From the NCBI GenBank assembly GCA_965197585.1, contig OZ240215.1:2112001-2176000 (forward strand): DNA of 64,000 nt, in the 5' to 3' direction. Both the position numbers and the translations under genes were made by a program. The DNA comes from Dehalococcoidia bacterium (GTDB lineage Bacteria > Chloroflexota > Dehalococcoidia > Plut-88900). The notes under the pieces are model-generated. The model did no database searches and was not told where the DNA came from. It saw only the letters and a program-made list of their open reading frames with translations. This document shows positions 1 through 64,000 of this stretch, in pieces (positions within the stretch are counted from its first letter, which is position 1; the number at the start of each line of letters is the position of its first letter).

Positions 1-1143
1 CTCCAGCAGGTAGTCGTTGTAGTTCTCGATGCCCACCCCTATGGTTATCAGCCGCAGCGGATTGTTGCTTTGCCGGTCGTCCGCCGACCGCAGGATTGCA
101 AAGGGGTCCGTCGCATCCACGTTGGCAACGCCGTCCGACATGAGGATCACGTAGTTGTAGGAGTCGGGGCGGTCATAACGCATCCGGTCGGCGATCCGAA
201 CGCCCAGGTTAAGTCCGGCCTGCACGTTGGTGCTGTTGTTGGGCCGAAGATTCCCTATGGAATTTGTGACCGCACGGTCGTCCGGCCTCCGACTCTCTAC
301 CGTGTACCGACCGATGACGTCATCCGAGAATTGGACGACGGAGATTCGGTCATTGCTCCCCAGGCTATTTCTTATCGATTCCGCCGCCGCCCGGGCTATT
401 TCCACCCGGTTCCCGTCCGACATTGACCCCGATGCATCCAGCACCAACGTAACGTTTAGGGGCCTGTTGTCATCCCTAACGTCCGGTGCCTGGAACGTTA
501 ACCGGGCCAGGTGCATCTCGCTCTGCAGCGGGTGTTCGACCAGCGCCGAGGAGATTGCAAAGCTGTTGTTGTCTCTCGGCCGCGCGTACTGGTAGTTGAA
601 TGCGTTGACCCATTCTTCCGCTCTCACCGAGTCCGGGTCGACCTGGTATCCCTCCCTAGCCCAGTTCAAAGCCAGCTGGAACGACGTCCGATCGGTGTCC
701 AGGCTGAACGTGGAGGTTCTGTCCCGAGAGGTCGCCACCAAAGGACTGCGCCGGTAGTCCTGGAATGTCGTAGCCGCGGGCACGGCGGTCGGGGCCGGAG
801 CCGCACTATCGGCTGAACGGGCCCATGCAAACGGGGTTGGTTCCGGCATAGCCGTTGCCCCTACCGAATAGGAGGAAGAGCTATTTTGACCGTAGTTGCC
901 GCTTTCGGGAATAGCGTCGTCCGCCTCTTCCATCATTGCCGTGGGCTCTGGCATCGCCATCGCCGGCACCGTAGTTGATGTAGCACTTGCTTTGTACGAA
1001 TCCGATCCGGACGTATAGGATGTACTCTCTGAACGCTCCCTCATCGCCTCGGGCGTTGCCGTCGCACCTTCTGCACAAGCGAACCCCACTATCGCCACCG
1101 CCATTGTCAAAATCAGGGCTATTGCTAAACGTCTAAACAGCAT
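1..1143 (-). CDS. von Willebrand factor A domain lipoprotein (YfbK-like), 3' end outside window
   Basis: Not in the ORF track because it runs off the edge. Manual translation from ATG 1143 (AGGAGG upstream) gives MLFRRLAIALILTMAVAIVGFAC (lipobox), a low-complexity linker, STFSLDTDRTSF, LVLDASGSM (MIDAS DxSxS), STNVQAGL and VILMSDG. Confidence 0.85.
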   Translation of the reverse strand, partial: MLFRRLAIALILTMAVAIVGFACAEGATATPEAMRERSESTSYTSGSDSYKASATSTTVPAMAMPEPTAMMEEADDAIPESGNYGQNSSSSYSVGATAMPEPTPFAWARSADSAAPAPTAVPAATTFQDYRRSPLVATSRDRTSTFSLDTDRTSFQLALNWAREGYQVDPDSVRAEEWVNAFNYQYARPRDNNSFAISSALVEHPLQSEMHLARLTFQAPDVRDDNRPLNVTLVLDASGSMSDGNRVEIARAAAESIRNSLGSNDRISVVQFSDDVIGRYTVESRRPDDRAVTNSIGNLRPNNSTNVQAGLNLGVRIADRMRYDRPDSYNYVILMSDGVANVDATDPFAILRSADDRQSNNPLRLITIGVGIENYNDYLLE

Positions 1144-1227
1144 TTCTCAGGCCTCCTTCTGATCGTGTATAGACTGTTAGACGTTTACCCCCTGTCTTTT
1201 GTTCCCTTACGCTCCCACCTCCCCATC

Positions 1228-1535
1228 CATCATTCTCGTGCCCCGACACGGCAATCCATCCCCCAGGCACGGGGCCGCTCACCCTGAGCGACGAGTCGAA
1301 GGGTCGAGCGAGGGGTGGCCCACCTTTGCCAATCCGTCGCCTGTGCCACCCCACCCACCCCCTACCCATCCCGATGCCCCGCGAGGGATCTAAAGCGCCC
1401 GCCTGCACAACACAGATGCCTATCCGGCCATCCTTGTCCCCCTTCCACCCCCTTCATTCCCGACTCCGATCGGGAATCCATCCCCATCCCCCCATTCCCA
1501 ACCCCGATCGGGCTGTAAGTGCGCCTCTGGCGTGA
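1228..1535. repeat. Cluster of REP-like palindromic units (TCATTCCC..GGGAATCCA type; CGCTCACCCTGAGC..GTCGAAGGG type; CCCCGCGAGGGATCT)
   Basis: The same units recur at ~1720, 57590, 57781, 61832-61965 and 63035-63247. Confidence 0.75.
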
Positions 1536-1570
1536 ATCCATCCCCCTCCCACTCCCCCCAAGATTGAACT

Positions 1571-1609
1571 AGAGGCCCGCACGGGTGCACAGCACCCGTG
1601 CGGGCCTCT
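1571..1609 (+). terminator. Perfect 18-bp hairpin, probable terminator
   Basis: AGAGGCCCGCACGGGTGC-aca-GCACCCGTGCGGGCCTCT followed by GTTCTTAT. Confidence 0.6.
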
Positions 1610-1791
1610 GTTCTTATCTCCCCCTCTCCCTTGAAGGCCCTAAGGGTCGAAGATGTCGTAGATGCGCCTGGGAGTGCGCCTGTCGCCTGACTTTACTTAT
1701 TCCCGGGGTGTGGGGGTTCCGCTCGCCCTGAGCAGAGTCGAAGGGTCTCAAGAGCGGAACGGGGTGGACTCCCAAGTGTGACACGAACCCC

Positions 1792-1821
1792 TTGACCCTA
1801 CCTGAACATACGTGCTATTAT
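1792..1821 (+). promoter_or_regulatory. sigma70-like promoter with extended -10 in front of the putative ncRNA
   Basis: TTGACC (1792-97), 18-bp spacer, TGc-TATTAT (1813-21). No credible CDS until 2644. Confidence 0.5.
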
Positions 1822-1827
1822 CCCCAC

Positions 1828-2500
1828 CGTTCGAACACCACCCCAACTATCTCAAGGAGGAACCAAAAACCCAGGGAAGCCCACTAGACCCACCCGAGGA
1901 CTCAACGCCTCAGCCCATCCCAACGGCCTTCGCGCAGGCCCGCGGCACAAGTGACCGGCGCCATCTCCTTTTCCCATCGGGTCCCGTGCCCCTTTCCCTG
2001 GTAGTCAGGCGATGGAAGATGCCTGGACGGCGTCATAGCGGAACGGCCATTCCCCGCCGAGACCCCGTCTCGAAGGTCGGTTAGCAGCGAGCTTACGCTT
2101 TATCAAGCTAGGGGTGGCGGACCGGCTATCCCCGTCCGAGACTCCCTCTCGGAGGTTGGCCCGCCTGCGAGCTTACGCCATATCAAGCAAGGGGCCGTTG
2201 GGCCGCTTGGACCCTCGGGTGGCCCACGCAAATAGGATATCTGAGGGGGCCACAGCCCGATCACTGGCCCCCATCATGCCTGCGGGCATTCAGAGGCGGG
2301 GTCACAGCCGGACTATCTCCCCGGAAAGTCCGCGTTTATCATCGAGCATTAGGGGTGGCAGGGCTTCCACGCCTCGGAGCAGCCCAACATCCGCCAGCAA
2401 AACGGGGCAAGGCCGACCAATCAGCGTCTTCCATCGCCGACCACCCAACAAGCCAATCAACACCCGAATCCCAACCGAATAACCCAAATCCGTAGGAGTG
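1828..2500 (+). ncRNA. Putative large structured non-coding RNA of unknown family
   Basis: Long-range complementarities 1890-99/2213-22 (10 bp), 1919-28/2193-2202 (10 bp), 2008-22/2424-38 (15 bp, one GU) and 1875-82/2361-68 (8 bp). Tandem ~78-nt repeat 2038-2115/2117-2195. Local hairpins. Overlapping ORFs do not look like proteins. Boundaries and strand are approximate. Confidence 0.5.
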
Positions 2501-2643
2501 ACCGGCCGGTCGACCTGAGCCGAGCTGCAAGTGCGCCTCTGGAGCATCGAAGGGAGTCTCAAGAGCGGAATGGGACAGGACGTCCCCGATTCAGCCGGCC
2601 AAGCCTGCTATAATCGGCCCATCCCCTCCCCCGGAGGCCCCAC

Positions 2644-3729
2644 ATGAGACCGCCATTTCAGGTCATAGACTCCGACGGCCATATCAATGAACCCGAAGAG
2701 ATCATCGCCACCTACATGCCGCCTCCCTATGACGCCTATCTCCACGCCTGGAAGGCCAATGCGGGCGGCGACGTCTACTCCAACAACACCCTGGTTCCCA
2801 AGCAGCCCGGCATGGACCCCACCATGGGCGGCGCCCTGGGCACGAACGGCCCTTCCGGATTCCCCTTTCCCTCCGACTGGCTTGCAATCATGGACAAGGC
2901 CGGTGTCGAGAAGACCTACCTCTATCCCACCGCCTTCCTTCCCTATTCCATGATGGTCGACCCCGAATACACCGTCGCCGTGACCCGTGCCTACAACTCC
3001 TTCATCCACGACCACTGGCTGCAGGTCAACGACAGGTTCGGCGCGGTCGCCGTCATGCCCCTGCTGGACGCCGAGGAGTCCGCCAAAGAGTTGCGCAGAT
3101 CGGTGACTGAGCTCGGGTTCGCCGGAGCGTTCACTCCCGCAGTCGGGTACGGGCTAATAGGCAGGAAGCAGAACCACCCCTTCTTCGCCGAGGCCCAGGA
3201 CCTCAACACCACCGTCGCCATCCACGGCGGCCACGCCACCGCCGAATACATACCCTACACACGGTTCATCCAGCGTCACGCAGTCGGGTTCCCGGTTTCC
3301 CAAATAATCCAGATGACCAGCCTCGCCCTTGAGGGCATATTCGAGCTGTTCCCCAACCTGCGGGTTGCATTCCTCGAAGCCGGGTGCACCTGGGTCCCCT
3401 ACATGCTCGACCGGCTCGACGAGGAATGGGAGCTGCGAGGCAAGGTGGAGGCCCCCAACTGCAAGCGCGCCCCCAGCGAGTACCTCCGAGGCAGCAACGT
3501 ATTCGTCCACCTTGAACCCAACGAGAAACTACTGCCCCAGACCATCGACATTCTCGGCGGCGACGCCCTGGTCTACGCCTCCGACTGGCCTCACTGGGAC
3601 AATGACTTCCCCAACAGCATCGATCACATCTGGGAGAGAGAAGACATCACTGAAGGTCAGAAGCGGGCCATCCTCAGGGACAACCCGCTCGCCATGTACG
3701 GGATCAGTGACTCGGAAGGAGGCGCTTAA
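2644..3729 (+). CDS. Amidohydrolase_2 family protein
   Basis: IDSDGH, AIHGG, FLEAGCTW and ASDWPHWD motifs; GGAGG RBS; TGcTATAAT upstream. Confidence 0.9.
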   Translation: MRPPFQVIDSDGHINEPEEIIATYMPPPYDAYLHAWKANAGGDVYSNNTLVPKQPGMDPTMGGALGTNGPSGFPFPSDWLAIMDKAGVEKTYLYPTAFLPYSMMVDPEYTVAVTRAYNSFIHDHWLQVNDRFGAVAVMPLLDAEESAKELRRSVTELGFAGAFTPAVGYGLIGRKQNHPFFAEAQDLNTTVAIHGGHATAEYIPYTRFIQRHAVGFPVSQIIQMTSLALEGIFELFPNLRVAFLEAGCTWVPYMLDRLDEEWELRGKVEAPNCKRAPSEYLRGSNVFVHLEPNEKLLPQTIDILGGDALVYASDWPHWDNDFPNSIDHIWEREDITEGQKRAILRDNPLAMYGISDSEGGA

Positions 3730-4163
3730 TGCCCCGATTCCCCTCCCTGGAATGGTTCGAGGAAGTCCGCCAGGTGTTCAACAGCGACGACGCCTTTCAG
3801 ACCGCCGGAGGCGGCTCCTGCGACGCCATCGTCGGGCTCAAGATAGGGAATGAAATCTACGTCATCGTCTTCGAGAGTTTCGAGTGTAGCTCTGTCCGTC
3901 TGGCGGAAGAGGACGATCTCTATGAGGCCGACTTCTACCTCGAAATGAACGGCGACGAGTGGCGGGAAATGATCCTGAACATCTCCGAAAATGGCTCAGC
4001 AGACCTGGACCATTCCCTTAACAGCATCGACCTCAACAAGTCCCCCGACAGCTTGGCCCACTCTCTGAACGAAGACGGCTACCGCATGGACTTCTTCTTC
4101 CGCTACAACCAGACCTTCCAGTACTTCTTCGACGCCTCCTCCCGCGTCGAGACGCAGTTCTAG
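3729..4163 (+). CDS. SCP2/sterol-carrier-like small protein
   Basis: FPSLEWF..V..VFNSD N-terminus typical of SCP2-like proteins; TAATG overlap with the upstream gene. Confidence 0.6.
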   Translation: MPRFPSLEWFEEVRQVFNSDDAFQTAGGGSCDAIVGLKIGNEIYVIVFESFECSSVRLAEEDDLYEADFYLEMNGDEWREMILNISENGSADLDHSLNSIDLNKSPDSLAHSLNEDGYRMDFFFRYNQTFQYFFDASSRVETQF

Positions 4164-4267
4164 CTCTCCCGCCAGCTATTCACCCGTTCGGCTCCGGCCT
4201 CGGAATTGTTGCCTCTCGGCTGTGGCCTCAATATACTGTGAAACACAGAAACTGTGAGGCTGCGACC

Positions 4268-4555
4268 ATGAAAAACATCACCCTATCCATTGATGAACAC
4301 ACCCATCGCCAGGCGCGTATAAGGGCTGCGGAGCTAGGCACTTCGGTGTCCGCTCTGGTCAGGGACTACCTGAAGTCTCTGGTTGCCGAGCCCCCGGAGA
4401 AAACAGCAGCGGATGTTCAGGGGTCAGAGACACCCTCGGAACATCCTGGCGGTTTAAAAGAATTGTTGGATGACTGGCAAGCGAAAGGCATAGGGCTGAA
4501 GATGTCCGAGAACCTGACCAGGGAAGAGCTTTACGACCGCAATGCGCTTCGTTGA
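4268..4555 (+). CDS. Ribbon-helix-helix antitoxin, copy 1 (no intact cognate toxin behind it)
   Basis: MKNITLSIDE..ARIRAAELGTSVSALVR..LTREELYDR; paralog of the next gene. Confidence 0.8.
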   Translation: MKNITLSIDEHTHRQARIRAAELGTSVSALVRDYLKSLVAEPPEKTAADVQGSETPSEHPGGLKELLDDWQAKGIGLKMSENLTREELYDRNALR

Positions 4556-4584
4556 TACTAAGCAGAACCTGTGAGGCTGTGACA

Positions 4585-4872
4585 ATGAAAAACATTACCG
4601 TATCCATTGATGAACACACCCATCGGCAAGCGCGTATAAGAGCTGCGGAGCTGGGTACGTCAGTGTCCGCCCTCGTCAGAAGCTACCTAAACCGCCTCGT
4701 GGCCAAACCACTGGAGGAGAAGGTGACTGAAGAGGAGTCGGAGACTCTCCTCGAGAGTCGCCGGAGGCTTTTGAGGGAAGTCATTGAGGACTTCGATGCG
4801 CGGGGCATTGGGCTCCGCATGTCTGAGAACCTTTCCCGAGATGAGCTCTACGACCGCAATGCGTTTCGTTGA
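4585..4872 (+). CDS. Ribbon-helix-helix (VapB-type) antitoxin, copy 2
   Basis: Same RHH N-terminus; overlaps the PIN toxin start. Confidence 0.85.
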   Translation: MKNITVSIDEHTHRQARIRAAELGTSVSALVRSYLNRLVAKPLEEKVTEEESETLLESRRRLLREVIEDFDARGIGLRMSENLSRDELYDRNAFR

Positions 4873-5272
4873 TACCAACGTTCTGATATATGCGGTTAGT
4901 CTTGATCCACGGGATGCCATTAAGCGCCGCCTAGCTCTCGAACTCTTAGACGAGGAGGACTTGGCCATTTCAGTGCAAGTGCTTCAAGAGTTTTATTCAC
5001 AGGCCACTCGTGTGACTCGGCCAATCCCGATTTCTCACGACGATGCTATAAAGTTTTTGCAACCTATCCTGAAATTCCAAATCCACCCCATCACCCTGGA
5101 AATCTTCCATTCCGCAATCGCAATCTCCCAACGCTTCCAACTCTCATACTGGGACGGCGCAATCCTCGCCGCCGCCCGAGCCCTCGGCTGCGACGCCGTC
5201 TACTCTGAAGATATGAGCTCGGAGCAGGACTACGACGGCCTCCGAGTCATAAACCCGTTCGCCGCCCCATAA
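4859..5272 (+). CDS. vapC: PIN-domain toxin
   Basis: MRFVDTNVLIY, QVLQEF, SYWDGAI, SED and INPF motifs. Confidence 0.9.
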   Translation: MRFVDTNVLIYAVSLDPRDAIKRRLALELLDEEDLAISVQVLQEFYSQATRVTRPIPISHDDAIKFLQPILKFQIHPITLEIFHSAIAISQRFQLSYWDGAILAAARALGCDAVYSEDMSSEQDYDGLRVINPFAAP

Positions 5273-5350
5273 CCGTCCCTTGACCCCACCCCCCACCCCA
5301 CCCTAAACTCCCCCAAAATCAAGCATCCATATCCTTCCGGAGGCACACCC

Positions 5351-6679
5351 ATGTCCACTAACGAGTCCAGAAAATACGTCATAGTCGGCGCGGGAATTCA
5401 CGGTCTCAGCACCGCGTGGCACCTGGCAATGGACCTCAAGAGCCGTGGCCAAGGCTCCGGCAGGGACATACTGGTCCTCGAAAAGAGCCATGTCGGAGCG
5501 GGGGCTACAGGCGTAGCCTGCGGCAACGTCCGAAACTTCTACATGACCGAGGCCCTGCACCCCATCCTCAAGCACAGCGTCGACGTCTGGATGCACGACC
5601 CAATCAACTTCGGGTTTCAGCAGGTGGGATACGTCTCCTGCGGCGAGGCCAACCAGACCCCCGACTTCGAGAAGATGCACAAGTCTCACAATTCGGTGGA
5701 CTACACTTCCAACCTGTACGTCGGCAAGGAGGCCCGAGACTTCCTCACGTCCATCTGGCCCGACTTCAAGACCGATGGCATAGACGTGGCCCTGGACGAA
5801 CGTCTCAGCGGTTACGTCGGCACCCGAAACGTTCTCCGCGGTCTGGTGGAGAAATGTGAGCAACACGGGGTCGAGATTCGCACGGGCGTCGAGGTCACGG
5901 GCTACGACACCCGGGCAGGTAGCGTCAAGGCAGTAACCACAAACCAGGGCGAAATCGACTGCGACGCGGTCATCTGGGCCCTCGGCGCCTGGACTCCCAA
6001 GCACTGGGCCATGCTCGGCAAGCCCTCCCACATCGACTGCTCCTACTCGGACGGCTCCATAATCAACAAGGACATGTGGACCTTCTGGAGACTCCGGGAA
6101 GGCGAGGTCTACTTCGACGAACCCTACGTAACCCCGGAGGGCAAGAATCCCCCCATCCTCCACATCGAGAAGATGAGCACCCCCGTCTACGACGAGAGCA
6201 CTGGCGAGATGCTCCGGGACTACCTGTACGTATACTTCAAGAACGCCAACGAACGGATGGAGAGCCCCGGCCTCCAGGGCGGCATCACACCCGTCAAGAT
6301 TGGCCCCGACGCCGTTGTAGACCCCTACGGCCACTCCAACGAGCTCTACCAGGCCGAGCCCGAGTTCGCCGACTACTTCTGCGCCGCAATGGGCGCCACA
6401 ATGTCCCGTTTCGAAGGCATCAGGTCGTCCTTCAAGCAACGGCCCAACGGCGGCATCGGCGCTTTCACGCCCGACAACCTGCCCGTCCTCGACTGGGTGG
6501 CCCCCAACGTCTACATGATCGAAGACAGCAACCACGGCTTCAAGATGATCGGGATAGGTAAGCTGGTATCCAAGCTCCTGATGGGTGAGGATGTCCCCGA
6601 CCTGAAACCCTTCGCCTTCAGCCGCTACGCCGAGGGCAAGACCTTCGGCAGCAACAACAGCCATTCGCCGTGGGTGTAG
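5351..6679 (+). CDS. FAD-dependent oxidoreductase, DAO/sarcosine oxidase beta-like
   Basis: GAGIHG Rossmann motif, GAGATGVACG, GAW, TPDNLPVL and NHGFK. Confidence 0.88.
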   Translation: MSTNESRKYVIVGAGIHGLSTAWHLAMDLKSRGQGSGRDILVLEKSHVGAGATGVACGNVRNFYMTEALHPILKHSVDVWMHDPINFGFQQVGYVSCGEANQTPDFEKMHKSHNSVDYTSNLYVGKEARDFLTSIWPDFKTDGIDVALDERLSGYVGTRNVLRGLVEKCEQHGVEIRTGVEVTGYDTRAGSVKAVTTNQGEIDCDAVIWALGAWTPKHWAMLGKPSHIDCSYSDGSIINKDMWTFWRLREGEVYFDEPYVTPEGKNPPILHIEKMSTPVYDESTGEMLRDYLYVYFKNANERMESPGLQGGITPVKIGPDAVVDPYGHSNELYQAEPEFADYFCAAMGATMSRFEGIRSSFKQRPNGGIGAFTPDNLPVLDWVAPNVYMIEDSNHGFKMIGIGKLVSKLLMGEDVPDLKPFAFSRYAEGKTFGSNNSHSPWV

Positions 6680-7620
6680 ACGGTCTACAGGCCCGATTGG
6701 ACTCGGGACCCGTCCTGATATTGGACGGCGCAGTCGGCACTGAGCTCGAAAAAATGGGTGTGCCCATGCACGGGCAAGTCTGGTGTGCCTCTGCGCTGGA
6801 CACCCATCCCGGCATCGTCCGCCAACTCCATGAGGACTACATCAACGCTGGCACCGACATCATAACGTCCAACTCCTACGCGTCCTCGCCTCACAATCTG
6901 GAGTCCGCGGGCCTCGGGGACCGGGCCGTAGAACTGAATGCCCTGTCCATCAAGCTGGTCAGGGATGCAATCGCCAACACCGCTCCCGGCAGGCCCATAT
7001 GGGTTGCCGGTTCCATGTCCAGCTTCGGGGTATACGCCTTCAGCCGGAGGGGACGCAGCCTTTTGCCGTTCCCCGTGCTTGAAGAGAGCTACCGACTTCA
7101 GGCCCACGCTTTGGCAGATGCCGGCGCTGACTTCCTCCTCCTCGAAATGATTCGAGAGGCGGAACACGGCTCAGCACTCCTGAGAGCGGCCCTTGAGACC
7201 GGGCTCCCGGTGTGGGTCGGGCTCAGTTGCAGCCTTACCCCTGAGGGTGAAGTCCACATGCTCTCGGAGGTTGAGCCAACTGCACCCTCAGAGCTCGACT
7301 TCCTGGAAACCCTCGACGAGGTGATGTCAGTCGGCGGTTCCCTGCTGGCCGTAATGCACAGCGATGTGCCCTGCATCAGCCCCGCGCTGAGGGCTGCGCG
7401 CTCAAGTTGGAAAGGCCCCCTCGCCGCCTACGCCAACTCCGGCACTTTCTTCGTAGTATCTGATCCGGATGTCAGGAGGATCGTTCCCCCCGATACTTAC
7501 CTGCAGCACGTGCAAGAGTGGGTAGAGTTGGGCGCTAGAGTCGTGGGAGGTTGCTGCGGTGTGGGTAGGGAGCACATCCGCCTAATCAGCGAGGCTTTCG
7601 GCAGCGCATCGGTGAAATAG
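6670..7620 (+). CDS. Homocysteine S-methyltransferase family protein (BHMT/MmuM-like)
   Basis: ILDGAVGTEL, HEDYINAG, YANSG and GGCCG. Confidence 0.88.
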   Translation: MGVDGLQARLDSGPVLILDGAVGTELEKMGVPMHGQVWCASALDTHPGIVRQLHEDYINAGTDIITSNSYASSPHNLESAGLGDRAVELNALSIKLVRDAIANTAPGRPIWVAGSMSSFGVYAFSRRGRSLLPFPVLEESYRLQAHALADAGADFLLLEMIREAEHGSALLRAALETGLPVWVGLSCSLTPEGEVHMLSEVEPTAPSELDFLETLDEVMSVGGSLLAVMHSDVPCISPALRAARSSWKGPLAAYANSGTFFVVSDPDVRRIVPPDTYLQHVQEWVELGARVVGGCCGVGREHIRLISEAFGSASVK

Positions 7621-7815
7621 TCAAAATCGCGGCGACTCCACGAAGCGCAACTCCGTGCGCCGCGGGTAGTTTTCCAGGTGAAGTGGTTGTTTGTACAATT
7701 GCTGTTCCGAATGATCTGTCATACTGATAGCAAGACAACCGTTTTATTGCGGTAGTTGTGATTCCAAGGCCTGCCCTTACCCGCTGTTAGGCAGGAATGT
7801 TTGGGGGGGTGAGCA

Positions 7816-8508
7816 ATGATAGCAAACACACTAGAACCAAAATCTTGCCCTACTTTTGACGGCATTTACGATATCCCTGAGGCGGCAAGATACCTAAAGG
7901 CCGCTACGCACGGAGACTCGATTTACCCGGTGAGTCCTGCCAAATTGATACGGTGGATTCGACGCGGGCTTGCATCTCTAGAACTTGTCGATTTGTCTGG
8001 GCTTGAGCTGCTAATTGCTTTTGAGGACTTAGTCTCCATGCGTGTCATCGCTGCACTTAGAGCTGCGAGTGTTAGCTGGCCAGAAATATACAAGACTGAG
8101 AACTGGCTGCGCGCCGAGACTCGTGTACAGCGACCATTTGCTACTGAACTAATATGGACTGGTCAAGGGCAGGTTTTCACCGAATGGACCGGCCGCTTGC
8201 TTTCCGCAAGTCGGCATGGTCAGTTAGCACTTGAATTACTGCGTAAATACCTAATCCCAGTGCATGGCCTAATCTTCGATGACTCATCCTTGGTTGCTAC
8301 TTCTTGGGAGCCCGTATCAGGTGTAATACTTGAACCTAGAGTGCAATTCGGCGCCCCGTGTATCAAAGGCACTCGCATCCCCACACGTACTATCTCCGGC
8401 ATGGTAGAGGCAGGCGACACGGTCAGATGGATCACTGCCGCATATGACCTTTCATCGAACGAGGTGCAGGCAGCTTGTGATTGGGAATCTCGAATCCGAT
8501 CCGTATAG
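7816..8508 (+). CDS. HTH + DUF433 antitoxin (VapB45-like)
   Basis: YDIPEAARYL N-terminus; C-terminal PRVQFGAPCIKGTRIP DUF433 signature; lower GC. Confidence 0.85.
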   Translation: MIANTLEPKSCPTFDGIYDIPEAARYLKAATHGDSIYPVSPAKLIRWIRRGLASLELVDLSGLELLIAFEDLVSMRVIAALRAASVSWPEIYKTENWLRAETRVQRPFATELIWTGQGQVFTEWTGRLLSASRHGQLALELLRKYLIPVHGLIFDDSSLVATSWEPVSGVILEPRVQFGAPCIKGTRIPTRTISGMVEAGDTVRWITAAYDLSSNEVQAACDWESRIRSV

Positions 8509-8905
8509 CCAACGATTTCTGCTAGATGAGTCTTTAGTGCCTGTCGTAGCAAGAGCGCTTGAACTTGTAGGATATGCATTCGTTGACGCTGCCAGCGCCA
8601 TGGGACGTAAGGGTGCCACCGACCCCGAAATTATCAAGTGGTGCAGAGACTACAATGCCGTTTGGGTCCATGCCGATGATCGTGCCAAGAAACAACACAA
8701 AGTCTTATTGGAAACCAATGCCATAAGGACCCTGTGGGTCTACAGAAGCGGCGGCAAAATGAGTGGCAAAGAACAATTACGCATTTTGTCGTTTGTTCTA
8801 CCCAAACTTATAAGGAACTTTCAGGCTCGCCCCACGGATCGACACTACAGGGCAAACTCTGCGAATGAACAGGCCAAGATAAGCTTACGTCCGTTCCAGC
8901 TTTAG
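8444..8905 (+). CDS. PIN-like toxin (DUF5615/VapC45-like); start uncertain, possibly GTG 8477
   Basis: RFLLDESL, GATDPEII and HADD; directly follows the DUF433 gene. Confidence 0.75.
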   Translation: MTFHRTRCRQLVIGNLESDPYSQRFLLDESLVPVVARALELVGYAFVDAASAMGRKGATDPEIIKWCRDYNAVWVHADDRAKKQHKVLLETNAIRTLWVYRSGGKMSGKEQLRILSFVLPKLIRNFQARPTDRHYRANSANEQAKISLRPFQL

Positions 8906-8963
8906 CACTCAGTAAGCTTGGTTTTAGTCTTTTCAAGAACATCTGCATGACCGCAGTGCCCCC

Positions 8964-9776
8964 CTATCCCACCCCCCAGTCGATCCCATTACGCAGAATC
9001 TGCACGTACTCCTCGACATCCCAGCTGGCCCTGAACGCAGCTGGCATCGACGCCGGGTCCTCGACAGTTTCGTCGAAGGCGTGGTTGGTCTGGCTGGCAG
9101 GCGAGTGGCAGTGTCCCAGCGCAACATAGGCCACTCCGCCCTTGCCTATGTCCCTTGTATATCCCATGACCCGGGTCTTCCCGTCGGCCTGAAGTGACGT
9201 ATCTTCGTCGTAGACAAACCCGTAGCCAGAGTGGTCCGGTCCCAACTCCGCCGACAGGATCACGTTGGTCTCATTCGGGTGCTGGACCTCGATCATGTAC
9301 GGTTCGTCGATTGTCATGAAGGAAGAGGGGAGCCCGCGTGTCAAAGGGTTGTCCGCCCCCGACACGTCCACGCGGAATCTCCGGGTCTGCGGGTGGCTGA
9401 TGAAAAAGCTTCCGAGGGTGTCGTGGTGCTCGGACTTGATCATGCGCCTTCGGGTCTCACCCTCCACACGCTTAGCCTTGCCGCCACTGGTCCCGTGCAA
9501 CCCGACCCACCGGCCCCCGTCCTCCATCCACCGCCGCACCAACTGGTTCTGATCTCCGTCGAGGTGGGGCCCGGCAGTATAGGTGAGCATTAAGGCTGTG
9601 CCCGGAAGCCAGCGATGGATGTCGGTAAAGTCGTTGCCGACCGTAGCCTGCACACCCCTCTCTTCCAGCAACTCCAGGAGCCGGATACGGGCATAGTCCA
9701 TGTCGTGTCCCGCCAACGCCCCCACCGGATAGCCCCCAGTAATCATGTGCACACGGCCCGGCTGAACTTCTCTCAT
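8964..9776 (-). CDS. ThuA-like domain protein (class I glutamine amidotransferase-like fold)
   Basis: HDMD, GGRWVGLH, DEPY and GKGGVAYVALGH; GGAG before ATG 9776. Confidence 0.8.
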   Translation of the reverse strand: MREVQPGRVHMITGGYPVGALAGHDMDYARIRLLELLEERGVQATVGNDFTDIHRWLPGTALMLTYTAGPHLDGDQNQLVRRWMEDGGRWVGLHGTSGGKAKRVEGETRRRMIKSEHHDTLGSFFISHPQTRRFRVDVSGADNPLTRGLPSSFMTIDEPYMIEVQHPNETNVILSAELGPDHSGYGFVYDEDTSLQADGKTRVMGYTRDIGKGGVAYVALGHCHSPASQTNHAFDETVEDPASMPAAFRASWDVEEYVQILRNGIDWGVG

Positions 9777-9836
9777 TTCTCGCTCCTTACACACTCACTT
9801 CTCTACTATGGATACCGTTCACTTAGTCGGTCTCAT

Positions 9837-10200
9837 TCAGTCCGCAAGCTCTAAACTCGACTGTTTGAGAAGGTTGGCAATGGCAACTCGAAGATATGCT
9901 TCCATCCGGATGCCGCGGCGCCTGTGCGCGAGTTCCTGGAACAGCTCTGTTAGCAACTCTTCATCGGTGCGAGGTATGCCGTCCGACATGACCCATTGGA
10001 TAAGAGACATCAACTGCCCCTGAGTGTACTCAGTCACAGTCAGACCCTGCCGTACCGGGGGCCGAGGCCCTCGAGGAACGCCCTGCTTGATTGCTGGATC
10101 AGGTTGTTCTGGACTAGCTGAAGTTGCGATGATGAAACCCCGGTCCTGAGCGTCTCTTCTGTTACTTTGGGCCAGATATCCAGATGTCCACGCCCTCCGA
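9837..10200 (-). pseudogene. Probable orphan 3' fragment of a larger helicase/nuclease-type gene (or small hypothetical CDS 9837-10037)
   Basis: The frame stays open upstream of GTG 10037 to the acs stop with no good start. RGPRPPV..TEY..WVMSDGIPRTDEELL..RRRG resembles C-terminal tails I recall from large SF1-helicase/very-short-patch-endonuclease proteins (unverified). Confidence 0.35.
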
Positions 10201-10201
10201 C

Positions 10202-12106
10202 CTAGTCCTCCAGGGTCGTGATGTCTCCGGGGTCGAGGCCCAACTCCCGTGCCTTGAGCAGCCGACGCATGATCTTGCCCGACCGCGTCTTAGGCAGTAC
10301 GGGCGTGAAGTCTATCTCCGTAGGCACCGCTATCGGGCCCAGCTCCTTACGCACGTGGAGCTTCAACGCCTTAACCATTTCATCCGATCCCGACTCCCCC
10401 GCCCTCAGCGTCACGAACCCCTTGATCTGCTCGCCCTTTATCTCATCCGGCTTCCCGATTACCGCCGCCTCCGCCACCGCCGGGTGCGACACCAGCGCAC
10501 TCTCCACCTCCGCAGAACCTATCCGGTGTCCGGCCACGTTCAGAACGTCGTCGGCCCGCCCGACCACCATGTAATAGTTCTCCGCGTCCCGCAGTGCCAC
10601 GTCTCCCGAGAAGTAGACGCCGGGGATGGTGTTCCAGTCCTTGTCGTATCGTGATGCGTCGCCGTAGACGGTGCGGAAGAAGCTGGGGAAGGGCCGTTTG
10701 ATTACAAGAAATCCACCCTTGTCGGGCTCCGTGATCGGCACGCCCTCCCTGTCCACAATATCCATCTCGACCCCCGGTAGGGGCCTCCCGACTCGGCCCG
10801 GCTTCACCTTCATGATCGGCATGGTCCCCAGGCACGGGCCACCCGTCTCCGTCTGCCACCAGTTATCGACGATGTAGCCCCACTCTCCATTCCCGCACAG
10901 GTGCTCGTAGGCCCACTTCTGGGCCTCGGGGTTCAGGGGTTCGCCTGCGCAGGTCAGCAGGCGGAGGGAGCGAAGGTCGTAGTTCTTGGCGTAGTGCTCG
11001 CCGTAACGCATCAGCATCCGGAGAACAGTGGGCGCGGTGAACATGACGTTTACGCCATATTTTTCGATGACGTTGTAGAAGGCGCCGGGGTCCGGGTAGT
11101 CGGGTGCGCCTTCCTTGAACACCGTCGTCGCACCGTACAGAAGCGGCGCGTACACGATGTAGCTGTGCCCCACAACCCACCCGATGTCCGACGTACACCA
11201 GTAGACGTCGTCCTCTTTCATGTCCCAGAAGGCCCGGAAGTGGTAATACGTCCCGACCATAAAGCCGCCGTGGACGTGGAGCACCCCCTTAGGTTTCCCG
11301 GTAGTGCCGCTGGTGTAGAGGATGAACAAGGGGTCTTCGGCGTTCATCACCTCGGGTTCGCAGTCGACACCCCCGCTGGCCAGAAGCTCATCGAAGTCGA
11401 CCTCTTTCTCCATCAGGGGTGTGTCCTTCGTCTCCCGACGCCACACCACGATGTGCTTCAGATGGTCGATGTCTTTCGATGCTTCGTCGCTTATGCCTTT
11501 GAGGTCGACGGGCTTGCCACGCCTGTATCCGAAGTCCGCGGTTATCACTACCTTAGCCTCTGCATCTAGAATTCTCTGACGCAGCGCCCCGACGCTGAAT
11601 CCCGCGTACACCACGCTATGCACCGCCCCAATCCGGGCGCAGGCCAGCATGGATATCGCTCCCTCGGGAGTCAGTGGCATGTATATGATCACCTTGTCGC
11701 CCTTCCCGACCCCCAGGCTCCTCAGCCCATTGGCCATCCGGTTGACCAACTGGGCAAGCCGCCCGTAGGTGAGCACCTTCTCCGACCCGTCCTCCCCTAT
11801 CCACACGAAGGCCGCCTTATTTTTGCGGCCGTCTTTCAGATGCCGGTCCAGGCAGTTGTAAGTTATGTTGCATTCGCCGTCCGGGAACCACTTGAAGTTG
11901 GGGTAGTCCCATTCGAAAACCCGGGTCCAGGGTTTGTACCAGTCCAGCTCCGACGCCACCTCCGACCAGAACCCCTCAGGGTCTTCCGTGGAGCGTTTGT
12001 ACTCGCTTTCGTAGTCCTGAATGTTGGCGTTTTCAACCAGCCAGGCAGGCGGCTCTATCTCGCTCGTCTCCTGCAGCAGATGGTCGATCTGTCTTTGCTC
12101 TACCAC
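10202..12106 (-). CDS. acs: Acetyl-CoA synthetase
   Basis: YTSGTTGKPKG, DNWWQTETG, GRADDV and PKTRSGKIMRR. Confidence 0.95.
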   Translation of the reverse strand: MVEQRQIDHLLQETSEIEPPAWLVENANIQDYESEYKRSTEDPEGFWSEVASELDWYKPWTRVFEWDYPNFKWFPDGECNITYNCLDRHLKDGRKNKAAFVWIGEDGSEKVLTYGRLAQLVNRMANGLRSLGVGKGDKVIIYMPLTPEGAISMLACARIGAVHSVVYAGFSVGALRQRILDAEAKVVITADFGYRRGKPVDLKGISDEASKDIDHLKHIVVWRRETKDTPLMEKEVDFDELLASGGVDCEPEVMNAEDPLFILYTSGTTGKPKGVLHVHGGFMVGTYYHFRAFWDMKEDDVYWCTSDIGWVVGHSYIVYAPLLYGATTVFKEGAPDYPDPGAFYNVIEKYGVNVMFTAPTVLRMLMRYGEHYAKNYDLRSLRLLTCAGEPLNPEAQKWAYEHLCGNGEWGYIVDNWWQTETGGPCLGTMPIMKVKPGRVGRPLPGVEMDIVDREGVPITEPDKGGFLVIKRPFPSFFRTVYGDASRYDKDWNTIPGVYFSGDVALRDAENYYMVVGRADDVLNVAGHRIGSAEVESALVSHPAVAEAAVIGKPDEIKGEQIKGFVTLRAGESGSDEMVKALKLHVRKELGPIAVPTEIDFTPVLPKTRSGKIMRRLLKARELGLDPGDITTLED

Positions 12107-12271
12107 AATCTCTCTCCCGTTCAGGCAGGATTAAAAGGGCCTTAAAAAGGCCGCAAAAGAGTCCGTGACATGTTAGCAGTTATCAGAGGTGCGCGAAACG
12201 GGCAGGACTACCACCCCCCGCCCCACTACTGATAATATGTTCCCACACCCCACCAAGTTCAGGAGGCTCAC

Positions 12272-13228
12272 ATGTCCGATAAAAATGTAGGCATTGTTAA
12301 CGTACCCGGCGACCCCCGAGCTATCGTGGACGGCATCAAAGAACTCGAAAATGCCGGAATCCCCGCCGTCTGGCTCACCACCGGCGCCCCCGGAGCCGAC
12401 GCCCTTACCATCTTCTCCGCAGCCGCCGCCATCACTGACTCCATAAAGATGGGCACCGCAATCACCCCCACTTGGGGCCAGCACCCGGTCTATTCCGTCC
12501 AACAGATCCAGGTCATCGCCAACCTGGCGCCCGGCAGGCTCCGGTTCGGAGTAGGGCCCAGCGGCAAGGGCGGGATGATCAAGACCTACGGCGCCGACTT
12601 CCGGCAGCCCGTGACGAACATGCGGGAGTACATTCAGGTCGCTAAGTCGCTGCTTCAGAATGGAGAGGTCAATTTCGATGGAAGCCAGTACCGGGCCCGA
12701 GCCAGGATCAGCCCCTCCATACCAGACGTCCCGGTCATCGGCTCGGCCTTGGGCACGGGTGCATTCCGAGCCTGCGGAGAGGTCGCCGATGGTGCGATAA
12801 GCTGGCTCTGCCCGCCTCCCTACCTCAAGAACTACGGTCTACCCGCATTGAAAGCGGGTGCTCGCAACGCCGACCGCCCCACCCCACCCCTCTTCGCCCA
12901 CTTCGTGACCTGCCTTCACGAAGACATCGACGAAGTGCGGGCCGCCGTCCGGCAGGACTTCACCTACTTCGCCTCCGCCGAGTTCTACATCAACATGTTC
13001 GCAGCCGCCGGGTTCCCGGGAGTCAGCCGGGAGACGGGCCTCTCGGACGAGTTGATCGACTCCTTTACTTTCTACGGAGACCAGAACGCCATCGCCTCCA
13101 GCATTCAGGGGCTCTTTGATGACGGCGCCGGCGAAGTCTACGCATCCATCGTCACCCCGGGCCCCGACGCCAAAGCTTCCAGGCAGCGCACCGTGGCCGC
13201 ACTCAGCGAGATCAACAAGGGCCTATAG
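12272..13228 (+). CDS. Luciferase-like (LLM) flavin/F420-dependent oxidoreductase
   Basis: GTAITPT, APGRLRFGVG, MREY and GEVADG. Confidence 0.9.
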   Translation: MSDKNVGIVNVPGDPRAIVDGIKELENAGIPAVWLTTGAPGADALTIFSAAAAITDSIKMGTAITPTWGQHPVYSVQQIQVIANLAPGRLRFGVGPSGKGGMIKTYGADFRQPVTNMREYIQVAKSLLQNGEVNFDGSQYRARARISPSIPDVPVIGSALGTGAFRACGEVADGAISWLCPPPYLKNYGLPALKAGARNADRPTPPLFAHFVTCLHEDIDEVRAAVRQDFTYFASAEFYINMFAAAGFPGVSRETGLSDELIDSFTFYGDQNAIASSIQGLFDDGAGEVYASIVTPGPDAKASRQRTVAALSEINKGL

Positions 13229-13284
13229 ACGAGCCCGGTTAGGCGGGAGTCGGGAGCCTAATCCACAGAGGAAGGAGGACCCTC

Positions 13285-14940
13285 ATGTCAGACACGCCCA
13301 TGAACATGCAGGACTACGAAGAGACATACGCCTCCTTCCGGCTGGACGTGCCGGAGTTCTACAACTTCGCCTTCGACGTGGTCGACAAATGGGCCGAGGA
13401 CCGCACCAAGCTCGCACTCCTGACCATCGATTCCGACGGCCAAAGCGCCGAACATCACACCTTCTGGGACCTGAAAGTCCAGTCCAACCGGTTCGCCAAA
13501 ATCCTCCGGGCCCAGGGGATTAAGAAAGGCGACCGTGCCTTCCTCATGCTCCCACGCAACCCCGAGTGGTACGTCGCGCTTCTCGGAATGATCAAGCTCG
13601 GGGTGCTGCCGATGCCCGCTACCACTATGTGCACCCCTAAGGACATCGAGTACCGTATCAACGCCTCTGACGCTGCCATAGTCATAACGGACGTCGAGAA
13701 TGCCTCGAAGGTAGACCAGGTCGCCGGGCAATGCCCTTCCCTCAAGCGCCTCATGACCACCCGCGGCAGCAGGACCGGCTGGCTCTGCTATGACGACGAG
13801 ATGGCTCAGGCCTCACCTTATCTCGAAGATGTCGAGCCCACCCGCAGCGACGACCCGCTCATGGTCTATTTCACCTCCGGCACCGTGGGTTACCCCAAGA
13901 TGGTGCTCCACACCCAGGCTTCCTACGGCATTGCCCACGTCATCACCGCCAAGTTCTGGCACGACCTCCGCTCAACCGACATGCAGTGGACAATCTCCGA
14001 CACCGGTTGGGCCAAGACCGCCTACGGCAAGCTCTTCGGACAGTGGACCCAGGGCGCTACGGTCGTCCAGCACGACGCCAAGGGCCGCTTCGGCCCCAAG
14101 GTCACGCTCAACATCCTCGGTAAGTTCGGCGTCACCTCCTTCTGCGCCCCGCCGACCGTATACCGGCTCCTGGTCCTCGAAGACCTGCAAAAATATGACC
14201 TCTCGGGCCTGCGGCACTGCACCAGCGCCGGCGAGCCGCTTAACCCGGAGGTCATCAAGCAGTGGCAGGACGGCACGGGCCTCACCATCTACGACGGATA
14301 TGGTCAGACCGAGTCGGTCCTTCTCGTCGGCAACTACCGGTGCATGCCCGTCATCCCCGGCTCGATGGGCAAGCCGACGCCCGGCTTCCTGGTTTCCATT
14401 GTCAACGAAGAGGGCGTCGAGCTTCCGACTGGAGAGGAAGGTCAGATCGCCGTGCGCGTCAAACCGGAACGACCCGTCGGGCTGTTCCGCGAGTACTGGC
14501 GCAACGAGGAGACCACTCGGGGCGTCTTCCAGGGCGACTGGTATTACACCGGCGACAAGGCTTACAAGGACGAGAACGGCTACTACTATTTCGTTGGTAG
14601 GGCCGACGACGTGATAATCTCCGCCGGGTACCGGATCGGCCCCTTCGAGGTCGAGAGCGCGCTCATTGAACACCCGGCGGTTGCGGAGTCCGCGGTCGTG
14701 GCCAGCCCTCACCCCGTCCGAGGTGATATCGTCAAGGCATTCGTGATCCTGAGCCCCGGCCACGTCCCCTCAGACGAGCTGGTTATCAGCCTCCAGGACC
14801 ACGTCAAGCAGTCCACCGCCCCCTATAAGTACCCCCGTGAGATAGAGTTCGTCACCGAGCTTCCCAAAACCATCAGCGGGAAAATACGCCGCGTCGAGCT
14901 ACGGCAACGTGAGCTCCAACGTTACGCCAAAGATGTCTAG
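13285..14940 (+). CDS. Medium-chain acyl-CoA synthetase (ACSM-like AMP-binding)
   Basis: YFTSGTVGYPK, YGQTES, APYKYPR and PKTISGKIRR. Confidence 0.93.
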   Translation: MSDTPMNMQDYEETYASFRLDVPEFYNFAFDVVDKWAEDRTKLALLTIDSDGQSAEHHTFWDLKVQSNRFAKILRAQGIKKGDRAFLMLPRNPEWYVALLGMIKLGVLPMPATTMCTPKDIEYRINASDAAIVITDVENASKVDQVAGQCPSLKRLMTTRGSRTGWLCYDDEMAQASPYLEDVEPTRSDDPLMVYFTSGTVGYPKMVLHTQASYGIAHVITAKFWHDLRSTDMQWTISDTGWAKTAYGKLFGQWTQGATVVQHDAKGRFGPKVTLNILGKFGVTSFCAPPTVYRLLVLEDLQKYDLSGLRHCTSAGEPLNPEVIKQWQDGTGLTIYDGYGQTESVLLVGNYRCMPVIPGSMGKPTPGFLVSIVNEEGVELPTGEEGQIAVRVKPERPVGLFREYWRNEETTRGVFQGDWYYTGDKAYKDENGYYYFVGRADDVIISAGYRIGPFEVESALIEHPAVAESAVVASPHPVRGDIVKAFVILSPGHVPSDELVISLQDHVKQSTAPYKYPREIEFVTELPKTISGKIRRVELRQRELQRYAKDV

Positions 14941-14989
14941 CCGCCCACATTCAGGCTTATAATCGCTTCACCCTAACCGGGAGGACGCC

Positions 14990-16237
14990 ATGACCCCCGA
15001 GACCAGCCCTTTAGTGCCCGAGACTTTCGGCCCTCTCCAGGGCGTCAAGATCCTGTCCAGCGGCACCATTATCGCCCAGCCCTTCGCCGCTCTCCTCGCC
15101 GCCGAAATGGGGGCTGAAGTCATCCAGATCGAGCGGCCCGGACAGGGCGACCTGGTCTGGCGCAACCTGGAATTTCCCCTGGAAGGCCCCAATGGAGTGA
15201 AGACCGCCAGTGCCTGGGTGCAGGAACGGCGCAACATGTTCCACGTCTCCCTGGACCTGTCCAGGCCCGAGGGTAAGGAGATTTTCCTCAAGCTCGTTGC
15301 CCGGTCCGACATCTGGATGGAGTCCTCCAAGCCCGGCGCCTACCAGAAGTGGGGCCTAGACGACGAAACCGTTCTGAAGGCCAACCCGAAGCTCGTCATA
15401 TGTCATGTGTCGGGCTATGGCCAAGAGGGTCATCCCGACTACCTAGGCCGCGCTTCCTATGACTTCGTTGGCCAGGGCTTTGGAGGCATGATGCACCTCA
15501 CCGGATTCCCGGAACCCGAGCCTCCCGTCCGTGCCGTCCCCTGGACCGCCGACTACATCACCGCCGGCTTCTGTCTCTGGTCTTCCCTCGCTGGATACAT
15601 CCACGCCCAGCGCACAGGGCAGGGGCAGGTCATCGACCTCGCCCAGTACGAGGCCATCCACAAGACCCTCGCAGGGACTATGGTCGCCTACTACGAGATG
15701 GGTCTGAACCGAGGCCGCTCCGGCAACAAGGCCGGCCTCTTCCAGCCATACGACGTGTTCCATGCCAAGGACGGCTGGGTCATCATCGCCGCCGTGGGCA
15801 CTCCCTACGACCGCGTGTGCGGCGTGCTGGGCCTCGACCCGAAAGAAGAGAAGTGGCAGAAGGCCCACCAGGGCGTCTACACCCCCGAGGGCCTGGAGTT
15901 CGACGCCATCCTCCGCGCCTGGGCAGAAGAACGCACCGTCCAGCAGATAGTCGACACTATGAACGAGGCCCAGGTCGCTGCCTGCCCGATCATGACCCCC
16001 GAGGACACCGCCAAAGACCTCCATTACGAGTTGCGGGACATGCACGTGGAGTGGGAAGACGTGCAGCTTAATCGTAAGGTGAAGGGCACGGGGGTCGTGC
16101 CCAAGTTCTCGGAGACGCCCGGTAAGATCTGGCGGGGTTCAGTAGCTCTCGGCCACGACAACGAGCTCATCTTCTCCAAGCTGCTGGACCTCAGTTCCGA
16201 TGAAATTGCAGCCCTAAAACAGGAAGGTATAACTTAG
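14990..16237 (+). CDS. Family III CoA-transferase, CaiB/BaiF subfamily
   Basis: FGPLQGV, NPKLVICHVSGYGQ and PWTADY (catalytic Asp, compare CaiB PYTADY). Confidence 0.9.
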   Translation: MTPETSPLVPETFGPLQGVKILSSGTIIAQPFAALLAAEMGAEVIQIERPGQGDLVWRNLEFPLEGPNGVKTASAWVQERRNMFHVSLDLSRPEGKEIFLKLVARSDIWMESSKPGAYQKWGLDDETVLKANPKLVICHVSGYGQEGHPDYLGRASYDFVGQGFGGMMHLTGFPEPEPPVRAVPWTADYITAGFCLWSSLAGYIHAQRTGQGQVIDLAQYEAIHKTLAGTMVAYYEMGLNRGRSGNKAGLFQPYDVFHAKDGWVIIAAVGTPYDRVCGVLGLDPKEEKWQKAHQGVYTPEGLEFDAILRAWAEERTVQQIVDTMNEAQVAACPIMTPEDTAKDLHYELRDMHVEWEDVQLNRKVKGTGVVPKFSETPGKIWRGSVALGHDNELIFSKLLDLSSDEIAALKQEGIT

Positions 16238-16245
16238 GATTTACC

Positions 16246-17007
16246 ATGCCGGACGCCACCCGACTCGACAATCAAGTTGCCATAGTCACCGGCGCCGCCC
16301 GAGGCATAGGCCGCGGCATCGCCCTCGTCCTCGCCGAAGCCGGAGCTTCGATAGTCATCGGTGACCTTTTAGACTCATCGGAGACCGTTCGCTTAGTTGA
16401 AGACCTCGAAGGAAAGGCTGTCTCCATGCAGATGGACACCAGCCGCCCTCAGGACGCTCAGGCCCTAGTAGACCTTGCCCTTAACACCTTCGGACGGCTG
16501 GACATTCTGGTCAACGACGCCGGAATAGATGCCCCCGACGGCAACGCCTGGGACCTCCCCGACGAAGAATGGACGCGTGTCATTGACGTGAACCTGAGTG
16601 GCGTCTTCTATTGCTCCAAGGCCGCCCTCCAGCCCATGCTCAAGGTGGGTAGCGGTGCGATTGTCAACATCTCTTCCCAGTCGGCGCGCATCGGGTCCAA
16701 GGGAATGTCCCCTGCCTACAACACCTCCAAAGCAGGCGTCCTCGGACTCACAATGGCCTTCTCCGCCCACGTAGCCGACAAAGGCGTGCGGGTCAACGCC
16801 GTGACCCCCGGCCTCGTCCGGTCCAAGGAGTTTGGCTGGTCCAAGGAAGAGGACGATGGAAAGACCGCCGAGTACCCCTTGGGCCTCGGCGCGCCCAGGG
16901 ACATCGGTGAGGCCGTCAGATACCTCGCCAGCCCCGCGTCCCGATGGGTCTCGGGCACCGCTCTCCACATCGCCGGCGGCTATCAAAAAGGGGCAAGCTG
17001 GTTCTAG
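16246..17007 (+). CDS. Short-chain dehydrogenase/reductase
   Basis: TGAARGIG, NDAG and YNTSK. Confidence 0.93.
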   Translation: MPDATRLDNQVAIVTGAARGIGRGIALVLAEAGASIVIGDLLDSSETVRLVEDLEGKAVSMQMDTSRPQDAQALVDLALNTFGRLDILVNDAGIDAPDGNAWDLPDEEWTRVIDVNLSGVFYCSKAALQPMLKVGSGAIVNISSQSARIGSKGMSPAYNTSKAGVLGLTMAFSAHVADKGVRVNAVTPGLVRSKEFGWSKEEDDGKTAEYPLGLGAPRDIGEAVRYLASPASRWVSGTALHIAGGYQKGASWF

Positions 17008-17036
17008 CCCGACCAGTCCTAAAGGAAAACTGCACC

Positions 17037-17684
17037 ATGTCAACTCAGGACACTCCAATGAGCAGCCCAGAAACATCGAAACAGGGGATCATCTATCTTC
17101 TGGAAAACCCAGCCTTTGAGTCTCCTGTGATAAAAATCGGAAAAACCAAAAGAGAGGAATGGCGTAAGCGGATTAATGAACTTAACACCAGTGTGCCGCT
17201 ACCTTTTATCTGCTATCGCGCTTCTCGGGTTGATGACGCCGACAGAGTCGAGAAAATCCTACACGACGTTTTTCACCCAGCCAAACGACATTGGAGAGGT
17301 GAATTTTTCGAAGTTGAGCCATGGCGCATTTTGTTGGTGTTAGAAAAATATGAGATCGAAAACTTAACTGAGTCCGCACCTAAACCATCTGAAGAAGACT
17401 GGACGTTAATCAGTGCAGCAGTCCAAGAAAAGGATAAGCGGGAGACAGCCACTTTCAAAAGGCTCGGTATACAAATTGGCGAGAAGCTGACACTATTGGA
17501 TAATCCAGAGATTCAGTGTGAGGTCGTCGACGAAAAGACCGGTGTTCTCTATGAAGGCACGCAACACGCTTTAACCACACTAACTCAACAGGTGGGAAGG
17601 AGTTATATGAGGCAGGGAATAAGGTGCTGGACATATAAGGACGAGACTCTTCTGGAAAGACGAGATCGCATGCATGGGAACTAG
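17037..17684 (+). CDS. T5orf172 / GIY-YIG-like domain protein
   Basis: GIIYLLEN, IKIGKT, TSVPLPF, EKILH and EFF; AT-richer than its flanks. Confidence 0.8.
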   Translation: MSTQDTPMSSPETSKQGIIYLLENPAFESPVIKIGKTKREEWRKRINELNTSVPLPFICYRASRVDDADRVEKILHDVFHPAKRHWRGEFFEVEPWRILLVLEKYEIENLTESAPKPSEEDWTLISAAVQEKDKRETATFKRLGIQIGEKLTLLDNPEIQCEVVDEKTGVLYEGTQHALTTLTQQVGRSYMRQGIRCWTYKDETLLERRDRMHGN

Positions 17685-17741
17685 ATAGCGTCGTAACGTA
17701 GCTAAAGGAAATCGAACCGGTCAGTCAAAGGAAAACCCACC

Positions 17742-18716
17742 ATGACAACCTCCTTCCCGACCAAGGATTCCCTCCGCATCTGCTTCGCCCACGTCGCCTA
17801 CGCTCTCTCCGACACCTTCCAGAAGCGCGGCACAGGCATCTCCGATTTCCAGGTCTGGGACAACGACTCCCTCAAAGCCCGCTCCGACTATGATGTTCTT
17901 GTAATCTCCGGACTCTGGAACAACGACATCCTGTCCAGCGCCCCCGACCTCCGCTTCATCCAGTCCATCGGCGCGGGCTACGACCAATTCCCCCTAGACG
18001 AGCTCCGCAGCCGGGGCATCCGGCTCGCCAACGCCAGCGGTGTCAACAAGAACGCCGTAAGCGAGCACACCTTCTCTCTGATCCTCTCCCTGACTCGCCA
18101 CCTGAAGTCGGGAGTGAGAAACCAGCGCGCCCATTTCTGGCGAGGCATGATCTCCGAAATACCAAAGCGGGAGGACGAGCTGGCAGGCAAGACCATGGGC
18201 ATCGTGGGAATGGGGGCCATCGGGTCCCGGGTTGCAAAGATAGCCAAGGCATTCGACATGACCGTCCTCGCCACCAAGCGAAACCCCGCCACCGCCCAGG
18301 GCCCCGCCGACAAGGTAGTCACTCCCGACCACATCGACGGTCTGCTCACCGAATCCGACTTCCTTGTCCTAACCTGTTCCCTGAACGACCAGACCCGCGG
18401 CCTCATCAACTCCGGCTCCCTCTCCCGCATGAAGCCCACCGCCTGCCTTATCAACATGGCCAGAGGCGGATGCGTCGACGAAGGGGCCTTGGTGAACGCC
18501 CTGAACAGCGGCGTAATCGCTGGTGCGGGCCTGGACGTCGTCGAGCAGGAACCCCTCCCCGACGATAGCCCGTTGTGGGACATGGACAACGTAGTCCTCA
18601 CCCCTCACACCGGCGGCGAGACCCAGGCCTACGAGGACAATGTCATCGACATCCTCCTCGAAAACGTCAACCGCCTCACCTCCGGCCAATCCAACCTCTT
18701 CAATCACGTCCTTTAG
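17742..18716 (+). CDS. D-isomer-specific 2-hydroxyacid dehydrogenase
   Basis: GMGAIG, INMARG, LDV..EP and TPHTGG. Confidence 0.92.
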   Translation: MTTSFPTKDSLRICFAHVAYALSDTFQKRGTGISDFQVWDNDSLKARSDYDVLVISGLWNNDILSSAPDLRFIQSIGAGYDQFPLDELRSRGIRLANASGVNKNAVSEHTFSLILSLTRHLKSGVRNQRAHFWRGMISEIPKREDELAGKTMGIVGMGAIGSRVAKIAKAFDMTVLATKRNPATAQGPADKVVTPDHIDGLLTESDFLVLTCSLNDQTRGLINSGSLSRMKPTACLINMARGGCVDEGALVNALNSGVIAGAGLDVVEQEPLPDDSPLWDMDNVVLTPHTGGETQAYEDNVIDILLENVNRLTSGQSNLFNHVL

Positions 18717-18731
18717 CGTCCAACTGGCCCA

Positions 18732-18776
18732 AAAGACAATCGGGGCGTCGGCAAAGCCGACGCCCCGATTGTCTTT
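18732..18776. terminator. Bidirectional terminator between convergent genes
   Basis: Perfect 21-bp inverted repeat AAAGACAATCGGGGCGTCGGC-aaa-GCCGACGCCCCGATTGTCTTT. Confidence 0.8.
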
Positions 18777-18800
18777 CCTAAGAAGAGTGTCGTTCCTGGG

Positions 18801-19427
18801 TTACTGGACAGGCGAGAAGGCGGACGGGAGCATGAATTTTGTATTCATCCCAACAATGTGTCCTCCAATGGCCGGAGGCCAGTCTCCCGCTGCCACGGCC
18901 GCCGCCCGGGTCTCGGTCCGGTGGTTCATGTCGTTGTAGGGCCAGATGTGGATTAGCTTGTTGAGCAGACCCATGTCCGTCGAACCGGCGAAGAACACGT
19001 CCGAATGCTTCCGTCTGTCCGGCAGCTTGGCCCCGAACGCTTCCATAATCTCCGGCATGGAGCCGGGTGTGGCGTCGTAGTAGCGCATTTCGTAGAGAGG
19101 GCCGTAGTTGCCGGGCTCTATCGGCTTCTGGAATGGCCCGGGCACGACAATCTCGCTCTCCATCTTGACGATCAGATGGCTGGCTTTGGGGGGCCAGTTG
19201 GGATTCGCTGCAGCGGCGGCCCTGATCTCGGACCTCTGCTGTGCGTCGTCATAGCCCCATACGTGAATGACCTGGTTCAGCGGCCCGACCTCCGTGTGCC
19301 AAAAAGCAGCGAGCTTTGAATACTTCTCCCGATGTGGCAGCGCCTCGCCAAAGATTTCTTCGAACTTGGGGACACCCCCGGGCTTCAGGGTATAGGTGCG
19401 GAATTCGTAGATCATTTTCTCCTCCAT
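18801..19427 (-). CDS. NIPSNAP family protein (two-domain), copy 1
   Basis: YEFRTY..KPG, HTEVGPLNQVIHVW, repeated domain and PSAFSP. Confidence 0.9.
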   Translation of the reverse strand: MEEKMIYEFRTYTLKPGGVPKFEEIFGEALPHREKYSKLAAFWHTEVGPLNQVIHVWGYDDAQQRSEIRAAAAANPNWPPKASHLIVKMESEIVVPGPFQKPIEPGNYGPLYEMRYYDATPGSMPEIMEAFGAKLPDRRKHSDVFFAGSTDMGLLNKLIHIWPYNDMNHRTETRAAAVAAGDWPPAIGGHIVGMNTKFMLPSAFSPVQ

Positions 19428-19480
19428 AATGTTAGGGTGACGACACGGGACGCGGGTAGTTTATCAGAGAGGAATGCAAC

Positions 19481-19507
19481 CGGGCCGAAGGTAGTGCCCT
19501 CGGCCCG
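19481..19507 (-). terminator. Hairpin between the NIPSNAP genes
   Basis: CGGGCCGAAGG-tagtg-CCCTCGGCCCG. Confidence 0.5.
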
Positions 19508-19545
19508 ATTCTTCCTCGATGATGCTTAGAGGTTGTGCACTAAGC

Positions 19546-20163
19546 CTAGTGCGCGGGCGAGAATGAGGATGGCGCCATGATTTTGTTGTTCATGGTAACC
19601 AGGAACTTCCCGGTCGCCGGGGGCCAGTCCCCCGCCGCGACCGACGCCGCACGAGTTTCAGCGCGGTGATTTAGGTCGTCGTAGGGCCAGATGTGTATCA
19701 GCTTGTTCAGCGACCCCATATCCGTGTACCCGCAGAAGAACAGCCGCGAATACTTCAGCCTTCCGGGAAGTTTGGCGCCCCAGATATCCATGATCTCGGG
19801 CATGGAATTGGGCAGGGTGTCGTAGTAGCGCATCTCGTAGACGTGGCCGTAGTGCCCGGGCTCGATAGGCTTCTGGAAGGGTGCGGGTATGACGATCTCG
19901 GTCTCCATCTTCACGATATATGCGTCATCGCCTGCCGGAGGCCAGTTCGGGTCAGCAGCAGCAGCGGCCCGGACCTCGGCCCTGTGCTTCATGTCATCAT
20001 AGCCCCAGACGTGGATGATCTGGTTCAGAGGCCCGATATCCGTGTGCCAGCAGGCGGTGAGCTCGGAATACTTCTCCCGGTGAGGGAGGGCATTAGCAAA
20101 ACTTTCCTCGAACTTGCCCATGTTCCCGACGGTCAACGTGTAGGTGCGAAATTCGTAGATCAT
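19546..20163 (-). CDS. NIPSNAP family protein, copy 2
   Basis: Closely similar to the adjacent copy along its whole length. Confidence 0.9.
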   Translation of the reverse strand: MIYEFRTYTLTVGNMGKFEESFANALPHREKYSELTACWHTDIGPLNQIIHVWGYDDMKHRAEVRAAAAADPNWPPAGDDAYIVKMETEIVIPAPFQKPIEPGHYGHVYEMRYYDTLPNSMPEIMDIWGAKLPGRLKYSRLFFCGYTDMGSLNKLIHIWPYDDLNHRAETRAASVAAGDWPPATGKFLVTMNNKIMAPSSFSPAH

Positions 20164-20277
20164 GGTTTCCTCCAGGGTGATTCGATAGGGACGCGTGACA
20201 TGGGGAGTTTATCAGAAGGTGGCCTGGCTGGGCGGGTGGTAGAATCCGAGAATACCTAGCTAGTTTGGGAGAGAAAT

Positions 20278-21048
20278 ATGTCCAAAGACCTGTTTGACCT
20301 ATCGGGTAGGGTAGCCATTGTCACGGGGGCATCCTCGGGGCTGGGGGTGACCTTCGCCGAGACCCTCGCCGAAGCCGGAGCCGACGTCGTCATCTGCGCT
20401 CGTCGCCTGGAGAAGCTGGAGGAGACGGGCCGGAAGGTGCGAGAAATCGGGGCTCGATGCCTGGTCGTGCAGACCGACGTCACCAAGGTCGGGCAGGTCG
20501 ATAATCTCGTCGAACGCACTATGGATACCTACGGCAAAATCGACATCCTGGTCAACAACGCCGGGGCCTTTTTCAAGGGCTCCAAGATCGCCGAAGACCT
20601 GGACTTCGATGCAGTGCAGAAGGTGATGGAGGCCAACCTGACCAGCGCGGCCCTTTGCTCTCACCGGGCAGGTCTGAAGATGCTCGACCAGGGCTACGGG
20701 CGGATCATCAACATCGCGTCGGTGTTGGCGGTGGTCGGAGGAGTGCCGGAGGACTATTCCTACGCGTATTCCATCTCGAAGCACGGGATGGTGGGGCTGA
20801 CCAAGGCCCTCGCCCTGCAATGGGCCAAGAAGGGAATCACGGCCAACGCCATAGGCCCCGCCTACTTCGAAACAGAATTGACAGAGTTCCTGTCAGATGA
20901 GTTCACCGGCCTCGCCGAGCGCACCCCCATGGGCCGCATGGGCAAACCCGAGGAGCTAAAGACCGCACTACTCTTCCTTGCCGCCGAGACCTCCAGCTAC
21001 ATCACAGGCCAGACCATCCTAGTAGACGGCGGCTGGACGGTCTGGTGA
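20278..21048 (+). CDS. Short-chain dehydrogenase/reductase (gluconate 5-dehydrogenase-like)
   Basis: TGASSGLG, NNAG, YSISK and TPMGRMG. Confidence 0.92.
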   Translation: MSKDLFDLSGRVAIVTGASSGLGVTFAETLAEAGADVVICARRLEKLEETGRKVREIGARCLVVQTDVTKVGQVDNLVERTMDTYGKIDILVNNAGAFFKGSKIAEDLDFDAVQKVMEANLTSAALCSHRAGLKMLDQGYGRIINIASVLAVVGGVPEDYSYAYSISKHGMVGLTKALALQWAKKGITANAIGPAYFETELTEFLSDEFTGLAERTPMGRMGKPEELKTALLFLAAETSSYITGQTILVDGGWTVW

Positions 21049-21097
21049 TGGAGATTACGGTGGAGCAAGACCGGGACATACCGGTCAGATAGAACCT

Positions 21098-21346
21098 TCA
21101 CGAAAGGCAGGAGTTAACCAGAGCCCTCGACTCGTGTTCGAGAACGGCTTCTACCTCCCCCCTATCGACACCCGGGAACCACTCGAGAAAGTCATTCACC
21201 GAGGCGCCAGCCATCAGATTCTCAAACAGGGCGTGCACCGGCACCCGAGTACCGCGGAATACCCAAGCCCCGCTGACCTTACCGCTGTGCCGCTCGACGG
21301 CAGCGCAAGATCCCCAATAATCGTTGGCAATTGCGTGAGTGGGCAT
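21098..21346 (-). CDS. DUF433 domain protein (orphan antitoxin-like)
   Basis: GKVSGAWVFRGTRVPV..LFENL..FLEWFPGV; start uncertain. Confidence 0.8.
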   Translation of the reverse strand: MPTHAIANDYWGSCAAVERHSGKVSGAWVFRGTRVPVHALFENLMAGASVNDFLEWFPGVDRGEVEAVLEHESRALVNSCLS

Positions 21347-21447
21347 TGTTTCATCGCCGTTCTTCATAAGACGATTATAGGTCGGCAAATTTGCCAGGGT
21401 CAACGAAGTGCCCATGGCATGCAACTGGCATAAAGCCCGTTACAAAG

Positions 21448-21479
21448 AGGGTGGCCCCGTCTAGCGGTGGGGCCACCCT
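21448..21479. terminator. Terminator hairpin after the acyl-CoA dehydrogenase
   Basis: AGGGTGGCCCC..GGGGCCACCCT with A/T-rich flanks. Confidence 0.65.
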
Positions 21480-21505
21480 TCTTTATTTCTTATTAGAATG
21501 AGGCC

Positions 21506-22675
21506 CTACTGCCTAGGCAACCCCAGCCCCCGGGTGGCGATGATGTTCATCTGTATCTCGTTGGTGCCACCGGCTATCGTGCTGGACCGGGTGAACAGGT
21601 AGTTCTTCTCGACAAAGCCCTTCAGGGGCGCGTGCTTGGAGTCTTCCGTTAGCTGCCCGTGCAACCCGAGAACTTGCATCGCCGTGTCGAAGGCACGCTG
21701 TTCGGTGGAGGAGCCGCACAGCTTGTCTATCGAGGCCTCCTTGTTCGGCACCTCTCCCTTGCTCTGGATGTGGACCACTTGGTAGGAGAGCATGTAGGCA
21801 ATCTCCACCTCGATTGCCATCTCCGCCAGCTTGTTGCGTACCACGGGATGCTGGATCAGGGGCTTGCCCCCGACCATGGTTTCTGAGGCGAACTTGACCG
21901 TTTCATCGAGGCAGCGCCGCGCTGACGCCGAGTGCGACAGGGAGGACCGCTCGAAGTCCAGCAGGGTCATCCCGGCGTACCAGCCCCGGTTTATCTCACC
22001 GACCACGTTCTCCTTCGGAATACGCACGTTGTCGAAGAAAGTCTCGTTGAAGGGGTGCCCACCCGACATGTCGGTAATGGGTCGGACTGATACCCCAGGC
22101 GTCTTCATATCGGCAAGAAACATGGTGATTCCCCGATGCTTGGGGGCCTCGGGGTCGGTACGGGCCAGCAGCAGTACCCAGTCCGAGTAATGGGCCTGGC
22201 TGGTCCATATCTTCTGACCGTTTATCACCCATTCGTCGCCTTCGAGCACCGCCCGTGTCCCGAGCGAAGCCAGGTCGGACCCCGACTCGGGCTCCGAGTA
22301 GCCCTGGCACCAGACCACCTCGCCGCGGGCTATGCCGCCTAGGTGCCGCTTCTTCTGCTCCTCCGTCCCATGCACCATGATGGCCGGGCCTATGTATCCT
22401 ATGCCCTCGCCGTCGCGGCCGGGGGCGTACGCATATGACCATTCGTCGGTGAAGATGGCCTGTTGCATGTGGCTCGCGCCCGCGCCGCCGTACTCCTTGG
22501 GCCAGGAGAGCGCCAGCCAACCCTGGTTGGCCAACTTTTTGCGCATGTTCATTTCTGTTGCATGGGCCTCTTCACTGCCCTCTACTGCAAAGGAATCGTC
22601 GGCCCACTCCTTGGCCAGGAAGTCCTTGACCTCCTGCCGGAAGTCCTGCTCTTCTGCGGTGAATTGGTATTTCAT
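21506..22675 (-). CDS. Acyl-CoA dehydrogenase
   Basis: WCQGYSEPESGSDLA, NGQKIWTS, FNETFFD and TIAGGTNEIQ. Confidence 0.93.
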   Translation of the reverse strand: MKYQFTAEEQDFRQEVKDFLAKEWADDSFAVEGSEEAHATEMNMRKKLANQGWLALSWPKEYGGAGASHMQQAIFTDEWSYAYAPGRDGEGIGYIGPAIMVHGTEEQKKRHLGGIARGEVVWCQGYSEPESGSDLASLGTRAVLEGDEWVINGQKIWTSQAHYSDWVLLLARTDPEAPKHRGITMFLADMKTPGVSVRPITDMSGGHPFNETFFDNVRIPKENVVGEINRGWYAGMTLLDFERSSLSHSASARRCLDETVKFASETMVGGKPLIQHPVVRNKLAEMAIEVEIAYMLSYQVVHIQSKGEVPNKEASIDKLCGSSTEQRAFDTAMQVLGLHGQLTEDSKHAPLKGFVEKNYLFTRSSTIAGGTNEIQMNIIATRGLGLPRQ

Positions 22676-22779
22676 GGTTCCCCCTTGGAGCGGCTGCACT
22701 TTAACCCGTAACGTCTCCCATAGTATCATCGAATCCTCATTCATTCGACCAGTCAAGGAACCTCACCCCTATAGCCATT

Positions 22780-24075
22780 ATGAAACTTGAACTAGCCAAC
22801 TACCCCGTGAAACAAATCATCCTGGGAGACGAGACCCGGTACCTGGACGGCGATCTCCACGTCAACCCCAACGATGTCCGTGACCTGATGTTCGACGAAG
22901 AATTCTTCGAAGACATTTCCGTCCACGTTGCCCATCCCGGAGACTCGACTCGCATCATTCATGTCGTGGATGTGGTTGAGCCCAGGCACAAGCAGTCGGG
23001 TACTGGGTGCGTATTCCCCGGTGTGCTTGGCCCACCCGCGCAGGTCGGCAACGGCCGAACGGCGCAGCTGAGCGGAATGGCCGTCGTATCAACTTCGACC
23101 CCTGCCGCAGGAGAAGGCTATTACTGGAGAGAGGCGGTAATAGACATGTCGGGGCCGGGAGCCCGAATATCTCCCTTCTCCGAAAATGCCAATCTGGTCC
23201 TGGAGCTGTCCCCCCGTGACCCAGGCCCCGAGATTCCTGCGGAAGACATAGAGATGATTAACACCATCCGCGGGTCGATATACAGCCAGAGGTTGAACCT
23301 GGCGCTCAGGAAAGCCCAGATGGGGCTGGCATCCTATCTCGCAGAAACGGTCTCGGGCTCCGAGCCGGCCTCCGTAGACACCTACGAGCTCACGGAGGTT
23401 GACCCGGCCCTGCCCAAAGTGGCCTACTGCTGCCAGGTAATGGGAGAGACACTCTACGGTCTCCCGATAGGTTGGCAGCCGACCCTAATCCACCCGAACG
23501 AGATGATGGATGGCGCCATATACCGGCCCTTCAATACCCCCGGCGCAGTAAGGACGACCATCTACCACCATCAAAACAATTCCCTGTTAAATGACTTGTA
23601 CCAACGTCACGGCAAGGACCTTAATTTTCTGGGCGTGCTTCTGGTGCCGGCGGGTCCTGAGAAGCTGAGCGAAAAGGAGTTGGGCACGGGCTACGCCACA
23701 AAGCTCCTCAAAATGTTGGGCGCGGACGGTGTTGTCATCTCCTGGATGGGTGGGGGGCATCTGGCAGTCGACCCCATGCTCCTCATAAGAAACTGTGAAC
23801 GGGCTGGGATCAGCGCATCTCTGCTCAGCCCCGAGATGGCCCGCACCCCCGACGACACTGGCTTCGTTTACTTCGCTCCGGAGGCCGAGGCCATTGTCAG
23901 CACCGGCAACTACGAAGAACAGGTAACCCTCCCAGCCGTGGATCGTGTCATTGGCGGAGAATCGATCTTCGTGTCTGACGATGATCCAAAGGAAGAGTTG
24001 ACCATCCACATCACCCAGATCCTCGGGGCTACCCAAACATTTGGTCTGGGTAGACTGTCCGGCACCGCTTACTGA
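22780..24075 (+). CDS. grdE: Glycine/sarcosine/betaine reductase component B alpha/beta proprotein-like (GrdE-like), copy 1
   Basis: MKLEL, AHPGDSTRIIHVVDVVEPR, FPG, IDMSGPGA, LPKV, PNEMMDGA, HQNN, HGKDLNFLG, ADGVVIS and A.AIVSTGN. Confidence 0.85.
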   Translation: MKLELANYPVKQIILGDETRYLDGDLHVNPNDVRDLMFDEEFFEDISVHVAHPGDSTRIIHVVDVVEPRHKQSGTGCVFPGVLGPPAQVGNGRTAQLSGMAVVSTSTPAAGEGYYWREAVIDMSGPGARISPFSENANLVLELSPRDPGPEIPAEDIEMINTIRGSIYSQRLNLALRKAQMGLASYLAETVSGSEPASVDTYELTEVDPALPKVAYCCQVMGETLYGLPIGWQPTLIHPNEMMDGAIYRPFNTPGAVRTTIYHHQNNSLLNDLYQRHGKDLNFLGVLLVPAGPEKLSEKELGTGYATKLLKMLGADGVVISWMGGGHLAVDPMLLIRNCERAGISASLLSPEMARTPDDTGFVYFAPEAEAIVSTGNYEEQVTLPAVDRVIGGESIFVSDDDPKEELTIHITQILGATQTFGLGRLSGTAY

Positions 24076-24157
24076 GGGGCTCGGGGCTGGGTGGAGTAGT
24101 TAGGGTGGGATTCCTCGGCTATACGACACGCCGGGACCCCCGCCCCGAATATCCAAC

Positions 24158-25452
24158 ATGAAACTTGAACTAGCCAACTTCCCCGTGGAACGCATCATAC
24201 TGGGAGACGAGACCCGTTACATCGATGGCGAACTCCACGTCAGTCCCGAGGCCGTTCGCTCCGTATGTTCGACGAAGAATTCTTCGACGACATTTCAGTC
24301 CATGTCGCCCATCCCGGAGACTCGACCCGCCTTATCCATATCGTCGACGTAGTGGAGCCTCGATATAAGCAGTCGGGGCCCGGGTGCGTTTTCCCGGGCA
24401 TCCTCGGCCCTCCGGTGCAGGTTGGAACGGGCAGAACGGCCCGACTCAACGGCATGGCCGTGATATCAACATCCGGACCCGCCGCCGGGGAAAGCCAATA
24501 CTGGCGCGAGGCCATACTCGACATGTCGGGGCCCGGGGCCGGTATTCCCACTTCTCACAAACGGCCAACCTCGTCGTGGAGCTGTCTCCCAAAGACCCGG
24601 GGTCCGACACCCCACGGGAAGACGTGGAAACCCTGAACACCCTCCGGGGGTCTGTTCACAGTCAGAGAATGAACGTGGCGCTGAGGAAAGCTCAAATTGC
24701 TCTCGCCTCATATCTCGCCGAGACGGTCTCGGGCTTCTCGCCTGCCTCTGTAGATACCTATGAGCTTACGGATGTTGACCCCTCACTCCCGAAGGTAGTC
24801 TACGGTTGTCAGGTGGTGAGGGATCTTGTCTACGGTATCCCCCCAGGATGGCAGCCGACCCTGCTCCATCCGAACGAACTGATGGATGGCGCCGTCTTCC
24901 GTGTTTTCAACTACCTGGCCTCGGCAAAGAGCACCATCTACGATCAGCAGAACCATCCCCTGGTACAGGCGCTGTATCAACGTCATGGCGTTGACCTCAA
25001 CTTTCTGGGTGTGCTCCTGATACCGGCGGGAAACGAAAAGCTGAGCGAGAAAGAGCTTTCCGCCGGGTACGCCGCCAAGCTGCTCAGGATGCTGCACGCA
25101 GAACGGGGTAGTCATTTCATGGATGGGTGGAGGTCACCTGGCTATCGATCCCATGCTTCTGATTAGAAACTGCGAAAGGGCCGGTATAAACGCTTCCCTG
25201 CTGAGTCCCGAGATGGCCCGCACCCCCGACGACACCGGTTTCGTATATTTCGCCCCCGAGGCGGAGGCAATCGTGAGTACGGGCAACTTCGAAGAGCAAG
25301 TCGTTTTGCCGCGTGTCGACCGAGTCATAGGCGGGAAATCGCTTCTAATGACCGGTGACGACCCGCGGGGAGAACTAACCGTTCGCATCGGTCAGATTCT
25401 CGGCGCCACCCAGACCTTTGGGAAGGGCAGGTTGTCCGGGATTGCATATTAG
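24158..25452 (+). CDS. GrdE-like proprotein, copy 2, with three apparent 1-nt indels (~24263, ~24540, ~25103)
   Basis: Collinear with copy 1 from MKLELAN to GRLSGIAY across four ORF fragments, with no internal nonsense codons once the frames are joined. Confidence 0.75.
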
Positions 25453-25543
25453 GCAGTATGGAGTAGTATCGATACGGGAATCGGGTAGAATAGGGCCAGC
25501 CTGGTCGCCAGGCGTTGCCCAAGCAGCATTTCAGGGGGAGAGC

Positions 25544-27836
25544 ATGACTACCACCAACTACGAGCCCAACGTTGTCCTTGCCACCGGAGAATTCGACACC
25601 ATCGGGACCCGACCCATCAGGCACGACGGTGTAGACAAAGTCACTGGCCGCGCCCTGTACGGCGCCGACTTTCAGGCCAGCGATCTGCTCCACGGCAAGA
25701 TCCTTCGCAGCCCCCATGCCCACGCCCGCATCATCTCTATAGACACCTCCAAGGCGGAGGCCTACCCGGGCGTCAAGGCCGTGGTCACCGCCGCCGACTT
25801 TCCCGCGGGTGAACAACAGGGGCAGATGCAGATGGGCGAGATCAGCATGAGCCTCCGCTTCATGCGGGACAACGTCCTCGCCAGCAAGAAGGTGCTGTAC
25901 CCCGGACACCCCGTAGCCGGGGTAGCGGCAGTGAACGCCCACGTGGCCGAGGAAGCCATTAACCTCATCGACGTCGAATATGAAGTCCTCGAACCCGTGC
26001 CCACCGTCCTGGATGCAATCAGGGAAGGCGCACCCCTCCTCCACGATGACCTCAAGACCGAGGAGTTCGGCCAGCAGACGGACAAGGTAAGCAACATAGC
26101 CAGCCACTTCCAGCACACGATGGGAGACGTGGAAAAGGCGTTCGTCCGAGGCGGACTACGTGGTCGAGCGTGAGTTCGACACCAAGACCGTTCACCAGGG
26201 CTACATCGAGCTCCACAACGCCACCGCGTTCTGGAACCGGGACGGCCGGGTGACGATCTGGTGCAGCACCCAGGGCCCCTTCGAGGTTCGGGACGCAACT
26301 GCCGGCATCCTGGGACTGGACGTTTCGCAGGTCAACCTGGTGCCAATGGAAATAGGCGGCGGGTTCGGGGGCAAGTTCGAGCCCTACGGCGACCCTGTGG
26401 CCGCCCTCCTTTCCAAGAAAACGGGACATCCCGTCAAGATTGTCATGACTCGCCTGGAAGAGATCGAGAGCACCGGCCCGACCCCCGGCTCCTACATCAA
26501 GGTTAAGATGGGCGCCAGCAAAGAGGGCAAAATCGTCGCGGCGCAGGCTTACATGGCATACGAAGCAGGGGCATATCCCGGCTCTCCAATAGGCGCCGGC
26601 GCCCTGTGCATCTTTGGCCCCTACGACATCCCCAACGTCCTGATAGACGGGCTGGATGTCGTGGTGAATAAACCGAAGACCGCCGCCTACCGGGCCCCGG
26701 GCGCGACCAACGCATCCTTCGCATCCGAGACCATCGTCGACGAGCTGGCTGCTATGGCGGGCATGGACCCCCTAGACTTCCGCATCAACAACGCTTCCAG
26801 GGAGGGCACCAGGAGGGCCGACAGCGTACCCCACCCCAAGGTCGGCTGCATTGAGGTGCTACAGGCTATGAAGGACCACCCCCACTGGAACGCCCCTCTG
26901 GAAGGCGAGAACCGGGGCCGTGGTGTGGGACTCGGGTTCTGGATGAACTTTGGCGGTCCGGCTAGCTGCACGATCAAGGTAAACGCCGACGGAACCGTGG
27001 CTCTCCGGGAAGGCTCCCCTGACATCGGAGGCACAAGGACGACGATTGCCATGCAGGCCGCCGAGGCGCTGGGCATATCGGCGGAGAGTGTGGTGCCGGG
27101 TGTAGTGGACACCGACTCGGTGGGCTACACCAATGGCACGGGCGGCAGCAGCGTCACCTTCAAGCAGGGGTTGGCCGCTCACGAGGCGGCCCAGCACGTC
27201 AAGCAGCAGATGATTGCCCGTGCCGCGACCATCTGGGCCATTGAGCCCGATTCTATCAAGTTCGAAAAGGGTGTCTTATTTTCCGAATCTGACCCCGAAC
27301 TGAAGATGACCTTCGCCGAGCTTGCCTCCAAGATTGAGGAAACGGGCGAGCCGATTGTCGGAGTGGGTAATGTTCAGGCCACCAAGGCAGGGGCCTCATT
27401 CGCCGGCTCCATCGCCGACGTGGAGGTCGACCCGGAGACCGGAAAAGTGAAGATACTGCGCTTCACCATGATCCAGGACGTGGGCAAGGCCGTACACCCC
27501 AGCTATGTCGAGGGACAGCTGCAAGGCGGCGGCGCCCAGGGCATCGGGTGGGCAATGAATGAGGAGTATTTCCTCAACGACAAGGGCCAGGTCCTCAACT
27601 CCAGCCTGCTGGACTACCGCCTCCCCACCAGCCTCGACCTCCCGATGATCGACACCGTAATCGTAGAGGTCCCGAACCCCGGCCACCCCTTCGGTGTACG
27701 GGGAGTCGGCGAGGCGAACATCATCCCGCCCGCCGGGGCCTTGGGCAACGCCATCGCCAACGCAATCGGCGTCAGGATGGCGAACCTGCCGATGAATCCG
27801 CCAGCGATACGGGAAGCCATTGGGCGCAAGGGCTAG
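25544..27836 (+). CDS. Xanthine dehydrogenase/CoxL-family molybdopterin-binding subunit (apparent +1 indel at ~26147)
   Basis: DKVTGRA.Y, RSPHAHARI, GGGFGGK, AYRAPG, EGQLQGG and GVGE. Confidence 0.85.
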
Positions 27837-27850
27837 GAACGGCAATCGTC

Positions 27851-29037
27851 ATGCGATTCGACAGCAACGTCTTCTACCACCCTCTGCAGGTCTACCCCGT
27901 TGACCGGATGCTGGACGAGTGGCGGCAGACAGTGAAGCTCTATGATCAGACCGGTTTCACCGGAGTTTGGATCGGGGAGCACCACTTCTGGCACTCGGGG
28001 TTCCACGTGGCTGCCCCGAGCCCCGTGCAGGTTTGCACCCACCTGGCCTCGATCACCGAGCGGTTGCGCGTCGCCCAGAGCGCCTGCATCCTCCCCGACT
28101 ACCACCCCATCCGCCTGGCCGAGGAGCTGGCCATGCTCGACCAGATGACCAAGGGCGGCTGGACGTGGGCGTGGCCCGGGGCACCAACAGCCCCGCCTGC
28201 ATCCAGTTCAACATAGACGCCGACAGGCGCAACAAGGATCGTAACTACGCCCTGTTCAAGGAAACTCTGGACATCATGATCAAGGCGTGGACCGAAGACG
28301 CCCTGGTCCACGACGGCGAGTTCTACACGTTCCCCGTGCCCGGCTGGACGGAGAAAGACCCGCGCATCTACACCGGCGACACCTCGCACTACGGCCCCAA
28401 CGGAGAGCTCATTGGGCTAGGGGTCGTGCCCAAGCCTTACCAGAAACCCCACCCCCCGATTTACCAGGCAGCGGACTCCACCGAGTCCTATATGTTCGCT
28501 GCTACAAAGGGGATTTCGGTCACGGGGTTCGGGCGCACTTTCGACGGGCTGAGAGAAGCGTGGACAGCCTACCGGGATACGGCGTCACGCGTGTCGGGCC
28601 GAGACATCCCCATGGGTGAGACAGCCAACGGCGACACCCTGAACATCATGAGGATGTTCTACATGGCCGAGACCCAGGAGCAGGCCGAGCAGGAGGCCCG
28701 TGAGGGCATCAATGCCCACTACGAGATCACCTTCGGGCTGAGCCGGAACTGGGGTCGCAGCGGGGCCATAGCCAAGGGTGAGGAAGTTAGCGCCGAGCAG
28801 ATGAACATGGACTGGTTCGACTTCGCCATGTCCAAGGATGTCATCCTGGTCGGCACACCCGAGACCGTCGCCGAGAAGATTGAAAAGCTGCAAAACGAGC
28901 TCAACTGTCGGCACGTCACCCTGTGGCCCAACCCTTCCTTCCTCCCCTTCGAAAAGGTGTACCACAGCCTCGAGCTCTTCGCCGAACGGGTCATCCCATA
29001 CTTCGAAAAGAAGCGGGCCCTTGCCCCCGTGGGATAG
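27851..29037 (+). CDS. LLM-class flavin-dependent monooxygenase (apparent -1 indel at ~28156)
   Basis: WIGEHHF and HPIRLAEELAMLDQ, then GRLDVGVARG and PKPYQKPHPP in the shifted frame. Confidence 0.85.
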
Positions 29038-29109
29038 ACGTGCAAATCAACACCGCCAAATATTTGTTAGAGACAACTTATAAAATCTGGAAAAGGGAGA
29101 CCAAAGTTC

Positions 29110-30108
29110 ATGGCTGACGATCGAGTCCTGATAGTAGACGGAGCACAGCACCACAAGTGGACCAAGGAGACCTTCGAGGACATCCGGCAGGGTGACATCA
29201 GCGCGGTCAACATCACGCTTGCCATCTGGGAAAACGCCCGCGAGACCCTCGCCGAGATCGGGCAATGGTACCGCCGCTTCGACCAGTTCTCGGACCTCAT
29301 AATGCCCGTCTACACCTCGGACGACATCAGGGCTGCTTATGAGGCCAAGAAAACGGGAATACTCTTCGGCTTTCAAAACACCTCTCCCCTCGAAGACAAC
29401 ATCGAGTTTGTAGCAGTCTTCGCCAAGCTCGGGGTCCGGGTTATGCAGCTCACCTACAACACTCAGAACCTGATAGGCTGCGGTTGCTACGAGCCCAACG
29501 ACAGCGGACTCACCTACTTCGGAGCGGACGTGATCGCCGAGATGAACCGTCACGGCGTAGTCATAGACCTCTCACACACCGGCGAGCGTACTTCCATGGA
29601 CGCCATCGAGGCCTCGACCCAGCCGGTAGCAATCACCCACGCCAACCCGACCTGGTGGAAGGACGTCCAGCGCAACAAGTCGGATGACATGATGAGGGCC
29701 CTTGCTGAGAACGGCGGCGTGATGGGCCTGGGCACCTACCCCAACCTCTTCGCCCCCGACGGCACCCTGGAGCAGTTCTGCGACATGGTCGCCCGCACCG
29801 TCGACTTCATGGGCATAGACCACGTGGGTCTCGGCAGCGACCACAACACAGGCTTCCTCCCCGACGAAAAGCGCTACTGGGCCCGTGGCCGCTGGTCTCG
29901 GGAAGTGCCCAAGTTCATGAGCGCCAAGGGCTTCCACAGCCCCAAGTGGCCGGCAATCGACTGGCCCGAATGGTGTGAAAAGCCCTCGGGGCTCAGGGTA
30001 ATTCCCAACGGCCTCCGGGAGCACGGCTTCAACAATGAAGAAGTCTCCAAGATCATGGGCGGCAACTACCTGCGGGTGTTCGACCAGGTGTCCGCAGCCG
30101 CAAGCTAG
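29110..30108 (+). CDS. Membrane dipeptidase (M19) family protein, PA5396-like
   Basis: GFQN, QLTYN, MNRHG..DLSH, RNKSD, GSD and GGNYLRV. Confidence 0.88.
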   Translation: MADDRVLIVDGAQHHKWTKETFEDIRQGDISAVNITLAIWENARETLAEIGQWYRRFDQFSDLIMPVYTSDDIRAAYEAKKTGILFGFQNTSPLEDNIEFVAVFAKLGVRVMQLTYNTQNLIGCGCYEPNDSGLTYFGADVIAEMNRHGVVIDLSHTGERTSMDAIEASTQPVAITHANPTWWKDVQRNKSDDMMRALAENGGVMGLGTYPNLFAPDGTLEQFCDMVARTVDFMGIDHVGLGSDHNTGFLPDEKRYWARGRWSREVPKFMSAKGFHSPKWPAIDWPEWCEKPSGLRVIPNGLREHGFNNEEVSKIMGGNYLRVFDQVSAAAS

Positions 30109-30230
30109 CAGAGGCTGATTATTCGCCTGCGCGGGCGTTCAAGTGTAGTACGCCGAGTTTTGACCGTACGCGCCCGCGCCACAAGGGATAATGCCCGCAT
30201 GAAATCTCTCCATAAAGGAATCCCGAGACC

Positions 30231-31415
30231 TTGAGGTTCGACGGCAACGTCTTCTACCACCTGCTGGAACGCTACCCGCCCGACCTGCTCATGGAGGAGT
30301 GGCGGGAAGAGGCTACCCTCTTCGACGAGGCGGGCTTCACAACCATATGGATCGGTGAACAGCACTTCTGGATAGCCGCCCCAAACCCCATCCTCATCAA
30401 CACGCATCTGGCCACCCACACCAAGCGGCTCAGGGTCGGGCAGAGCGCCTGCGTCCTCCCCGACTGGCACCCGATCCGCCTCGCCGAGGACCTCGCCCTC
30501 CTGGACAACATGACCCGCGGCAGGCTGGACGTCGGCATCGCCCGGGGCGTGAACACCCTGGCCGGAATCACCTTCAACGCCGACGCCGACCGGAGGGACC
30601 AGGCTCGGAACTACGCCCTCTTCAGCGAGACGCTGGACGTGCTCATCAAGGCCTGGACCGAGGACGCTTTTGTTCATCAAGGCCGGTTCTACAACTTCCC
30701 TCCGACGGGATGGAAAGAGCAGGGACCGCGGATATACTCGGACGATCCGGCGCACTACGCCTGGACGGCGAGATACATCGCCCTCCCCGTGCGCCCGAAG
30801 CCCTACCAAAAACCCCACCCTCCCATCTGGCAGGCCGCCGACTCCACCGCGTCCTACGCCTTCGCCGCCGAGAGAGGCCACGCCACAACCTGTCTTAGCC
30901 GCTCCTTCGAAGGTGTCAGGGAAGCCTGGACCACCTACAAGGAGACGGCCTCCCGCGTCTGGGGCCGGGACGTACCCATGGGACGCAGCGCCGACGGCAA
31001 GACTCTCAACGTCATGCGCACCTGCTACGTCGCCGAGACCCAGGAACAGGCTGAACGAGAGGCCCGAGAGGGAATCAATCGCTGGTACGACGTTACAACT
31101 GGCCTTAACCCCAGCCGTGGCAAGCAGTCGTGCGTCGCTTCTTGGGAGGAGCTTAAAGACCGGGACCTCAACGCCGAGTGGTTCGACTTCCTGCAGGAGA
31201 AGGAGATCATCTGGGTCGGGTCTCCGGAATACGTCGCCGAGAGGATAGACCGGCTGCGCACCGAGCTTAACTGCGCCCACGTCACCCTCTGGCCCAACCC
31301 CGTCGGCCTGCCCTACAAAAAAGTGATGCACAGCCTCGAACTCTTCGCCGAGCGGGTCATCCCAATGTTGAGTCACGGGAGTCTGTGCCAGACAGCATCA
31401 CAATCATCGTATTAA
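30231..31415 (+). CDS. LLM-class flavin-dependent monooxygenase, paralog of 27851-29037
   Basis: WIGEQHF, HPIRLAEDLALLD, GRLDVGIARG and PKPYQKPHPP. Confidence 0.88.
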   Translation: MRFDGNVFYHLLERYPPDLLMEEWREEATLFDEAGFTTIWIGEQHFWIAAPNPILINTHLATHTKRLRVGQSACVLPDWHPIRLAEDLALLDNMTRGRLDVGIARGVNTLAGITFNADADRRDQARNYALFSETLDVLIKAWTEDAFVHQGRFYNFPPTGWKEQGPRIYSDDPAHYAWTARYIALPVRPKPYQKPHPPIWQAADSTASYAFAAERGHATTCLSRSFEGVREAWTTYKETASRVWGRDVPMGRSADGKTLNVMRTCYVAETQEQAEREAREGINRWYDVTTGLNPSRGKQSCVASWEELKDRDLNAEWFDFLQEKEIIWVGSPEYVAERIDRLRTELNCAHVTLWPNPVGLPYKKVMHSLELFAERVIPMLSHGSLCQTASQSSY

Positions 31416-31428
31416 GAGGTATGTGGAA

Positions 31429-32371
31429 ATGAGTATTGGTACAATCGGGGTGGAAGTCTCGGGCCGTAACGCGACCGAAATCGTCGGGCAAATACAACGG
31501 CTTGGAGGATCTGGGCGTCAAGGCTGCCTGGGCCACTTCGGGCGGCGACTCGGATCCCATAACCCTGCTTGCCGTGGCGCCTGGCAGACCGAGTCCATAC
31601 TCCTCGGCACATCCATCGTCCCAACCTGGCCCCGCCACCCGATTACCATCGCCCAGCAGGCCAACGTCCTCGCCCATTCGGCCCCGGGCCGCTTTCGCCT
31701 CGGCATTGGACCAAGTCACTACTCGGAAATGTATCGAGCCCTTCCGGTTCAACTTCCGAAAGCCCCTCACCAACCTGCGGGAATACCTGCGGATAGTGAA
31801 GCCCCTGATCCAAAAAGGCTCCGTAGACTTCGACGGTGAGCAGTACCACGCCCACGTCGCCGCCGCAGACGCGTTCCCCGACATGCCGGTCATGGCCTCG
31901 GCGCTCAGACCTCGGTCATTCCGGCTCTGCGGAGAGGAGGCCGACGGTGCGATCAGCTGGGTCTGCCCACTTGCATATTTGCGGGACACAGCGCTCCCCG
32001 CCATGAGAGCGGGTGCCGACTCCGCCGGACGCCCGACACCCCCGCTAATCGCTCACGCCGTGGTCTCGGTCCACGAAGACTACGACGATGTCAAAGAGGC
32101 TGCCCTGGAAGAGATGGCATACTATCCCACCGCTCCCTTCTACCAGCAGATGTTCGCCCTGGCCGGGTACCCCGAGGCAGAAGAGCTGAATGGCTGGAGC
32201 GACCGGATGCTCAAGGAGATCGTGATATCCGGCTCCGAGGATGAGGTCGCACCAAGGCTGGAGCAGTTCTTCGACACAGGCGCCGGAGAGGTGCTGGTCT
32301 CCATCATCCCCGCAGGCCCCGACAAGCGAGCCTCGTGGGAGCGGACGGCCAAACTCCTCGCGAGTCTTTAG
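31429..32371 (+). CDS. LLM-class oxidoreductase, paralog of 12272-13228 (several apparent 1-nt indels in the 5' third)
   Basis: The pieces GTSIVPTWPRHP, APGRFRLGIGPSH, LREY and GEEADGAISW are spread over two frames. Confidence 0.8.
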
Positions 32372-33552
32372 TCTTCCCAGTAGGGTGTGTAGCCGGCCGT
32401 GGTGAGCTGGTCAAGACCCGTGGCCGTAACCTGGTACATGTCCTCGACCTTGACGACTACGGTCTCCCCGTTCACCTCCACCGAGGTCTCAGGCTCCAGG
32501 CAGATCACCATTCCCTCTTCAAGCTGCGCGTCAACCATCATCATGTCCGGGCGATAGATGATGGGAAGCTCGCAAGCCCGAAGCCCTGTCCCGTGGCCCA
32601 GGGAGTAGGGCGTTGTCGGGTAGCCGGACTTTGCCAGCAGGTCGTTGACTGTGCGGTCCAGGTGGGAGACGCGGACGCCGGGCTTGGCCTCGGCCTCTGT
32701 GGCCCGGTGGGACTCCATCAGCACCTTCCATGCCTTCTGCACGGGCGCGGGAGGCTCACCCACGAAGCCCGTCCTGCACATGTCGGATCCGTACCCGCCC
32801 TTTACGTAGCACCCCCAGTCAAACGCCATCGTTCCGCCTTCCTCCATCTTGCTCCCCCTCGGAAACCAACCGGCTGTCAGCTGGCTTTCACCCTTGATGC
32901 AAACGTTATGGGTGATGAACTCGGCGCCCTGGGCCCGCATCGTACCGTCAATGGCCGACAGCACCTCGAAGTCCAGCGCGCCTTCCTGCATGGCCTTCAG
33001 TCCTGCGTCCCCTCCCATAGATGCAATTTCGGCGCTGGAGCGGATCAGCTTGATCTCCTCCGAGTGCTTCACTTGTCGGGCAAGGGCCAGTGGCATGTAG
33101 GCATCCAGGAACGTGGCCTCCGACATCATGCGTTTCATCCCATCCCACAGCTGGAACGGCATTGCGTCGACCCCCACCCGCCGTGCCCCGAGGCTTCTCA
33201 GCTTGCGCGAAAGGATGTCGACCCAGATCTCGGCCTGGGTGATGCTGGAAACCCACGAGGGAGTGGGTACGAACTCCTTGATCCAGGGCAGGTTGGGCAT
33301 TGGCTTGTCTACCACGCGGTCGACATAGGGAATGTATAGGGAAGCCTCGCCTTCCTGCGTCACAATCGCCGCGAACCAGTCGTAGGATTCGCAGATCAGG
33401 AAGACGCCAAAGTCCGTGGCATATCGGATGTTGTCGTGGCCCATGAGGACGAGGGCGTCAACGTTGGCGTCCTTCATCACCTGGGCAACCCTCTCGGTGC
33501 GGTACTTGCGAAGGCCGTTCCAATCGATATCCGGGTAAGAGTACATGCTCAC
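32368..33552 (-). CDS. M24 family metallopeptidase-fold enzyme (Xaa-Pro peptidase/creatinase/DddP-like)
   Basis: NIRYATD; metal ligands D..D (FDWG..GSD), GHGTG, LEP and VED. Confidence 0.88.
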   Translation of the reverse strand: MSMYSYPDIDWNGLRKYRTERVAQVMKDANVDALVLMGHDNIRYATDFGVFLICESYDWFAAIVTQEGEASLYIPYVDRVVDKPMPNLPWIKEFVPTPSWVSSITQAEIWVDILSRKLRSLGARRVGVDAMPFQLWDGMKRMMSEATFLDAYMPLALARQVKHSEEIKLIRSSAEIASMGGDAGLKAMQEGALDFEVLSAIDGTMRAQGAEFITHNVCIKGESQLTAGWFPRGSKMEEGGTMAFDWGCYVKGGYGSDMCRTGFVGEPPAPVQKAWKVLMESHRATEAEAKPGVRVSHLDRTVNDLLAKSGYPTTPYSLGHGTGLRACELPIIYRPDMMMVDAQLEEGMVICLEPETSVEVNGETVVVKVEDMYQVTATGLDQLTTAGYTPYWED

Positions 33553-33670
33553 CTCCCGCCAAGTCTTTCTGCCGCTATTCTAGGGCTTTTCGACGCCGGG
33601 GGGCTAGGCGCGCGGTGATACACTAGCCCCCGAGACCGGTGCGATACCTCAAGCGCTAAGGAGCATCCAA

Positions 33671-34675
33671 TTGAACATGGAGGAGCGGGCCCAGACCATC
33701 TACAACGACGCCATCGCCATCGATGGGCTGAACATCAGCAACTGGGAGAGCCCGGCTGTTTATCAAAGCCTGAGCAACGGCAACCTCACGGCCATCAACG
33801 CCACAATCGCCGTCTGGGAGGGTTTCGAAGAGACTATGGACCACGTGGCAGGCTGGAAGCGCCGCTTTCGTGAGATGCCAGACACCCTATCCCAGGTCCG
33901 GTCGGTCGACGACATTTTGCGCGCCAAGGATGATGGGAAGGTGGGGATAATTCTCGGGTTTCAGAACGCCTCTCCCATCGAGAACAAGCTCGACAGACTG
34001 GAGCTCTTTCACGACCTCGGCGTTAGGGTCATCCAGGTCACCTACAACGAAAGAAACCTGTTAGGTAATGGGTGCTGGGAGCGCACAGATGAGGGCTTGA
34101 GCAACTTTGGGGAAGACGCCGTGCGAGAGATGAACCGCTTAGGCATACTCATCGACCTCTCCCACGTCGGTGATCGTACTACCCTGGAAACGGCAGAGTT
34201 GTCGGATAAGCCGGTTTCGGCCACCCACGCCAATGCCCGCTCCCACTTCGAGCACGTCCGCAACAAGACCGACGACGCCCTCAAGCTCATCGCCGAGAAG
34301 GGTGGCGTTGTCGGGGCCAACGCGTTCCCGCCCTTCCTGCCCAAGAGCTTCGAGTCGACCCTATCCGACTACGTGGACGCAATAGACGACCTCGTGGACA
34401 GAATAGGAATCGACCACGTTGCCATTGGCACCGACTACACCCAGGACCAATCCAACTCCTTCTTCGATTGGCTGTTCTCGCAGCAGGGCACCAAGATTCG
34501 TCCCCGCCCCGTTCCCTACCCCTCACCCCTCCTTCACCCCAAGGGTATGGAAACTCCCGACCGATTCTCCAACATCGCCCTTGAGCTCCTGAACCGGGGA
34601 TACAGCGAAGAGGACATCAGGAAAGTACTGGGTGGTAACTGGGTGCGGTTGCTGCGGGAGGTCTGGGCTGATTAG
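33671..34675 (+). CDS. Membrane dipeptidase (M19) family protein, PA5396-like
   Basis: IDGL, GFQN, DLSHVG, RNKTD, IGTDYTQ and GGNWVR. Confidence 0.88.
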   Translation: MNMEERAQTIYNDAIAIDGLNISNWESPAVYQSLSNGNLTAINATIAVWEGFEETMDHVAGWKRRFREMPDTLSQVRSVDDILRAKDDGKVGIILGFQNASPIENKLDRLELFHDLGVRVIQVTYNERNLLGNGCWERTDEGLSNFGEDAVREMNRLGILIDLSHVGDRTTLETAELSDKPVSATHANARSHFEHVRNKTDDALKLIAEKGGVVGANAFPPFLPKSFESTLSDYVDAIDDLVDRIGIDHVAIGTDYTQDQSNSFFDWLFSQQGTKIRPRPVPYPSPLLHPKGMETPDRFSNIALELLNRGYSEEDIRKVLGGNWVRLLREVWAD

Positions 34676-34845
34676 GCTTTAGTCGGCGGGCTTGACGCGT
34701 TGCGGGCACTGGAGTCCGCGGACACGGACCGCGGAGGGGATTAGGTCCAAATGATTTAAAACTGCCGGTCCAGGCGTAGGCGACGGCAGCAATCTAGTCC
34801 AGACCGGCAAATAAGCCGGCACTATACCTCTTAGGCGGTCAGTCC

Positions 34846-36075
34846 TTGATACAAAACGCTCCACCTACCGGGCGGCGCTTGCTGGTGATAGGCTCCCTCA
34901 CATCGGGCCACGCCATCAGCTTCTCCACAATTATCACCATTGGGCTGCTGCTGCCCTACATGACCGCCGATTTGGACTTGTCTCCATTGGAACAGGGGCT
35001 ATTGGGTGCCTCGGCAACCCTGGCGGTACTATTCCTGAGCATACCCACTGCCTGGGTTGCGTCGCGCTACCGGCCATGGAGAGTCGCTAGCCTGGGATTG
35101 ATCATCGTCTCCGGATTCACGTTGTTGCAGGGCTGGGCCCCGGGCTTCGCTCTCCTCCTCCTGGGAAGGCTCGGCATGTCCATAGCCTTTGCCCAGACGG
35201 AGTCCGCGACCGCGTTGCTTGTCCAGCAATGGTCGACGCGCAAACAGGTCGCACCGACCAACGGCATGATGATCTCAGGCGGTGATGTAGTCATCGGCAT
35301 CGCGCTCCTGCTAACACCCTTTCTCCTCGATTGGCTCGATGGTTGGCGAAACGTCATGTACATGTGGGCTGGCCTTAGCTTTCTAACTGCCATGGCGTGG
35401 GTGGTGCTTGGAGGGGAACGCCAGACCCCCGAGTACCTCGAAAGGTTCCGTTCCCAGCAAAGCAACCCCTTGGCCAGCATTATCAAATACAAGGAGTTGT
35501 GGATTCTGGGTGTGGGTATGGCGGGTGGAGTCGCCATGGAAAACGCTTTCGGCATATTCTGGCCGACCTTCGCACAGCAGGATATGTCAGTCGACCCCAA
35601 GATTGTCGGGCTTGGGATGGCCCTGTACATGTTCGCCGCCGCTCCCGCGGAGCTCTTTGTGGTGTCCCTGTCATTTCTCCAGAAAAGGCAGTTGACAGTG
35701 ATGGTGGTGACAGGAGTCTTTACGATGGCCACCCACATCGCACTCCTCTTCACCGGATCGGAGGTCCTGGTAGTCCTCATCAACATATTCCGGGGTTTCT
35801 CGATCTGCTACTTCCCCGTGATCATCACTATGGTCTACCAGCTGCCCGGCATCCGACCACGAGAGGTAGCCGTAGGGCTGGCGTTCATATATACCGTAAT
35901 GAACGCTGGCGCGGCGCTGGGCCCGCTCGTAGTCGGGGGCATAGTCGAGGTAACTGGAGACCTGCAGGCCGCCCTGTTTGTCACTACGCTCTTCCCACTG
36001 ACGCTCCTGGTAGCGCCGTTGCTCCTTAAACCTAGGATGAACAGTCGCATAGCAGAAGACTCTGCGCCGGCTTAG
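34846..36075 (+). CDS. MFS transporter
   Basis: About 12 hydrophobic segments over 409 aa. Confidence 0.85.
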   Translation: MIQNAPPTGRRLLVIGSLTSGHAISFSTIITIGLLLPYMTADLDLSPLEQGLLGASATLAVLFLSIPTAWVASRYRPWRVASLGLIIVSGFTLLQGWAPGFALLLLGRLGMSIAFAQTESATALLVQQWSTRKQVAPTNGMMISGGDVVIGIALLLTPFLLDWLDGWRNVMYMWAGLSFLTAMAWVVLGGERQTPEYLERFRSQQSNPLASIIKYKELWILGVGMAGGVAMENAFGIFWPTFAQQDMSVDPKIVGLGMALYMFAAAPAELFVVSLSFLQKRQLTVMVVTGVFTMATHIALLFTGSEVLVVLINIFRGFSICYFPVIITMVYQLPGIRPREVAVGLAFIYTVMNAGAALGPLVVGGIVEVTGDLQAALFVTTLFPLTLLVAPLLLKPRMNSRIAEDSAPA

Positions 36076-36143
36076 GCAATCGGTATCCCCTGCGTGATAT
36101 AGTCCCCCTCATACTTACTTAACTATTCCCTTGGAGGCGCGCA

Positions 36144-36542
36144 ATGAGCGATATCGATAAAGTACTGGAATCTTGCAAGACCGTCGCCATAGTGGGCCTC
36201 TCCCCCCGCCCCGAGCGGGACAGCAACGGAGTAGCAGTATACATCCAAGAAAAGGGATACCGCATCATCCCGGTAAATCCATCGGCCTCGGAGATACTGG
36301 GGGAGAAGTGCTACCCGGACCTAGCCTCAATCCCGGAGCCCGTGGACGTGGTCGACATCTTCCGCCGCTCAGAAGAGGTCCCAACCATCGTCGCCGACGC
36401 AATAAAAATCGGCGCCCGGGCAGTGTGGATGCAAAAAGGCGTGGTCAGCGAAGAAGGCGCTGATCTGGCCCATACCGCAGGGCTCACCGTCGTCATGGAC
36501 GAATGCATGGAATGCGAGGTACGGGCTCGAACAGGGGGTTAG
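36144..36542 (+). CDS. CoA-binding protein (YccU-like)
   Basis: AIVGLS, IIPVNP, VDVVDIFR and VWMQ.G. Confidence 0.92.
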   Translation: MSDIDKVLESCKTVAIVGLSPRPERDSNGVAVYIQEKGYRIIPVNPSASEILGEKCYPDLASIPEPVDVVDIFRRSEEVPTIVADAIKIGARAVWMQKGVVSEEGADLAHTAGLTVVMDECMECEVRARTGG

Positions 36543-36587
36543 TTCGGGGCAGGGCACAGTTTACCCTAACTACTTGTACGTATTCAG

Positions 36588-36974
36588 TCAGGCGGGCTCA
36601 ATATCAGTAAGGGCAAAGTCCGAGCCCTTGAATAACAGCGGTTCCCGCGTTGTTTCTGCCAACGCATAAGCGAAACAGTCACCAAAGTTTAAGCCTGCGG
36701 GATGATTCCCCTTGCCGAATCGCCGCCAAGCCCGTCGTGCGGCCTGTGCTTGCTCGGGAGTAACCGACACCACTTCTATTGGCCCTCTGTCTAACAGCAC
36801 GTCCAACTGATGTCCGCCCACCACTCCCGCACGGCTTTCTACAACTATCGTAGATTCCAGTAGGCTAGCAGCTGAGATGCGGCACTGAGGAGCATTGGCT
36901 ATTGCCCTTTCATACCTCCCAGCATCCGGTTCACCAAACAAGATTGCCAGCAGGGCAGATGAATCCACGATCAT
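36588..36974 (-). CDS. vapC: VapC PIN toxin (VapC30-like)
   Basis: MIVDSSA, GKGNHPAGLNFGDCFAYA and LLFKG.DF. Confidence 0.93.
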   Translation of the reverse strand: MIVDSSALLAILFGEPDAGRYERAIANAPQCRISAASLLESTIVVESRAGVVGGHQLDVLLDRGPIEVVSVTPEQAQAARRAWRRFGKGNHPAGLNFGDCFAYALAETTREPLLFKGSDFALTDIEPA

Positions 36975-37228
36975 TTGGGTAGCCCATGCTCATCGTAGAG
37001 GAAGTCGCCATGCTCTATAGCAGAAGGCCCATCCTTAAGTAGTGCTGCACAGCGTTGCCCGATTGCATGGAGCTCCTTAACTCGTTCCTCGACGCTACGC
37101 TCCCGCGTCTCGCGCTCCAAGCGCTCCTTCAGAGCCACTGTAATCGCCCCCGTCATCGTCTCGCCGGTTAGATGCGCTAACTCACTGGCTAGCCGGCATG
37201 TCTCTTCGTTTTTTATGTTAAGACTCAC
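36971..37228 (-). CDS. vapB: VapB antitoxin (Rv0623-like)
   Basis: MSLNIK..LA..TGETMT..LYDE.GLP; ATGA overlap with the toxin. Confidence 0.9.
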   Translation of the reverse strand: MSLNIKNEETCRLASELAHLTGETMTGAITVALKERLERETRERSVEERVKELHAIGQRCAALLKDGPSAIEHGDFLYDEHGLPK

Positions 37229-37399
37229 GACATTTCCTTTAGGGTAGAAAGCATAGCAATGATTCTACCATATCACCAACCGGTCAACCGAATTCCACTA
37301 TCACCTCTCTCGAATCCCCCTCCCCCCAATTGACACCACCACCCCGCTAAAGGTATGTTTTGTGCCGTTTCCGGCCCGTGCCCTGGGGACGACCTAGCC

Positions 37400-39061
37400 A
37401 TGCCTCAAGCAGACGTCATATTCCATAATGGCCCCATCTTAACCGTCGACGCACAGGACACGGTCTCTCAGGCTGCGGCGGTGACCGGCAACAAGATTTC
37501 TGCCGTAGGTTCTGCGGAAGAAGTGCTGGCGTCCAAGGGTGATGGTACCCACGTCGTAGACTTGGCCGGTCGGGCCCTCGTACCCGGCTTCAACGACGCC
37601 CACACTCACCTGGAACTCACGAGCCTGGGCCTCGGGCTCGCCGTCAGTTGCCACACCCCACCCCACGAGAGTATCGAAGACATCCTCGCCACCCTGAGCG
37701 AGCACGCCGCGGGCGTGCCCAAAGGCGAGTGGATAATCGCCCAGGGCAGCCTCTTTCAGGACATGCGCCTCAGGGAAAAGCGCTACCCCGACCGGCACGA
37801 CCTCGATCGCGTCAGCGTCGATCATCCCATCCTGTTCAAGACCAGCTACCACATGGTGGTAGTCAACAGCAAAGTGCTGGAGATCGCAGGCATAACCTCG
37901 GATACCCCCGACCCTCAGGGAGGCATCATCGAAAGAGACTCCTCCGGCGAGCCCACGGGCCGCATGAAAGACATGTACCACCGACTCCCGGTACCAATGC
38001 CCGACTACGAAACGGTCAAGGGCGCCATCCGGCGCACCGTCCACGACCGTTTCCTGGCCAACGGCGTTACCACGGTCCAGGAGATGTCCGAGACCGTGTC
38101 GGGCCTCGGGGCGATGCGGGAGCTCATAGACTCCGGCGAGATGCCCCTCAGGCTGAGCGTCTATATCCACGTGCCCGGCACCCTGCCCCTGGACAACGTG
38201 CTGAATAACGAGATCGGAGACTTCGAGTTCGACGATGCGTGGCTCAGGCTCGGAGGGGTCAAGCTGTTCATTGACGGCGGGTTTTCCGCAAGGGCCGCCG
38301 CCCTCCGAGACCCCTACGAAGGCTATCCGGATATCACCGGAAAGCTCGGCTACGAAGACCGGGAGCTCAGGAGGATCGTGCGCAAGGTACACCGGGCTGG
38401 GCTCCAGTTGCGTATGCATACCAACGGCGACCGAGCCATCAAGCAGCTCATCGATGCATTTGAGACGGTGTTCGGCATTCCGGCGGGCGTCGGAGAGGAC
38501 TGGCCCTACCGGCACCGCGCCGAGCACGTGGGCAATGTTCTTCTCCGCGATGACTTGACCATCTCGCGGCTGGCAAGCGCCAAGATTCTGCCGGTACCCA
38601 ACCCTGCGTTCATCTACAGCGTCGCCGAGTTTGTTGCCCCATATCTCGGCCCGGAGCGCAGCCATCCTTCATTCCGATTCAGGACCCTTTTGGACGCCGG
38701 TTTCCGAGTTCCGGGCAGCTCGGACTGCACGGGCACCGACCCCTGGCTCGTCAACCCCATGTTCGGCATCTGGTGCATGGTCAACCGTCGCACCTACTCC
38801 GGGGACCTGCTGGAACCCGAGGAGAAGGTCTCCGTCGCCGAGGCCATACGCATTTACACCTACAATTCCGCCTACGCCGAATTCCAGGAAGAGGTCAAAG
38901 GATCCATCGAGGAAGGGAAACTAGCCGACCTAGTGGTGCTGGACCGTGACCCGATCACAGCGCCGGAAGATGAGCTAAAAGACATAAGCGTCGACCAAAC
39001 GTGGGTGGACGGCAAGCTAGTTTTCAGTAGAGATCCTAATAAGGAGAGCAGCAATGGGTGA
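37400..39061 (+). CDS. Amidohydrolase_3 (YtcJ-like)
   Basis: PGFNDAHTH, KLFIDGG, HTNGDRA, HRAEH, GSSD and GKLADLVVL. Confidence 0.9.
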   Translation: MPQADVIFHNGPILTVDAQDTVSQAAAVTGNKISAVGSAEEVLASKGDGTHVVDLAGRALVPGFNDAHTHLELTSLGLGLAVSCHTPPHESIEDILATLSEHAAGVPKGEWIIAQGSLFQDMRLREKRYPDRHDLDRVSVDHPILFKTSYHMVVVNSKVLEIAGITSDTPDPQGGIIERDSSGEPTGRMKDMYHRLPVPMPDYETVKGAIRRTVHDRFLANGVTTVQEMSETVSGLGAMRELIDSGEMPLRLSVYIHVPGTLPLDNVLNNEIGDFEFDDAWLRLGGVKLFIDGGFSARAAALRDPYEGYPDITGKLGYEDRELRRIVRKVHRAGLQLRMHTNGDRAIKQLIDAFETVFGIPAGVGEDWPYRHRAEHVGNVLLRDDLTISRLASAKILPVPNPAFIYSVAEFVAPYLGPERSHPSFRFRTLLDAGFRVPGSSDCTGTDPWLVNPMFGIWCMVNRRTYSGDLLEPEEKVSVAEAIRIYTYNSAYAEFQEEVKGSIEEGKLADLVVLDRDPITAPEDELKDISVDQTWVDGKLVFSRDPNKESSNG

Positions 39062-39476
39062 TCAAGAGGAGCGAGGCCCCAACCACATAAAGAATTATGA
39101 GCTCGGGCCCATGCAGCCCTACGGCAACTACCCCCAATCTCTACTGGACACGTTCAGAGTGAAATCGCTCCTGAGCCCCGGCGCTCACCTAAACACGGAG
39201 GACGCTCACGCCGGCCTGCTCGAAATAGCCCCGGGCACCGACTACGCAGCTCACACTCACGCTTGGCCCGAGGCCTATTTCATCATCAAAGGGACCGCGG
39301 ATTGCGTCTGGGGCGAGGACTCCTTCACCGCTGGGCCGGGCACCGTGATTTACGGCGGACCCTTTACATCCCACGCCATGGTCATCACCAGTGAAGAACC
39401 CCTGCTCACCCTGATCTTCAGTTGGGCCCCAGGCGGCGACAGAAGTGTCTTCGATGAAGATGGAAAACTAATCTAA
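39054..39476 (+). CDS. Cupin domain protein
   Basis: APGTDYAAHTHAWPEAY and PG....P..SHAM; overlaps the upstream gene. Confidence 0.82.
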   Translation: MGDQEERGPNHIKNYELGPMQPYGNYPQSLLDTFRVKSLLSPGAHLNTEDAHAGLLEIAPGTDYAAHTHAWPEAYFIIKGTADCVWGEDSFTAGPGTVIYGGPFTSHAMVITSEEPLLTLIFSWAPGGDRSVFDEDGKLI

Positions 39477-39500
39477 CCAACCTGGAAAAGTAATCGGCAA

Positions 39501-40520
39501 ATGAAATTCAGCTACTACCTGCCCTGCTACTACACGGACAAGTCCAAGCCCGCCTCCGAGCTCTACGCCGAGGCCGAATACCAGGCCCAATACGCCGAGG
39601 AACTCGGTTACGACGCCATCGTCATACCTGAGCACTATTTTATGAACTACCTGGCCTGCCCGAACTTGCTGATGTTCGCGGTAAGGATCTCGCAGTTGGT
39701 GAAGCTGAGGATCATGTCGGCGGTCATCCCCATCCCCTTGTACCACCCGCTCAGGCTGGCGCAGGACATTGCCTTCGCCGACGTGCTGTCGGGAGGCAGG
39801 CTGGAGATCGGGCTCGGGCGCGGTGCCTTCGTCCACGAGTTTGAGCGGCTGCAAATACCCCGTGACCAGAACCGGGCCATGTTCAACGAATGCCTGGACA
39901 TCATGATCAAGGCCTGGACGTCCGAGCAAGATTTCTCCTACGAAGGAGATTTCTGGCAGTTCCCGGATACCACCGTCCTCCCTCGACCCCTCCAGCAGCC
40001 CCACCCCCCGATCTGGATGTCGGGCCAGTCCGACCTCTCGGTCCAGTACGCGGTGTCCCACGGTTACAAGCTGATGAATACCCCGTTGCGGAGCGGGTTC
40101 GAGGCCCTGGAGGAAACCTACGAAGTCTACTCCGACGCCCTGGACGAGTGGGGCAGAACGGAAGAGGAGTGCCCGCTCCTGATTCTTCGTAACGCCTTCG
40201 TCTCCGAGGACAAGGACGTCCTCGAACGGCAGGCTCAGAACCTGCACCTCAACCACCAGCAGTTTGTTACCGTGTACACGGGCCCGAGCGTTGTAAAGGA
40301 AGGCATGATTGAGCCGCAGAACGTCCCCTACGAACCGTGGGAGGTGTTCGACAACGTCATAAGTGGCACACCCGACGAGGCGATTCAGAAGCTTGAACAG
40401 TATCGAGACCTGGGGATCAAGTATCTCTGCGTGAACATGGGCTTTGGCGGCAGCCACGAAGAAGTGATGGATTCCATGCGCCTCTTCTCCGAGCACGTGA
40501 TGCCCCACTTCCCGGACTAA
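39501..40520 (+). CDS. LLM-class flavin-dependent monooxygenase
   Basis: PEHYF, HPLRLAQD, GRLEIGLGRG and PRPLQQPHPP. Confidence 0.9.
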   Translation: MKFSYYLPCYYTDKSKPASELYAEAEYQAQYAEELGYDAIVIPEHYFMNYLACPNLLMFAVRISQLVKLRIMSAVIPIPLYHPLRLAQDIAFADVLSGGRLEIGLGRGAFVHEFERLQIPRDQNRAMFNECLDIMIKAWTSEQDFSYEGDFWQFPDTTVLPRPLQQPHPPIWMSGQSDLSVQYAVSHGYKLMNTPLRSGFEALEETYEVYSDALDEWGRTEEECPLLILRNAFVSEDKDVLERQAQNLHLNHQQFVTVYTGPSVVKEGMIEPQNVPYEPWEVFDNVISGTPDEAIQKLEQYRDLGIKYLCVNMGFGGSHEEVMDSMRLFSEHVMPHFPD

Positions 40521-40922
40521 CCTATCCTAATGCCCTGACCCAACCGTCTAAAGGCGCAATCCCATTACTTCGCCTACGCCCTGGCCGTTCCTCTTGACAA
40601 GGCGATTGGGTTCAGTGGGAAACTACCGACGCAACATGCCCGACGTTCTCCTCGCTAACTCCATAGGAGATGGAGAAGGTGAGTTCCTCTTCTTCAGCCA
40701 TCCCAGCCGCCCGTCTCACGGTCCTCTATCGTCGCCCCGATCACAGATACTCCTAGCGGACCCAACTCCTCGCGGCCTTTCTCATGGGAGGCCAACTGCA
40801 CCCTACCGTAGTAAGGTCACCACTCGCCCCTATAGAACAGCATGGCAATCTAAACTCCGAATCAAGGCCTGAGAAACGGAATGAAATCCAAATCTTAGTA
40901 CAACTTAGTAGTGAGTCTGGTC

Positions 40923-40931
40923 GTGTATAAT
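40923..40931 (+). promoter_or_regulatory. TATAAT -10 element upstream of grdB
   Basis: GTGTATAAT about 60 nt before ATG 40991. Confidence 0.45.
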
Positions 40932-40990
40932 GCCCAACGGAAGCCGAGCCCCGGAATGGGTGTATTTCAAGCGTGACGAGGGAGCAGGCC

Positions 40991-42301
40991 ATGACAAATT
41001 TGAAGGTAGTCCACTATCTGAACCAGTTCTTCGCCGGTGTGGGTGGTGAAGAGAAGGCCGACGTTGGCCCCGGAGCCCGGGAAGGCGCAGTCGGACCCGG
41101 CATGGCCCTGAACCAGGCCCTTGGAGACGCCGGTGAGGTCATCGGAACCGTCTACTGCGGCGACAACTACATCTCCGAAAACCCCAAAACGGCGACCCAG
41201 GAGGTCATCGAGCTTATATCTCAGTTCAAACCGGATATCGTGATTGCCGGTCCGGGATTCGGCTCCGGACGCTACGGGTTGGCCTGTGGTCAGGTATGCC
41301 TGGCAGTTAAAGAGAATCTCGAAATCCCTGCCCTTACCGGCGTCCACAAGGACAGCCCTGCCGCTGAGACCTACAAGGGTAAAGTCCTGATGGCCTCGAC
41401 CAAGGACTCGGCTGCCGGTATGTCCGACGCAATGGCCGTAATCGCACGGCTCGCCTCCAAGCTGGTCGACAAAGAAGAGTTGGGTCCGGCCATGGAAGAA
41501 GGCTACTTACCCACCGGTCGACGCGTTAACCGATTCTCTGACAAGACTGCCGCGGAACGGGCCGTAGACATGTTGATGCGCAAACTCCGGGGCGAAGACC
41601 CGAAGACCGAATGGCCCCTCCCCAAGTACGAGCAAGTTGCTCCCGCACAGGCCCTTGCCAGTGCCGGGAACGCCACCATTGCCATCGTCACTGAGGGTGG
41701 AATCGTACACCGTGGCAACCCCGAGAAACTGGAATCGGGCTGGGCCACCAAGTGGGTCAAGTTCGACACGGCGGAAGAGCCGGAGATGACCCCCGACAAG
41801 TTCCAGAGTATCCACGGCGGTTTCGACACCACCACCGCCAGCGCCGAACCCAACCGGATGGTTCCCCTGGACGCAGCCCGAGAGATGGAGTCCGAGGGGG
41901 AAATCGGCAAGCTCCACGACTACGTCTACAGTACCACGGGCAACATGGGGCCAATAGCCAGCTTCAAGCAGTTCGGGGAGGAGATAGCCGCCGAGCTAAC
42001 CTCGGCAGGGGTCCAGGGAGTGATCCTAACCGCAACCTGAGGCACCGGGACGCGTAGCGGCGCTACGCTTCAGAAAGAGCTTGAGAGGGCCGGCCTCCCG
42101 ACCGCTCTCGTAACCACCCTGTTCAATCTCGCAGAGGGAGTCGGGGCCAGCCGTATCGTCAAAGGCAAGGCCATCCCACACCCTCTCGGAGACCCGAGCC
42201 AGACCTACGAGGGCGAAAAGCAACTGCGTAAGGAGATGCTGAAGAAGGCCCTTGAGGCCCTGGAGACCGAGGTCGCATCGCCCACGGTTTTCACTACCTA
42301 G
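40991..42301 (+). CDS. grdB: Glycine/sarcosine/betaine reductase selenoprotein B-like, 436 aa, Sec at UGA 42038-40 (codon 350)
   Basis: VVHYLNQFFAGVGGEEKAD, CGDNY, GRYG, HGGFD and VILTAT-UGA-GTGTRSGAT..LERAG.P..IPHPLGDP. The frame continues 86 codons to TAG 42299-301. Confidence 0.9.
42052..42068 (+). promoter_or_regulatory. Putative bacterial SECIS of grdB
   Basis: GCGTAGC-ggc-GCTACGC hairpin; the G-initiated loop starts 19 nt after the UGA. Confidence 0.65.
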
Positions 42302-42314
42302 CAACCAAATCTGC

Positions 42315-43799
42315 ATGACTACCCAATCCCCCGCATTCATAAGCAACGGCCAGGGCTTGGCACCGGTTATTAAGGGAGTGGCCTATTGTCTTGCCCACGT
42401 CCCAGACTTGGTGCGGCTCGGGTCCAAGCCATCCCGGGACATACCCATCGAACCCGGCGTTCTGGACATGATTCATCAGCACCTGCGGGACTTCGACGAA
42501 GCTGTGGCCTACCCTCCACACCAGGTGTTCATCGGCAACATGCGCCCCGACGACCTGAAGGATGTCCCCAAGCCGTGGTTCGATAACCTGACCGCCGATG
42601 CCAAAAGGACCGGCCCATTCGGCGAGGTTATGCCCCAGGCCGAGTTCTACGGCTTGATGAAGATGTGCGACCAGTTCGACCTGATGTCACTGGACGAGGG
42701 TTTCCTTGAAGAGGCCCGCACTACAATGTCAGGCCACCCCCTCATCACCAAAGAAGACCTGGACAACCTTGGTAAGTCCACTCCCATCTCCGAGATCGAA
42801 AAGGCCATAAACGAAGAGGACGCCCTCCCCCTTTACATGGATAAGACCCGACTAGTCGGGTGCCTGCAAAGAGGCCACGAGGAGGATAAATCCCTCGTCC
42901 CCGACTTCCTCATCGAAAACCTCGCAGCCAAGGCCTCCGCCGTCCTCGCCCTCAGGCACCTCTGCAACACTGCCACCAATACGCCCCCCGAGAACATTGA
43001 CTACTTGCTTGGCTGCGGCGAAGAGGCCATTGGTGATAGATACAACCGGGGCGGTGGAAACCTCGCCAAGGCCGTCGGAGAGATGTGCCGTTGCATGAAC
43101 GCCACCGGGTCGGACGTCAAGGCATTCTGCTGCGCCCCGAACCACGCCATTATCGTCGGCGGCGCCCTCATCAAGTCGGGCGTGTTCGAAAATGTGGCAG
43201 TAGTGGCTGGCGGCTCCTTCGCCAAGCTGGGTATGAAATACCGGGGCCACGTAACTCATGAAATGCCCGTGCTCGAAGATGTGCTGGCGTCCATTGCAAT
43301 ACTCCTGGGCCCCGACGACGGTGAGAATCCACACGTACGTCTAGATATGATAGGCAAGCACAATATTTCGTCCGGTATGTCAAACCAGGCCATCACGCAG
43401 GCCGTCGTCATAGACCCCTTGAAGAAGCACGGCCTCAAGATCACCGATATCGACCGATTCGCCACCGAGCTGCACAACCCGGAGATCACCGAGCCCCAGG
43501 GCAGCGGCAACACCCCCAGGACCAATTACCGGATGCTGGGCGGCATGGCGGTCAAGGAGTCGGAGATTGAGGCCTCGGAACTGGACCGGTTCGTTGACAA
43601 ACACGGGATGCTCGGCTTCTCTCCGACCCAGGGGCACATAGCCTCGGCAGTTCCTTTCCTAGGCCACGCCCGGGAGATGATCATGGCGGGCGACATCAAC
43701 CGGGCCATGTTCTATGCCAAAGGGAGCCTGTTCCTGGGCCGCATGACCCAGCTCTCCGACGGCATATCCTTCATGATGGAACGCAACGGCGGCCGGTAA
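42315..43799 (+). CDS. grdC: Glycine/sarcosine/betaine reductase component C beta subunit-like
   Basis: PVIKG..Y.L.HVPD, YPPHQVFIGN, EEAIGD, ATGSD, ELHNPEIT, PTQGHI and KGSLFLGRMT. Confidence 0.9.
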   Translation: MTTQSPAFISNGQGLAPVIKGVAYCLAHVPDLVRLGSKPSRDIPIEPGVLDMIHQHLRDFDEAVAYPPHQVFIGNMRPDDLKDVPKPWFDNLTADAKRTGPFGEVMPQAEFYGLMKMCDQFDLMSLDEGFLEEARTTMSGHPLITKEDLDNLGKSTPISEIEKAINEEDALPLYMDKTRLVGCLQRGHEEDKSLVPDFLIENLAAKASAVLALRHLCNTATNTPPENIDYLLGCGEEAIGDRYNRGGGNLAKAVGEMCRCMNATGSDVKAFCCAPNHAIIVGGALIKSGVFENVAVVAGGSFAKLGMKYRGHVTHEMPVLEDVLASIAILLGPDDGENPHVRLDMIGKHNISSGMSNQAITQAVVIDPLKKHGLKITDIDRFATELHNPEITEPQGSGNTPRTNYRMLGGMAVKESEIEASELDRFVDKHGMLGFSPTQGHIASAVPFLGHAREMIMAGDINRAMFYAKGSLFLGRMTQLSDGISFMMERNGGR

Positions 43800-43881
43800 C
43801 CTGTATCCAGTGTAGAATTAGGCCGTTACGACGCTATTTTGAGATTGGTTGGAACGTTTACTGAAACTCAGGAGGTGCGCC

Positions 43882-44340
43882 TTGGATTTTAAAGGTATGA
43901 AGGTGATCGCCATAGGAGAGCGGGATGGCGTCCAGGGCCCGGCTATTGCCGAGGTGGTACGCAGCGCTGGGGCGGAGGTGATCCTGGAACAGACCCAGTG
44001 CTTCGTCTGAACTGCCGCAGGCGCCATGGACCTGGATGGTCAGGCAGAAATTAAGAAGGCTATAGAATCCAACGGCAAGGACAACGTTATAGTCGTCCTC
44101 GGTTCGCCCGACGCTAACAGCGCCGAGCTCTACGCCGAGACCGTGACCCACGGTGACCCGAGCTGGGCCGGCCCCCTGGCAGGCGTTCCTCTGGGACTGC
44201 CGGTTTACCACGTCGTAGAACCCGTGGTCAAAGACGCTGTGGACGCCGGTACGTACGATAAGCAGGTCGGGGTCATGGACGTGGCCCTGGAGAAAGACCT
44301 CATCACCGCCGCCCTGGACAAGGTGCGCAACAAGAGCTAA
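43882..44340 (+). CDS. grdA: Glycine reductase selenoprotein A, 152 aa, Sec at UGA 44008-10 (codon 43)
   Basis: GGAGG + TTG start; KVIAIGERDGVQGPAI..QCFV-UGA-TAAGAMDL..ETVTHGDP..GPLAGV.LGL.VYH. The ORF track shows only the post-UGA part. Confidence 0.92.
44012..44047 (+). promoter_or_regulatory. Putative bacterial SECIS of grdA
   Basis: CTGCC/GGCAG lower stem and GCCAT/ATGGT upper stem; the loop GGACCTGG starts at 44028. Confidence 0.55.
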
Positions 44341-44371
44341 GCCCCGATCAGTGGCCTACCCCTCTGTGCAT

Positions 44372-44440
44372 GGGGAGTCCAGAGGGGTAATACCTCTTTG
44401 GTGGGGGTTTGGGGGTATCCCCCAAACCACTTATATTTTC
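44372..44440 (+). terminator. REP-like unit plus hairpin after grdA
   Basis: GGAGTCCAGAGGGG..CCTCTTTGG, then GGTTTGGGGG-tat-CCCCCAAACC and a T-rich tail. Confidence 0.55.
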
Positions 44441-44510
44441 CCTTCCCTCTTTTGCAAGGAGAAGGGACGCAGCAGTAAAGAAGTCAATCTCGCCATTCAC
44501 CTAAGGAGGC

Positions 44511-45254
44511 ATGACGATGGAGAACAGGAAGAGAGTCGGAATGATGATGCCCTCGGCGGATGGCACCGCCGAGCCTGACTTTCAGATGGTACTCGCTCCC
44601 AAGGGCGTAGCCGTGCACGGACACCGGCTCTGGCAGGGCGACAACCGCCACGATCCCGAAGAGCACTTCGGTAAAATGAACTCTGAAATCGAGTCCGCTG
44701 CCCGGTACTTGTCCTCCGTCCGCCTGGACGCCATAGCCTACACGTGCACCACCGGCAGCTTTTTCAAGGGACCCGGGTGGGATCAGGAAATGCTGCAGAA
44801 GATTAAGGGTGCGTCGGGGGTGGAGGCATTCGCAACTACTCCTTCGGTCGTGAAGGCCTTGCAGTTCAAGGGGGCCCGCAAGATCTCGGCCATCACTCCC
44901 TATCCTGAGTGGAACAACATAAAGCTCAGGGAATACATGGAGGCCAGGGGCTTCGAAGTCCTGAACGTCGACGCCCACCCCAAGCCGTCCCTGGGCGAGA
45001 TCATGGCCTACGAACAGGAACCCGACGAGATAGTCGAATACGGCATCGAGAAGTGCGACCCCGACGCTGACGTCCTCTTCTGCTCCTGCACAGACTGGCG
45101 GTCCATGGAGGCCGCCGAGCGTCTGGAGAAGGAGACCGGCAAACCGGTCGTCACATCGAACCAGGCCACCATCTGGCTCATCCTCCAGCACCTTAGCATA
45201 GATGAGCCGATAAAGGGCTTCGGCAGTCTGCTGGAGACCCCCGCCCCGGCCTAG
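44511..45254 (+). CDS. Asp/Glu racemase superfamily protein (maleate isomerase/AMDase/EutA-like), copy 1
   Basis: GMMMPS, YTCTTGS, TPY, FCSCT and PVVTSNQA (two catalytic Cys). Confidence 0.88.
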   Translation: MTMENRKRVGMMMPSADGTAEPDFQMVLAPKGVAVHGHRLWQGDNRHDPEEHFGKMNSEIESAARYLSSVRLDAIAYTCTTGSFFKGPGWDQEMLQKIKGASGVEAFATTPSVVKALQFKGARKISAITPYPEWNNIKLREYMEARGFEVLNVDAHPKPSLGEIMAYEQEPDEIVEYGIEKCDPDADVLFCSCTDWRSMEAAERLEKETGKPVVTSNQATIWLILQHLSIDEPIKGFGSLLETPAPA

Positions 45255-45336
45255 TTACTGGCAGGGGCGCAGCTAAAGTCTTCCTTTTCTTGACTCAAGC
45301 TGCTTAGCCAACGGGTGCGAATCCCGCAATTTGGAC

Positions 45337-45789
45337 TTATCCAATCTCCAGCGGATTCAGGACCGACAGGCCTTCTAGTTGGGCCGCATCGCAAAGGCGA
45401 GCATCTGCGCAGACAAAGGTAACGGGTGGAGGGACACCATGACAGGCAGCCAGACAACCGGCAAGTTGAATGGCATCGTAAGCCTTTAGCGGGTGTCGGT
45501 CTAGCAACCGAGCAGCCTCTTCAATAACCTCAGACCCCGATGGCTGAATCAAGAAGAGCGACGACCTGTCTTCTTCAATCTGCTTTAGTATCAGGCTAGC
45601 GTCCGATCCACTAATGTCCTCCTCCCTCTCGCGTCTGCGAATTGCAGAACGGGCCTCGACCGCGGTGAGGTCCAAAATGATTAAGTGATTGTCCTCGTCA
45701 CCTCGGGCCAAGGACAGCACTTCGGCAGTCCCCTCTTCTTCAACGTAAAGCTTGAGCAGTGCACTCGTGTCAAAGTAGAAGCTCGCCAT
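45337..45789 (-). CDS. vapC: VapC PIN toxin
   Basis: YFDTSALLKLY..E.G, LKAYDAIQLA and FVCADARL. Confidence 0.9.
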   Translation of the reverse strand: MASFYFDTSALLKLYVEEEGTAEVLSLARGDEDNHLIILDLTAVEARSAIRRREREEDISGSDASLILKQIEEDRSSLFLIQPSGSEVIEEAARLLDRHPLKAYDAIQLAGCLAACHGVPPPVTFVCADARLCDAAQLEGLSVLNPLEIG

Positions 45790-45799
45790 CGGTCTGAGA

Positions 45800-46462
45800 T
45801 CAGCGCCTATCGCTGACTACGGTGTCGGAGATGGCGCCGCCTCGGATACGTATCGGCTTGAATGACGTCCTGAGCGAGGGTTTATCCGTTTGAAACCGAG
45901 GATGACGCCGATTAATGCGTATCGCCGTGACTGGGCGCATCGGCTCTTTAGGGTTGGGCACTTGGCTGGTCAGGACCAGGTTCTCGTCCGTGGCTCGGCG
46001 CAGCACCGAGGCTCTATCGCTCGAATATCGCGCCCAGGCATAATCACACTTGGGAAGGAACTGTTCCCGGAACCACTCGAGTCCCACGAAGGGCTGCATC
46101 CGTTCTGCAGTCCTGAGCTCGTCGATAAGCTGGTCCAGTGCCGTTTCACTGTCGAACTCGTGCGTCTCTTCCCCGGACTTAGCGTTTCCGTCTTCCTCTT
46201 CGGAAGGTCCACTCTGCAATTCATCCAGCGGCACGAACCTGATGGACACCTCGCAGGTGTCCGGATCGAAGTAGCTGGCAGACGCATCTTCACGGACCTT
46301 CCTGCCCACCTTCCCGTTAGGAGCTACGTTGCGGATCCCGACTTTAGCTCTGTGGGTATCCAGTGGGAGGTGGCGTAGCCCCTCTAATTCATCTGGAAGC
46401 GGCACTATGGGCAGCTTGGCAAGACTGTCTTCTATCTTCTTCTGTACGTCCCTGACTTGCAC
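45800..46462 (-). CDS. Hypothetical protein, probable antitoxin with a large N-terminal region
   Basis: Immediately upstream of vapC; C-terminal PIRIRGGAISDTVVSDRR resembles VapB tails. Confidence 0.6.
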   Translation of the reverse strand: MQVRDVQKKIEDSLAKLPIVPLPDELEGLRHLPLDTHRAKVGIRNVAPNGKVGRKVREDASASYFDPDTCEVSIRFVPLDELQSGPSEEEDGNAKSGEETHEFDSETALDQLIDELRTAERMQPFVGLEWFREQFLPKCDYAWARYSSDRASVLRRATDENLVLTSQVPNPKEPMRPVTAIRINRRHPRFQTDKPSLRTSFKPIRIRGGAISDTVVSDRR

Positions 46463-46660
46463 TACTCCACCCCCTGCGTACTGACAAAAGTTAACTCGAT
46501 ATTAACTTAATATTATCTATATATTTGCTCACGGTACGCTTTGTCCGAATTCTTGTCAACTCACTCGCCCCATCCCCCGGATTGCTTTTGTCTGCTATTA
46601 TCCTAACGGGCAAAGTCGAGAGACTGAGCGAGACCCTTGGAAATCTAAGGAGGCACCTCC

Positions 46661-47404
46661 ATGAACCTACGAAGAAGAATTGGATTGATCATGCCGGCCC
46701 AGGACTCGACCAGCGAGCCCGACTTCTCGATGGCCCTGGGCCTGAAGGACTACTCCATCCACGGTCAGCGCATTTGGGACGGCTTCGACATCTCCGGCGC
46801 CGCACGCATGGACAGGATGAACACCGAGATCGAAACCGCTGCCAAGTACCTGACCCAGGCCGAGGTAGATGCCGTAGCCTACTGCTGCACCACCGGCAGT
46901 TTTTACCGGGGCCCGGGCTGGGACGTAGAGATCATCGAAAAGCTGGAGGCCGCATCGGGAGTTCCCGCAGTTGCCACCACGCCCTCCGTTGCCGCCGCCC
47001 TTTCCCACATAGGGGCCAGGAAGATATCCGTAGTCACGCCATACCCACAGTGGAACAACGACAGACTGCGGGAATACTTCACTGCCAAGGGCTTCGAGGT
47101 CCTGAACGTCGACACCCCCGCCGACGCCTCTAATTTCGGCTTCAACATGTGTAACCACGACCCGGAGACCGTCCTCGAATTCGGCGTCGAGCACTGTCTT
47201 CCGGAGGCCGACACCCTCCTGGTCTCCTGCACCGGCTGGCGTTCCCTGGAGGTCGTCGAGGAGCTGGAAGCCCGCACGGGCAAGATGGTGGTGACGGCAA
47301 ACCAGGCCTCCATCTGGTGCCTGTTGAACAAGATGGGCTGGGATGCTTCAATAAGCGGCTGTGGCGAGCTCCTATCAAACAGGGCGCCGGCGGCAGTGGG
47401 GTAG
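46661..47404 (+). CDS. Asp/Glu racemase superfamily protein, copy 2
   Basis: YCCTTGS, TPYPQW, VSCT and VVTANQA; paralog of 44511. Confidence 0.88.
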   Translation: MNLRRRIGLIMPAQDSTSEPDFSMALGLKDYSIHGQRIWDGFDISGAARMDRMNTEIETAAKYLTQAEVDAVAYCCTTGSFYRGPGWDVEIIEKLEAASGVPAVATTPSVAAALSHIGARKISVVTPYPQWNNDRLREYFTAKGFEVLNVDTPADASNFGFNMCNHDPETVLEFGVEHCLPEADTLLVSCTGWRSLEVVEELEARTGKMVVTANQASIWCLLNKMGWDASISGCGELLSNRAPAAVG

Positions 47405-47439
47405 ATGCGGAGCTAATTGGCTAACCGGAATCGAGGTGC

Positions 47440-48558
47440 GTGTTGGCGGAATACAAGGTCATCTCAGCAGACTCTCACCTGAACGAGCCCCAGGAGGTCT
47501 ACGACCGCCTCCCCGCCGAGTACCGTGCCCGCGCCCCGCGCATCGAGGTGCGGGACGACCAGCGTTACATCATCGTCGAAGGCCAGGGCCCGGCTCGTAT
47601 CGAGGCGCCCAATCCTCTCAAAGAGGATGATATGAACCGCTACTGGCGGGATGACGAAGAGGTAGGCCGCGTCATGCACCGGGCCGGAGGCACGGATATC
47701 CCTATCCGCCTTGCCGATCAGGAAACCGACGGTGTCAGCGCCGAGGTCATCTATCCCCACGGCACGTTCCACACCTTCTCCTCCAAGGACCCGGGGTTCC
47801 AGCTAGCCCTGTCCAGGGTCTACAACGACTACTACAACGAGGTCTTTGGCCCGCACCCGGACCGCTTCGTAGTCTCCGCGGTCGTCCCAACTTTGGATAT
47901 AGAAAACGCTGTTGAAGAAGCCACCCGGGTGGCCAATATGGGCTTTCGCTCGGCTTCCATACCCATAAGCATGCCCATGCAGCCCTACAACGACTCCGTC
48001 TATGAACCCTTCTGGTCGGCAGTTGCAGATGTGGGAATACCCCTGGCCCTGCACGTCTTCACCGACGGCCCAACCGGCGAAGACGCCCCCACCGAGGTAA
48101 AGCGCTCCCGTCCGGGAGAGGACCTCGCCGGAGAAGTCGTAGAGATGGCCGCTGCCATGAAACCCCTCTGCCTGCTAGTGGCTTCCGGCGTGCTGGAACG
48201 GCACCCGGGCCTGAAGTTCGTGCTGGTCGAGTGCGGTATCGGCTGGCTGGCCTGGGTCCTCCAGACCCTCGACGAAATGCACGAAAAACGACACATGTGG
48301 GTCGAGCCCCGCCTCCCGGACAGGCCCAGCGACTACTTCCGCAGGCAGGGCGGCGCCACCTTCGGAGATGACCTCGTCGGTCTTCGTATGCGAGACGTGA
48401 CGGGTGTGGAGAGCCTGCTCTGGGGCAGCGACTACCCCCATGACGAGGGCACTTTCCCCCACTCCAGGGAGGTTATAGAGCGCACCTTCAAGGACGTCCC
48501 TGAAAATGAAAAGCGGATGATTGTCGGTGGAAACGCCGAGAGAATTTACGGCTTCTAG
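47440..48558 (+). CDS. Amidohydrolase_2 family protein
   Basis: ISADSH, LHV, VECGIGW and WGSDYPH. Confidence 0.9.
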   Translation: MLAEYKVISADSHLNEPQEVYDRLPAEYRARAPRIEVRDDQRYIIVEGQGPARIEAPNPLKEDDMNRYWRDDEEVGRVMHRAGGTDIPIRLADQETDGVSAEVIYPHGTFHTFSSKDPGFQLALSRVYNDYYNEVFGPHPDRFVVSAVVPTLDIENAVEEATRVANMGFRSASIPISMPMQPYNDSVYEPFWSAVADVGIPLALHVFTDGPTGEDAPTEVKRSRPGEDLAGEVVEMAAAMKPLCLLVASGVLERHPGLKFVLVECGIGWLAWVLQTLDEMHEKRHMWVEPRLPDRPSDYFRRQGGATFGDDLVGLRMRDVTGVESLLWGSDYPHDEGTFPHSREVIERTFKDVPENEKRMIVGGNAERIYGF

Positions 48559-49465
48559 TCTAATACTCCGGCCGCTCCCCTTCCTGACCTTGGCGGTTGC
48601 CCTGCTTCTGCTCCTTGCCTGCCGTCAGCCCCTTGACCCCGGTTTCAAGTTCGTCCTCGTCTCCCAGGAAGTCTCGGTCGACCAGGCCCGATTCACCTTC
48701 GTCCTCCTAGACCAGTCTGAACACGCCATCGAAGATGCCCGTGTCAGCGTCGAATTCCAGCCCCCCGGTGACCACCCTGCACCCCCGATAGCGAATGCCG
48801 TCTACAGAAAGATCGTACTGGAAGACGTACGGATGTCAGCCTCCGAGTGGTATGAAGCCGACGTGGAGCTCCGTGGCATCTACGCCATAGACCGTCCCCC
48901 CTTCAACAGGCCCGGCGAATGGGAGCTGAGAATTTCTATCCTGCATGGCGATAGTAAATCTCCGGTGGAGATAGACGTAGTGGTGCAGGTTTTGGAAGAA
49001 AGTTCGACGCCGAGATTGGGCGAAAGAGTTTCGCCCATCGAGCACAGGACTGCCGCCGACGTTGCAGATATCACCGAGGTCTCCACCAGTCCCGATCCCC
49101 TCCCCGAGATGTATCAGACCTCCGTGGCAAATGCGTTGGCACAAGGTCAGCCCTTCCTGATAATCTTCGCCACCCCCGCATTCTGCCAGAGCCGCATCTG
49201 TGGTCCCGTCGTCGATACGGTAGCTCGGCTCATCCCTGAATACGGAGAAGACATCGCATTCATCCACATCGAGCCCTACGACCTGGATCTCATTCGTGGA
49301 GGCGGCAAGTTTGAGCCTTCTGCGGAGGCCAAGGCCTGGGGTCTGCCCAGCGAGCCCTGGGTCTTTCTGGTCGACGCCTCGGGCCGATTGACGGCCAAGT
49401 TCGAAGGTATTGTCACCCTCGAGGAATTGGACAAGGCTATCCGGGCTACTCTCGACCAAGGCTAG
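48521..49465 (+). CDS. Predicted lipoprotein with a C-terminal thioredoxin-like domain (start uncertain)
   Basis: LLLLLAC lipobox; FATPAFCQSRICGP, FIHIE and SEPW.FLVD..G...KFEG. Confidence 0.7.
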   Translation: MSVETPREFTASSLILRPLPFLTLAVALLLLLACRQPLDPGFKFVLVSQEVSVDQARFTFVLLDQSEHAIEDARVSVEFQPPGDHPAPPIANAVYRKIVLEDVRMSASEWYEADVELRGIYAIDRPPFNRPGEWELRISILHGDSKSPVEIDVVVQVLEESSTPRLGERVSPIEHRTAADVADITEVSTSPDPLPEMYQTSVANALAQGQPFLIIFATPAFCQSRICGPVVDTVARLIPEYGEDIAFIHIEPYDLDLIRGGGKFEPSAEAKAWGLPSEPWVFLVDASGRLTAKFEGIVTLEELDKAIRATLDQG

Positions 49466-49468
49466 GGC

Positions 49469-49663
49469 CTAGTGGAACGGGCAGACCCAGATAGCGGTGT
49501 TCTCGTACCAGTCCGTGTCGTCCCCACTCGACTCTGAATAGTCGTACCCCACAACCGGCTTCCCGCTCAGCGCGTTCTCCGCAACGGCATATGACCCCCC
49601 AAACAGGATCGCCAGCACAATCAACAGGTGTATCGTCGGAAGGATGAGCAGTTTCTTATTCAA
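49469..49663 (-). CDS. Small membrane-anchored hypothetical protein ending in WVCPFH
   Basis: N-terminal hydrophobic helix; fills the gap exactly; TTG start. Confidence 0.55.
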   Translation of the reverse strand: MNKKLLILPTIHLLIVLAILFGGSYAVAENALSGKPVVGYDYSESSGDDTDWYENTAIWVCPFH

Positions 49664-49754
49664 AGTCCTGCACCAAGTCGCGAGGCACCAACCTTCAGAG
49701 AATCATATCACTTGGTAAGGAGAGTATGAGCAGGCACAATGCACCTGCTTATAG

Positions 49755-50756
49755 TCAGGTTCCCTGGGACGGCGAGGCGGGCTCCAAAGGCGCAGAGCGG
49801 GTGGCGGAGCAGACCACCTTTACTTTCCCGGCCCGAGTCCTCAACGCCTCTTTCAGGTCCAGGGGGTGTAGCACGTACACGTCGTAGGCAAGGCGCAGCT
49901 TGCGCATCAGGTTTATGAGGTACCAGCTTGCGTCGAAATGCCACCACCGTAGACCGTGCTGCGCCGACCGCGGCGAGGCGTGATGGGTGTTGTGCCCCCC
50001 CTCCCCGAATCCCAGCAACCCTATTAGCCAATGGTTAGTGCTCTGGTCATTGGTGTTGAAGGGTCGGGCCCCGAATACGTGGCAAACCGAGTTCACCGAC
50101 CACGTCACGTGATGTGTCAGGAACACCCGGACCAGCCCTGCCCACAGCAGTGCACTCCATCCGCCGATTAGGAAAGGTATCACGAGGCTCAGGGCACACC
50201 AGATCAAACTGGTGCGATGGATGAAGACCATGGCCCGGTCGTTGACCAGGTCTCGGGCCCATCTGTTGTTGTCGGGCCTCTTCGTCCCGAACATCCAGCC
50301 GACCTGCGCATGAACGAACCCCTTCAGCAGATTGCTGCTCAGCTGGGGGCTGTGGACGTCCCCTTCCTGGTCGGAATAGGCGTGGTGCTTCCGGTGAATC
50401 GCCACCCACGAGATTGGCCCCCCCTGCCACGACATCGTTCCCAGGATAACCAGGAGCAGCTTTAGCGGCGTATGGGTCTTGAAGCTCCCGTGGGCCAGGT
50501 ACCGGTGAAACCCAACTGTAACCCCGAGCCCAACCAGGACGTATATTACGAACAGCAGGGTCAAGTCCAGCCAGTCCACCAGGCTGCCCCACGCCGCGTA
50601 TATCGCATATACCGTCGCCGCCAAAGGCACGAACACTAGTATGCTGATGGCCACCTTCTGGTATATGTCCTCAAGGCGGCCCGTTTGCCCAGTGTTGCCC
50701 TGTCGGAACGGGTCTGCCGTAAGTTTCCGGGATATCATCTCCGCTTTTCCGCGCAC
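49755..50756 (-). CDS. Delta-9-type fatty acid (acyl-CoA) desaturase
   Basis: His boxes HRYLAH, HRKHH and HNTHH; VNSVCH. Confidence 0.93.
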   Translation of the reverse strand: MRGKAEMISRKLTADPFRQGNTGQTGRLEDIYQKVAISILVFVPLAATVYAIYAAWGSLVDWLDLTLLFVIYVLVGLGVTVGFHRYLAHGSFKTHTPLKLLLVILGTMSWQGGPISWVAIHRKHHAYSDQEGDVHSPQLSSNLLKGFVHAQVGWMFGTKRPDNNRWARDLVNDRAMVFIHRTSLIWCALSLVIPFLIGGWSALLWAGLVRVFLTHHVTWSVNSVCHVFGARPFNTNDQSTNHWLIGLLGFGEGGHNTHHASPRSAQHGLRWWHFDASWYLINLMRKLRLAYDVYVLHPLDLKEALRTRAGKVKVVCSATRSAPLEPASPSQGT

Positions 50757-50871
50757 TCCTTCGGGGTTCTAATTACTGGAATTCTACATGCCTATGGGCT
50801 TTAGCCCGAGCGTTCCGGCACACGAGCGAATTCAGTGCCTTAGTCTCAGGACAAGCCCTTACGCTCGTCTC

Positions 50872-51162
50872 TTAGCGGTCCAGTGCTTCGTATACTTCCA
50901 GATCGTAACTGAGCAGGTGGGGCCGCATCTCGGCATCGTCCGTGTAGACCGACGCGGGAATCTCGTCGGCGCCTGCAGGCTTGATTGCGTCCTGCATCCA
51001 TTCGCAATATACAACGTCGGTGTCCCCGCCTAACATGCCGATATAGATGGTGGCCTTGGGCCTGCCATTCTTCTCGTAAGCTGCACAGATCTTGTCCAAA
51101 ACGGCAGCCACGTCCCCAGCCTTGCCCGGTGCTGTCCTGCAAACTCGCCTTACTAAATACAT
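50872..51162 (-). CDS. Small hypothetical protein (NIPSNAP/dimeric alpha-beta barrel-like)
   Basis: GGAGGAG RBS before MYLVRRV..APGKA. Confidence 0.6.
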   Translation of the reverse strand: MYLVRRVCRTAPGKAGDVAAVLDKICAAYEKNGRPKATIYIGMLGGDTDVVYCEWMQDAIKPAGADEIPASVYTDDAEMRPHLLSYDLEVYEALDR

Positions 51163-51241
51163 TGCCGCTCCTCCTGTTGTTCTCTTTAAGTCTTGTCCGA
51201 CTGACATTTATGCTATCACAGTGCCCCCGCCCTCGACTCCC

Positions 51242-52864
51242 CTACAACCCCAGAATGTTTCCCTTTTCATCAACGTCAAGGGCGCGGGGGGAGGCCGGTA
51301 GACCGGGCATCGTGACCATGGTCCCGGCCAGCGGATATATGAATCCCGCCCCCGCCGACGCCCTAACGTCAGATATCTCAAACGTGTACCCGGAGGGCCG
51401 ACCCTTGAGTCTAGCATTGTGGGAGATCGAAAGGTTCGTCTTCGCCATGCACACCGGCCATTTACCCCAGCCCATGTCCTGGTAGGTCTTTAGCCTTCTG
51501 CGGGCGGCCGGGGCCCATGCCACGTCATCGGCGTTGTATACCTTTTGGGCCAGGGCCAATACCTTCTCTTCGGTAGAAGCGTCCTCGGGGTACAGGTACG
51601 AAATCTCCGGTTTGTCACCCGCGCTCGCATCCATGACGGCTCGGGCCAGCTCCAAGCATCCATCTCCGCCCTCGGTGAAGCCCCGGCTCTCGGCAGACCG
51701 AACGCCGTCAAGGCCCGCAACTGCGTTGCGCACGGTGGCTATCTCTTCATCGGTGTCGGCTGGGAAGCGGTTGACGGCAACCACCACCGGCAGATTGAAG
51801 CTGCGTATCATCCCGATAAGGTGAAGCAGATTGGGCATACCGTCGACAACCGCCTTCGGATTGCCCTCGTCTAGCTTGGCCAGGGGGATACCGGCGTGCG
51901 ACTTAAGTGCCTTGACCGACACCACGATCACCGCCGCATGGGGCTCGACGTCGTTGAACCGGGCCTTGATGTGCATGAACTTCTCGAAGCCCAGGTCGGC
52001 CCCGAACCCCGCCTCCGTGACTACGTAGTCCGCCAGCGCAAGGCCCATCCTGTCCGCAATCACCGAGCTGCACCCGTGGGCGATGTTGCCGAAAGGTCCG
52101 GCGTGGACCATCACGGGCTGACCCTCGGCTGTCTGCACGAGGTTGGGCTGTATCGCATAGCGAAGCAGTGACATCATGGACCCGACCGCACCCACGTCAT
52201 CCGCGGTAACCGGCTTCCCGGCCCGCGTGAACCCGACCACTATTCGGGAAACACGATCCCTCAGGTCCTCCAACCCCGAGGCCAGGGCCAGTATGGCCAT
52301 CACCTCTGAGGCGGTCACGATATCGAACCCGGTCTCCCGCACCGGAGCATTGGCCGCTCCACCGATGCCCGTCATTATGGAGCGTAGTGCTCGGTCCTCG
52401 ACGTCCGTGACCCTTCGCCACGTGATGTCCTCAGGCCCGAAGCCCTCGATCTGGCCCCGCTGCACGACGTTGTCCGTGAGGGCGGCCAGCAGGTTGTGCG
52501 CCGAGCCCACGGCGTGGGCATCTCCGGTGAAGTGGATGTTGATCTCGTCATCTGGCATGACTGTAGTCTTGCCGCCGCCCGTGCCGCCGCCCTTGATCCC
52601 GAATATCGGGCCCAGAGACGGCTCCCTCAGGTTGGCGATCACCTTTTCACCCAGCTTTCCCAGGCCTTGGGTCAGACCCACGGTGACCGTGGTCTTTCCC
52701 TCACCTGCTCGAGTCGGGGTGATCCCCGTGACCACTATCATCTTGCCCCTGGACCCCGACGTATCGACGGATTCCAGGGGAATTTTCGCCTTGTAGTGGC
52801 CGTAGGGCACTATCGATTTTTCATCGAGGCCAATGTTGGCCGCGATCTCTTGAATGGGCCGCAT
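51242..52864 (-). CDS. fhs: Formate--tetrahydrofolate ligase
   Basis: PYGHYKAK, TPT.AGEGKTT, REPSLGP, INIHFTGD, HAGPFGNIAHG, TEAGFGADLG and TMPGLP. Confidence 0.96.
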   Translation of the reverse strand: MRPIQEIAANIGLDEKSIVPYGHYKAKIPLESVDTSGSRGKMIVVTGITPTRAGEGKTTVTVGLTQGLGKLGEKVIANLREPSLGPIFGIKGGGTGGGKTTVMPDDEINIHFTGDAHAVGSAHNLLAALTDNVVQRGQIEGFGPEDITWRRVTDVEDRALRSIMTGIGGAANAPVRETGFDIVTASEVMAILALASGLEDLRDRVSRIVVGFTRAGKPVTADDVGAVGSMMSLLRYAIQPNLVQTAEGQPVMVHAGPFGNIAHGCSSVIADRMGLALADYVVTEAGFGADLGFEKFMHIKARFNDVEPHAAVIVVSVKALKSHAGIPLAKLDEGNPKAVVDGMPNLLHLIGMIRSFNLPVVVAVNRFPADTDEEIATVRNAVAGLDGVRSAESRGFTEGGDGCLELARAVMDASAGDKPEISYLYPEDASTEEKVLALAQKVYNADDVAWAPAARRRLKTYQDMGWGKWPVCMAKTNLSISHNARLKGRPSGYTFEISDVRASAGAGFIYPLAGTMVTMPGLPASPRALDVDEKGNILGL

Positions 52865-52880
52865 TCCTACTTACCTCTGC

Positions 52881-54059
52881 CTACTCCCCGCGTCTGGAGA
52901 CGATTGGGAGCTTGACGTAGGGCTGGTTTTTGGAGCCGTCGATTGGCCGACGCTCCAGGAACGCGGTCCTGCGTTCCATGCACTCTTCGGAGGCCATGTA
53001 GTCGGGTATGTGCCTCTGCACGGGCCCGACATCCGGCAGGATGTGATCGTTGTATTCCAGGAAGGAGATCTTCTGCATCTGCAGGATTACCGGGCTGACG
53101 TTCTTGATCAACTTAATCCACCGGTCAACCTCGGCCCACAGTCCGTCTGGCTCGACCACCTTGTTCACCAGCCCCATGTCGAAGGCTTCCTGGGCCGTGT
53201 ACTGCTGGCAGACCATCCAGATCTCCCGGCCCCTCTTCTGCCCGACCCGCGCGGCCAACTCGGCAACGGAGTGGCCCGCAGCCGGACTCCCGACCCGGGG
53301 CCCGGTCTGCCCGAACCGAGACCGCGTCGTGGCAATTGTGAAGTCCGACTGGTAGGCCAGGATGTTCCCCGACCCTATCGCATAGCCATCCACCGCAGCT
53401 ATGACCGGCATTGGCATCTGCGGCACGACGCTGTGCAGGTCGACTTTGGCCGTCCCGGAGTACATTGCGCTCTCCACGTCGGGGTCGTAGGACTGGTCGT
53501 TGCCGGTGCAGAAGCCATTGGGTCCTGCGCCGGAAATGACCACCACTCGGATCGAGCTGTCGTCGGCAGCGTCAAGCAGAGCTGTGGCAATCTCATCCAT
53601 GGTTATGCCCCGTTTGGCGTTGTAGGTATCGGGGCGGTTTATCAACAGCCAGGCGACGCCGTCATCCTTGTGGTATACGATGTCGTTGTAGGCGTCGGAG
53701 TTGATGATGGGGTCCCTGTAGTTGGTAAACTTCTGGTCGATCATGTCGACGGCCCCGGAGGCAACCTGTAGCAGCTCACCGGCAGAGTAGTCGCCCTGGG
53801 CAGGACCCGTAATGGCGTCGGCGCCCATCTCTGCGTTGACGCCGCCGCGGCCGTTCAACCAACGGGTGTAGCCTCGCATGAAGTCATGGACTGCAGGACA
53901 GGTCTTGTGGCTGAAATCGATCCTGTTCCCCGACGCAAGATCGTCCACAGTCACGGAAAATTCTGCGTTTCGGCTACTGGTGGACTTTAGGCTCAGGTTG
54001 AACCTTACGCCAGCCGGCTGATAGTCGTTGCTGGCCTCGAAATTGATATTAGCGGACAT
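52881..54059 (-). CDS. Crotonase-fold (MenB/BadI-like) enzyme with a ~110-aa N-terminal extension
   Basis: INRP..YNA, FCTGND, PVIAAVDGYAIG, FGQTGPRVGS, EIW and MGLVNKVV. Confidence 0.82.
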   Translation of the reverse strand: MSANINFEASNDYQPAGVRFNLSLKSTSSRNAEFSVTVDDLASGNRIDFSHKTCPAVHDFMRGYTRWLNGRGGVNAEMGADAITGPAQGDYSAGELLQVASGAVDMIDQKFTNYRDPIINSDAYNDIVYHKDDGVAWLLINRPDTYNAKRGITMDEIATALLDAADDSSIRVVVISGAGPNGFCTGNDQSYDPDVESAMYSGTAKVDLHSVVPQMPMPVIAAVDGYAIGSGNILAYQSDFTIATTRSRFGQTGPRVGSPAAGHSVAELAARVGQKRGREIWMVCQQYTAQEAFDMGLVNKVVEPDGLWAEVDRWIKLIKNVSPVILQMQKISFLEYNDHILPDVGPVQRHIPDYMASEECMERRTAFLERRPIDGSKNQPYVKLPIVSRRGE

Positions 54060-54227
54060 ATAGGGCCACCTCCATAAGTTTGACTAGGATTCAGGTGAAA
54101 TCTTCGTGATTTCCTTGCCCGCGATGATACCACACGCACCCTCCGCTACACCCGTCAAGCGGCCTGAGCAGGGCACTCTAATGATGCGACTCCTGCATCC
54201 TCCGGCCGGAGAGGAAGGAGCCCTATT

Positions 54228-54496
54228 CCCTCTCCCTAGATGAGACTTTTGCATAACCTGTGTTGGCGGGGCGTGGGGCCGCTCGTGCTGAGGCTCTCGA
54301 AGTATGAGCCGGGGGGTGTCCTGTCCCCTCTCCCTTGATGAGACCTTTGCATAACCTGTGCTGGAGGGGCAGGGGCCGCTCGTGCTGAGGCTCTCGAAGT
54401 ATGAGCGGGGGGGGGGAGTTAGGCGATCCGGCTACTATTACAGGTGCAATCCGCAGTTACGCAAAAGTCTCTTGATGGGAGAGGGTAGGGTGAGGA
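54228..54496. mobile_element. MITE-like element (54340-54471) inserted in a REP hairpin, with a tandem duplicate of its left part
   Basis: TIRs GAGACCTTTGCATAAC / GTTACGCAAAAGTCTC (14/16), flanked on both sides by TTGAT; second left end at 54242. Confidence 0.65.
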
Positions 54497-54525
54497 CGAT
54501 TCGCACCTGCTGCTGGGTGCCCCGC

Positions 54526-55662
54526 TCACCCCACCCCCACCCCCATCAACCGCGCCGCCGTCCCCCCGAGAATATCCGCCCGCTGTTCGTCAGTCAAAAA
54601 GTCGCAGTGGCGGCGAAACTGGTCCAGGCACTGGGTGTAGGTGCAGAACCGACCCACCATCGGCATGTCCGTGCCCCATATCAGCCGGTCCGACCCAATG
54701 CGTTCCACGCATTCCTGCAACGCCGTCTCCGCCTCCTTCCACGGGTACTCCCACCTCCGCCCGACCTGTATCACAATCACTATCTGCATATAGCAATTCC
54801 GCGACTGGAACGGCTCCCATATCTCCTCCGGGAATACTATCTTTTCCCCTTCCATGAACGGCATCCAGGGGAAACCGTGCGTAATCATCGTCGTCAGATG
54901 CGGATAACGCTCCATCCAGCGAATCATGATTCGCTGCTGTTCTATATAGGCGTCGGTCCAGGAAGCCTGGTAAGTGCCCCCCGCAGTGCCCCCGATTAAC
55001 GTGAAATAGACCGGCACGTTGCGCTCGGCCAGGGCATCCCAGAAGGGCCGCATGGGGCCGTCGTCCCAAGGCTCATCATGGCCAACCTCTACTCCCCCGG
55101 CAGGGGCGTAGTAGTAGCCGGGGATGAACTGGTACCCGACAACCCCTCCCGCCGCCAGCTCCCTGTCCAGGGCCTTGATCGCGGCGTCCGGGTCGTTGGG
55201 TATGGAGGCTTCTCTCAAGTAGACAGTCCGGCGAAACCGGTCCGGGAACCGGGTGGTCGCATCCCGCAGGTACGCGTTGAGGTGCGTCGGGTGGCCCATC
55301 GTCGGATACGTGTGCAGAACCCCCATGTCTATGCCCGCGTAGTCCATCTCAGCCAGCATCACCTCGGGAGTGCACTCGAGGTTGTGCAGCATGGGCGGCG
55401 TGTGCTGCTTGGCGTAAACTTCGCCCTCGTATTCCCAGGCGATGTTGCCGTTATGCCGGGTCCAGCGAATGTCTCTCAACTCGCCCGTCTCCGGGTCAAC
55501 AAGCACCGAGTTATCAAAAACCTTTCTATCCCTCACCCGCCACACTGGCTGATAGTGCCCCCCGTACTCCGACTGCAGCATCCGCATCTTCTCGTCCAGG
55601 GTGTCATAGCCCTGAGGAAGGTCCATTTGGGGGAAACAATAGTTGTGCCCGTCTATGATCAT
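54526..55662 (-). CDS. Amidohydrolase_2 family protein
   Basis: IIDGHNY, ITHG and RLIWGTDMP. Confidence 0.85.
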   Translation of the reverse strand: MIIDGHNYCFPQMDLPQGYDTLDEKMRMLQSEYGGHYQPVWRVRDRKVFDNSVLVDPETGELRDIRWTRHNGNIAWEYEGEVYAKQHTPPMLHNLECTPEVMLAEMDYAGIDMGVLHTYPTMGHPTHLNAYLRDATTRFPDRFRRTVYLREASIPNDPDAAIKALDRELAAGGVVGYQFIPGYYYAPAGGVEVGHDEPWDDGPMRPFWDALAERNVPVYFTLIGGTAGGTYQASWTDAYIEQQRIMIRWMERYPHLTTMITHGFPWMPFMEGEKIVFPEEIWEPFQSRNCYMQIVIVIQVGRRWEYPWKEAETALQECVERIGSDRLIWGTDMPMVGRFCTYTQCLDQFRRHCDFLTDEQRADILGGTAARLMGVGVG

Positions 55663-55729
55663 TGGTTTATCCCCTTTTTCAACGTATTCGAACGGGAGCC
55701 GTGTACTGCCAAAAATGGAGGGAGGGGAT

Positions 55730-56797
55730 TTAAGCCGGCACTCCCAGCAGCTTGTCCCCGATCCCCAGCCGGTCTATGGTAGCCCGCACCCGAGCCCAGG
55801 TCGCGTCCTCTACCTCGATGCCGTTTGCCTCTCGATCTCGACGCATCCGCGCCTCTTTCTCGCCCGGGTAGAGAATCTCATCGAACCCCGACATCAATGG
55901 CGTGTCCTTCACGTAATCGATAGTCCAGTCCACATTTTCAGCCAACCCGGACGGCGACCTCATTTTGCTTATGTCAATCACAATAATCGTCGAGTCCCCT
56001 ACCGACTGCCCAGACCCTTCAAAGGATATCGGCGAGTCCTGTCCCAGCGTCCTGCCCAGCAGGAACACGAACATACTCAGGGCAAATCCCTTGTGCCCCG
56101 TGCTCAGCCCGCCCAGCGGGAGAATTGTGCCTCCGTCAAAATAGTCCTCCGGATTGTCTGAGGGCCGACCCTCCGAGTCCAGCAGCCATTCGCCCGGCAG
56201 CGATTTTGAGCGGGCCTGGTACACCCTTACCTTCCCCACCGCCGTCTCAGAGGTCGCGTAGTCCAACAGGATCGTCCGACCTTCACTGTGAGGAAACGCC
56301 ATCGAAAACGGGTTCGTCCCCAGGCGTCCCTTGGTCCCCCCGAACGGCGCCACCCCGAAGTCATTGTCCAGCTGGTTCCCACCGAACATGATAGCTGCCA
56401 TCCCCTCCTTCGCCGCCATCTCCGGGTACGTTCCAAAACGCCCCGAGTGAGCGATATTGCACATAGTCACCATCCCGATCCCATACTCTCTCGCCAGCCG
56501 TATCGCCGTCTCCGTGGCGAACTTCGCCCCAACCTGCCCGAATACCCCATGACCGTCTACCTTTGCTACCGCCTTCTCTTCATAGGCAATAGTTGGTCGA
56601 GCCTTGGGGTCAACCCGACCTTCTTCTATTCGCTGTACGTAGTCTGGGATGCGGAGCAGGCCGTGAGAGTCGTGACCGGTGAGGTTGGCGTCGGCCAGGT
56701 GAACGGCTACGGTCTCCGCGGCATCATCCGTGGCCCCTACCGCGAGGAGTATCTCGTAGACTACGTCCCTTAGTTGCTGACCTGTGAGTATTGGCAT
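55730..56797 (-). CDS. Ldh_2 family (malate/L-lactate/ureidoglycolate) dehydrogenase
   Basis: ANLTGHDSHG, GTNP, DYAT, GHKG and PGE.E. Confidence 0.92.
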   Translation of the reverse strand: MPILTGQQLRDVVYEILLAVGATDDAAETVAVHLADANLTGHDSHGLLRIPDYVQRIEEGRVDPKARPTIAYEEKAVAKVDGHGVFGQVGAKFATETAIRLAREYGIGMVTMCNIAHSGRFGTYPEMAAKEGMAAIMFGGNQLDNDFGVAPFGGTKGRLGTNPFSMAFPHSEGRTILLDYATSETAVGKVRVYQARSKSLPGEWLLDSEGRPSDNPEDYFDGGTILPLGGLSTGHKGFALSMFVFLLGRTLGQDSPISFEGSGQSVGDSTIIVIDISKMRSPSGLAENVDWTIDYVKDTPLMSGFDEILYPGEKEARMRRDREANGIEVEDATWARVRATIDRLGIGDKLLGVPA

Positions 56798-56949
56798 CGG
56801 TTGCGCTCCCGTTTTCTCGGGTCCAGATGGCCGGTATTGTACACGCCCGCCCCCTGCCGACGAAAATTAAGTAGAATGCCGTTGGCATTTACCGTCACCC
56901 GGATTCCTTACAATCGAAGTCGTCAAGACACTACGTCAGGAGGCACCAA

Positions 56950-57558
56950 GTGACTACCGAGGAAAAGCTAACCATGTCTTTGGGAGAGGCGATGTTCTCC
57001 CAGAGGGCCATAAGACGCTTCAAACCCGACCCCATCCCCGATGAAGACCTACACGCTGCCCTTGAAGCCGCCACCAAGGCCCCGAGTGGTTCCAACCTTC
57101 AGCCCTGGCGCTTCATCGTGATCCGGGACCCCGAGTTGAAAGAGAAGTTCGGAAAGCTCTACCACGAGGCCTGGTGGGCCAAACGCCGGGACCAGGGCAT
57201 CTTTCCCAAGGACATTCCGCCGGGCAAGGGCACCATTCAGTCGGCCAAGCAATTGGCCGACGAGATAGGCCAAGCCCCCGTCATTGTTCTCGTCTGCGCT
57301 ACCTCCCAGGACCCCGCTTCCATGGCCTCAGTCATACCCGCCGCGCAGAACCTGCTCCTCGCCGCCCGGGGCCAGGGTATCGGAGGTGTCCTGACGACCC
57401 TCCACCCGGATGTCGACGAGCGTGTCCAACAGTTGCTCAACATGCCCGCCGAGGCCCAGGTGGTCTACTGCGTCCCCCTCGGCTACCCAAGAGGCCGCTT
57501 CGGCCCGACCCAACGCAAACCCCTCTCCGAAGTCGTCGCCTACGACGGCTGGAACTAG
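56950..57558 (+). CDS. Nitroreductase family protein
   Basis: RAIRRF, APSGSNLQPWRF, QNLLLAAR and LGYP. Confidence 0.92.
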   Translation: MTTEEKLTMSLGEAMFSQRAIRRFKPDPIPDEDLHAALEAATKAPSGSNLQPWRFIVIRDPELKEKFGKLYHEAWWAKRRDQGIFPKDIPPGKGTIQSAKQLADEIGQAPVIVLVCATSQDPASMASVIPAAQNLLLAARGQGIGGVLTTLHPDVDERVQQLLNMPAEAQVVYCVPLGYPRGRFGPTQRKPLSEVVAYDGWN

Positions 57559-57569
57559 CCCCTCCCCAT

Positions 57570-57940
57570 CCCCAACCCCCCATGTCATCCCGAGGCTCCG
57601 CGAGGGATCTGGGGTGGGGTCCCATCCCCTCTCCTTTGACGGGTCGTAGATGCGCCATGGCGTGAGAGAGCTAGGATGAGGGTGATCCCTTCTCCCCCAC
57701 TGAGACCTTTGCATAACCGTCATTTCCGCGTAGGCATGCTCCCGAACTACAACCTTCCCATTCCTAGGGGCAGGGTATTCCGTTCGCCCTGAGCGGAGTC
57801 GAAGGGTTAACCGAACGGAATGGGAGGGGGTCCCGGCCCCCATGCCTGAGTTACGCAAATGTCCCTCGACGTGAGAGGGCTAGGACCGTAGGCTCGCTGG
57901 GGAGAGTCGAAGACTCGCTGAGGAGAGTGAGGGTGATCCT
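57570..57940. repeat. REP cluster with a second MITE-like unit (57702-57865)
   Basis: GAGACCTTTGCATAAC..GTTACGCAAATGTCCC enclosing a CGTTCGCCCTGAGCGGAGTCGAAGGG REP; lies between convergent genes. Confidence 0.6.
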
Positions 57941-57981
57941 CTAAAGCACGAGGGGCACAACTATGACGCCGTACAAATCCC

Positions 57982-58902
57982 TTAGTGCGAAGGGGCGGGG
58001 CTGGCTGCCCCCATCCCCTCATCCGCCGCAACAGCGCCCTTGAGCGCAGCAATCGCTACCTCTATCTGGCTGTCGTCGGGGCGTCGAGTGGTCAGCATCT
58101 GGAGCAGCAACCCCGGACCTAGCAGCACCTTCAGAAACCGGTTCGCCGAGTATCGACCATGAATCCGCAAGACTTCGTAGGAGATACCCGCAATTACCGG
58201 CAAAAGCGCTATCCGGGACACGATCCTTATCCACAACGGCGGATGCCCCAGGGCCAGGAACACGAGAATCGCGATCAGCACCACCAGAAGAAGGAACGCC
58301 GTACCGCATCTCGGATGCAGGGTGGTGTACTTCCGCACGTTGTCGACGCTCAGCTCCTCGTCATGTTCCATGGCGTGGATCGACATGTGCTCAGCGCCGT
58401 GGTAGGCGAATACCCGCTGGATATCCTTCATCCTGCCAATCAGGAGGATGTATCCGAGAAACAGGCCCAGCCGCACCCCGCCTTCTATCACATTTAGCAG
58501 AGCCGCCGAGCTTATTCGGTCGTCAAGCCACTCGTTGAGAAAGACCGGCCCGACAAAGAACACAGCGATCCCAAAAGCGAGGCCTACTGCCAGGGTGATC
58601 CACAGCATCACGTCGGTCCCCGTGCCTCTCTCCTCCCCCTCTCCACCTTCCAGCTCATCGATAGCGACCTGGGCCGAGTACATCAGGGCCCGGGTCCCGA
58701 TGACCATTACCTCTAAGAGTGTAATGAATCCCCGAACCAATGGGACCTTCTTCAGCGTGCCCGTAAAGAGGCTTTGTATCGGGTCGGTCTTGAGCTGAAT
58801 CTCGTTGTCCGGGCGGCGCACCGCTATGGCGATGTTGCTCTTGCCCCGGATCATTACCCCTTCAATGACGGCCTGACCGCCGTAGGGGACCCGTTTTGCC
58901 AA
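57982..58902 (-). CDS. DUF1385 family membrane protein
   Basis: GGQAVIEGVM, YHGAEH, HPRCGT and TT..P....EVAI. Confidence 0.92.
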   Translation of the reverse strand: MAKRVPYGGQAVIEGVMIRGKSNIAIAVRRPDNEIQLKTDPIQSLFTGTLKKVPLVRGFITLLEVMVIGTRALMYSAQVAIDELEGGEGEERGTGTDVMLWITLAVGLAFGIAVFFVGPVFLNEWLDDRISSAALLNVIEGGVRLGLFLGYILLIGRMKDIQRVFAYHGAEHMSIHAMEHDEELSVDNVRKYTTLHPRCGTAFLLLVVLIAILVFLALGHPPLWIRIVSRIALLPVIAGISYEVLRIHGRYSANRFLKVLLGPGLLLQMLTTRRPDDSQIEVAIAALKGAVAADEGMGAASPAPSH

Positions 58903-58918
58903 CTCTTCTCCTTAAATC

Positions 58919-58944
58919 AAAAGAGGGAGCACATAAGCTCCCTC
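58919..58944 (-). terminator. Terminator after rpmE
   Basis: GAGGGAGC/GCTCCCTC hairpin followed by a T run on the minus strand. Confidence 0.6.
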
Positions 58945-58966
58945 AAGTGGTCGGACAGGACTAAGG

Positions 58967-59170
58967 TTACTTGATCCCGTACCTTCTATTGAACTGCTCG
59001 ACCCTGCCGCCGCTGTCTATAATCCGCTGCTGGCCGGTGAAGAAGGGGTGGCACTTGCTGCAAAGCTCCAGCCTGATCTCCGACTTGGTGGATCCGGTCT
59101 CGAAGACAGTGCCGCAGCTTCCGCAGGTCACGGTGCAGAGTTGGTACGTCGGGTGTAACTCAGTTTTCAT
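58967..59170 (-). CDS. rpmE: 50S ribosomal protein L31 (Cys-containing type)
   Basis: MK..LHP.Y, CGSCG and CSKCHPFFTG. Confidence 0.97.
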   Translation of the reverse strand: MKTELHPTYQLCTVTCGSCGTVFETGSTKSEIRLELCSKCHPFFTGQQRIIDSGGRVEQFNRRYGIK

Positions 59171-59172
59171 TG

Positions 59173-59436
59173 TTAAGCATCCTGGACCGGGTTGATGCTG
59201 ACTTTCTTCCGATACTTGGAATGCCGCTGAAACTCGACCTTGCCGTCTTTAAGGGCGAACAGGGTGTGGTCTCTCCCGACACCCACGTTGGTCCCGGGAT
59301 GGATCTTCGTTCCCCGCTGCCTCACGATGATGGAGCCCGCAGTCACGAGCTCTCCGCCGTACCGCTTCACCCCGAGCCTCTGGCCCTGGCTGTCCCGGCC
59401 GTTTCTGCTGCTGCCGCCGCCCTTCTTATGAGCCAT
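59173..59436 (-). CDS. rpmA: 50S ribosomal protein L27
   Basis: [16 protein letters not shown]. Confidence 0.98.
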
Positions 59437-59819
59437 TACGCTTCACTTTCGACATTCGCAGGCTGCTTGGCAACCCTGGATCTCGGGGCTCGGCCTGCGT
59501 TTATTCTTTCTATAGCGACTTTGGTGTGGTCCTGGCGGTGTCCCGTCTTCCGGCGGTAACGCACCTTTGATTTGTACTTGAAGACGATGACCTTCTTGTC
59601 ACGGCCCTGCTCCAGCACCCGGGCCTTGACCTTGGCCCCGGACACCGTCGGCGCCCCGACTTTAACGGCGCCGCCTTTGGAGACGAGCAGCACTCGGTCG
59701 AATTCCACAGCGCTGCCCGGTTCAAGCGCCAGTTTGTCGAGCACGACAGTGTCGCCCACTGAGGCTCTGTATTGTCGGCTCCCCGACTGGAATATTGCGT
59801 AGTCTTTTATTTCATTCAC
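59436..59819 (-). CDS. rplU: 50S ribosomal protein L21
   Basis: [16 protein letters not shown] and GHRQ. Confidence 0.96.
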
Positions 59820-59924
59820 AACCCTCGAATTCTACTTCAATGACTAATCGCCTGTCAAAGCGGGTGCTTTGCTATACTTTCCCCCGTCAAACATAAGGTA
59901 CGTCCATGCCGCGGAAAGACTCTA

Positions 59925-60878
59925 TTGCCCAACCTCAGCATTCCCTCCAAGTCCGCCCTTCTTAAGATAATCTTAGTCCTTCTGTTCCTGGCCATTGGGG
60001 GAACTGCCGGAACATTCAGTTATCTGGGATTCGTAGAACTGCAACAGCTCAATGAGTCCATCACTCAGGACCGAGACCGCCTGACCCTGCTAGAAAACGC
60101 CCCCACCCCCACCCCCCAGCCGACCGCAACCCCCCAACCCGCCCCCCAGCCCATCCCCACCCCGATAACTTTGCCGCCCACTGTCACCCCTATAAGCCTG
60201 CCCCCATCCCCCACTCCCGTACCCATGTGGAACGATCTGTACACGCAAATCAGGTGCTCCGTAGTGAAGGTGGAAACTACCGGAGGCAGCGGGACCGGTT
60301 GGGTTTATGAAGAGGGATGGCTGGTCACGGCAGCCCATGTCGTCAAGGGTTACAGGACTGTGACTGTTCACTATCAAGATTCGGAAGGTCAAGAGAAGTC
60401 CGCCATGGTAAACGTGCTGGGCAGAGACCGGCTCCATGATGTCGCAGCCATCGAGCTAAAGGACATAGACCTCCCGCCCATCCCTGGCCGGCGAGATGTG
60501 GAAGCCAAGGATGGCGGCGAGGCTGTTATGACTGTAGGCTACTCATCCGACCCACCGATAGGATGGCCGAGCACAAGGGTTGGCATCCTTACTACCGTCT
60601 CCGAATTACCTTGGTTCGAAAACCTTAAGGCCATCGAGACCGACGCCGCATTTGACCCGGGTGATTCAGGAGGTCCAATTCTGGATCTCAACGGCAACGT
60701 CATAGGCATAGCCCAGGCCACCGTCATAAGGTCAGGCTCACAACGGATACAGGGCAGACAACTCGCCGTGGGAATACGAGAGGTCGAAGCCGTATGGGAG
60801 CAACTCAAGCGTAATGAGCGCCTGAACCAGGGCTCCGACTACTGGATATACCGCCGCTTTGAAGGCCCCGACGAGTAG
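59925..60878 (+). CDS. Membrane-anchored trypsin-like (S1C) serine protease without PDZ
   Basis: N-terminal TM, Pro/Thr linker, TAAHV, DVA and PGDSGGP. Confidence 0.88.
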   Translation: MPNLSIPSKSALLKIILVLLFLAIGGTAGTFSYLGFVELQQLNESITQDRDRLTLLENAPTPTPQPTATPQPAPQPIPTPITLPPTVTPISLPPSPTPVPMWNDLYTQIRCSVVKVETTGGSGTGWVYEEGWLVTAAHVVKGYRTVTVHYQDSEGQEKSAMVNVLGRDRLHDVAAIELKDIDLPPIPGRRDVEAKDGGEAVMTVGYSSDPPIGWPSTRVGILTTVSELPWFENLKAIETDAAFDPGDSGGPILDLNGNVIGIAQATVIRSGSQRIQGRQLAVGIREVEAVWEQLKRNERLNQGSDYWIYRRFEGPDE

Positions 60879-60975
60879 ATTGGCCTCCCTCCCGCGAAGT
60901 TCTGCGACATGGCTTAATCTCTCGTCCATATAGCCTGTAACCAAACCTACCTGTTCTCTCAAGGAGTACCCAATA

Positions 60976-61740
60976 ATGTCTAACACCCTAACCGGAAAGG
61001 TCGCCATAGTTACCGGAGGTGGCTCGGGCATAGGTAAGTCGGCTGTCATGCTGCTGGCCCGAGAAGGCGCCAAGGTCATGATCGCCGACATCGACGAGCA
61101 GGCTGGGCAAGAAACGGCCGCGCTTATCAGGTCTCAAGGCGGAGAGTCCGGCTTCGTTCGAACGGACGTCTCTCGGGAGTCGGATGTCGAGGCGATGGTC
61201 GCCCGCACCATCGAGACTTTCGGCAGGCTGGACTGCGCCTTCAACAATGCCGGCATCCTCGAAGAGGGCAGCCCCGACGTAACCGGCTACTCACTGGACC
61301 TCTGGAACCGGGTCATAAGCATCAACCTGACCGGCACTTGGCTGTGCATGAAGTACGAGATCCCGGAGATGCTCAAGCAGGGCGGCGGTGCCATCGTCAA
61401 CAACGCATCGGTCGCCAGCTTCGTCGGTATCCCCGGTGCGACCGCCCTCGTGGCCAGCAAACACGGCGGCGTCGGCCTGACTAAGAATGCGGCCCTCGAA
61501 TACGCCGAGCGCGGAATCCGGGTGAACGCCGTGTGCCCGAGCTTCATCAAGACCCCGATACTCGAGCCCTACTTCGCCGCCCACCCCGAGGAAGAGATGG
61601 AGATGATTCGCAAAGAGCCGATCGGCAGGATGGGCGCCCCCGAGGAGGTCGCCGAGGCCGCAGTCTGGCTCCTATCAGACGCCGCATCTTTCGTCACCGG
61701 CCACTCGATGGTCGTAGACGGCGGCTACACCGCTATGTAG
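60976..61740 (+). CDS. Short-chain dehydrogenase/reductase
   Basis: TGGGSGIG and NNAG; the catalytic motif reads LVASK instead of YxxSK. Confidence 0.92.
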   Translation: MSNTLTGKVAIVTGGGSGIGKSAVMLLAREGAKVMIADIDEQAGQETAALIRSQGGESGFVRTDVSRESDVEAMVARTIETFGRLDCAFNNAGILEEGSPDVTGYSLDLWNRVISINLTGTWLCMKYEIPEMLKQGGGAIVNNASVASFVGIPGATALVASKHGGVGLTKNAALEYAERGIRVNAVCPSFIKTPILEPYFAAHPEEEMEMIRKEPIGRMGAPEEVAEAAVWLLSDAASFVTGHSMVVDGGYTAM

Positions 61741-61799
61741 ACTGCACGGTGGATGTGATCCTTGCCCAGCCCAAATCCGTGGACTAGGGAATGGGCCAG

Positions 61800-61968
61800 T
61801 TCCCTCTCCCTCGTCGAGAGTTGTGCATTACCGTCATTCCTACGAAGGCAGGAATCCAGGGGTAATGTGGGGTGGGGTAGGGTCCGATCCTCAGGAGCCG
61901 GGCCGCTCATCCTGAGGTGACTCGAAGGGTCGAGCGGGGGGAGGCCACGCCCTGCAAATCCGTCGCGA
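61800..61968. repeat. REP cluster with a degenerate MITE end
   Basis: CCCTCTCCC, GAGAGTTGTGCATTACC, GTCATTCCTACGAAGGCAGGAATCCA and GGCCGCTCATCCTGAG..TCGAAGGGTCGAGCG. Confidence 0.7.
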
Positions 61969-62000
61969 ACAGTTAATAAACATTCTACGGAGGCGACCCT

Positions 62001-62996
62001 ATGCTGCGATCCAAATGGACTTCTAAAGGCATGGTCATGGAAGACATCGACCCCGGCCCCCTTGCCCCGGGCCGAGTCAGAATCAACGTAACCGCCTGCG
62101 GCATCTGCGGTTCGGACCTCCACGTCTACGGAGGCCGCAGCCCCAGAAAACACGACGTAATCATGGGTCACGAGATCGTCGGGACTATTATCGACGGAAG
62201 CTCCGGCCTCCCCGACACCCTCTACGCCATCGAGCCCCTGGACGCGTGCCTGGACTGCAACTACTGTGCCGCGGGCGCCACTAATATCTGCCCCAACATG
62301 AGATTCATCGGCATCAATGAGCCTGGCGGCCTCGCCGAGTCCATCGACGTCCCCGCCCACACCCTCCACCCCGTCCCAAACTCCCTGTCCCCGCTTCTAG
62401 CCTCTATGGTCGAGCCCATGGCCTGCTCCTACCGGGGCATTGCCCTGGGCCGGCTGAAGATCGAAAGTCGGGTGCTTGTCCTGGGCGCCGGCACCATCGG
62501 CCTCTTTGCCGGCCTCCTCGCCCGGGACCGCGCCGCCGAGGTCGCCATCACCGCCCGGCACCCTCAGCAGATCGAAGCTGCACGAAAACTCGGCCTGACT
62601 CCCCTCGGCGAGAACGATTGGGAAGACTGGGCCAAGGACCGCGGCCCCGACGTGGTCATCGAGACCGTAGGCGGTGAGGCAGACACCATAAACGACGCCA
62701 TAAAAGCCGCCCAGCCCGAGGCCCGCATCGTCATAGTCGGCATCTTCACCGCCCCGTCCCAGGTCGACGGATTGGCTCTGGTCGTGAAAGAGGTGGACAT
62801 CGTGGGGTCGAGCATGTACGGTGTCGGAGCACACGGCCGTGAATTCGCCTCCACCATCGATTCCCTCGCCCGCTACTCCTCCGAAGTCGGCTTCATGCAG
62901 ACCCACCAGTACCCCCTCACCTCCGTAACCGAGGCCTTCGACACCGCCCTCGACAAGTCCACCGGAGCCATAAAAGTCACCGTCCTCCCCCAATAA
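62001..62996 (+). CDS. Zinc-binding alcohol dehydrogenase (MDR)
   Basis: CGICGSD, GHE, C..C..C.......C and GAGTIG. Confidence 0.93.
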   Translation: MLRSKWTSKGMVMEDIDPGPLAPGRVRINVTACGICGSDLHVYGGRSPRKHDVIMGHEIVGTIIDGSSGLPDTLYAIEPLDACLDCNYCAAGATNICPNMRFIGINEPGGLAESIDVPAHTLHPVPNSLSPLLASMVEPMACSYRGIALGRLKIESRVLVLGAGTIGLFAGLLARDRAAEVAITARHPQQIEAARKLGLTPLGENDWEDWAKDRGPDVVIETVGGEADTINDAIKAAQPEARIVIVGIFTAPSQVDGLALVVKEVDIVGSSMYGVGAHGREFASTIDSLARYSSEVGFMQTHQYPLTSVTEAFDTALDKSTGAIKVTVLPQ

Positions 62997-63034
62997 CCCT
63001 CCTTCCCCCGATGGGAGCCTGTCCGCCTCTGGCG

Positions 63035-63247
63035 GATCATTCCCGACCCCGTTCGGGTCACAGAGGCGCCGTGCTGAAAGTCCGCCTTTGGCGGAGCGTC
63101 AATCCATCCCCATGAGGGGCCGCTCACCCTGAGCGCCGTCGAAGGGTCGAGCGGGGGGAGGCCCACCCACCGCCAATCCGTCTCCTCTGCCATCCCCAAC
63201 CCTCGTTCGCCTTGTCTTCCCGAGGCCCCGCGAGGGATCTCAAGCGT
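63035..63247. repeat. REP cluster near-identical in organisation to 1250-1397
   Basis: AATCCATCCCC..GGGGCCGCTCACCCTGAGCG..GTCGAAGGGTCGAGCG..GGCCCACC..GCCAATCCGTC..CCGAGGCCCCGCGAGGGATCT.AAGCG. Confidence 0.75.
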
Positions 63248-63263
63248 CAATGTCCCCACCCCC

Positions 63264-64000
63264 CTAGAGTACCCCTGCAAGCCCCTTAATCCTGCTCCCC
63301 AACCCGCTCACCCGTTCAAGTATGTCATCAAAACTGCCTGAAAGGTCCAGCGTGGTTACATGCAGCTCCTTCCCAGAATTTCGTACCGTGTAGGTGATCT
63401 CGTCAGTCTCCCCCTTAGCGTAAATGAGCATTCCGTTTTGCAATTTAAGGGATGTCATATATGCCAGCATCTGGTACACATCAGCATTTGGAAAGTGGTC
63501 ATCCTTGATGTATTTGTACTTTGCGTCCCCTACAAACACGCATCTTGAACTGACTCGCCATACTAAATCGGGCCTCAGACCAATCTTGCTCTTCCTACCG
63601 ACTTCCGGAACGTCAAGTGACAGAATGTCGATTTCACCAAACTCCTTCTCCGACACCCCCAGGGCCTCCCTCAACGCAACCGTCAAGAACTCCTGGAAGA
63701 CCACGTTCATGTCCATCAAGAACCCTTGCGCCCTAACCTCCCCCCGCCCCGACTCAAAAGCCCCGTGTCGCAGAATCAACCGCGCCAATGCCACCACCGA
63801 CCTATAGTGCTCGTTCAACCTGTCAAACTTAACTTCTGGCACGTCCTTGGGCCGATAGTCCACTAGCGACACGTTGTCCAGCATCGCCCACGCCCACCCG
63901 AGACCCGTTCGCGCCTTCTGCGACCGCAGCCGTAAGCCACCAAGCCGAGCCACCGCCGCCTTCACCAACCGGTTCTCCTTGATGTCGTCCGTGAATTCGT
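63264..64000 (-). CDS. mcrC: McrC-family restriction protein, 5' end outside window
   Basis: EFTDDIKENRL, DMNVVFQEF, RPD, DAKYK and DVYQMLAY. Confidence 0.88.
   Translation of the reverse strand, partial: EFTDDIKENRLVKAAVARLGGLRLRSQKARTGLGWAWAMLDNVSLVDYRPKDVPEVKFDRLNEHYRSVVALARLILRHGAFESGRGEVRAQGFLMDMNVVFQEFLTVALREALGVSEKEFGEIDILSLDVPEVGRKSKIGLRPDLVWRVSSRCVFVGDAKYKYIKDDHFPNADVYQMLAYMTSLKLQNGMLIYAKGETDEITYTVRNSGKELHVTTLDLSGSFDDILERVSGLGSRIKGLAGVL

What the first reader, a model, noticed from the sequence alone, without database searches (positions are those of the whole stretch)
1828..2500. Candidate large structured ncRNA with its own promoter, unassignable to a family I know
Seen: a ~0.8 kb gap with no protein-like ORF, preceded by TTGACC-N18-TATTAT with an extended TG. 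The next gene has its own TGcTATAAT (~2605). Long-range complementarities are CCACCCGAGG 1890-99 / CCTCGGGTGG 2213-22, CCCAACGGCC 1919-28 / GGCCGTTGGG 2193-2202 (nested inside it), GGAAGCCC 1875-82 / GGGCTTCC 2361-68, and GGCGATGGAAGATGC 2008-22 / GCGTCTTCCATCGCC 2424-38, extendable to 2000-06/2439-45. The last helix crosses the others, which implies a long-range pseudoknot or an alternative conformation. Local hairpins lie at 2246-71, 2276-89 and 2309-32, with A/C-rich unstructured flanks at ~1835-70 and ~2445-90. Inference: an independently transcribed large RNA in the size class of OLE/ROOL/GOLLD-type RNAs, lacking RNase P, tmRNA, SRP or group II intron signatures.
Basis: partly seen in the sequence, partly recalled or inferred. 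Interest (0 to 1): 0.85.

Follow-up and report, generated by a model that had tools for sequence, protein, structure and literature searches.

The report
Promoter-carrying mobile repeat, not lone RNA
The candidate large RNA is one of about 57 copies per genome of a non-coding mobile repeat that carries its own promoter and lands just upstream of gene promoters in one group of Dehalococcoidia bacteria.

Summary
The sequence features are real. No Rfam family matches.

The region is not a stand-alone RNA gene. It is one of 57 copies in this 3.43-Mb genome. All 8 congeneric genomes searched hold it in many copies. It was found in 0 of 145 other Dehalococcoidia genomes searched with a covariance model.

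Every copy has four parts:
- a sigma-70-type promoter;
- a ~170-nt conserved head with an exact AAGGAGG and no start codon;
- a ~50-nt A/C-rich tail.

The proposed pseudoknot is therefore unsupported.

Intact copies have ~27-bp imperfect terminal inverted repeats that resemble those of a resident IS481-like insertion sequence. They have flanking direct repeats and sit 5 nt upstream of a host TTGAC (-35) box. Empty sites exist in sister species. The window copy has lost both ends.

Transcription and any function of the RNA remain unproven.

The parts
1778..1784 (+). GTGACAC, a remnant of the inner motif (TGACA) of the family's left terminal inverted repeat. The outer ~20 nt of the repeat are missing in this copy.
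   Evidence: Alignment with intact element ends and the ends of the IS481-like insertion sequence: TGACA is invariant in 5 of 5 rows and 8 of 8 rows.
1792..1821 (+). The element's own sigma-70-type promoter: -35 TTGACC (1792-1797), 18-nt spacer, TG (1813-1814), -10 TATTAT (1816-1821). The start near 1828 is inferred.
   Evidence: 10 of 12 matches, TG present. TTGA[CT], a 17/18-nt spacer and TAnnnT are present in 57 of 57 copies.
1850..2007 (+). Conserved head domain. It contains an exact AAGGAGG (1854-1860) with no start codon after it.
   Evidence: 57 copies at 67-93% identity to this one. 35 invariant columns in 89 sequences from 9 genomes. AAGGAGG is exact in 57 of 57 copies, and a start codon follows in 0 of 57.
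1856..1996 (+). Head helix P1: GGAGG 1856-1860 pairs with CUUUC 1992-1996. It encloses the rest of the head.
   Evidence: RNAalifold on 89 sequences. 99.6% of cells are paired. 4 of 5 pairs vary on one side only (G-C/G-U), with no change on both sides.
1896..1970 (+). Head helix P2: GAGG 1896-1899 pairs with CCUU 1967-1970.
   Evidence: 100% of cells are paired, but the helix is almost invariant and therefore uninformative.
1925..1940 (+). Head hairpin P3: GGCC 1925-1928 pairs with GGCC 1937-1940, with a variable loop.
   Evidence: All 4 pairs show changes on both sides in 6-7 of 89 sequences (ACCU/AGGU forms that carry a ~60-nt insert). GGUCGC/GCGACC and GGCCC/GGGCC forms are visible in the alignment.
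1944..1962 (+). Head helix P4: GGC 1944-1946 pairs with GCC 1960-1962.
   Evidence: 98.5% of cells are paired. The only variation is G-C to G-U, in 5-6 of 89 sequences.
2008..2022 (+).
   Evidence: Present in 57 of 57 copies, with its partner 317-545 nt downstream. Each of the 10 core pairs forms a standard pair in 111-126 of 126 distinct elements (9 of the 10 in 124-126). The inner pairs covary: A-T/G-C, T-A/C-G and G-C/C-G.
2023..2423 (+). Variable body enclosed by the long-range helix. This copy belongs to a 6-member subfamily in this genome. It holds a 79-nt tandem duplication (2038-2194) and hairpins at 2246-71, 2276-89 and 2309-32.
   Evidence: Clustering gave 7 subfamilies plus 5 singletons. 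Tandem repeat. Subfamily consensus fold: 111 pairs, 4 with compensatory changes (2139/2149, 2306/2336, 2310/2331, 2312/2329).
2424..2438 (+). 3' strand of the family-wide long-range helix, GCGTCTTCCATCGCC.
   Evidence: (I7).
2439..2482 (+). A/C-rich tail ending in CCCAACCGAATAA.
   Evidence: A tail was found in 54 of 57 copies. Median length is 50 nt; composition is A 44%, C 38%, G 9%, T 9%.
1719..1766 (.). Flanking short repeat of another family (CCTGAGC...GTCGAAGGG...CTCAAGAGCGGAA). It stands where the outer left end of the element should be. It is not part of the element.
   Evidence: Direct-repeat families D5 and D13. About 37 matches in the genome over 1720-1780.
2506..2576 (.). A second copy of the same short repeat family. 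It stands where intact copies have the right terminal inverted repeat. It is not part of the element.
   Evidence: The window row lacks the motif GTGTCAC...GAACGAGTACA.
2606..3729 (+). The downstream gene's own -10 (TGCTATAAT, 2606-2614) and the amidohydrolase gene (2644-3729). The gene is co-oriented with the element.
   Evidence: Sequence read. Pfam Amidohydro_2, E = 3e-34.

Best explanation
Window 1778-2482 is a degraded, probably immobile copy of a genus-specific family of non-autonomous mobile elements. Intact members are about 0.7-0.9 kb long, and the family is related to IS481-type insertion sequences.

How intact members look (shown): they have ~27-bp imperfect terminal inverted repeats of the pattern TGT..GTT..GGTA..TGACA. 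Short direct repeats flank them. Their right end lies 5 nt upstream of the TTGAC (-35) box of a host promoter, pointing at that gene.

What every copy carries (shown): a conserved sigma-70-type promoter just inside the left end. The unit behind it would give a 550-755-nt non-coding RNA. That RNA has a conserved head (AAGGAGG with no start codon, four nested helices), an exchangeable structured body closed by a 15-bp covarying helix, and a C-rich, G-poor tail.

Inferred, not shown:
- A resident IS481-like transposase moves the elements in trans.
- The site next to TTGAC is chosen because it resembles the inner TGACA motif of the element's own ends.
- The promoter is active and sends a long structured transcript towards the neighbouring gene.
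- The tail serves as a loading site for Rho (the rho gene is present), which would limit read-through.

On this reading the main effect is local, on the adjacent promoter and gene. A role of the RNA in trans is unproven.
For: Copy number and range:
- 57 copies in this genome (59 BLAST matches; two promoter-only fragments of 39-45 nt were dropped).
- All 57 have both strands of the long-range helix.
- 8 of 8 congeners have many copies. 0 of 3 other genera of the family and 0 of 29 other families matched by BLAST.
- The head covariance model matched 5 of 5 congeners and 0 of 145 other genomes of the class.

Mobility:
- A 776-bp insertion in a sister genome (L021) stands where this genome has 7 nt. 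A second case is 913 against 107 nt.
- Of 25 distinct complete elements, 10 have identical 6-nt flanks and 18 have at most 1 mismatch.
- Positions +6 to +10 after the right end read T 21, T 18, G 19, A 17, C 15 of 25.
- The right end was found in 28 of 57 copies; 18 of those 28 have TTGAC (at most 1 mismatch) at +6 to +10.
- The element ends align with those of a 1056-bp insertion sequence present in ~20 copies. TGACA and four other columns are invariant in 8 of 8 rows.
- That insertion sequence's transposase is closest to IS481 (E = 3e-54), and it makes 5-bp direct repeats.

Constraint on the transcription unit:
- A promoter-like site in 57 of 57 copies and exact AAGGAGG in 57 of 57, against an overall head divergence of ~11%.
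- Long-range helix covariation.
- Head fold: 98.7% of cells paired, against 56-70% when the partners are slid.

Orientation: the downstream gene is on the same strand in 44 of 57 copies, by crude ORF calls.

Rho is present.
Against: - The window copy itself has neither end repeat nor flanking direct repeats. Its membership rests on the internal 700 nt.
- Only 16 of 57 copies have the full left end, and 28 of 57 the right end.
- No autonomous copy with the same ends was found in this genome.
- The IS481-like insertion sequence shares only ~17 of 27 end positions (my count). It targets a different site (ATTCC inside a short repeat), so it may not be the mobiliser.
- Transcription is not shown. 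RNA-library contigs cover the head at about 65 times the depth of the neighbouring gene, which is what 57 collapsed copies of DNA or weak RNA would give.
- Body folds are equally good on both strands: 52 (+) against 58 (-) compensatory pairs. The pairing could therefore act at DNA level.
- Within body subfamilies the head is no better conserved than the body: mean divergence 10.7% against 9.3%, and the head is less diverged in only 229 of 636 pairs. The contrast between a shared head and unalignable bodies therefore looks like cassette exchange rather than differential selection.
- Several of the 25 elements used for the flank counts are orthologous copies in different genomes and are not independent.
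Confidence: 0.7

Rival explanations
1. A family of genuine, trans-acting large structured RNAs. The mobile-element features are only the vehicle. The conserved head binds a common partner (protein or ribosome), and the exchangeable bodies give each paralogue its own specificity.
For: - The promoter and AAGGAGG are conserved in 57 of 57 copies, although the ends are lost in about half of them.
- There are 35 invariant head columns across 89 sequences from 9 genomes.
- The long-range helix and hairpin P3 covary.
- Bodies of different types share motifs and fall into two super-types.
- Helices P1 and P4 of the head vary only through G-C/G-U changes, which are tolerated in + strand RNA.
Against: - The family is restricted to one genus.
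- There is no strand asymmetry in the body folds.
- Expression is not shown.
- CsrA, one obvious partner for GGA motifs, is absent from this genome.
- The head is no more conserved than the body within subfamilies.
- No partner was identified.
Confidence: 0.2
2. A purely DNA-level repeat. The promoter-like site and the internal inverted repeats serve transposase or host-factor binding and DNA hairpin formation. No functional RNA is made.
For: - The folds are strand-symmetric.
- TGACA lies next to the -35 box inside the end repeat.
- RNA-library depth is explained by copy number alone.
- According to the passages read from PMC10969869, MITEs commonly carry promoter-like sequences and palindromic interiors.
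Against: - The -10 hexamer, which is not part of the end repeat, is kept with 17/18-nt spacing in 57 of 57 copies, including those that have lost both ends.
- Helices P1 and P4 change only from G-C to G-U. At DNA level, or in the opposite strand, those would be C-A mismatches.
Confidence: 0.12
3. A unique, independently evolving large RNA gene of the OLE/ROOL/GOLLD size class, with a long-range pseudoknot.
For: The single copy has a promoter, no ORF and no Rfam match, and more self-complementarity than chance.
Against: - There are 57 copies per genome.
- Three of the four helices are subfamily-specific and do not covary.
- The family has mobile-element hallmarks.
Confidence: 0.01
4. A family of small protein genes translated from behind the AAGGAGG.
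For: AAGGAGG is exact in 57 of 57 copies. ORFs of 90 and 122 codons overlap the window copy.
Against: - No ATG, GTG or TTG lies 3-9 nt after the motif in any of the 57 copies.
- One-base indels are scattered through the head.
- None of the three local ORFs tested has a Pfam match.
- By my reading of the consensus, the variable positions show no third-codon bias in the open frame.
Confidence: 0.01

Closest known systems
Bacterial MITEs that carry promoters, such as Correia elements of Neisseria and QMITE1/2 of Coxiella (as described in the passages read from PMC10969869)
   Same: - Non-coding and multi-copy.
- Terminal inverted repeats plus direct repeats.
- Sit in intergenic regions upstream of genes.
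- Carry sigma-70-like promoters, and their transcripts are predicted to be strongly folded.
- Many truncated copies lack their ends.
   Different: - Size: 0.7-0.9 kb, against 50-500 bp in the review.
- GC-rich rather than AT-rich.
- The interior (promoter, head, one helix, tail) is kept in copies that have lost their ends.
- The body comes in at least 12 exchangeable types.
- Insertion is at a fixed 5-nt distance from a -35 box.
IS481-family insertion sequences, here a resident 1056-bp element in ~20 copies
   Same: - TGT...ACA-type ends.
- ~27-bp inverted repeats with shared columns, including TGACA.
- Short direct repeats.
- The resident transposase scores best against the IS481 model.
   Different: - The element has no transposase and shares no interior sequence with the insertion sequence. 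No BLAST matches to the window's intergenic region 1101-2700 or to the 5' module were listed at the positions where insertion-sequence copies were later found (my comparison; one search gave per-bin counts only).
- End identity is only about 17 of 27.
- The insertion sequence targets ATTCC inside a short repeat, not -35 boxes.
- The NCBIfam score of 184 bits is below the curated cut-off of 224.
Large structured bacterial RNAs: OLE, ROOL, GOLLD, HEARO
   Same: Size class (550-755 nt predicted), non-coding, many hairpins, a long-range closing helix. Like HEARO, it is multi-copy.
   Different: - No match to any of 4227 Rfam models, even at E up to 10 over the region.
- Restricted to one genus.
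- Bounded by transposon-type ends.
Modular repeats such as pneumococcal BOX elements, and eukaryotic SINEs (head-body-tail). Recalled from memory, not tested here.
   Same: Modular build: a conserved first module, a variable middle and a conserved last module. Like SINEs, an internal promoter travels with the element.
   Different: BOX elements are far smaller and lack a conserved promoter. SINEs move through RNA, whereas this family shows the end repeats and target duplications of DNA transposition.

Membership tests
Any Rfam 15 family (including OLE, ROOL, GOLLD, HEARO, RNase P, tmRNA, SRP, group II intron domains) | A score at or above the family's gathering threshold with its covariance model | tested here: not met
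   - 0 matches in the 64-kb window at gathering thresholds.
- At E up to 10 over 1100-2700, only 3 microRNA-model matches, all on the hairpin at 1568-1613 and far below threshold.
- In 5 loci holding other subfamilies, only 2 matches, both below threshold.
MITE (non-autonomous DNA transposon) | No transposase gene inside | tested here: met
   In all 57 copies the two strands of the long-range helix lie 317-545 nt apart, which leaves no room for a gene. The local ORFs have no Pfam match.
MITE (non-autonomous DNA transposon) | Terminal inverted repeats | tested here: inconclusive
   Present in intact members (alignment). The left end is found in 16 of 57 copies and the right end in 28 of 57. Both are absent from the window copy, apart from the inner GTGACAC.
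MITE (non-autonomous DNA transposon) | Target-site duplication, and empty sites in relatives | tested here: met
   10 of 25 complete elements have identical 6-nt flanks and 18 of 25 have at most 1 mismatch. Empty sites in this genome face filled sites L021 and L026. This could not be tested for the window copy.
MITE (non-autonomous DNA transposon) | Small size (50-500 bp in the review PMC10969869) | tested here: not met
   Complete elements are 698-884 bp.
MITE (non-autonomous DNA transposon) | A related autonomous element with matching ends in the same or related genomes | tested here: inconclusive
   The ends of the IS481-like insertion sequence share 9 invariant columns with the element ends, but no autonomous element with the same ends was found in this genome. 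The other 8 genomes were not scanned for one.
Group II intron (ORF-less) | Domain V and D1-D4 signatures | tested here: not met
   No Rfam intron model matched, even at E up to 10.
Retron non-coding RNA | Inverted repeats closing the RNA, plus an adjacent reverse transcriptase gene | not tested
   A closing helix exists, but neighbours differ from copy to copy. No search for a reverse transcriptase was made.
Invertible promoter or segment (inverton) | The segment between the inverted repeats is found in both orientations | tested here: not met
   Minus-strand BLAST among the 57 bodies found no inverted body, only one 23-nt match.

The most novel reading that the evidence does not exclude
The family is a new kind of mobile RNA gene. 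On this reading it is a transposon-borne, promoter-driven head-body-tail RNA of about 640 nt, and the transcript is the selected product. It might work as a cofactor that helps the transposase find -35 boxes. It might instead be a set of modular regulatory or scaffold RNAs that share one head and differ in exchangeable bodies. Either would explain why the promoter, the head, the closing helix and the tail outlast the transposon ends.
Probability: 0.15. Interest if true: 0.8.

Novelty: new variant of a known kind. Interest (0 to 1): 0.5.

Why it matters
The finding shows that a convincing single-copy candidate for a large RNA can be one member of a lineage-specific mobile family. That changes how such candidates should be scored.

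The family is also unusual in its own right:
- It is two to ten times larger than typical bacterial MITEs.
- It keeps an internal promoter, a conserved head, a covarying closing helix and a C-rich tail even where the transposon ends have decayed.
- Its bodies are swapped like cassettes.
- Intact copies sit at a fixed 5-nt distance from the -35 box of host promoters, including promoters of tRNA genes.

If the promoter is active, 50-80 genes per genome have acquired a second upstream transcription unit and a common upstream sequence. That would amount to large-scale rewiring of promoters in these Dehalococcoidia; the only habitat label seen is 'sponge metagenome', on two of the RNA libraries that hold part of the stretch. 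If the RNA itself has a function, it would be a new large RNA class.

Tried and rejected
- Rfam at gathering and at permissive thresholds, on the window and on five loci with other body types: nothing.
- Protein-coding reading: rejected.
My first script for this crashed after 10 copies. In those 10, only the copy from the window's own subfamily had the complements.
- Mutual information over 148 head sequences was dominated by subfamily signal and gave no clear helices. A first RNAalifold run on the 57 heads was weak.
- Invertible-segment idea: no body in reverse orientation.
- Strand test of the body folds: no asymmetry.
- Test for stronger conservation of the head than of the body within subfamilies: negative.
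- Search for an autonomous partner through left-end and right-end motifs in this genome: none. It turned up only a lone left end ahead of groES-groEL and a copy interrupted by another insertion sequence.
- CsrA as a partner for the GGA motifs: no gene found in this genome, which is 91.9% complete.
- RNA libraries: four runs held only as contigs were laid on the window. The head is present in two libraries labelled sponge metatranscriptome and in one other, but at a depth that copy number alone explains. Parts without cover say nothing.
- Scan of JGI metagenome contigs with the head motif: only 5 short contigs of one assembly, not analysed further.
- Literature: two full-text searches were seen as listings only. 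One search returned 1 paper and one search returned 115 (15 listed). Neither listing showed this family. Passages of the MITE review PMC10969869 were read. I did not search enough to say the family is not in print. Supplements were not consulted.
- I did not use structure prediction, fold search, complex prediction, the large protein searches or the look-up of encoding contigs (announced as closed).
Full report
**What is at the coordinates.** The window lies at 2,112,001-2,176,000 of a single-contig genome of 3.43 Mb with 59% G+C. Between a vWA-domain gene on the minus strand (to 1143) and an amidohydrolase gene (2644-3729) lies 1.5 kb without a credible gene.

It is the only such site in 1100-2700, where shuffles give 0.4. 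The four complementarities are at the stated positions.

Self-complementarity in 1828-2500 exceeds chance. There are five perfect 10-mer pairs against 0.38 in 300 dinucleotide shuffles, and 1 of 300 shuffles reaches five. The total folding energy is unremarkable, with z = -1.74 on the + strand and 0.00 on the - strand.

No Rfam family matches the window at gathering thresholds. Nothing matches 1828-2500 at E up to 10. Nothing above threshold matches other members of the family either.

**It is a repeat family.** BLAST of the region against its own genome gave 50 matches. The 5' module (1780-2025) gave 59 matches. Two are promoter-only fragments of 39-45 nt, which I dropped, leaving 57 copies at 67-93% identity.

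All 57 have GGCGATGGAA and its complement 317-545 nt downstream. All 57 have a promoter-like TTGA[CT], a 17/18-nt spacer and TAnnnT. All 57 have an exact AAGGAGG, and none has a start codon 3-9 nt behind it. A tail was found in 54 of 57 copies. It has a median length of 50 nt and is 44% A, 38% C, 9% G and 9% T. The predicted unit from start to tail end is 552-755 nt, with a median of 641.

The stretch enclosed by the helix falls into 7 subfamilies plus 5 singletons in this genome. With copies from sister genomes there are 18 clusters. Representatives still share motifs and fall into two super-types, which also differ in the inner pairs of the closing helix.

Most of the rest of the intergenic region (1230-2580) is made of other short repeat families.

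**Range.** All 8 other genomes of the genus hold many copies (47-81 first-look candidates each). Three other genera of the family and 29 other families of the class gave no BLAST match.

A covariance model of the head (89 sequences, 171 positions) matched 5 of 5 congeners. It matched 0 of 145 other genomes of the class (1 from another genus of the same family, 144 from other families).

The 80 rows shown all bore the title 'MAG: Dehalococcoidia bacterium'. The same motif occurs on only 5 contigs of the JGI metagenome collection.

**Mobility.** Flanks of copies in sister genomes map next to each other in this genome. L021 carries 776 bp where this genome has 7 nt. L026 carries 913 bp against 107 nt.

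Sixteen of the 57 copies begin with GATCCCGTTCACATAGAGG about 30 nt before the -35 box. Twenty-eight end with GTGTCAC...GAACGAGTACA. The two ends are imperfect inverted repeats of about 27 bp.

Among 25 distinct complete elements (698-884 bp, some of them orthologous copies in different genomes), 10 have identical 6-nt flanks and 18 have at most one mismatch. The five positions that follow, +6 to +10 from the right end, read TTGAC in 15-21 of 25. If the element is read as TG...CA, this is a 5-bp duplication immediately upstream of a -35 box.

The L021 empty site shows that the TTGACA belongs to the host promoter. The promoters concerned include those of tRNA genes. By crude ORF calls, the downstream gene is on the same strand in 44 of 57 copies and the upstream gene on the opposite strand in 36 of 57.

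**Candidate mobiliser.** The genome has 29 rve-domain transposase genes. About twenty of them belong to a 1056-bp insertion sequence whose copies are mostly 96-100% identical (three at 89-90%). It has TGT...ACA ends and 5-bp duplications of ATTCC inside a short repeat. Its transposase scores best against the IS481 model, with E = 3e-54 and 184 bits, which is below the curated cut-off of 224.

Its ends align with those of the element without internal gaps. Nine columns are invariant in eight rows, including TGACA. By my count 17 of 27 positions match the element's right end.

No autonomous element with the element's own ends was found in this genome. The insertion sequence also uses a different target. 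The link is therefore an inference.

**The window copy.** It keeps only the inner GTGACAC of the left end and has no right end. Copies of another short repeat stand in both places (1719-1766 and 2506-2576).

Elements lie upstream of the same amidohydrolase gene in G001 and G003, and G004 shows weaker matches to the promoter and start of the head there. L010 (G002) also shares the upstream repeat modules, so it is probably the same locus. In G001 the head matches at only 74% and the body not at all, while sequence from 2401 onwards matches at 87%. That copy has therefore been replaced or converted.

**Structure.** Helix 3 is broken at two positions in 7 of 13 sequences, and helix 2 at one position in 5 of 13. 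Other subfamilies lack the complementary words (which covered 10 copies before the script stopped).

Helix 4 is family-wide. Each of its ten core pairs is a standard pair in 111-126 of 126 distinct elements, nine of the ten in 124-126.

The head folds into four nested helices on an 89-sequence alignment. Here 98.7% of cells are paired, against 56-70% when the partners are slid by 1-3 columns. Changes on both sides occur only in hairpin P3. P1 (which includes the GGAGG) and P4 vary only between G-C and G-U.

Within the window's subfamily the body has 111 predicted pairs, 4 of them with compensatory changes. Over ten subfamilies, however, the plus and minus strands fold equally well, with 52 against 58 compensatory pairs.

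Within subfamilies the head is as diverged as the body: 10.7% against 9.3%, and the head is less diverged in 229 of 636 pairs. The picture is a mosaic of invariant and saturated head positions joined to bodies that are exchanged rather than slowly diverging.

**Expression.** The only runs on record as RNA that hold part of the stretch are kept as contigs. Two libraries labelled sponge metatranscriptome and one other library contain head sequence. One contig (1899-2023) has a single difference from the window. The summed depth at the most conserved part (about 178) is some 65 times that of the neighbouring gene (2.7), which is what the copy number predicts. This shows presence in RNA libraries, not transcription.

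**Reading.** The best-supported account is a genus-specific family of large non-autonomous transposons, related to IS481, that carry a conserved transcription unit. The window copy is an old member that has lost its ends.

Shown:
- copy number and range;
- end repeats, target duplications and empty sites;
- position relative to -35 boxes;
- conservation of the promoter, the AAGGAGG, one long-range helix and the tail.

Inferred:
- mobilisation in trans by a resident transposase;
- target choice through likeness between TTGAC and the TGACA of the ends (insertion sequences such as IS30 and IS911 are recalled to prefer sequences like their own ends; not checked here);
- activity of the promoter;
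- a role of the C-rich, G-poor tail in Rho loading (the rho gene is present);
- a stabilising role of the 5'-proximal AAGGAGG, like the STAB-SD of Bacillus thuringiensis cryIIIA mRNA (recalled, not checked).

A trans-acting RNA function remains possible, because the internal unit outlasts the ends.

**Comparison with what is known.** According to the passages read from PMC10969869, bacterial MITEs are 50-500 bp and usually AT-rich, with terminal inverted repeats and direct repeats. Some carry sigma-70-like promoters or give rise to small RNAs.

This family shares the logic, but differs in four ways:
- its size;
- its G+C content;
- its conserved head-body-tail interior;
- its fixed distance to -35 boxes.

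I therefore file it as a new variant of a known kind, not as a member of any Rfam RNA family.

Noticed in passing
G000:C1:1679032-1680087 (L135) and about 20 further copies; none lies in the window: A 1056-bp IS481-like insertion sequence in about 20 copies, most of them 96-100% identical to the reference copy and three at 89-90%. It has TGT...ACA ends and a 320-aa transposase. Nearly always it sits in the same short repeat (GTCATTCC|GAGG) with a 5-bp ATTCC duplication, in either orientation. It therefore appears to target a short repeat.
   Followed up: partly
G000:C1:3404965-3405010, upstream of groES-groEL: A lone left end of the element (TGATCCCGTTCACATAGAGGGGTGACATCACCCCCTTG) is fused to the -35 region of the chaperonin operon promoter. 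A CIRCE-like inverted repeat (TTAGCACTC-N9-GAGTGCTAA) follows it.
   Followed up: no
G000:C1:659308-661379: One family copy is interrupted by a different insertion sequence with a 438-aa rve-domain transposase. It sits between the left end and the -35 box of the element's own promoter.
   Followed up: partly
window 1531-1646, including the hairpin at 1570-1610: A ~115-nt repeat module with about 30 matches in the genome. It contains a perfect 18-bp terminator-like hairpin followed by a T-rich run, and often lies 50-120 nt upstream of family copies.
   Followed up: no
window 1260-1400, 1719-1766 and 2506-2576: Short repeat families (CCTGAGC...GTCGAAGGG type and others) with about 37-50 matches in the genome. 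Together with the element they make up nearly the whole 1.5-kb intergenic region.
   Followed up: no
for example L030, L031, L077, L123 (head) and many copies after the tail: Small hairpin modules of 25-45 nt (GGAACATCCGCCTC.GGAGGA and the like) are inserted, singly or in tandem, at two fixed places in the element: between CAAGC and GAACG in the head, and just after the tail. They behave like nested miniature insertions.
   Followed up: no
window 2038-2194; L124 (G007:C1:780850-782250): The 79-nt unit in the body is present twice in the window copy and three times in a copy from a sister species, so the number of units varies.
   Followed up: no
L113 (G001) compared with window 1548-4160: At the orthologous site upstream of the amidohydrolase gene, G001 has an element with a different body and a head only 74% identical, while sequence from 2401 onwards is 87% identical. 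This points to replacement or gene conversion between copies.
   Followed up: partly

Follow-up and report, generated by a model that had tools for sequence, protein, structure and literature searches.

A tandemly repeated 79-nucleotide RNA module inside a dispersed, promoter-bearing intergenic element of one Dehalococcoidia genus

Pneumococcal BOX elements, which are organized as boxA-boxB(n)-boxC, and the BIMEs of enterobacteria are mosaic intergenic repeats that contain a variable number of internal tandem modules, and the Correia elements of Neisseria are promoter-bearing MITEs. All of these families are dispersed, ORF-free, modular, and gene-adjacent, and their members fold as RNA and are co-transcribed with neighbouring genes or transcribed in their direction. 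The element that we describe here lies in a 64,000-nucleotide stretch of DNA from a Dehalococcoidia bacterium (the window), and it resembles these families in being dispersed, ORF-free, modular, and gene-adjacent, with a variable number of internal modules. It differs from these families in that the module it repeats has 79 nt, several helices, and probably a pseudoknot, and is not a simple hairpin. It differs further in that a core of ~430 nt, closed by a long-range helix, lies behind a conserved 5' domain of 250 nt that has its own promoter, and in that the core can be of at least seven unrelated types.

Several structured RNAs are also relevant for comparison. Tandem aptamers are known for the glycine and glutamine (glnA RNA) riboswitches, and the present element likewise places two or three similar structured domains in series, with (putative) pseudoknots; unlike those riboswitches, it has no coherent gene association and no Rfam match, and its domains lie within a mobile multi-copy element. 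The large RNAs HEARO/omega RNA, OLE, GOLLD, and ROOL are heavily paired and sometimes multi-copy, their functions are unknown or were found recently, and each has one conserved architecture. The present element differs from them in its constant 5' domain with swappable cores, and again in the lack of an Rfam match. No IscB- or TnpB-type gene adjoins the element among the neighbouring ORFs compared with Pfam. A search with the Rfam 15 families returned no match at E<=1 for window positions 1-8000 and none at E<=10 for positions 1760-2500.

In type III antitoxin RNAs, the repeats lie behind a promoter, fold into pseudoknots, are 34-45 nt long, and are followed by a terminator and a toxin gene. 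The units described here are also tandem direct repeats behind a promoter with putative pseudoknots, and in the antitoxin RNAs ToxI, CptI, and TenpI the repeats are reported to number sometimes only two or three (PMC4627078). We rejected a type III antitoxin as an explanation because no toxin gene follows the repeats: the next gene, which encodes an Amidohydro_2 protein, is 450 nt away, and other copies of the element precede unrelated genes. A search for the ToxN family (PF13958) in the genome to which the window belongs (the source genome) gave no match, but control genomes were equally silent, so this search is uninformative.

The earlier note on this DNA had described a tandem repeat of ~78 nt at this locus. 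Tandem Repeats Finder bears this out, reporting a head-to-tail duplicate at window positions 2038-2194 with a period of 79, 2.0 copies, 79% matches, 3% indels, and a score of 198. A repeat search resolves two conserved blocks between the units, a 5' block of 43 nt that is 79% alike and a block of 28 nt that is 89% alike, the latter being GCGAGCTTACGC...TATCAAGC..GGGG. The CGAGA/TCTCG hairpin that had been proposed is present in unit 1 (2058-2062/2068-2072) and in unit 2 (2137-2141/2147-2151), and the CGGCY/GGTYG and GCTT/AAGC pairings, the two motifs of the 28-nt block, and the CCCC...GGGG runs were all found where they had been placed. The length given for the CGGCY/GGTYG stem did not stand, since the outer stem has 11 bp (GCGGACCGGCY / GGTYGG..CGC) and not 5. 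The coordinates of these and the other features of the element are collected in Table 1.

Table 1. Features of the tandem-unit element in the window, with related modules elsewhere in the source genome
Feature	Position	Strand	Basis or remark
Shared 5' module	1771..2017	+	50 copies in the 3.43-Mb source genome reach the 5' arm
Sigma-70-like promoter, TTGACC-18 nt-TG-TATTAT	1792..1821	+	10/12 matches, with TG
SD-like AAGGAGG in the 5' module	1855-1861	+	
5' arm of core-closing long-range helix	2008..2022	+	15 nt, 93% complementary to 2424-2438
Unit 1	2038..2116	+	covariance model, 81.3 bits
Unit 1 P1 (outer helix)	2038-2048/2075-2085	+	covariation counts
Unit 1 C-run; G-run	2052-2055; 2111-2114	+	sequence
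Unit 1 inner hairpin; short hairpin	2057-2062/2068-2073; 2091-2095/2104-2108	+	
Unit 2	2117..2195	+	covariance model, 94.8 bits
Unit 2 P1 (outer helix)	2117-2127/2154-2164	+	covariation counts
Unit 2 C-run; G-run	2130-2133; 2191-2194	+	sequence
Unit 2 inner hairpin; short hairpin	2136-2141/2147-2152; 2171-2175/2184-2188	+	
Two conserved core hairpins	2245-2252/2265-2272 and 2276-2280/2285-2289	+	
Degenerate unit-like module D	2309..2355	+	covarying stem
Module D hairpin; C-run in its loop; G-run	2309-2314/2327-2332; 2319-2322; 2352-2355	+	
Module D ATCGAGC motif	2341-2347	+	ATCRAGC across elements
3' arm of closing helix	2424..2438	+	
C/A-rich, G-poor tail after the folded core	2439..2508	+	
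Distant single modules, source genome (examples)	G000:C1:671536-671614, 601222-601302, 1126508-1126586		

Its recurrence puts the pair well beyond chance. A covariance model finds 87 units, at 62-98 bits, in 39 elements among the examined loci, while the next-best matches to the unit model in the source genome reach ~18 bits (E ~0.5). A coding reading was also rejected: a period of 79 cannot be divided by 3, the units vary in length from 77 to 87 nt, and the overlapping ORFs (1812-2084 and 2114-2482) belong to no Pfam family, and we therefore regard the pair as non-coding.

On the plus strand, each unit comprises an outer helix of 11 bp, an inner hairpin of 6 bp, and a short GCUUR/CAAGC hairpin. 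Pairs were counted on this named structure in 76 distinct units, which come from 39 elements distributed over 8 genomes of the genus. Standard pairs occupy 93.6% of the pair cells, compared with 30-50.5% after the 3' partners have been shifted by 1-3 columns. Double compensatory changes occur at seven pairs, and 74 double-change cells were observed against 35.7 ± 3.9 in shuffled data, with none of 500 shuffles reaching 74, although the 76-87 units are related copies and such cell counts overstate the number of independent events. The outer helix is paired in 94% of its cells and has two-sided changes at 6 of its 11 pairs (pair 5-48, for example, is AU in 32 units and GC in 23, and pair 3-50 is GC in 34, AU in 11, and GU in 9). 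The six pairs of the inner hairpin are formed in 97% of cells (pair 25-37 is AU in 47 units and GC in 28), and several pairs of the unit show three pair types. This covariation in the outer helix and inner hairpin supports the proposal that an RNA-level domain has been duplicated, with differences that leave the stems intact.

G-U pairs are frequent, with pair 9-44 being G-U in 60 of the 76 units and pairs 1-52, 8-45, and 11-42 in ~30 each. Since these would be A-C oppositions on the other strand, the RNA is read from the plus strand, which is also the direction of the element's promoter. The short hairpin keeps at least four of its five pairs in 77 of 78 distinct units, and all 13 units that lack pair 1 have G-C at pair 5; these 13 units are probably one lineage, so this compensation lends modest support to the short hairpin. 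The most invariant stretch of the unit, GCGA-GCUUR-CGC...AUCAAG, lies outside the long helices. In single-sequence folding of positions 2000-2445, both strands beat their shuffles (z = -4.7 and -4.1), a result that does not tell the strands apart and in which the unit 1 helices are not reproduced. RNAalifold applied to 27 whole cores recovers the closing helix and unit 1 and pairs the strands of unit 2 elsewhere, and support for the helices was therefore taken from the counts on the named structure and from the tallies. We conclude that both 79-base stretches are real, evolutionarily maintained folded RNA modules, and that, as far as structure and selection go, the original reading of a duplicated functional RNA domain is supported.

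The C-run and the G-run would add a further helix to each unit. GGGG is present in 78 of 78 distinct units and CCCC in 76 of 78, and in the two exceptions, both C-to-U changes, a G-U pair is still possible. Because the two runs are invariant, they offer no covariation for their pairing in the canonical units. Their pairing there is thus neither proven nor contradicted, and it is proposed by analogy with module D, a degenerate relative of the unit in the same core. The loop-tail pair X-Y of module D, scored in 36 distinct elements (35 by regex and one row, L025, by eye), is C-G in 6, G-C in 16, and G-U in 13 + 1. Likewise, a distant single module found in other cores keeps the layout of the unit with CCCCC...GGGGG, while its linker is unrelated. 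C-runs, G-runs, and units are equal in number in an array, and every G-run comes after the unit to which it belongs, so that pairing within units leaves no run over. These three points, namely the module D pair, the distant single module, and the matching run counts, indirectly favour a pseudoknot. If the C-run is paired with the G-run, the strand order becomes P1-P2-P3-P1'-P4-P2', a nested double pseudoknot.

The distant relative belongs to the 12-copy core type of the element family, where it occurs singly as GCGGACCG..CCCCC..GAGAACCGTCTC..CGGACCGC...GGGGG and scores 17-18 bits (model R1). Its presence there as a single module dates the module to before the tandem array.

The unit pair opens the closed core of an ORF-free, promoter-bearing element of ~700 nt (window ~1771-2480). 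The 1.1-kb gap in which this element sits is a patchwork of repeated modules; a VWA-domain gene (1-1143, minus strand) borders it on the left and an Amidohydro_2 gene (2644-3729, plus strand) on the right. One promoter-like site was found against 0.3 expected in shuffled sequence, and its -35 hexamer is kept in all six source-genome copies. Indels between copies of the 5' module are not multiples of 3, and the ORF that overlaps this module has no Pfam family. Nine pairs of the closing helix are kept in 27 of 27 aligned cores, and a matching 3' arm follows the 5' arm in 38 of the 50 family copies. In the more downstream of the two conserved core hairpins, two pairs change from AU/UA to GC/CG by double changes in 8 of 27 sequences. 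The tail beyond the core is composed of 36% A, 39% C, 17% G, and 9% T in the window, and of 37% A, 38% C, 14% G, and 11% T on average in 38 family tails, in a genome with 28% G. A terminator-like hairpin was not found after the core (a search of window positions 1300-2800 gave no terminator-like site past 1610). Given a promoter ahead and no terminator behind, the simplest reading is that the element yields a long structured leader or a promoter-proximal RNA.

This core is present in six copies in the source genome that are 92-100% identical over the unit pair, and the ~50 copies with the 5' module carry at least seven unrelated core types (clusters of 12, 10, 6, 6, 5, 4, and 4, plus three singletons). 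The many dispersed intergenic copies that are typical of REP, BIME, or MITE repeats are thus found for the element, six times with this core and 50 times with the 5' module, but not for the unit. A GTGACAC...GTGTCAC pair flanks 8 of the 50 copies, and similarity between copies runs on past the right-hand GTGTCAC, so the ends of the element are not defined. In many copies (e.g. G000:C1 ~851160, minus strand; L034/L044), the right flank after the C/A-rich tail reads CCCCACAATCGAAGAT..GCCT.AGGAGGACTGAA.AAAA..CGTGTCAC-TAAYCTACC-GAACGAGTACACCC..TTGAC, an SD-like sequence followed by an apparent second, outward-facing promoter. This part is missing from the window's own copy.

Other repeats are found close to the element. 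A repeat module at 1531-1646 contains a perfect 18-bp terminator-like hairpin (1571-1588/1592-1609) followed by a T-rich run. The genome has ~25 copies; in the others a second hairpin (CCCCCTCTCCCTTAATGGCCCTAAGGGAGAGGGGG) follows the first, and the arms of the first hairpin differ between copies with compensatory changes. A module of ~65 nt, ..CCTGAGC.GAG..GAAGGG.TCTCAAGAGCGGAA.GGG, occurs at 1699-1767 and again at 2506-2574, each time just upstream of a promoter-like site, and has ~35 further copies in the genome. Positions 1205-1400 belong to another dispersed repeat family, with ~55 blastn matches across the genome at 70-98% identity. Farther downstream, the adjacent 316-nt stretches 4246-4561 and 4563-4878 are 74% identical, and since they coincide with ORFs 4238-4555 (105 aa) and 4552-4872 (106 aa), they represent a tandem gene duplicate.

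The source genome contains exactly 12 strong matches to the unit, which form six pairs. Within one Dehalococcoidia genus, the covariance model found units in 8 of 9 genomes, the numbers being 12 (G000, the source genome), 2 (G001), 2 (G002), 0 (G003), 17 (G004), 8 (G005), 12 (G006), 23 (G007), and 15 (G008); two further G004 pairs turned up in one of the searches only. The 87 units of the 39 elements are arranged as 30 arrays of two and 9 of three, and a diverged second unit was recognized in three arrays that had counted as single with a plain profile. In the source genome, the genomes of the class, and the loci examined, the unit was never seen outside arrays of two or three in this element, which rules out a free REP-type repeat. 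The covariance-model comparison of single with tandem occurrences that the earlier note had called for therefore yields only arrays of two or three, and the genes downstream of the six source-genome copies are unrelated to one another. That note had also set its reading against two findings, dispersed high-copy REP repeats or an absence of structure-conserving variation: the units do reside in a dispersed multi-copy element, but they are never solitary and their variation does conserve structure.

Beyond the genus, none of three sister genera of the family contains a unit, and a search of 151 genomes of the class gave one 27-bit match, which lies in coding-like DNA and was taken as chance. An exact motif scan of 185,579 species genomes gave 11 single matches outside Dehalococcoidia records, all at <=27 bits, with ~13 estimated by chance, and metagenome contigs gave 13 single motif matches, also all at <=27 bits. 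As judged from these searches, the tandem module is restricted to the genus. When 78 distinct units are placed in a maximum-likelihood tree, the 38 distinct first units all group in a single clade (100/99), with the middle and last units outside it, indicating that the duplication took place before the element spread through these species. By the same tree, the unit positions have kept their identities, and the third unit is placed as a derivative of a non-first unit.

The genes that follow the six source-genome copies encode an Amidohydro_2 protein, a luciferase-like monooxygenase, a CoA-transferase III, UvrA, a class Ic tRNA synthetase, and, on the opposite strand, an inositol-1-phosphate synthase. 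Across the family, the next gene is co-oriented in 40 of 50 copies (binomial p = 2.4e-5) and lies a median 608 nt beyond the end of the 5' module, and the upstream gene is divergent in 31 of 50; these orientation counts rest on a crude home-made gene caller that called 2566 genes at 80% coverage. In the window, the units are ~450 nt from the start codon of the Amidohydro_2 gene, with further structure and the tail in between. At the orthologous site upstream of this gene (L059-L067), the tandem-unit element recurs in one other species; in three more the same 5' module is followed by different cores, and in four no element could be detected. Positions 2604-2643, which hold the promoter and SD sequence of the Amidohydro_2 gene, are conserved in all nine genomes, with or without this core. 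The amidohydrolase gene thus keeps its own conserved promoter, and read-through from the element may be irrelevant to it.

Evidence for expression of the units is weak. Contigs from four RNA libraries, of four studies, lie mainly over the 5' module, and one contig of depth 2.7 (X19) spans 1984-2191 and so covers both units; such contigs give neither strand nor ends, and DNA may be present in libraries of this kind. Positions 2199-2480 have no contig cover, which is uninformative on expression. In X20, contigs of relatives include the predicted -35/-10 region, and three of them begin ~10 nt upstream of 1778, next to adapter sequence. Because these contigs include the promoter hexamers, a start just after 1821 is a poor fit and the transcription start is uncertain.

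With moderate confidence, we favour the reading that the units are one plus-strand RNA module of ~79 nt, present two or three in a row and making up, with a degenerate relative, the first half of an exchangeable, helix-closed core. We suggest more tentatively that the element has a leader role in which the units are repeated, cis-acting structural or docking modules and do not sense a metabolite for the downstream gene. The element's promoter would drive a long structured leader, usually towards a co-oriented gene, and the compact pseudoknot modules would act in cis as repeated structural blocks. They may serve stability as a barrier to exonucleases, or they may be docking sites for one host factor, and the number of units, two or three plus one degenerate, would set the dose. 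The modules would sense no metabolite tied to the downstream gene.

The strongest competitor, to which we give a limited but real chance, is an independent trans-acting ncRNA of ~650 nt that ends in the C/A-rich tail by Rho-type termination and whose modules titrate or scaffold a host protein in the manner of a sponge. The G-poor, C/A-rich composition of the tail in 38 family copies fits such an RNA, as do the variation in unit number between two and three, the separate promoter of the downstream gene, and the position of the most invariant stretch outside the long helices, where a recognition site would be expected; the strong co-orientation with the next gene, however, is not required by it. 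We consider it rather unlikely that the folded RNA and its units help the element itself to spread or to be maintained, for instance by acting as the cofactor of a transposition or recombination enzyme encoded in trans. Copies of the element are many and dispersed, its occupancy and core type differ between species at an orthologous locus, and cores are exchanged behind the constant 5' module, all of which a selfish element would explain. Yet no enzyme gene is linked to the element here, its ends and target duplications are not defined, and known guide RNAs vary in a short guide and not in a folded core of 400 nt.

HDV-like ribozymes have a P1 of ~7 bp, a 3-bp P3, a conserved L3, a P1.1, and an invariant catalytic C in J4/2. 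The units are of similar size (~70-85 nt), and if the C-run and G-run pair, their strand order equals that of the HDV-like nested double pseudoknot; in addition, 31 of 76 units begin their outer helix with a G-U pair. Agreement with the HDV-like class ends at this putative strand order, and we rejected that identity. The outer helix has 11 bp, the inner hairpin has 6 bp and a variable loop of 3-8 nt, and the junction between the short hairpin and the G-run has no invariant C, being A, AA, TA, GA, or others. That each unit is instead a self-cleaving ribozyme of a new class with the HDV-type strand order, the arrays being cut into unit-length RNAs, is quite improbable in light of the same differences; in addition, the Rfam ribozyme models gave no match at E<=10, 15 of 78 units have A or T in place of the C of CAAGC, and one RNA-library contig is uncut across both unit borders. 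Still less credence goes to a tandem riboswitch, in which ligand-sensing aptamers would control the downstream gene. The arrangement of two or three similar pseudoknotted domains between a promoter and a co-oriented gene is what such a riboswitch would have, but the genes behind the six copies form no coherent set, and because they are unrelated a tandem riboswitch is unlikely; in sister species, moreover, the amidohydrolase gene is preceded by other cores or by none, the search for terminators found no expression platform in the ~450 nt up to the start codon, and Rfam holds no match. The 'aptamer pair' of the earlier note is not supported, on the same grounds, with relatives carrying other cores at the same locus and no riboswitch or ribozyme model matching at E<=10. 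Least credible of all is a DNA-level repeat with no RNA role, either a slippage duplicate on a mobile element or a set of protein-binding sites in DNA. The pair does sit in a dispersed repeat, in a genome rich in mosaic intergenic repeat modules; the compensatory changes and strand-specific G-U pairs, on the other hand, argue for selection at the RNA level, and the first and later units have stayed distinct clades with neither homogenisation nor decay.

A bolder version, which we regard as improbable, is that the unit represents a new class of RNA fold that is itself active, either as a self-cleaving module or as a bacterial pseudoknot that resists exonucleases, and that has been tandemly multiplied for redundancy as in the flaviviral xrRNAs. 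The element family would then consist of mobile RNA genes in which a constant promoter and 5' domain carry exchangeable cassettes, the tandem array being one type.

The portion of the literature available to us on multicopy structured RNAs of Dehalococcoidia and on bacterial tandem-pseudoknot ncRNAs contains no description of this RNA. The tandem pseudoknot-type module appears to be new, and the mobile structured-RNA element that encloses it looks unpublished. If the fold and an activity were confirmed, an undescribed pseudoknotted module would join the few structured RNAs from uncultured Chloroflexota, and bacteria would gain a rare example of a single RNA domain that has persisted in two or three tandem copies through speciation. 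The module would also provide a small handle, 79 nt in length, on a larger puzzle, namely a family of ~50 elements per genome that bear promoters, encode no protein, and exchange their folded cores among copies and loci. Should the modules only stabilise transcripts, they would still be an example of mobile leader and promoter modules that shape gene expression.

Follow-up and report, generated by a model that had tools for sequence, protein, structure and literature searches.

The glycine reductase complex GrdABCDE belongs to amino-acid-fermenting Clostridia such as Peptoclostridium acidaminophilum and Acetoanaerobium sticklandii. GrdD is the alpha subunit of component C, its gene normally lies directly after grdC, and partner genes normally turn the Grd reaction into ATP. 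The Acetoanaerobium noterae record shows the order trxB-trxA-grdE-grdA-grdB-grdC-grdD, and the betaine reductase cluster on a plasmid of Enterococcus gilvus reads trxB-trx-grdA-grdC-grdD-grdI-grdH-BCCT. Grd systems have also appeared in print for Dehalococcoidia (Nobu et al. 2022, PMC9751293) and for SAR202 MAGs (Brazelton et al. 2022, PMC9469722 / bioRxiv 10.1101/2022.01.25.477282). The accessible portions of that preprint write the cluster as 'GrdEBCA', and the legend of its Supplemental Figure S11 places SAR202 MAGs in a separate GrdB clade with two copies in one MAG. Within the accessible portions of PMC9751293 and PMC9469722 the enzyme is treated as acetyl phosphate-making and the name GrdD occurs nowhere; as far as these portions go, metabolic models of Dehalococcoidia and further uncultured lineages have Grd converting glycine and reductant into acetyl phosphate and hence ATP. 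A further relative, described in PMC10838667, is a dehalogenating system that derives from Grd, the fluoroacetate reductase (Far) found in Synergistota, which has its own FarE model (NF053623).

In the window studied here, the whole stretch of 64,000 nucleotides of Dehalococcoidia DNA, grdB, grdC and grdA are three adjacent genes on the + strand, forming one operon at 40991-44340. The grdB-family selenoprotein B gene (40991..42301, +) encodes 436 aa with Sec at position 350 and ends at a TAG (42299-42301); it matches PF07355 with 452 bits and TIGR01918 with 508 bits (cut-off 65), residues 5-434 being covered. It is followed by grdC (42315..43799, +), the component C beta subunit, which scores 668.5 bits on NF040746 against an equivalog cut-off of 450. 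The selenoprotein A gene grdA (43882/43897..44340, +) carries the CxxU motif as C-F-V-U, reaches 198.5 bits on NF040748 (equivalog cut-off 130) and ends at a TAA (44338-44340). Its start is more probably the TTG at 43882 than the ATG at 43897, since an AGGAGG (43870-43875) lies 6 nt ahead of it and the proteins of relatives begin upstream. Among 41 related genomes GrdA and GrdC occur together in the same 16, and two GrdB copies are present in every genome of the genus, as in the published SAR202 example from the same class of organisms; the predicted module is conserved across the genus and the family.

We consider it likely that these genes form a working, Sec-decoding Grd-type module (GrdB, GrdC and selenoprotein A) of an oxygen-respiring member of the Dehalococcoidia, in which the acetyl group would be kept outside the ATP route. 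The original prediction placed a Grd-type cleavage outside the usual Firmicutes setting; the curated cut-offs uphold the Grd family, but the setting is not new, as Dehalococcoidia and SAR202 systems had already been published. With the clostridial complex the module shares a CxxU selenoprotein A, the Sec position of GrdB, GrdC and a SECIS hairpin just past the UGA. Judged by its genes, it departs from the textbook in the order grdB-grdC-grdA, in the absence of GrdD, AckA and Pta, in a distinct class of GrdC, in GrdE partners that are unlinked and have no Cys at the precursor column, in a GrdB motif UxxGxxS where the clostridial protein has UxxCxxC, and in a host that, by its haem-copper oxidase gene (COX1, 534 bits), respires oxygen.

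These departures bear on the alternative that the locus encodes an ordinary glycine or sarcosine reductase, as in the Stickland reaction or the reductive glycine pathway, which makes acetyl phosphate and whose missing parts are replaced by unrecognised analogues. In its favour GrdA and GrdC exceed their equivalog cut-offs, the best curated matches of GrdB are the sarcosine and glycine forms GrdF and GrdB, a formate-tetrahydrofolate ligase gene (51242-52864) lies 7 kb from the operon, and published readings of Dehalococcoidia Grd, in their accessible parts, assume acetyl-phosphate chemistry. However, GrdB stays below every substrate-specific equivalog cut-off (GrdB 470/602, GrdF 513/800, GrdH 437/775 bits), passing that of the TIGR01918 subfamily only. 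It also lacks both cysteines of the UxxCxxC motif named for selenoprotein B in PMC13188914: the window copy and the second copy read U-G-T-G-T-R-S, whereas GrdH of E. gilvus and GrdB of A. noterae read U-G-T-C-T-R-C, and the Cys at U+6 is kept in 24 of 25 metagenome GrdB sequences.

The alpha-type partner departs from the ordinary enzyme as well. The genome has six intact GrdE-family paralogues, none adjoining grdB; the nearest, a GrdE/GrdG/GrdI-family gene of component B alpha type (22780..24075, +), lies 17 kb upstream, and the others are at 2.38 and 3.24 Mb. Beside this nearest gene, a second copy of the family (24265..25452, +) is split among three reading frames. In GrdE of Clostridium sticklandii, Cys242 is the residue cleaved to yield the pyruvoyl group. 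None of the six own paralogues has a Cys at the alignment column that holds A. noterae Cys242 (residues N, L, F, N, M, N), in a loop that aligns poorly, with a Cys four columns on in one paralogue and about nine residues on in three. GrdI has a Phe at this column. The canonical Cys is nevertheless kept in some GrdD-less systems (relative G034 and a Halanaerobiaceae locus), a point for the ordinary reductase. On the FarE model, whose cut-off is 675 bits, the paralogues give secondary matches of 126.6 bits, and so are not Far members; Far itself shows that the B components of Grd-type systems are able to break bonds between carbon and a heteroatom other than nitrogen.

Further evidence against an ordinary reductase is the set of genes missing from the one-contig genome. 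GrdD gave no match to NF040747, and tblastn with an annotated GrdD reached a best E of 0.13; no GrdD exceeded the cut-off in any of the 41 Dehalococcoidia relatives, and none was found in 80 related metagenome loci, where flanks of up to 4.5 kb were examined. The control searches returned matches of 47-50% identity in two other phyla, and 49 of 151 Bacillota-type genomes exceeded the cut-off. Acetate kinase (AckA) and phosphotransacetylase (PTA_PTB) were likewise not found in the genome. Marker-gene completeness is 91.9%, so that it is the single-contig assembly that underlies the claim that GrdD, AckA and Pta are absent. Two kinds of candidate for a divergent GrdD were discarded: the 376-aa ORF that separates grdC from grdA in relative G030 encodes an HTH and glutaredoxin-like protein, and 15 unlabelled ORFs downstream of grdC in metagenome loci proved to be YedE, TAXI-TRAP, PrpD-like, PurC, a sigma-54 regulator, MtaA-like and others. 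Together with the haem-copper oxidase, these findings make an ordinary reductase unlikely. The original prediction had left the bond as C-N or another C-heteroatom bond; with no GrdD and with GrdE partners that are atypical and not linked to the operon, the second half of that statement is the better one, and the system as a whole is not a textbook Grd.

The GrdC sequences fall into line with this gene content. Tyr243, Lys308 and His387 are present in all 74 GrdD-less sequences, whereas 32-33 of 33 GrdD-linked sequences have Asn, Asn and Gln at the same positions, and these three positions provide a simple sequence test separating the two classes. The score of 668.5 bits compares with 627-664 bits in two GrdD-less Bacillota-type genomes and at least 742 bits in GrdD-linked ones. 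The quick IQ-TREE tree of GrdC, with SH-aLRT support only, includes no more than three GrdD-linked rows; 30 further GrdD-linked loci entered the residue comparison outside the tree. GrdD-less loci are common, usually with trxA and grdA adjoining grdC, and the class, as delimited by these residues, is widespread in the environment.

The structural model of GrdC (pLDDT 89.8) has a thiolase/KAS III fold, with FabH and OleA as the best matches of the fold search (E 1e-10). As single sequences neither GrdB nor GrdC found a match in the PDB sequence search; profiles alone reached it, in KAS III and SpoVAD. Cys272, the putative nucleophile, aligns by profile with the nucleophilic Cys of KAS III (E 6e-4). 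GrdC shares with KAS III, FabH and OleA the fold and this Cys, but at about 12-16% identity and with some 190 extra N-terminal residues, and condensing activity is not implied. For His387 and the catalytic His of KAS III, the C-terminal profile matched SpoVAD alone, in the region of His441, and a Cys-His-His triad in GrdC is an idea that may be entertained.

The same residues could be read in another way, namely that GrdC alone performs phosphorolysis, Lys308, His387, Tyr243 and the invariant RGGGN loop forming a phosphate site in place of GrdD, and that the acetyl phosphate is used by neither AckA nor Pta but by a different enzyme. The class residues are indeed basic or polar and strictly fixed, against Asn, Asn and Gln in the GrdD-linked sequences, and the frequency of GrdD-less loci with trxA and grdA beside grdC would suit such an enzyme; yet no enzyme that would use acetyl phosphate can be recognised in the genome, and we regard this alternative as quite improbable.

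Returning to the Grd-type module outside the ATP route, we propose that the partner of GrdB is a GrdE-family protein from another locus, the likeliest candidate being the pair next to an MFS transporter gene at 3.24 Mb. This choice follows from orthology: the operon of the sister genus is grdE-grdE-grdB-grdC-grdA beside an MFS gene, and the orthologues of this MFS gene and of the grdE pair are found at 3,238,479-3,241,091 of the own genome. A carboxymethyl-type group of the substrate would be taken up by the selenolate of GrdB and handed on to the Sec of GrdA. GrdC, of KAS III fold and with Cys272, would then accept the group as an acyl thioester while GrdA is oxidised, and a thioredoxin-type system would re-reduce the oxidised GrdA. 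A full-length TrxB-like match (288 bits against an equivalog cut-off of 343) is encoded in the genome, unlinked to the operon.

Since the six GrdE paralogues have no Cys at the pyruvoyl column, as is the case in the GrdI of betaine reductase, quaternary 'onium' or other activated X-CH2-COO- compounds are more likely substrates than glycine or sarcosine. The likeness to betaine reductase (GrdH/GrdI) extends to a transporter linked to the alpha-subunit genes. There are differences too: GrdB scores lowest on the GrdH model (437 bits, cut-off 775), GrdH keeps UxxCxxC, and the E. gilvus cluster has GrdD together with a GrdC that is Asn/Asn/Gln at the class positions. As the genome lacks GrdD, acetate kinase and phosphotransacetylase alike, GrdC would probably release the acetyl group unaided, as acetyl-CoA or acetate, which would make the reaction a catabolic or assimilatory step and not substrate-level phosphorylation. 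We thus infer the cleavage of a betaine-like substrate that does not feed an acetyl-phosphate/ATP route.

A broader and much more tentative reading concerns GrdC at large. The textbook class might have lost a catalytic His (Gln387, with Asn243 and Asn308) and need GrdD for this reason, while the widespread class (Tyr243/Lys308/His387 plus Cys272) might itself free acetyl-CoA or acetate; in oxygen-respiring Dehalococcoidia it could serve the cleavage of betaine-type osmolytes, dependent on selenium and driven by NADPH, through non-pyruvoyl GrdE/GrdI-like paralogues. If this possibility were true, environmental 'glycine reductase' annotations need not imply an ATP gain by substrate-level phosphorylation. 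Regardless of it, the failure to find GrdD, the signature residues of GrdC and the absence of acetate kinase and phosphotransacetylase mean that the energy yield, and perhaps the substrate, of the published models needs testing.

The module depends on the reading of two in-frame UGA codons, which are located where the original prediction had them. In GrdB the UGA at 42038..42040 (+) encodes U350 in the context LTAT-U-GTGTRS, and in GrdA the UGA at 44008..44010 (+) stands in QCFV-U-TAAGAMDL. Both occupy the position of the family Sec or Cys, the profile matches run across both sides of each codon, and the coding frame is conserved beyond it. Among the 41 related genomes all 28 GrdB matches and all 16 GrdA matches keep the TGA, with exactly one in frame in each, one of the GrdB matches having a TAG as well. 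A read-through scan of the 64-kb window gave, besides grdB, off-frame noise only. As was foreseen, ORF calling under the standard code cuts both genes short, and a Grd system is therefore easily lost from the annotations of an abundant marine lineage.

The recoding of UGA by this organism, also anticipated, agrees with the machinery found. The selA, selB, selC and selD search suggested at the outset recovered them all in the one-contig genome: selA with 543 bits, selB with 370 bits, selD with 385 bits and itself with one in-frame TGA, predicting a Sec-containing SelD, and a tRNA-Sec (Rfam 65.8 bits; ARAGORN anticodon tca). TGA is the terminator of 5 of the 26 family-supported genes in the window, and so is not reassigned genome-wide. 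The decoding of both TGAs as Sec, suggested by a conservation beyond chance, is supported by these data.

The SECIS-type hairpin of grdB (42052..42068, +) has a 7-bp stem (42052-42058/42062-42068) and a GGC loop (42059-42061) that begins 18 nt past the UGA. In 21 distinct sequences 98% of the cells are paired, both sides have changed in 3 of the 7 pairs, the covariation of 0.205 exceeds the 0.056 of shuffled sequences, none of 500 reaching it, and the loop across relatives is GGN. The conserved hairpin past the grdA UGA (44029..44041, +) consists of GACC, a UGGAU loop beginning 22 nt past the UGA, and GGUC. All 13 distinct sequences share its four stem pairs without change, synonymous third positions included. 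With an invariant 4-bp core and no covariation, it makes a weaker candidate SECIS than that of grdB. Accordingly, the G-started loop at 17-19 nt that had been described for both genes fits grdB and fails for grdA. By folding energy neither post-UGA hairpin beats shuffled sequence (z -0.32, 0.06; also 0.18, 0.89), so that thermodynamics lends no support and the hairpins are supported by comparison. A reading in which both TGAs terminate translation, or in which the genes are in decay, giving truncated or inactive products only, would fit the shortened ORFs, the broken GrdE copy nearby and these folding energies, but is made extremely improbable by the conserved TGA and downstream frame in 16/16 GrdA and 28/28 GrdB, the compensatory changes in the grdB hairpin and the complete Sec machinery, Sec-containing SelD included.

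The best reading of the layout is that grdB, grdC and grdA form one transcription unit. A terminator-like hairpin with a T-rich tail (44406..44428, +) lies 65 nt past the grdA stop; with one site against a mean of 3.9 in shuffles it is weak taken alone. A promoter scan at the operon found none, the Rfam search of 40000-45000 (E up to 1) gave no match, and neither a glycine riboswitch nor another known RNA turned up in the 470-nt spacer by this search. RNA-library contigs of a relative about 94% identical cover 40952-43133 and 43106-44340, which is not proof of transcription. All four public runs consist of contigs, and both UGA sites are spanned (X18 records 9 and 11; X4 records 27 and 31), where spanning denotes coverage and not the codon letters; the X20 piece 42014-42282, having fewer than 31 letters ahead of the UGA, was left out. 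The description of the genome as oxygenase-rich agrees with several luciferase-like monooxygenases in the window. Related transcripts occur in metatranscriptome libraries, from sponges among other sources.

The operon comprises a grdB-family gene (40991-42301, + strand, 436 aa, with selenocysteine (Sec, U) at residue 350 encoded by the TGA at 42038-42040), grdC (42315-43799, + strand, 494 aa) and grdA (43897-44340, + strand, 147 aa, with Sec within the motif C-F-V-U encoded by the TGA at 44008-44010). GrdA reaches 198.5 bits against NF040748 (cut-off 130) and GrdC 668.5 bits against NF040746 (cut-off 450). GrdB scores 508.5 bits with the TIGR01918 subfamily model and stays under all three substrate-specific cut-offs (GrdF 513 against 800, GrdB 470 against 602 and GrdH 437 against 775 bits). 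The start of grdA is probably the TTG at 43882, five codons upstream of 43897, since AGGAGG lies six bases before it and the proteins of relatives cover those residues. A terminator-like hairpin is located downstream of grdA (44406-44428). Upstream of grdB there is a luciferase-like monooxygenase gene (39501-40520), whose position is shared by other species of the genus; four of these have grdB almost directly behind it, and in our genome a spacer of 470 nt (40521-40990) parts the two genes, 201 nt of which are present once more at 2.93 Mb (74% identity).

Among 41 related genomes, GrdA is present in 16 (all eight further species of the genus and 10 of 11 of the family) and GrdB in 15, and each of the 16 GrdA and 28 GrdB matches contains one in-frame TGA. 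The operon with two in-frame UGA codons put forward in the original prediction, which had also called for a search for selA, selB, selC and selD, is confirmed. The genome, a single contig (C1) of 3.43 Mb, encodes SelA (543 bits), SelB (370 bits) and SelD (385 bits), and has a tRNA-Sec that scores 65.8 bits in Rfam and that ARAGORN calls as SeC (anticodon tca). SelD is probably itself a selenoprotein, given the one in-frame TGA within its gene (C1:3357253-3358176, - strand, locus L013). TGA serves as an ordinary stop in 5 of the 26 family-supported window genes. The hairpin found 14 nt after the grdB UGA has 7 bp and a GGN loop, with 98% of cells paired in 21 distinct GrdB sequences and two-sided changes in three of the seven pairs (G-C/U-A, U-A/C-G and A-U/U-A); its covariation is 0.205 versus 0.056 in shuffles (0/500 as high) and at most 0.086 with the partner slid. 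The grdA hairpin (GACC / UGGAN / GGUC) is identical in 13 distinct sequences, three synonymous third positions included, and shows no covariation among them; for neither hairpin does the stability exceed that of shuffled sequence. The covarying grdB hairpin and the conservation of the TGA in relatives support UGA recoding, and we conclude that GrdB-GrdC-GrdA is a conserved, Sec-decoded module.

Canonical GrdB and GrdH carry the motif U-G-T-C-T-R-C, in contrast to U-G-T-G-T-R-S in the window GrdB; Cys at U+6 is retained in 24 of 25 metagenome GrdB sequences. The Cys-to-Ser change sits in the SECIS stem, the opposite arm of which carries a matching change. Two GrdB copies are present in each genome of the genus. 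The second selenoprotein gene (C1:1578959-1580260, + strand; 9900-11270 of locus L062) shares the U-G-T-G-T-R-S motif and is solitary, without grd neighbours; all nine genomes in the genus retain it.

GrdD, the usual partner of GrdC, gave no match to its model in our genome and none over the cut-off in the 41 relatives, where only 16 weak matches of up to 32 bits appeared. By tblastn with the annotated GrdD of the Enterococcus gilvus plasmid cluster, the best E value in our genome was 0.13, and the other loci compared gave no match at E up to 1e-3. The same query did detect GrdD in Acetoanaerobium noterae (50% identity) and in Photobacterium sp. (47%), immediately behind grdC in each case; of 151 genomes from a Bacillota-type phylum, 51 carry GrdC and 49 gave a GrdD match over the model's cut-off. 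Acetate kinase and PTA_PTB were likewise not found in our genome; these absences, GrdD included, rely on a single-contig assembly of 91.9% marker-gene completeness.

We then compared the 80 metagenome loci most similar to the window GrdC (45-65% identity), whose gene orders include grdE-grdB-grdC-trxA-grdA. Where at least 1.2 kb beyond grdC was available (51 loci), the following gene is trxA in 23, grdA in 10, grdE in 2, trxB in 1 and another gene in 15, and never GrdD; in two GrdD-less loci (L102, L104) a YedE-family putative selenium transporter follows grdC, and in a third (L178) a MtaA/CmuA-family methyltransferase. GrdD is also missing genome-wide from a Desulfobacula MAG and a Halanaerobiaceae MAG, the nearest named GrdC carriers outside Dehalococcoidia. 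In a quick GrdC tree, three GrdD-linked sequences form one long-branch group (SH-aLRT 100) separate from 74 GrdD-less rows. Positions 243, 308 and 387 split the two classes without exception, with Tyr, Lys and His in 74/74 GrdD-less sequences and Asn, Asn and Gln in the three GrdD-linked sequences from plasmid records, as in further GrdD-linked loci (Asn 29/29, Asn 30/30 and Gln 30/30, respectively). With 668 bits, the window GrdC resembles those of the two Bacillota-type genomes having GrdC without GrdD (627 and 664 bits), whereas complete GrdD-linked genes score at least 742. Judged by these sequence features, the window GrdC is a member of a distinct, widespread GrdD-less class. In one Bacillota-type genome (G153, C1:1069624-1072309) the grd cluster appears to be in decay, since TAA, TAG and TGA stops interrupt grdC and grdD.

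The AlphaFold model of GrdC (pLDDT 89.8, pTM 0.91) has the KAS III enzymes FabH and OleA as closest structures (E about 1e-10), and in a profile of 53 sequences the invariant Cys272 aligns to the KAS III nucleophile (E 6e-4). The region of His441 could be aligned to SpoVAD only. Cys272 may be joined in a catalytic site by His387 and by His441, which is also invariant.

The window operon has no GrdE-family gene adjoining grdB. Our genome contains six intact GrdE-family genes and one broken copy. An intact gene (window 22780-24075) is directly followed by the broken one (24265-25452, + strand), which lies in three reading frames with Pfam pieces at profile positions 39-123, 120-305 and 313-419, and is either a pseudogene or the result of indel errors in the assembly. 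Nearby, two overlapping ORFs in separate frames (25418-26173 and 26160-27836, + strand) together make up the large subunit of a molybdenum hydroxylase (xanthine dehydrogenase / CO dehydrogenase type), the first carrying the hammerhead domain and the second the two MoCo-binding domains. Two genes at 2.38 Mb (C1:2381395-2384000, locus L063) are flanked by four family III CoA-transferase genes, with an FAD oxidase and a hydantoinase-type gene also nearby; these neighbours hint at a CoA-linked pathway around GrdE-family subunits. The remaining three, at 3.24 Mb, adjoin an MFS transporter and are interrupted by a PIN gene (10789-11238 of locus L064). In the sister genus the operon reads grdE-grdE-grdB-grdC-grdA, with an MFS gene in divergent orientation immediately upstream of the grdE pair. 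On gene order the grd cluster is split in our genus, because the orthologous MFS and grdE genes (57% identity) lie at 3.24 Mb in our genome, apart from grdB-grdC-grdA. In the sister genus (relative G010, locus L101) grdA is followed by a Pyr_redox_3 flavoprotein (9973-11139), weakly matching flavin-containing monooxygenases, and then by an Amidohydro_3 gene; the Amidohydro_3 gene upstream of the window operon (37355-39061) is 33% identical to it.

Cys242 of C. sticklandii GrdE is the pyruvoyl precursor. At the column of Cys242 in A. noterae GrdE, Cys occurs in Acetoanaerobium, Photobacterium, Halanaerobiaceae and one Dehalococcoidia protein (G034). In our six paralogues this column, which lies in a poorly aligned loop, reads N, L, F, N, M and N, and E. 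gilvus GrdI, a betaine-reductase subunit, likewise lacks Cys, having F. The absence of the precursor Cys is suggestive rather than firm, owing to the loop alignment and to a Cys 4-9 residues from the column in four of the six.

We propose that the module runs the Grd relay, in which the carboxymethyl group of the substrate would pass to the Sec of GrdB, from there to the Sec of GrdA and finally to Cys272 of GrdC as an acyl thioester, GrdA being re-reduced by a thioredoxin-type system (the genome has a TrxB-like gene, 288 bits). The substrates may be betaine-like or otherwise activated compounds rather than glycine or sarcosine, and the acetyl group might be released as acetyl-CoA or acetate instead of acetyl phosphate. 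If so, the reaction would serve catabolism in an aerobe and bring no Stickland-type ATP gain.

The four nearest public records (GrdC 91-96% identical) are titled Dehalococcoidia MAGs. The genome carries the gene for subunit I of a haem-copper oxidase (534 bits), and the window holds several luciferase-like monooxygenases. A Grd-type system outside the usual Firmicutes setting is supported as an interpretation but is not new, since Grd in Dehalococcoidia has already been reported (Nobu et al. 2022, PMC9751293; Brazelton et al. 2022, PMC9469722). The legend of Supplemental Figure S11 of Brazelton et al. 2022 (bioRxiv 10.1101/2022.01.25.477282) describes SAR202 Dehalococcoidia MAGs as a separate GrdB clade, one MAG having two GrdB copies, and the cluster appears in the text as 'GrdEBCA'. 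The term 'GrdD' is absent from the main texts of both papers, and our full-text literature search found no paper discussing Grd systems without GrdD. What remains of interest is the GrdD-less, probably non-pyruvoyl variant with its clean sequence signature, which casts a testable doubt on the energy yield ascribed to systems of this kind.

The operon stretch is present in public sequencing runs. In a metatranscriptome library, contigs of a relative about 94% identical extend over 40952-43133 and 43106-44340, across the two UGAs and the two gene junctions, although contigs as such cannot prove transcription. PIN-domain (toxin-type) genes lie on each side of the operon neighbourhood (36588-36974 and 45337-45789, both - strand). 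The window also contains two M19 dipeptidases (29110-30108 and 33671-34675, + strand), a creatinase/prolidase-type M24 peptidase (32368-33552, - strand) and a formate-tetrahydrofolate ligase (51242-52864, - strand), whose products could provide or consume small nitrogen compounds and C1 units.
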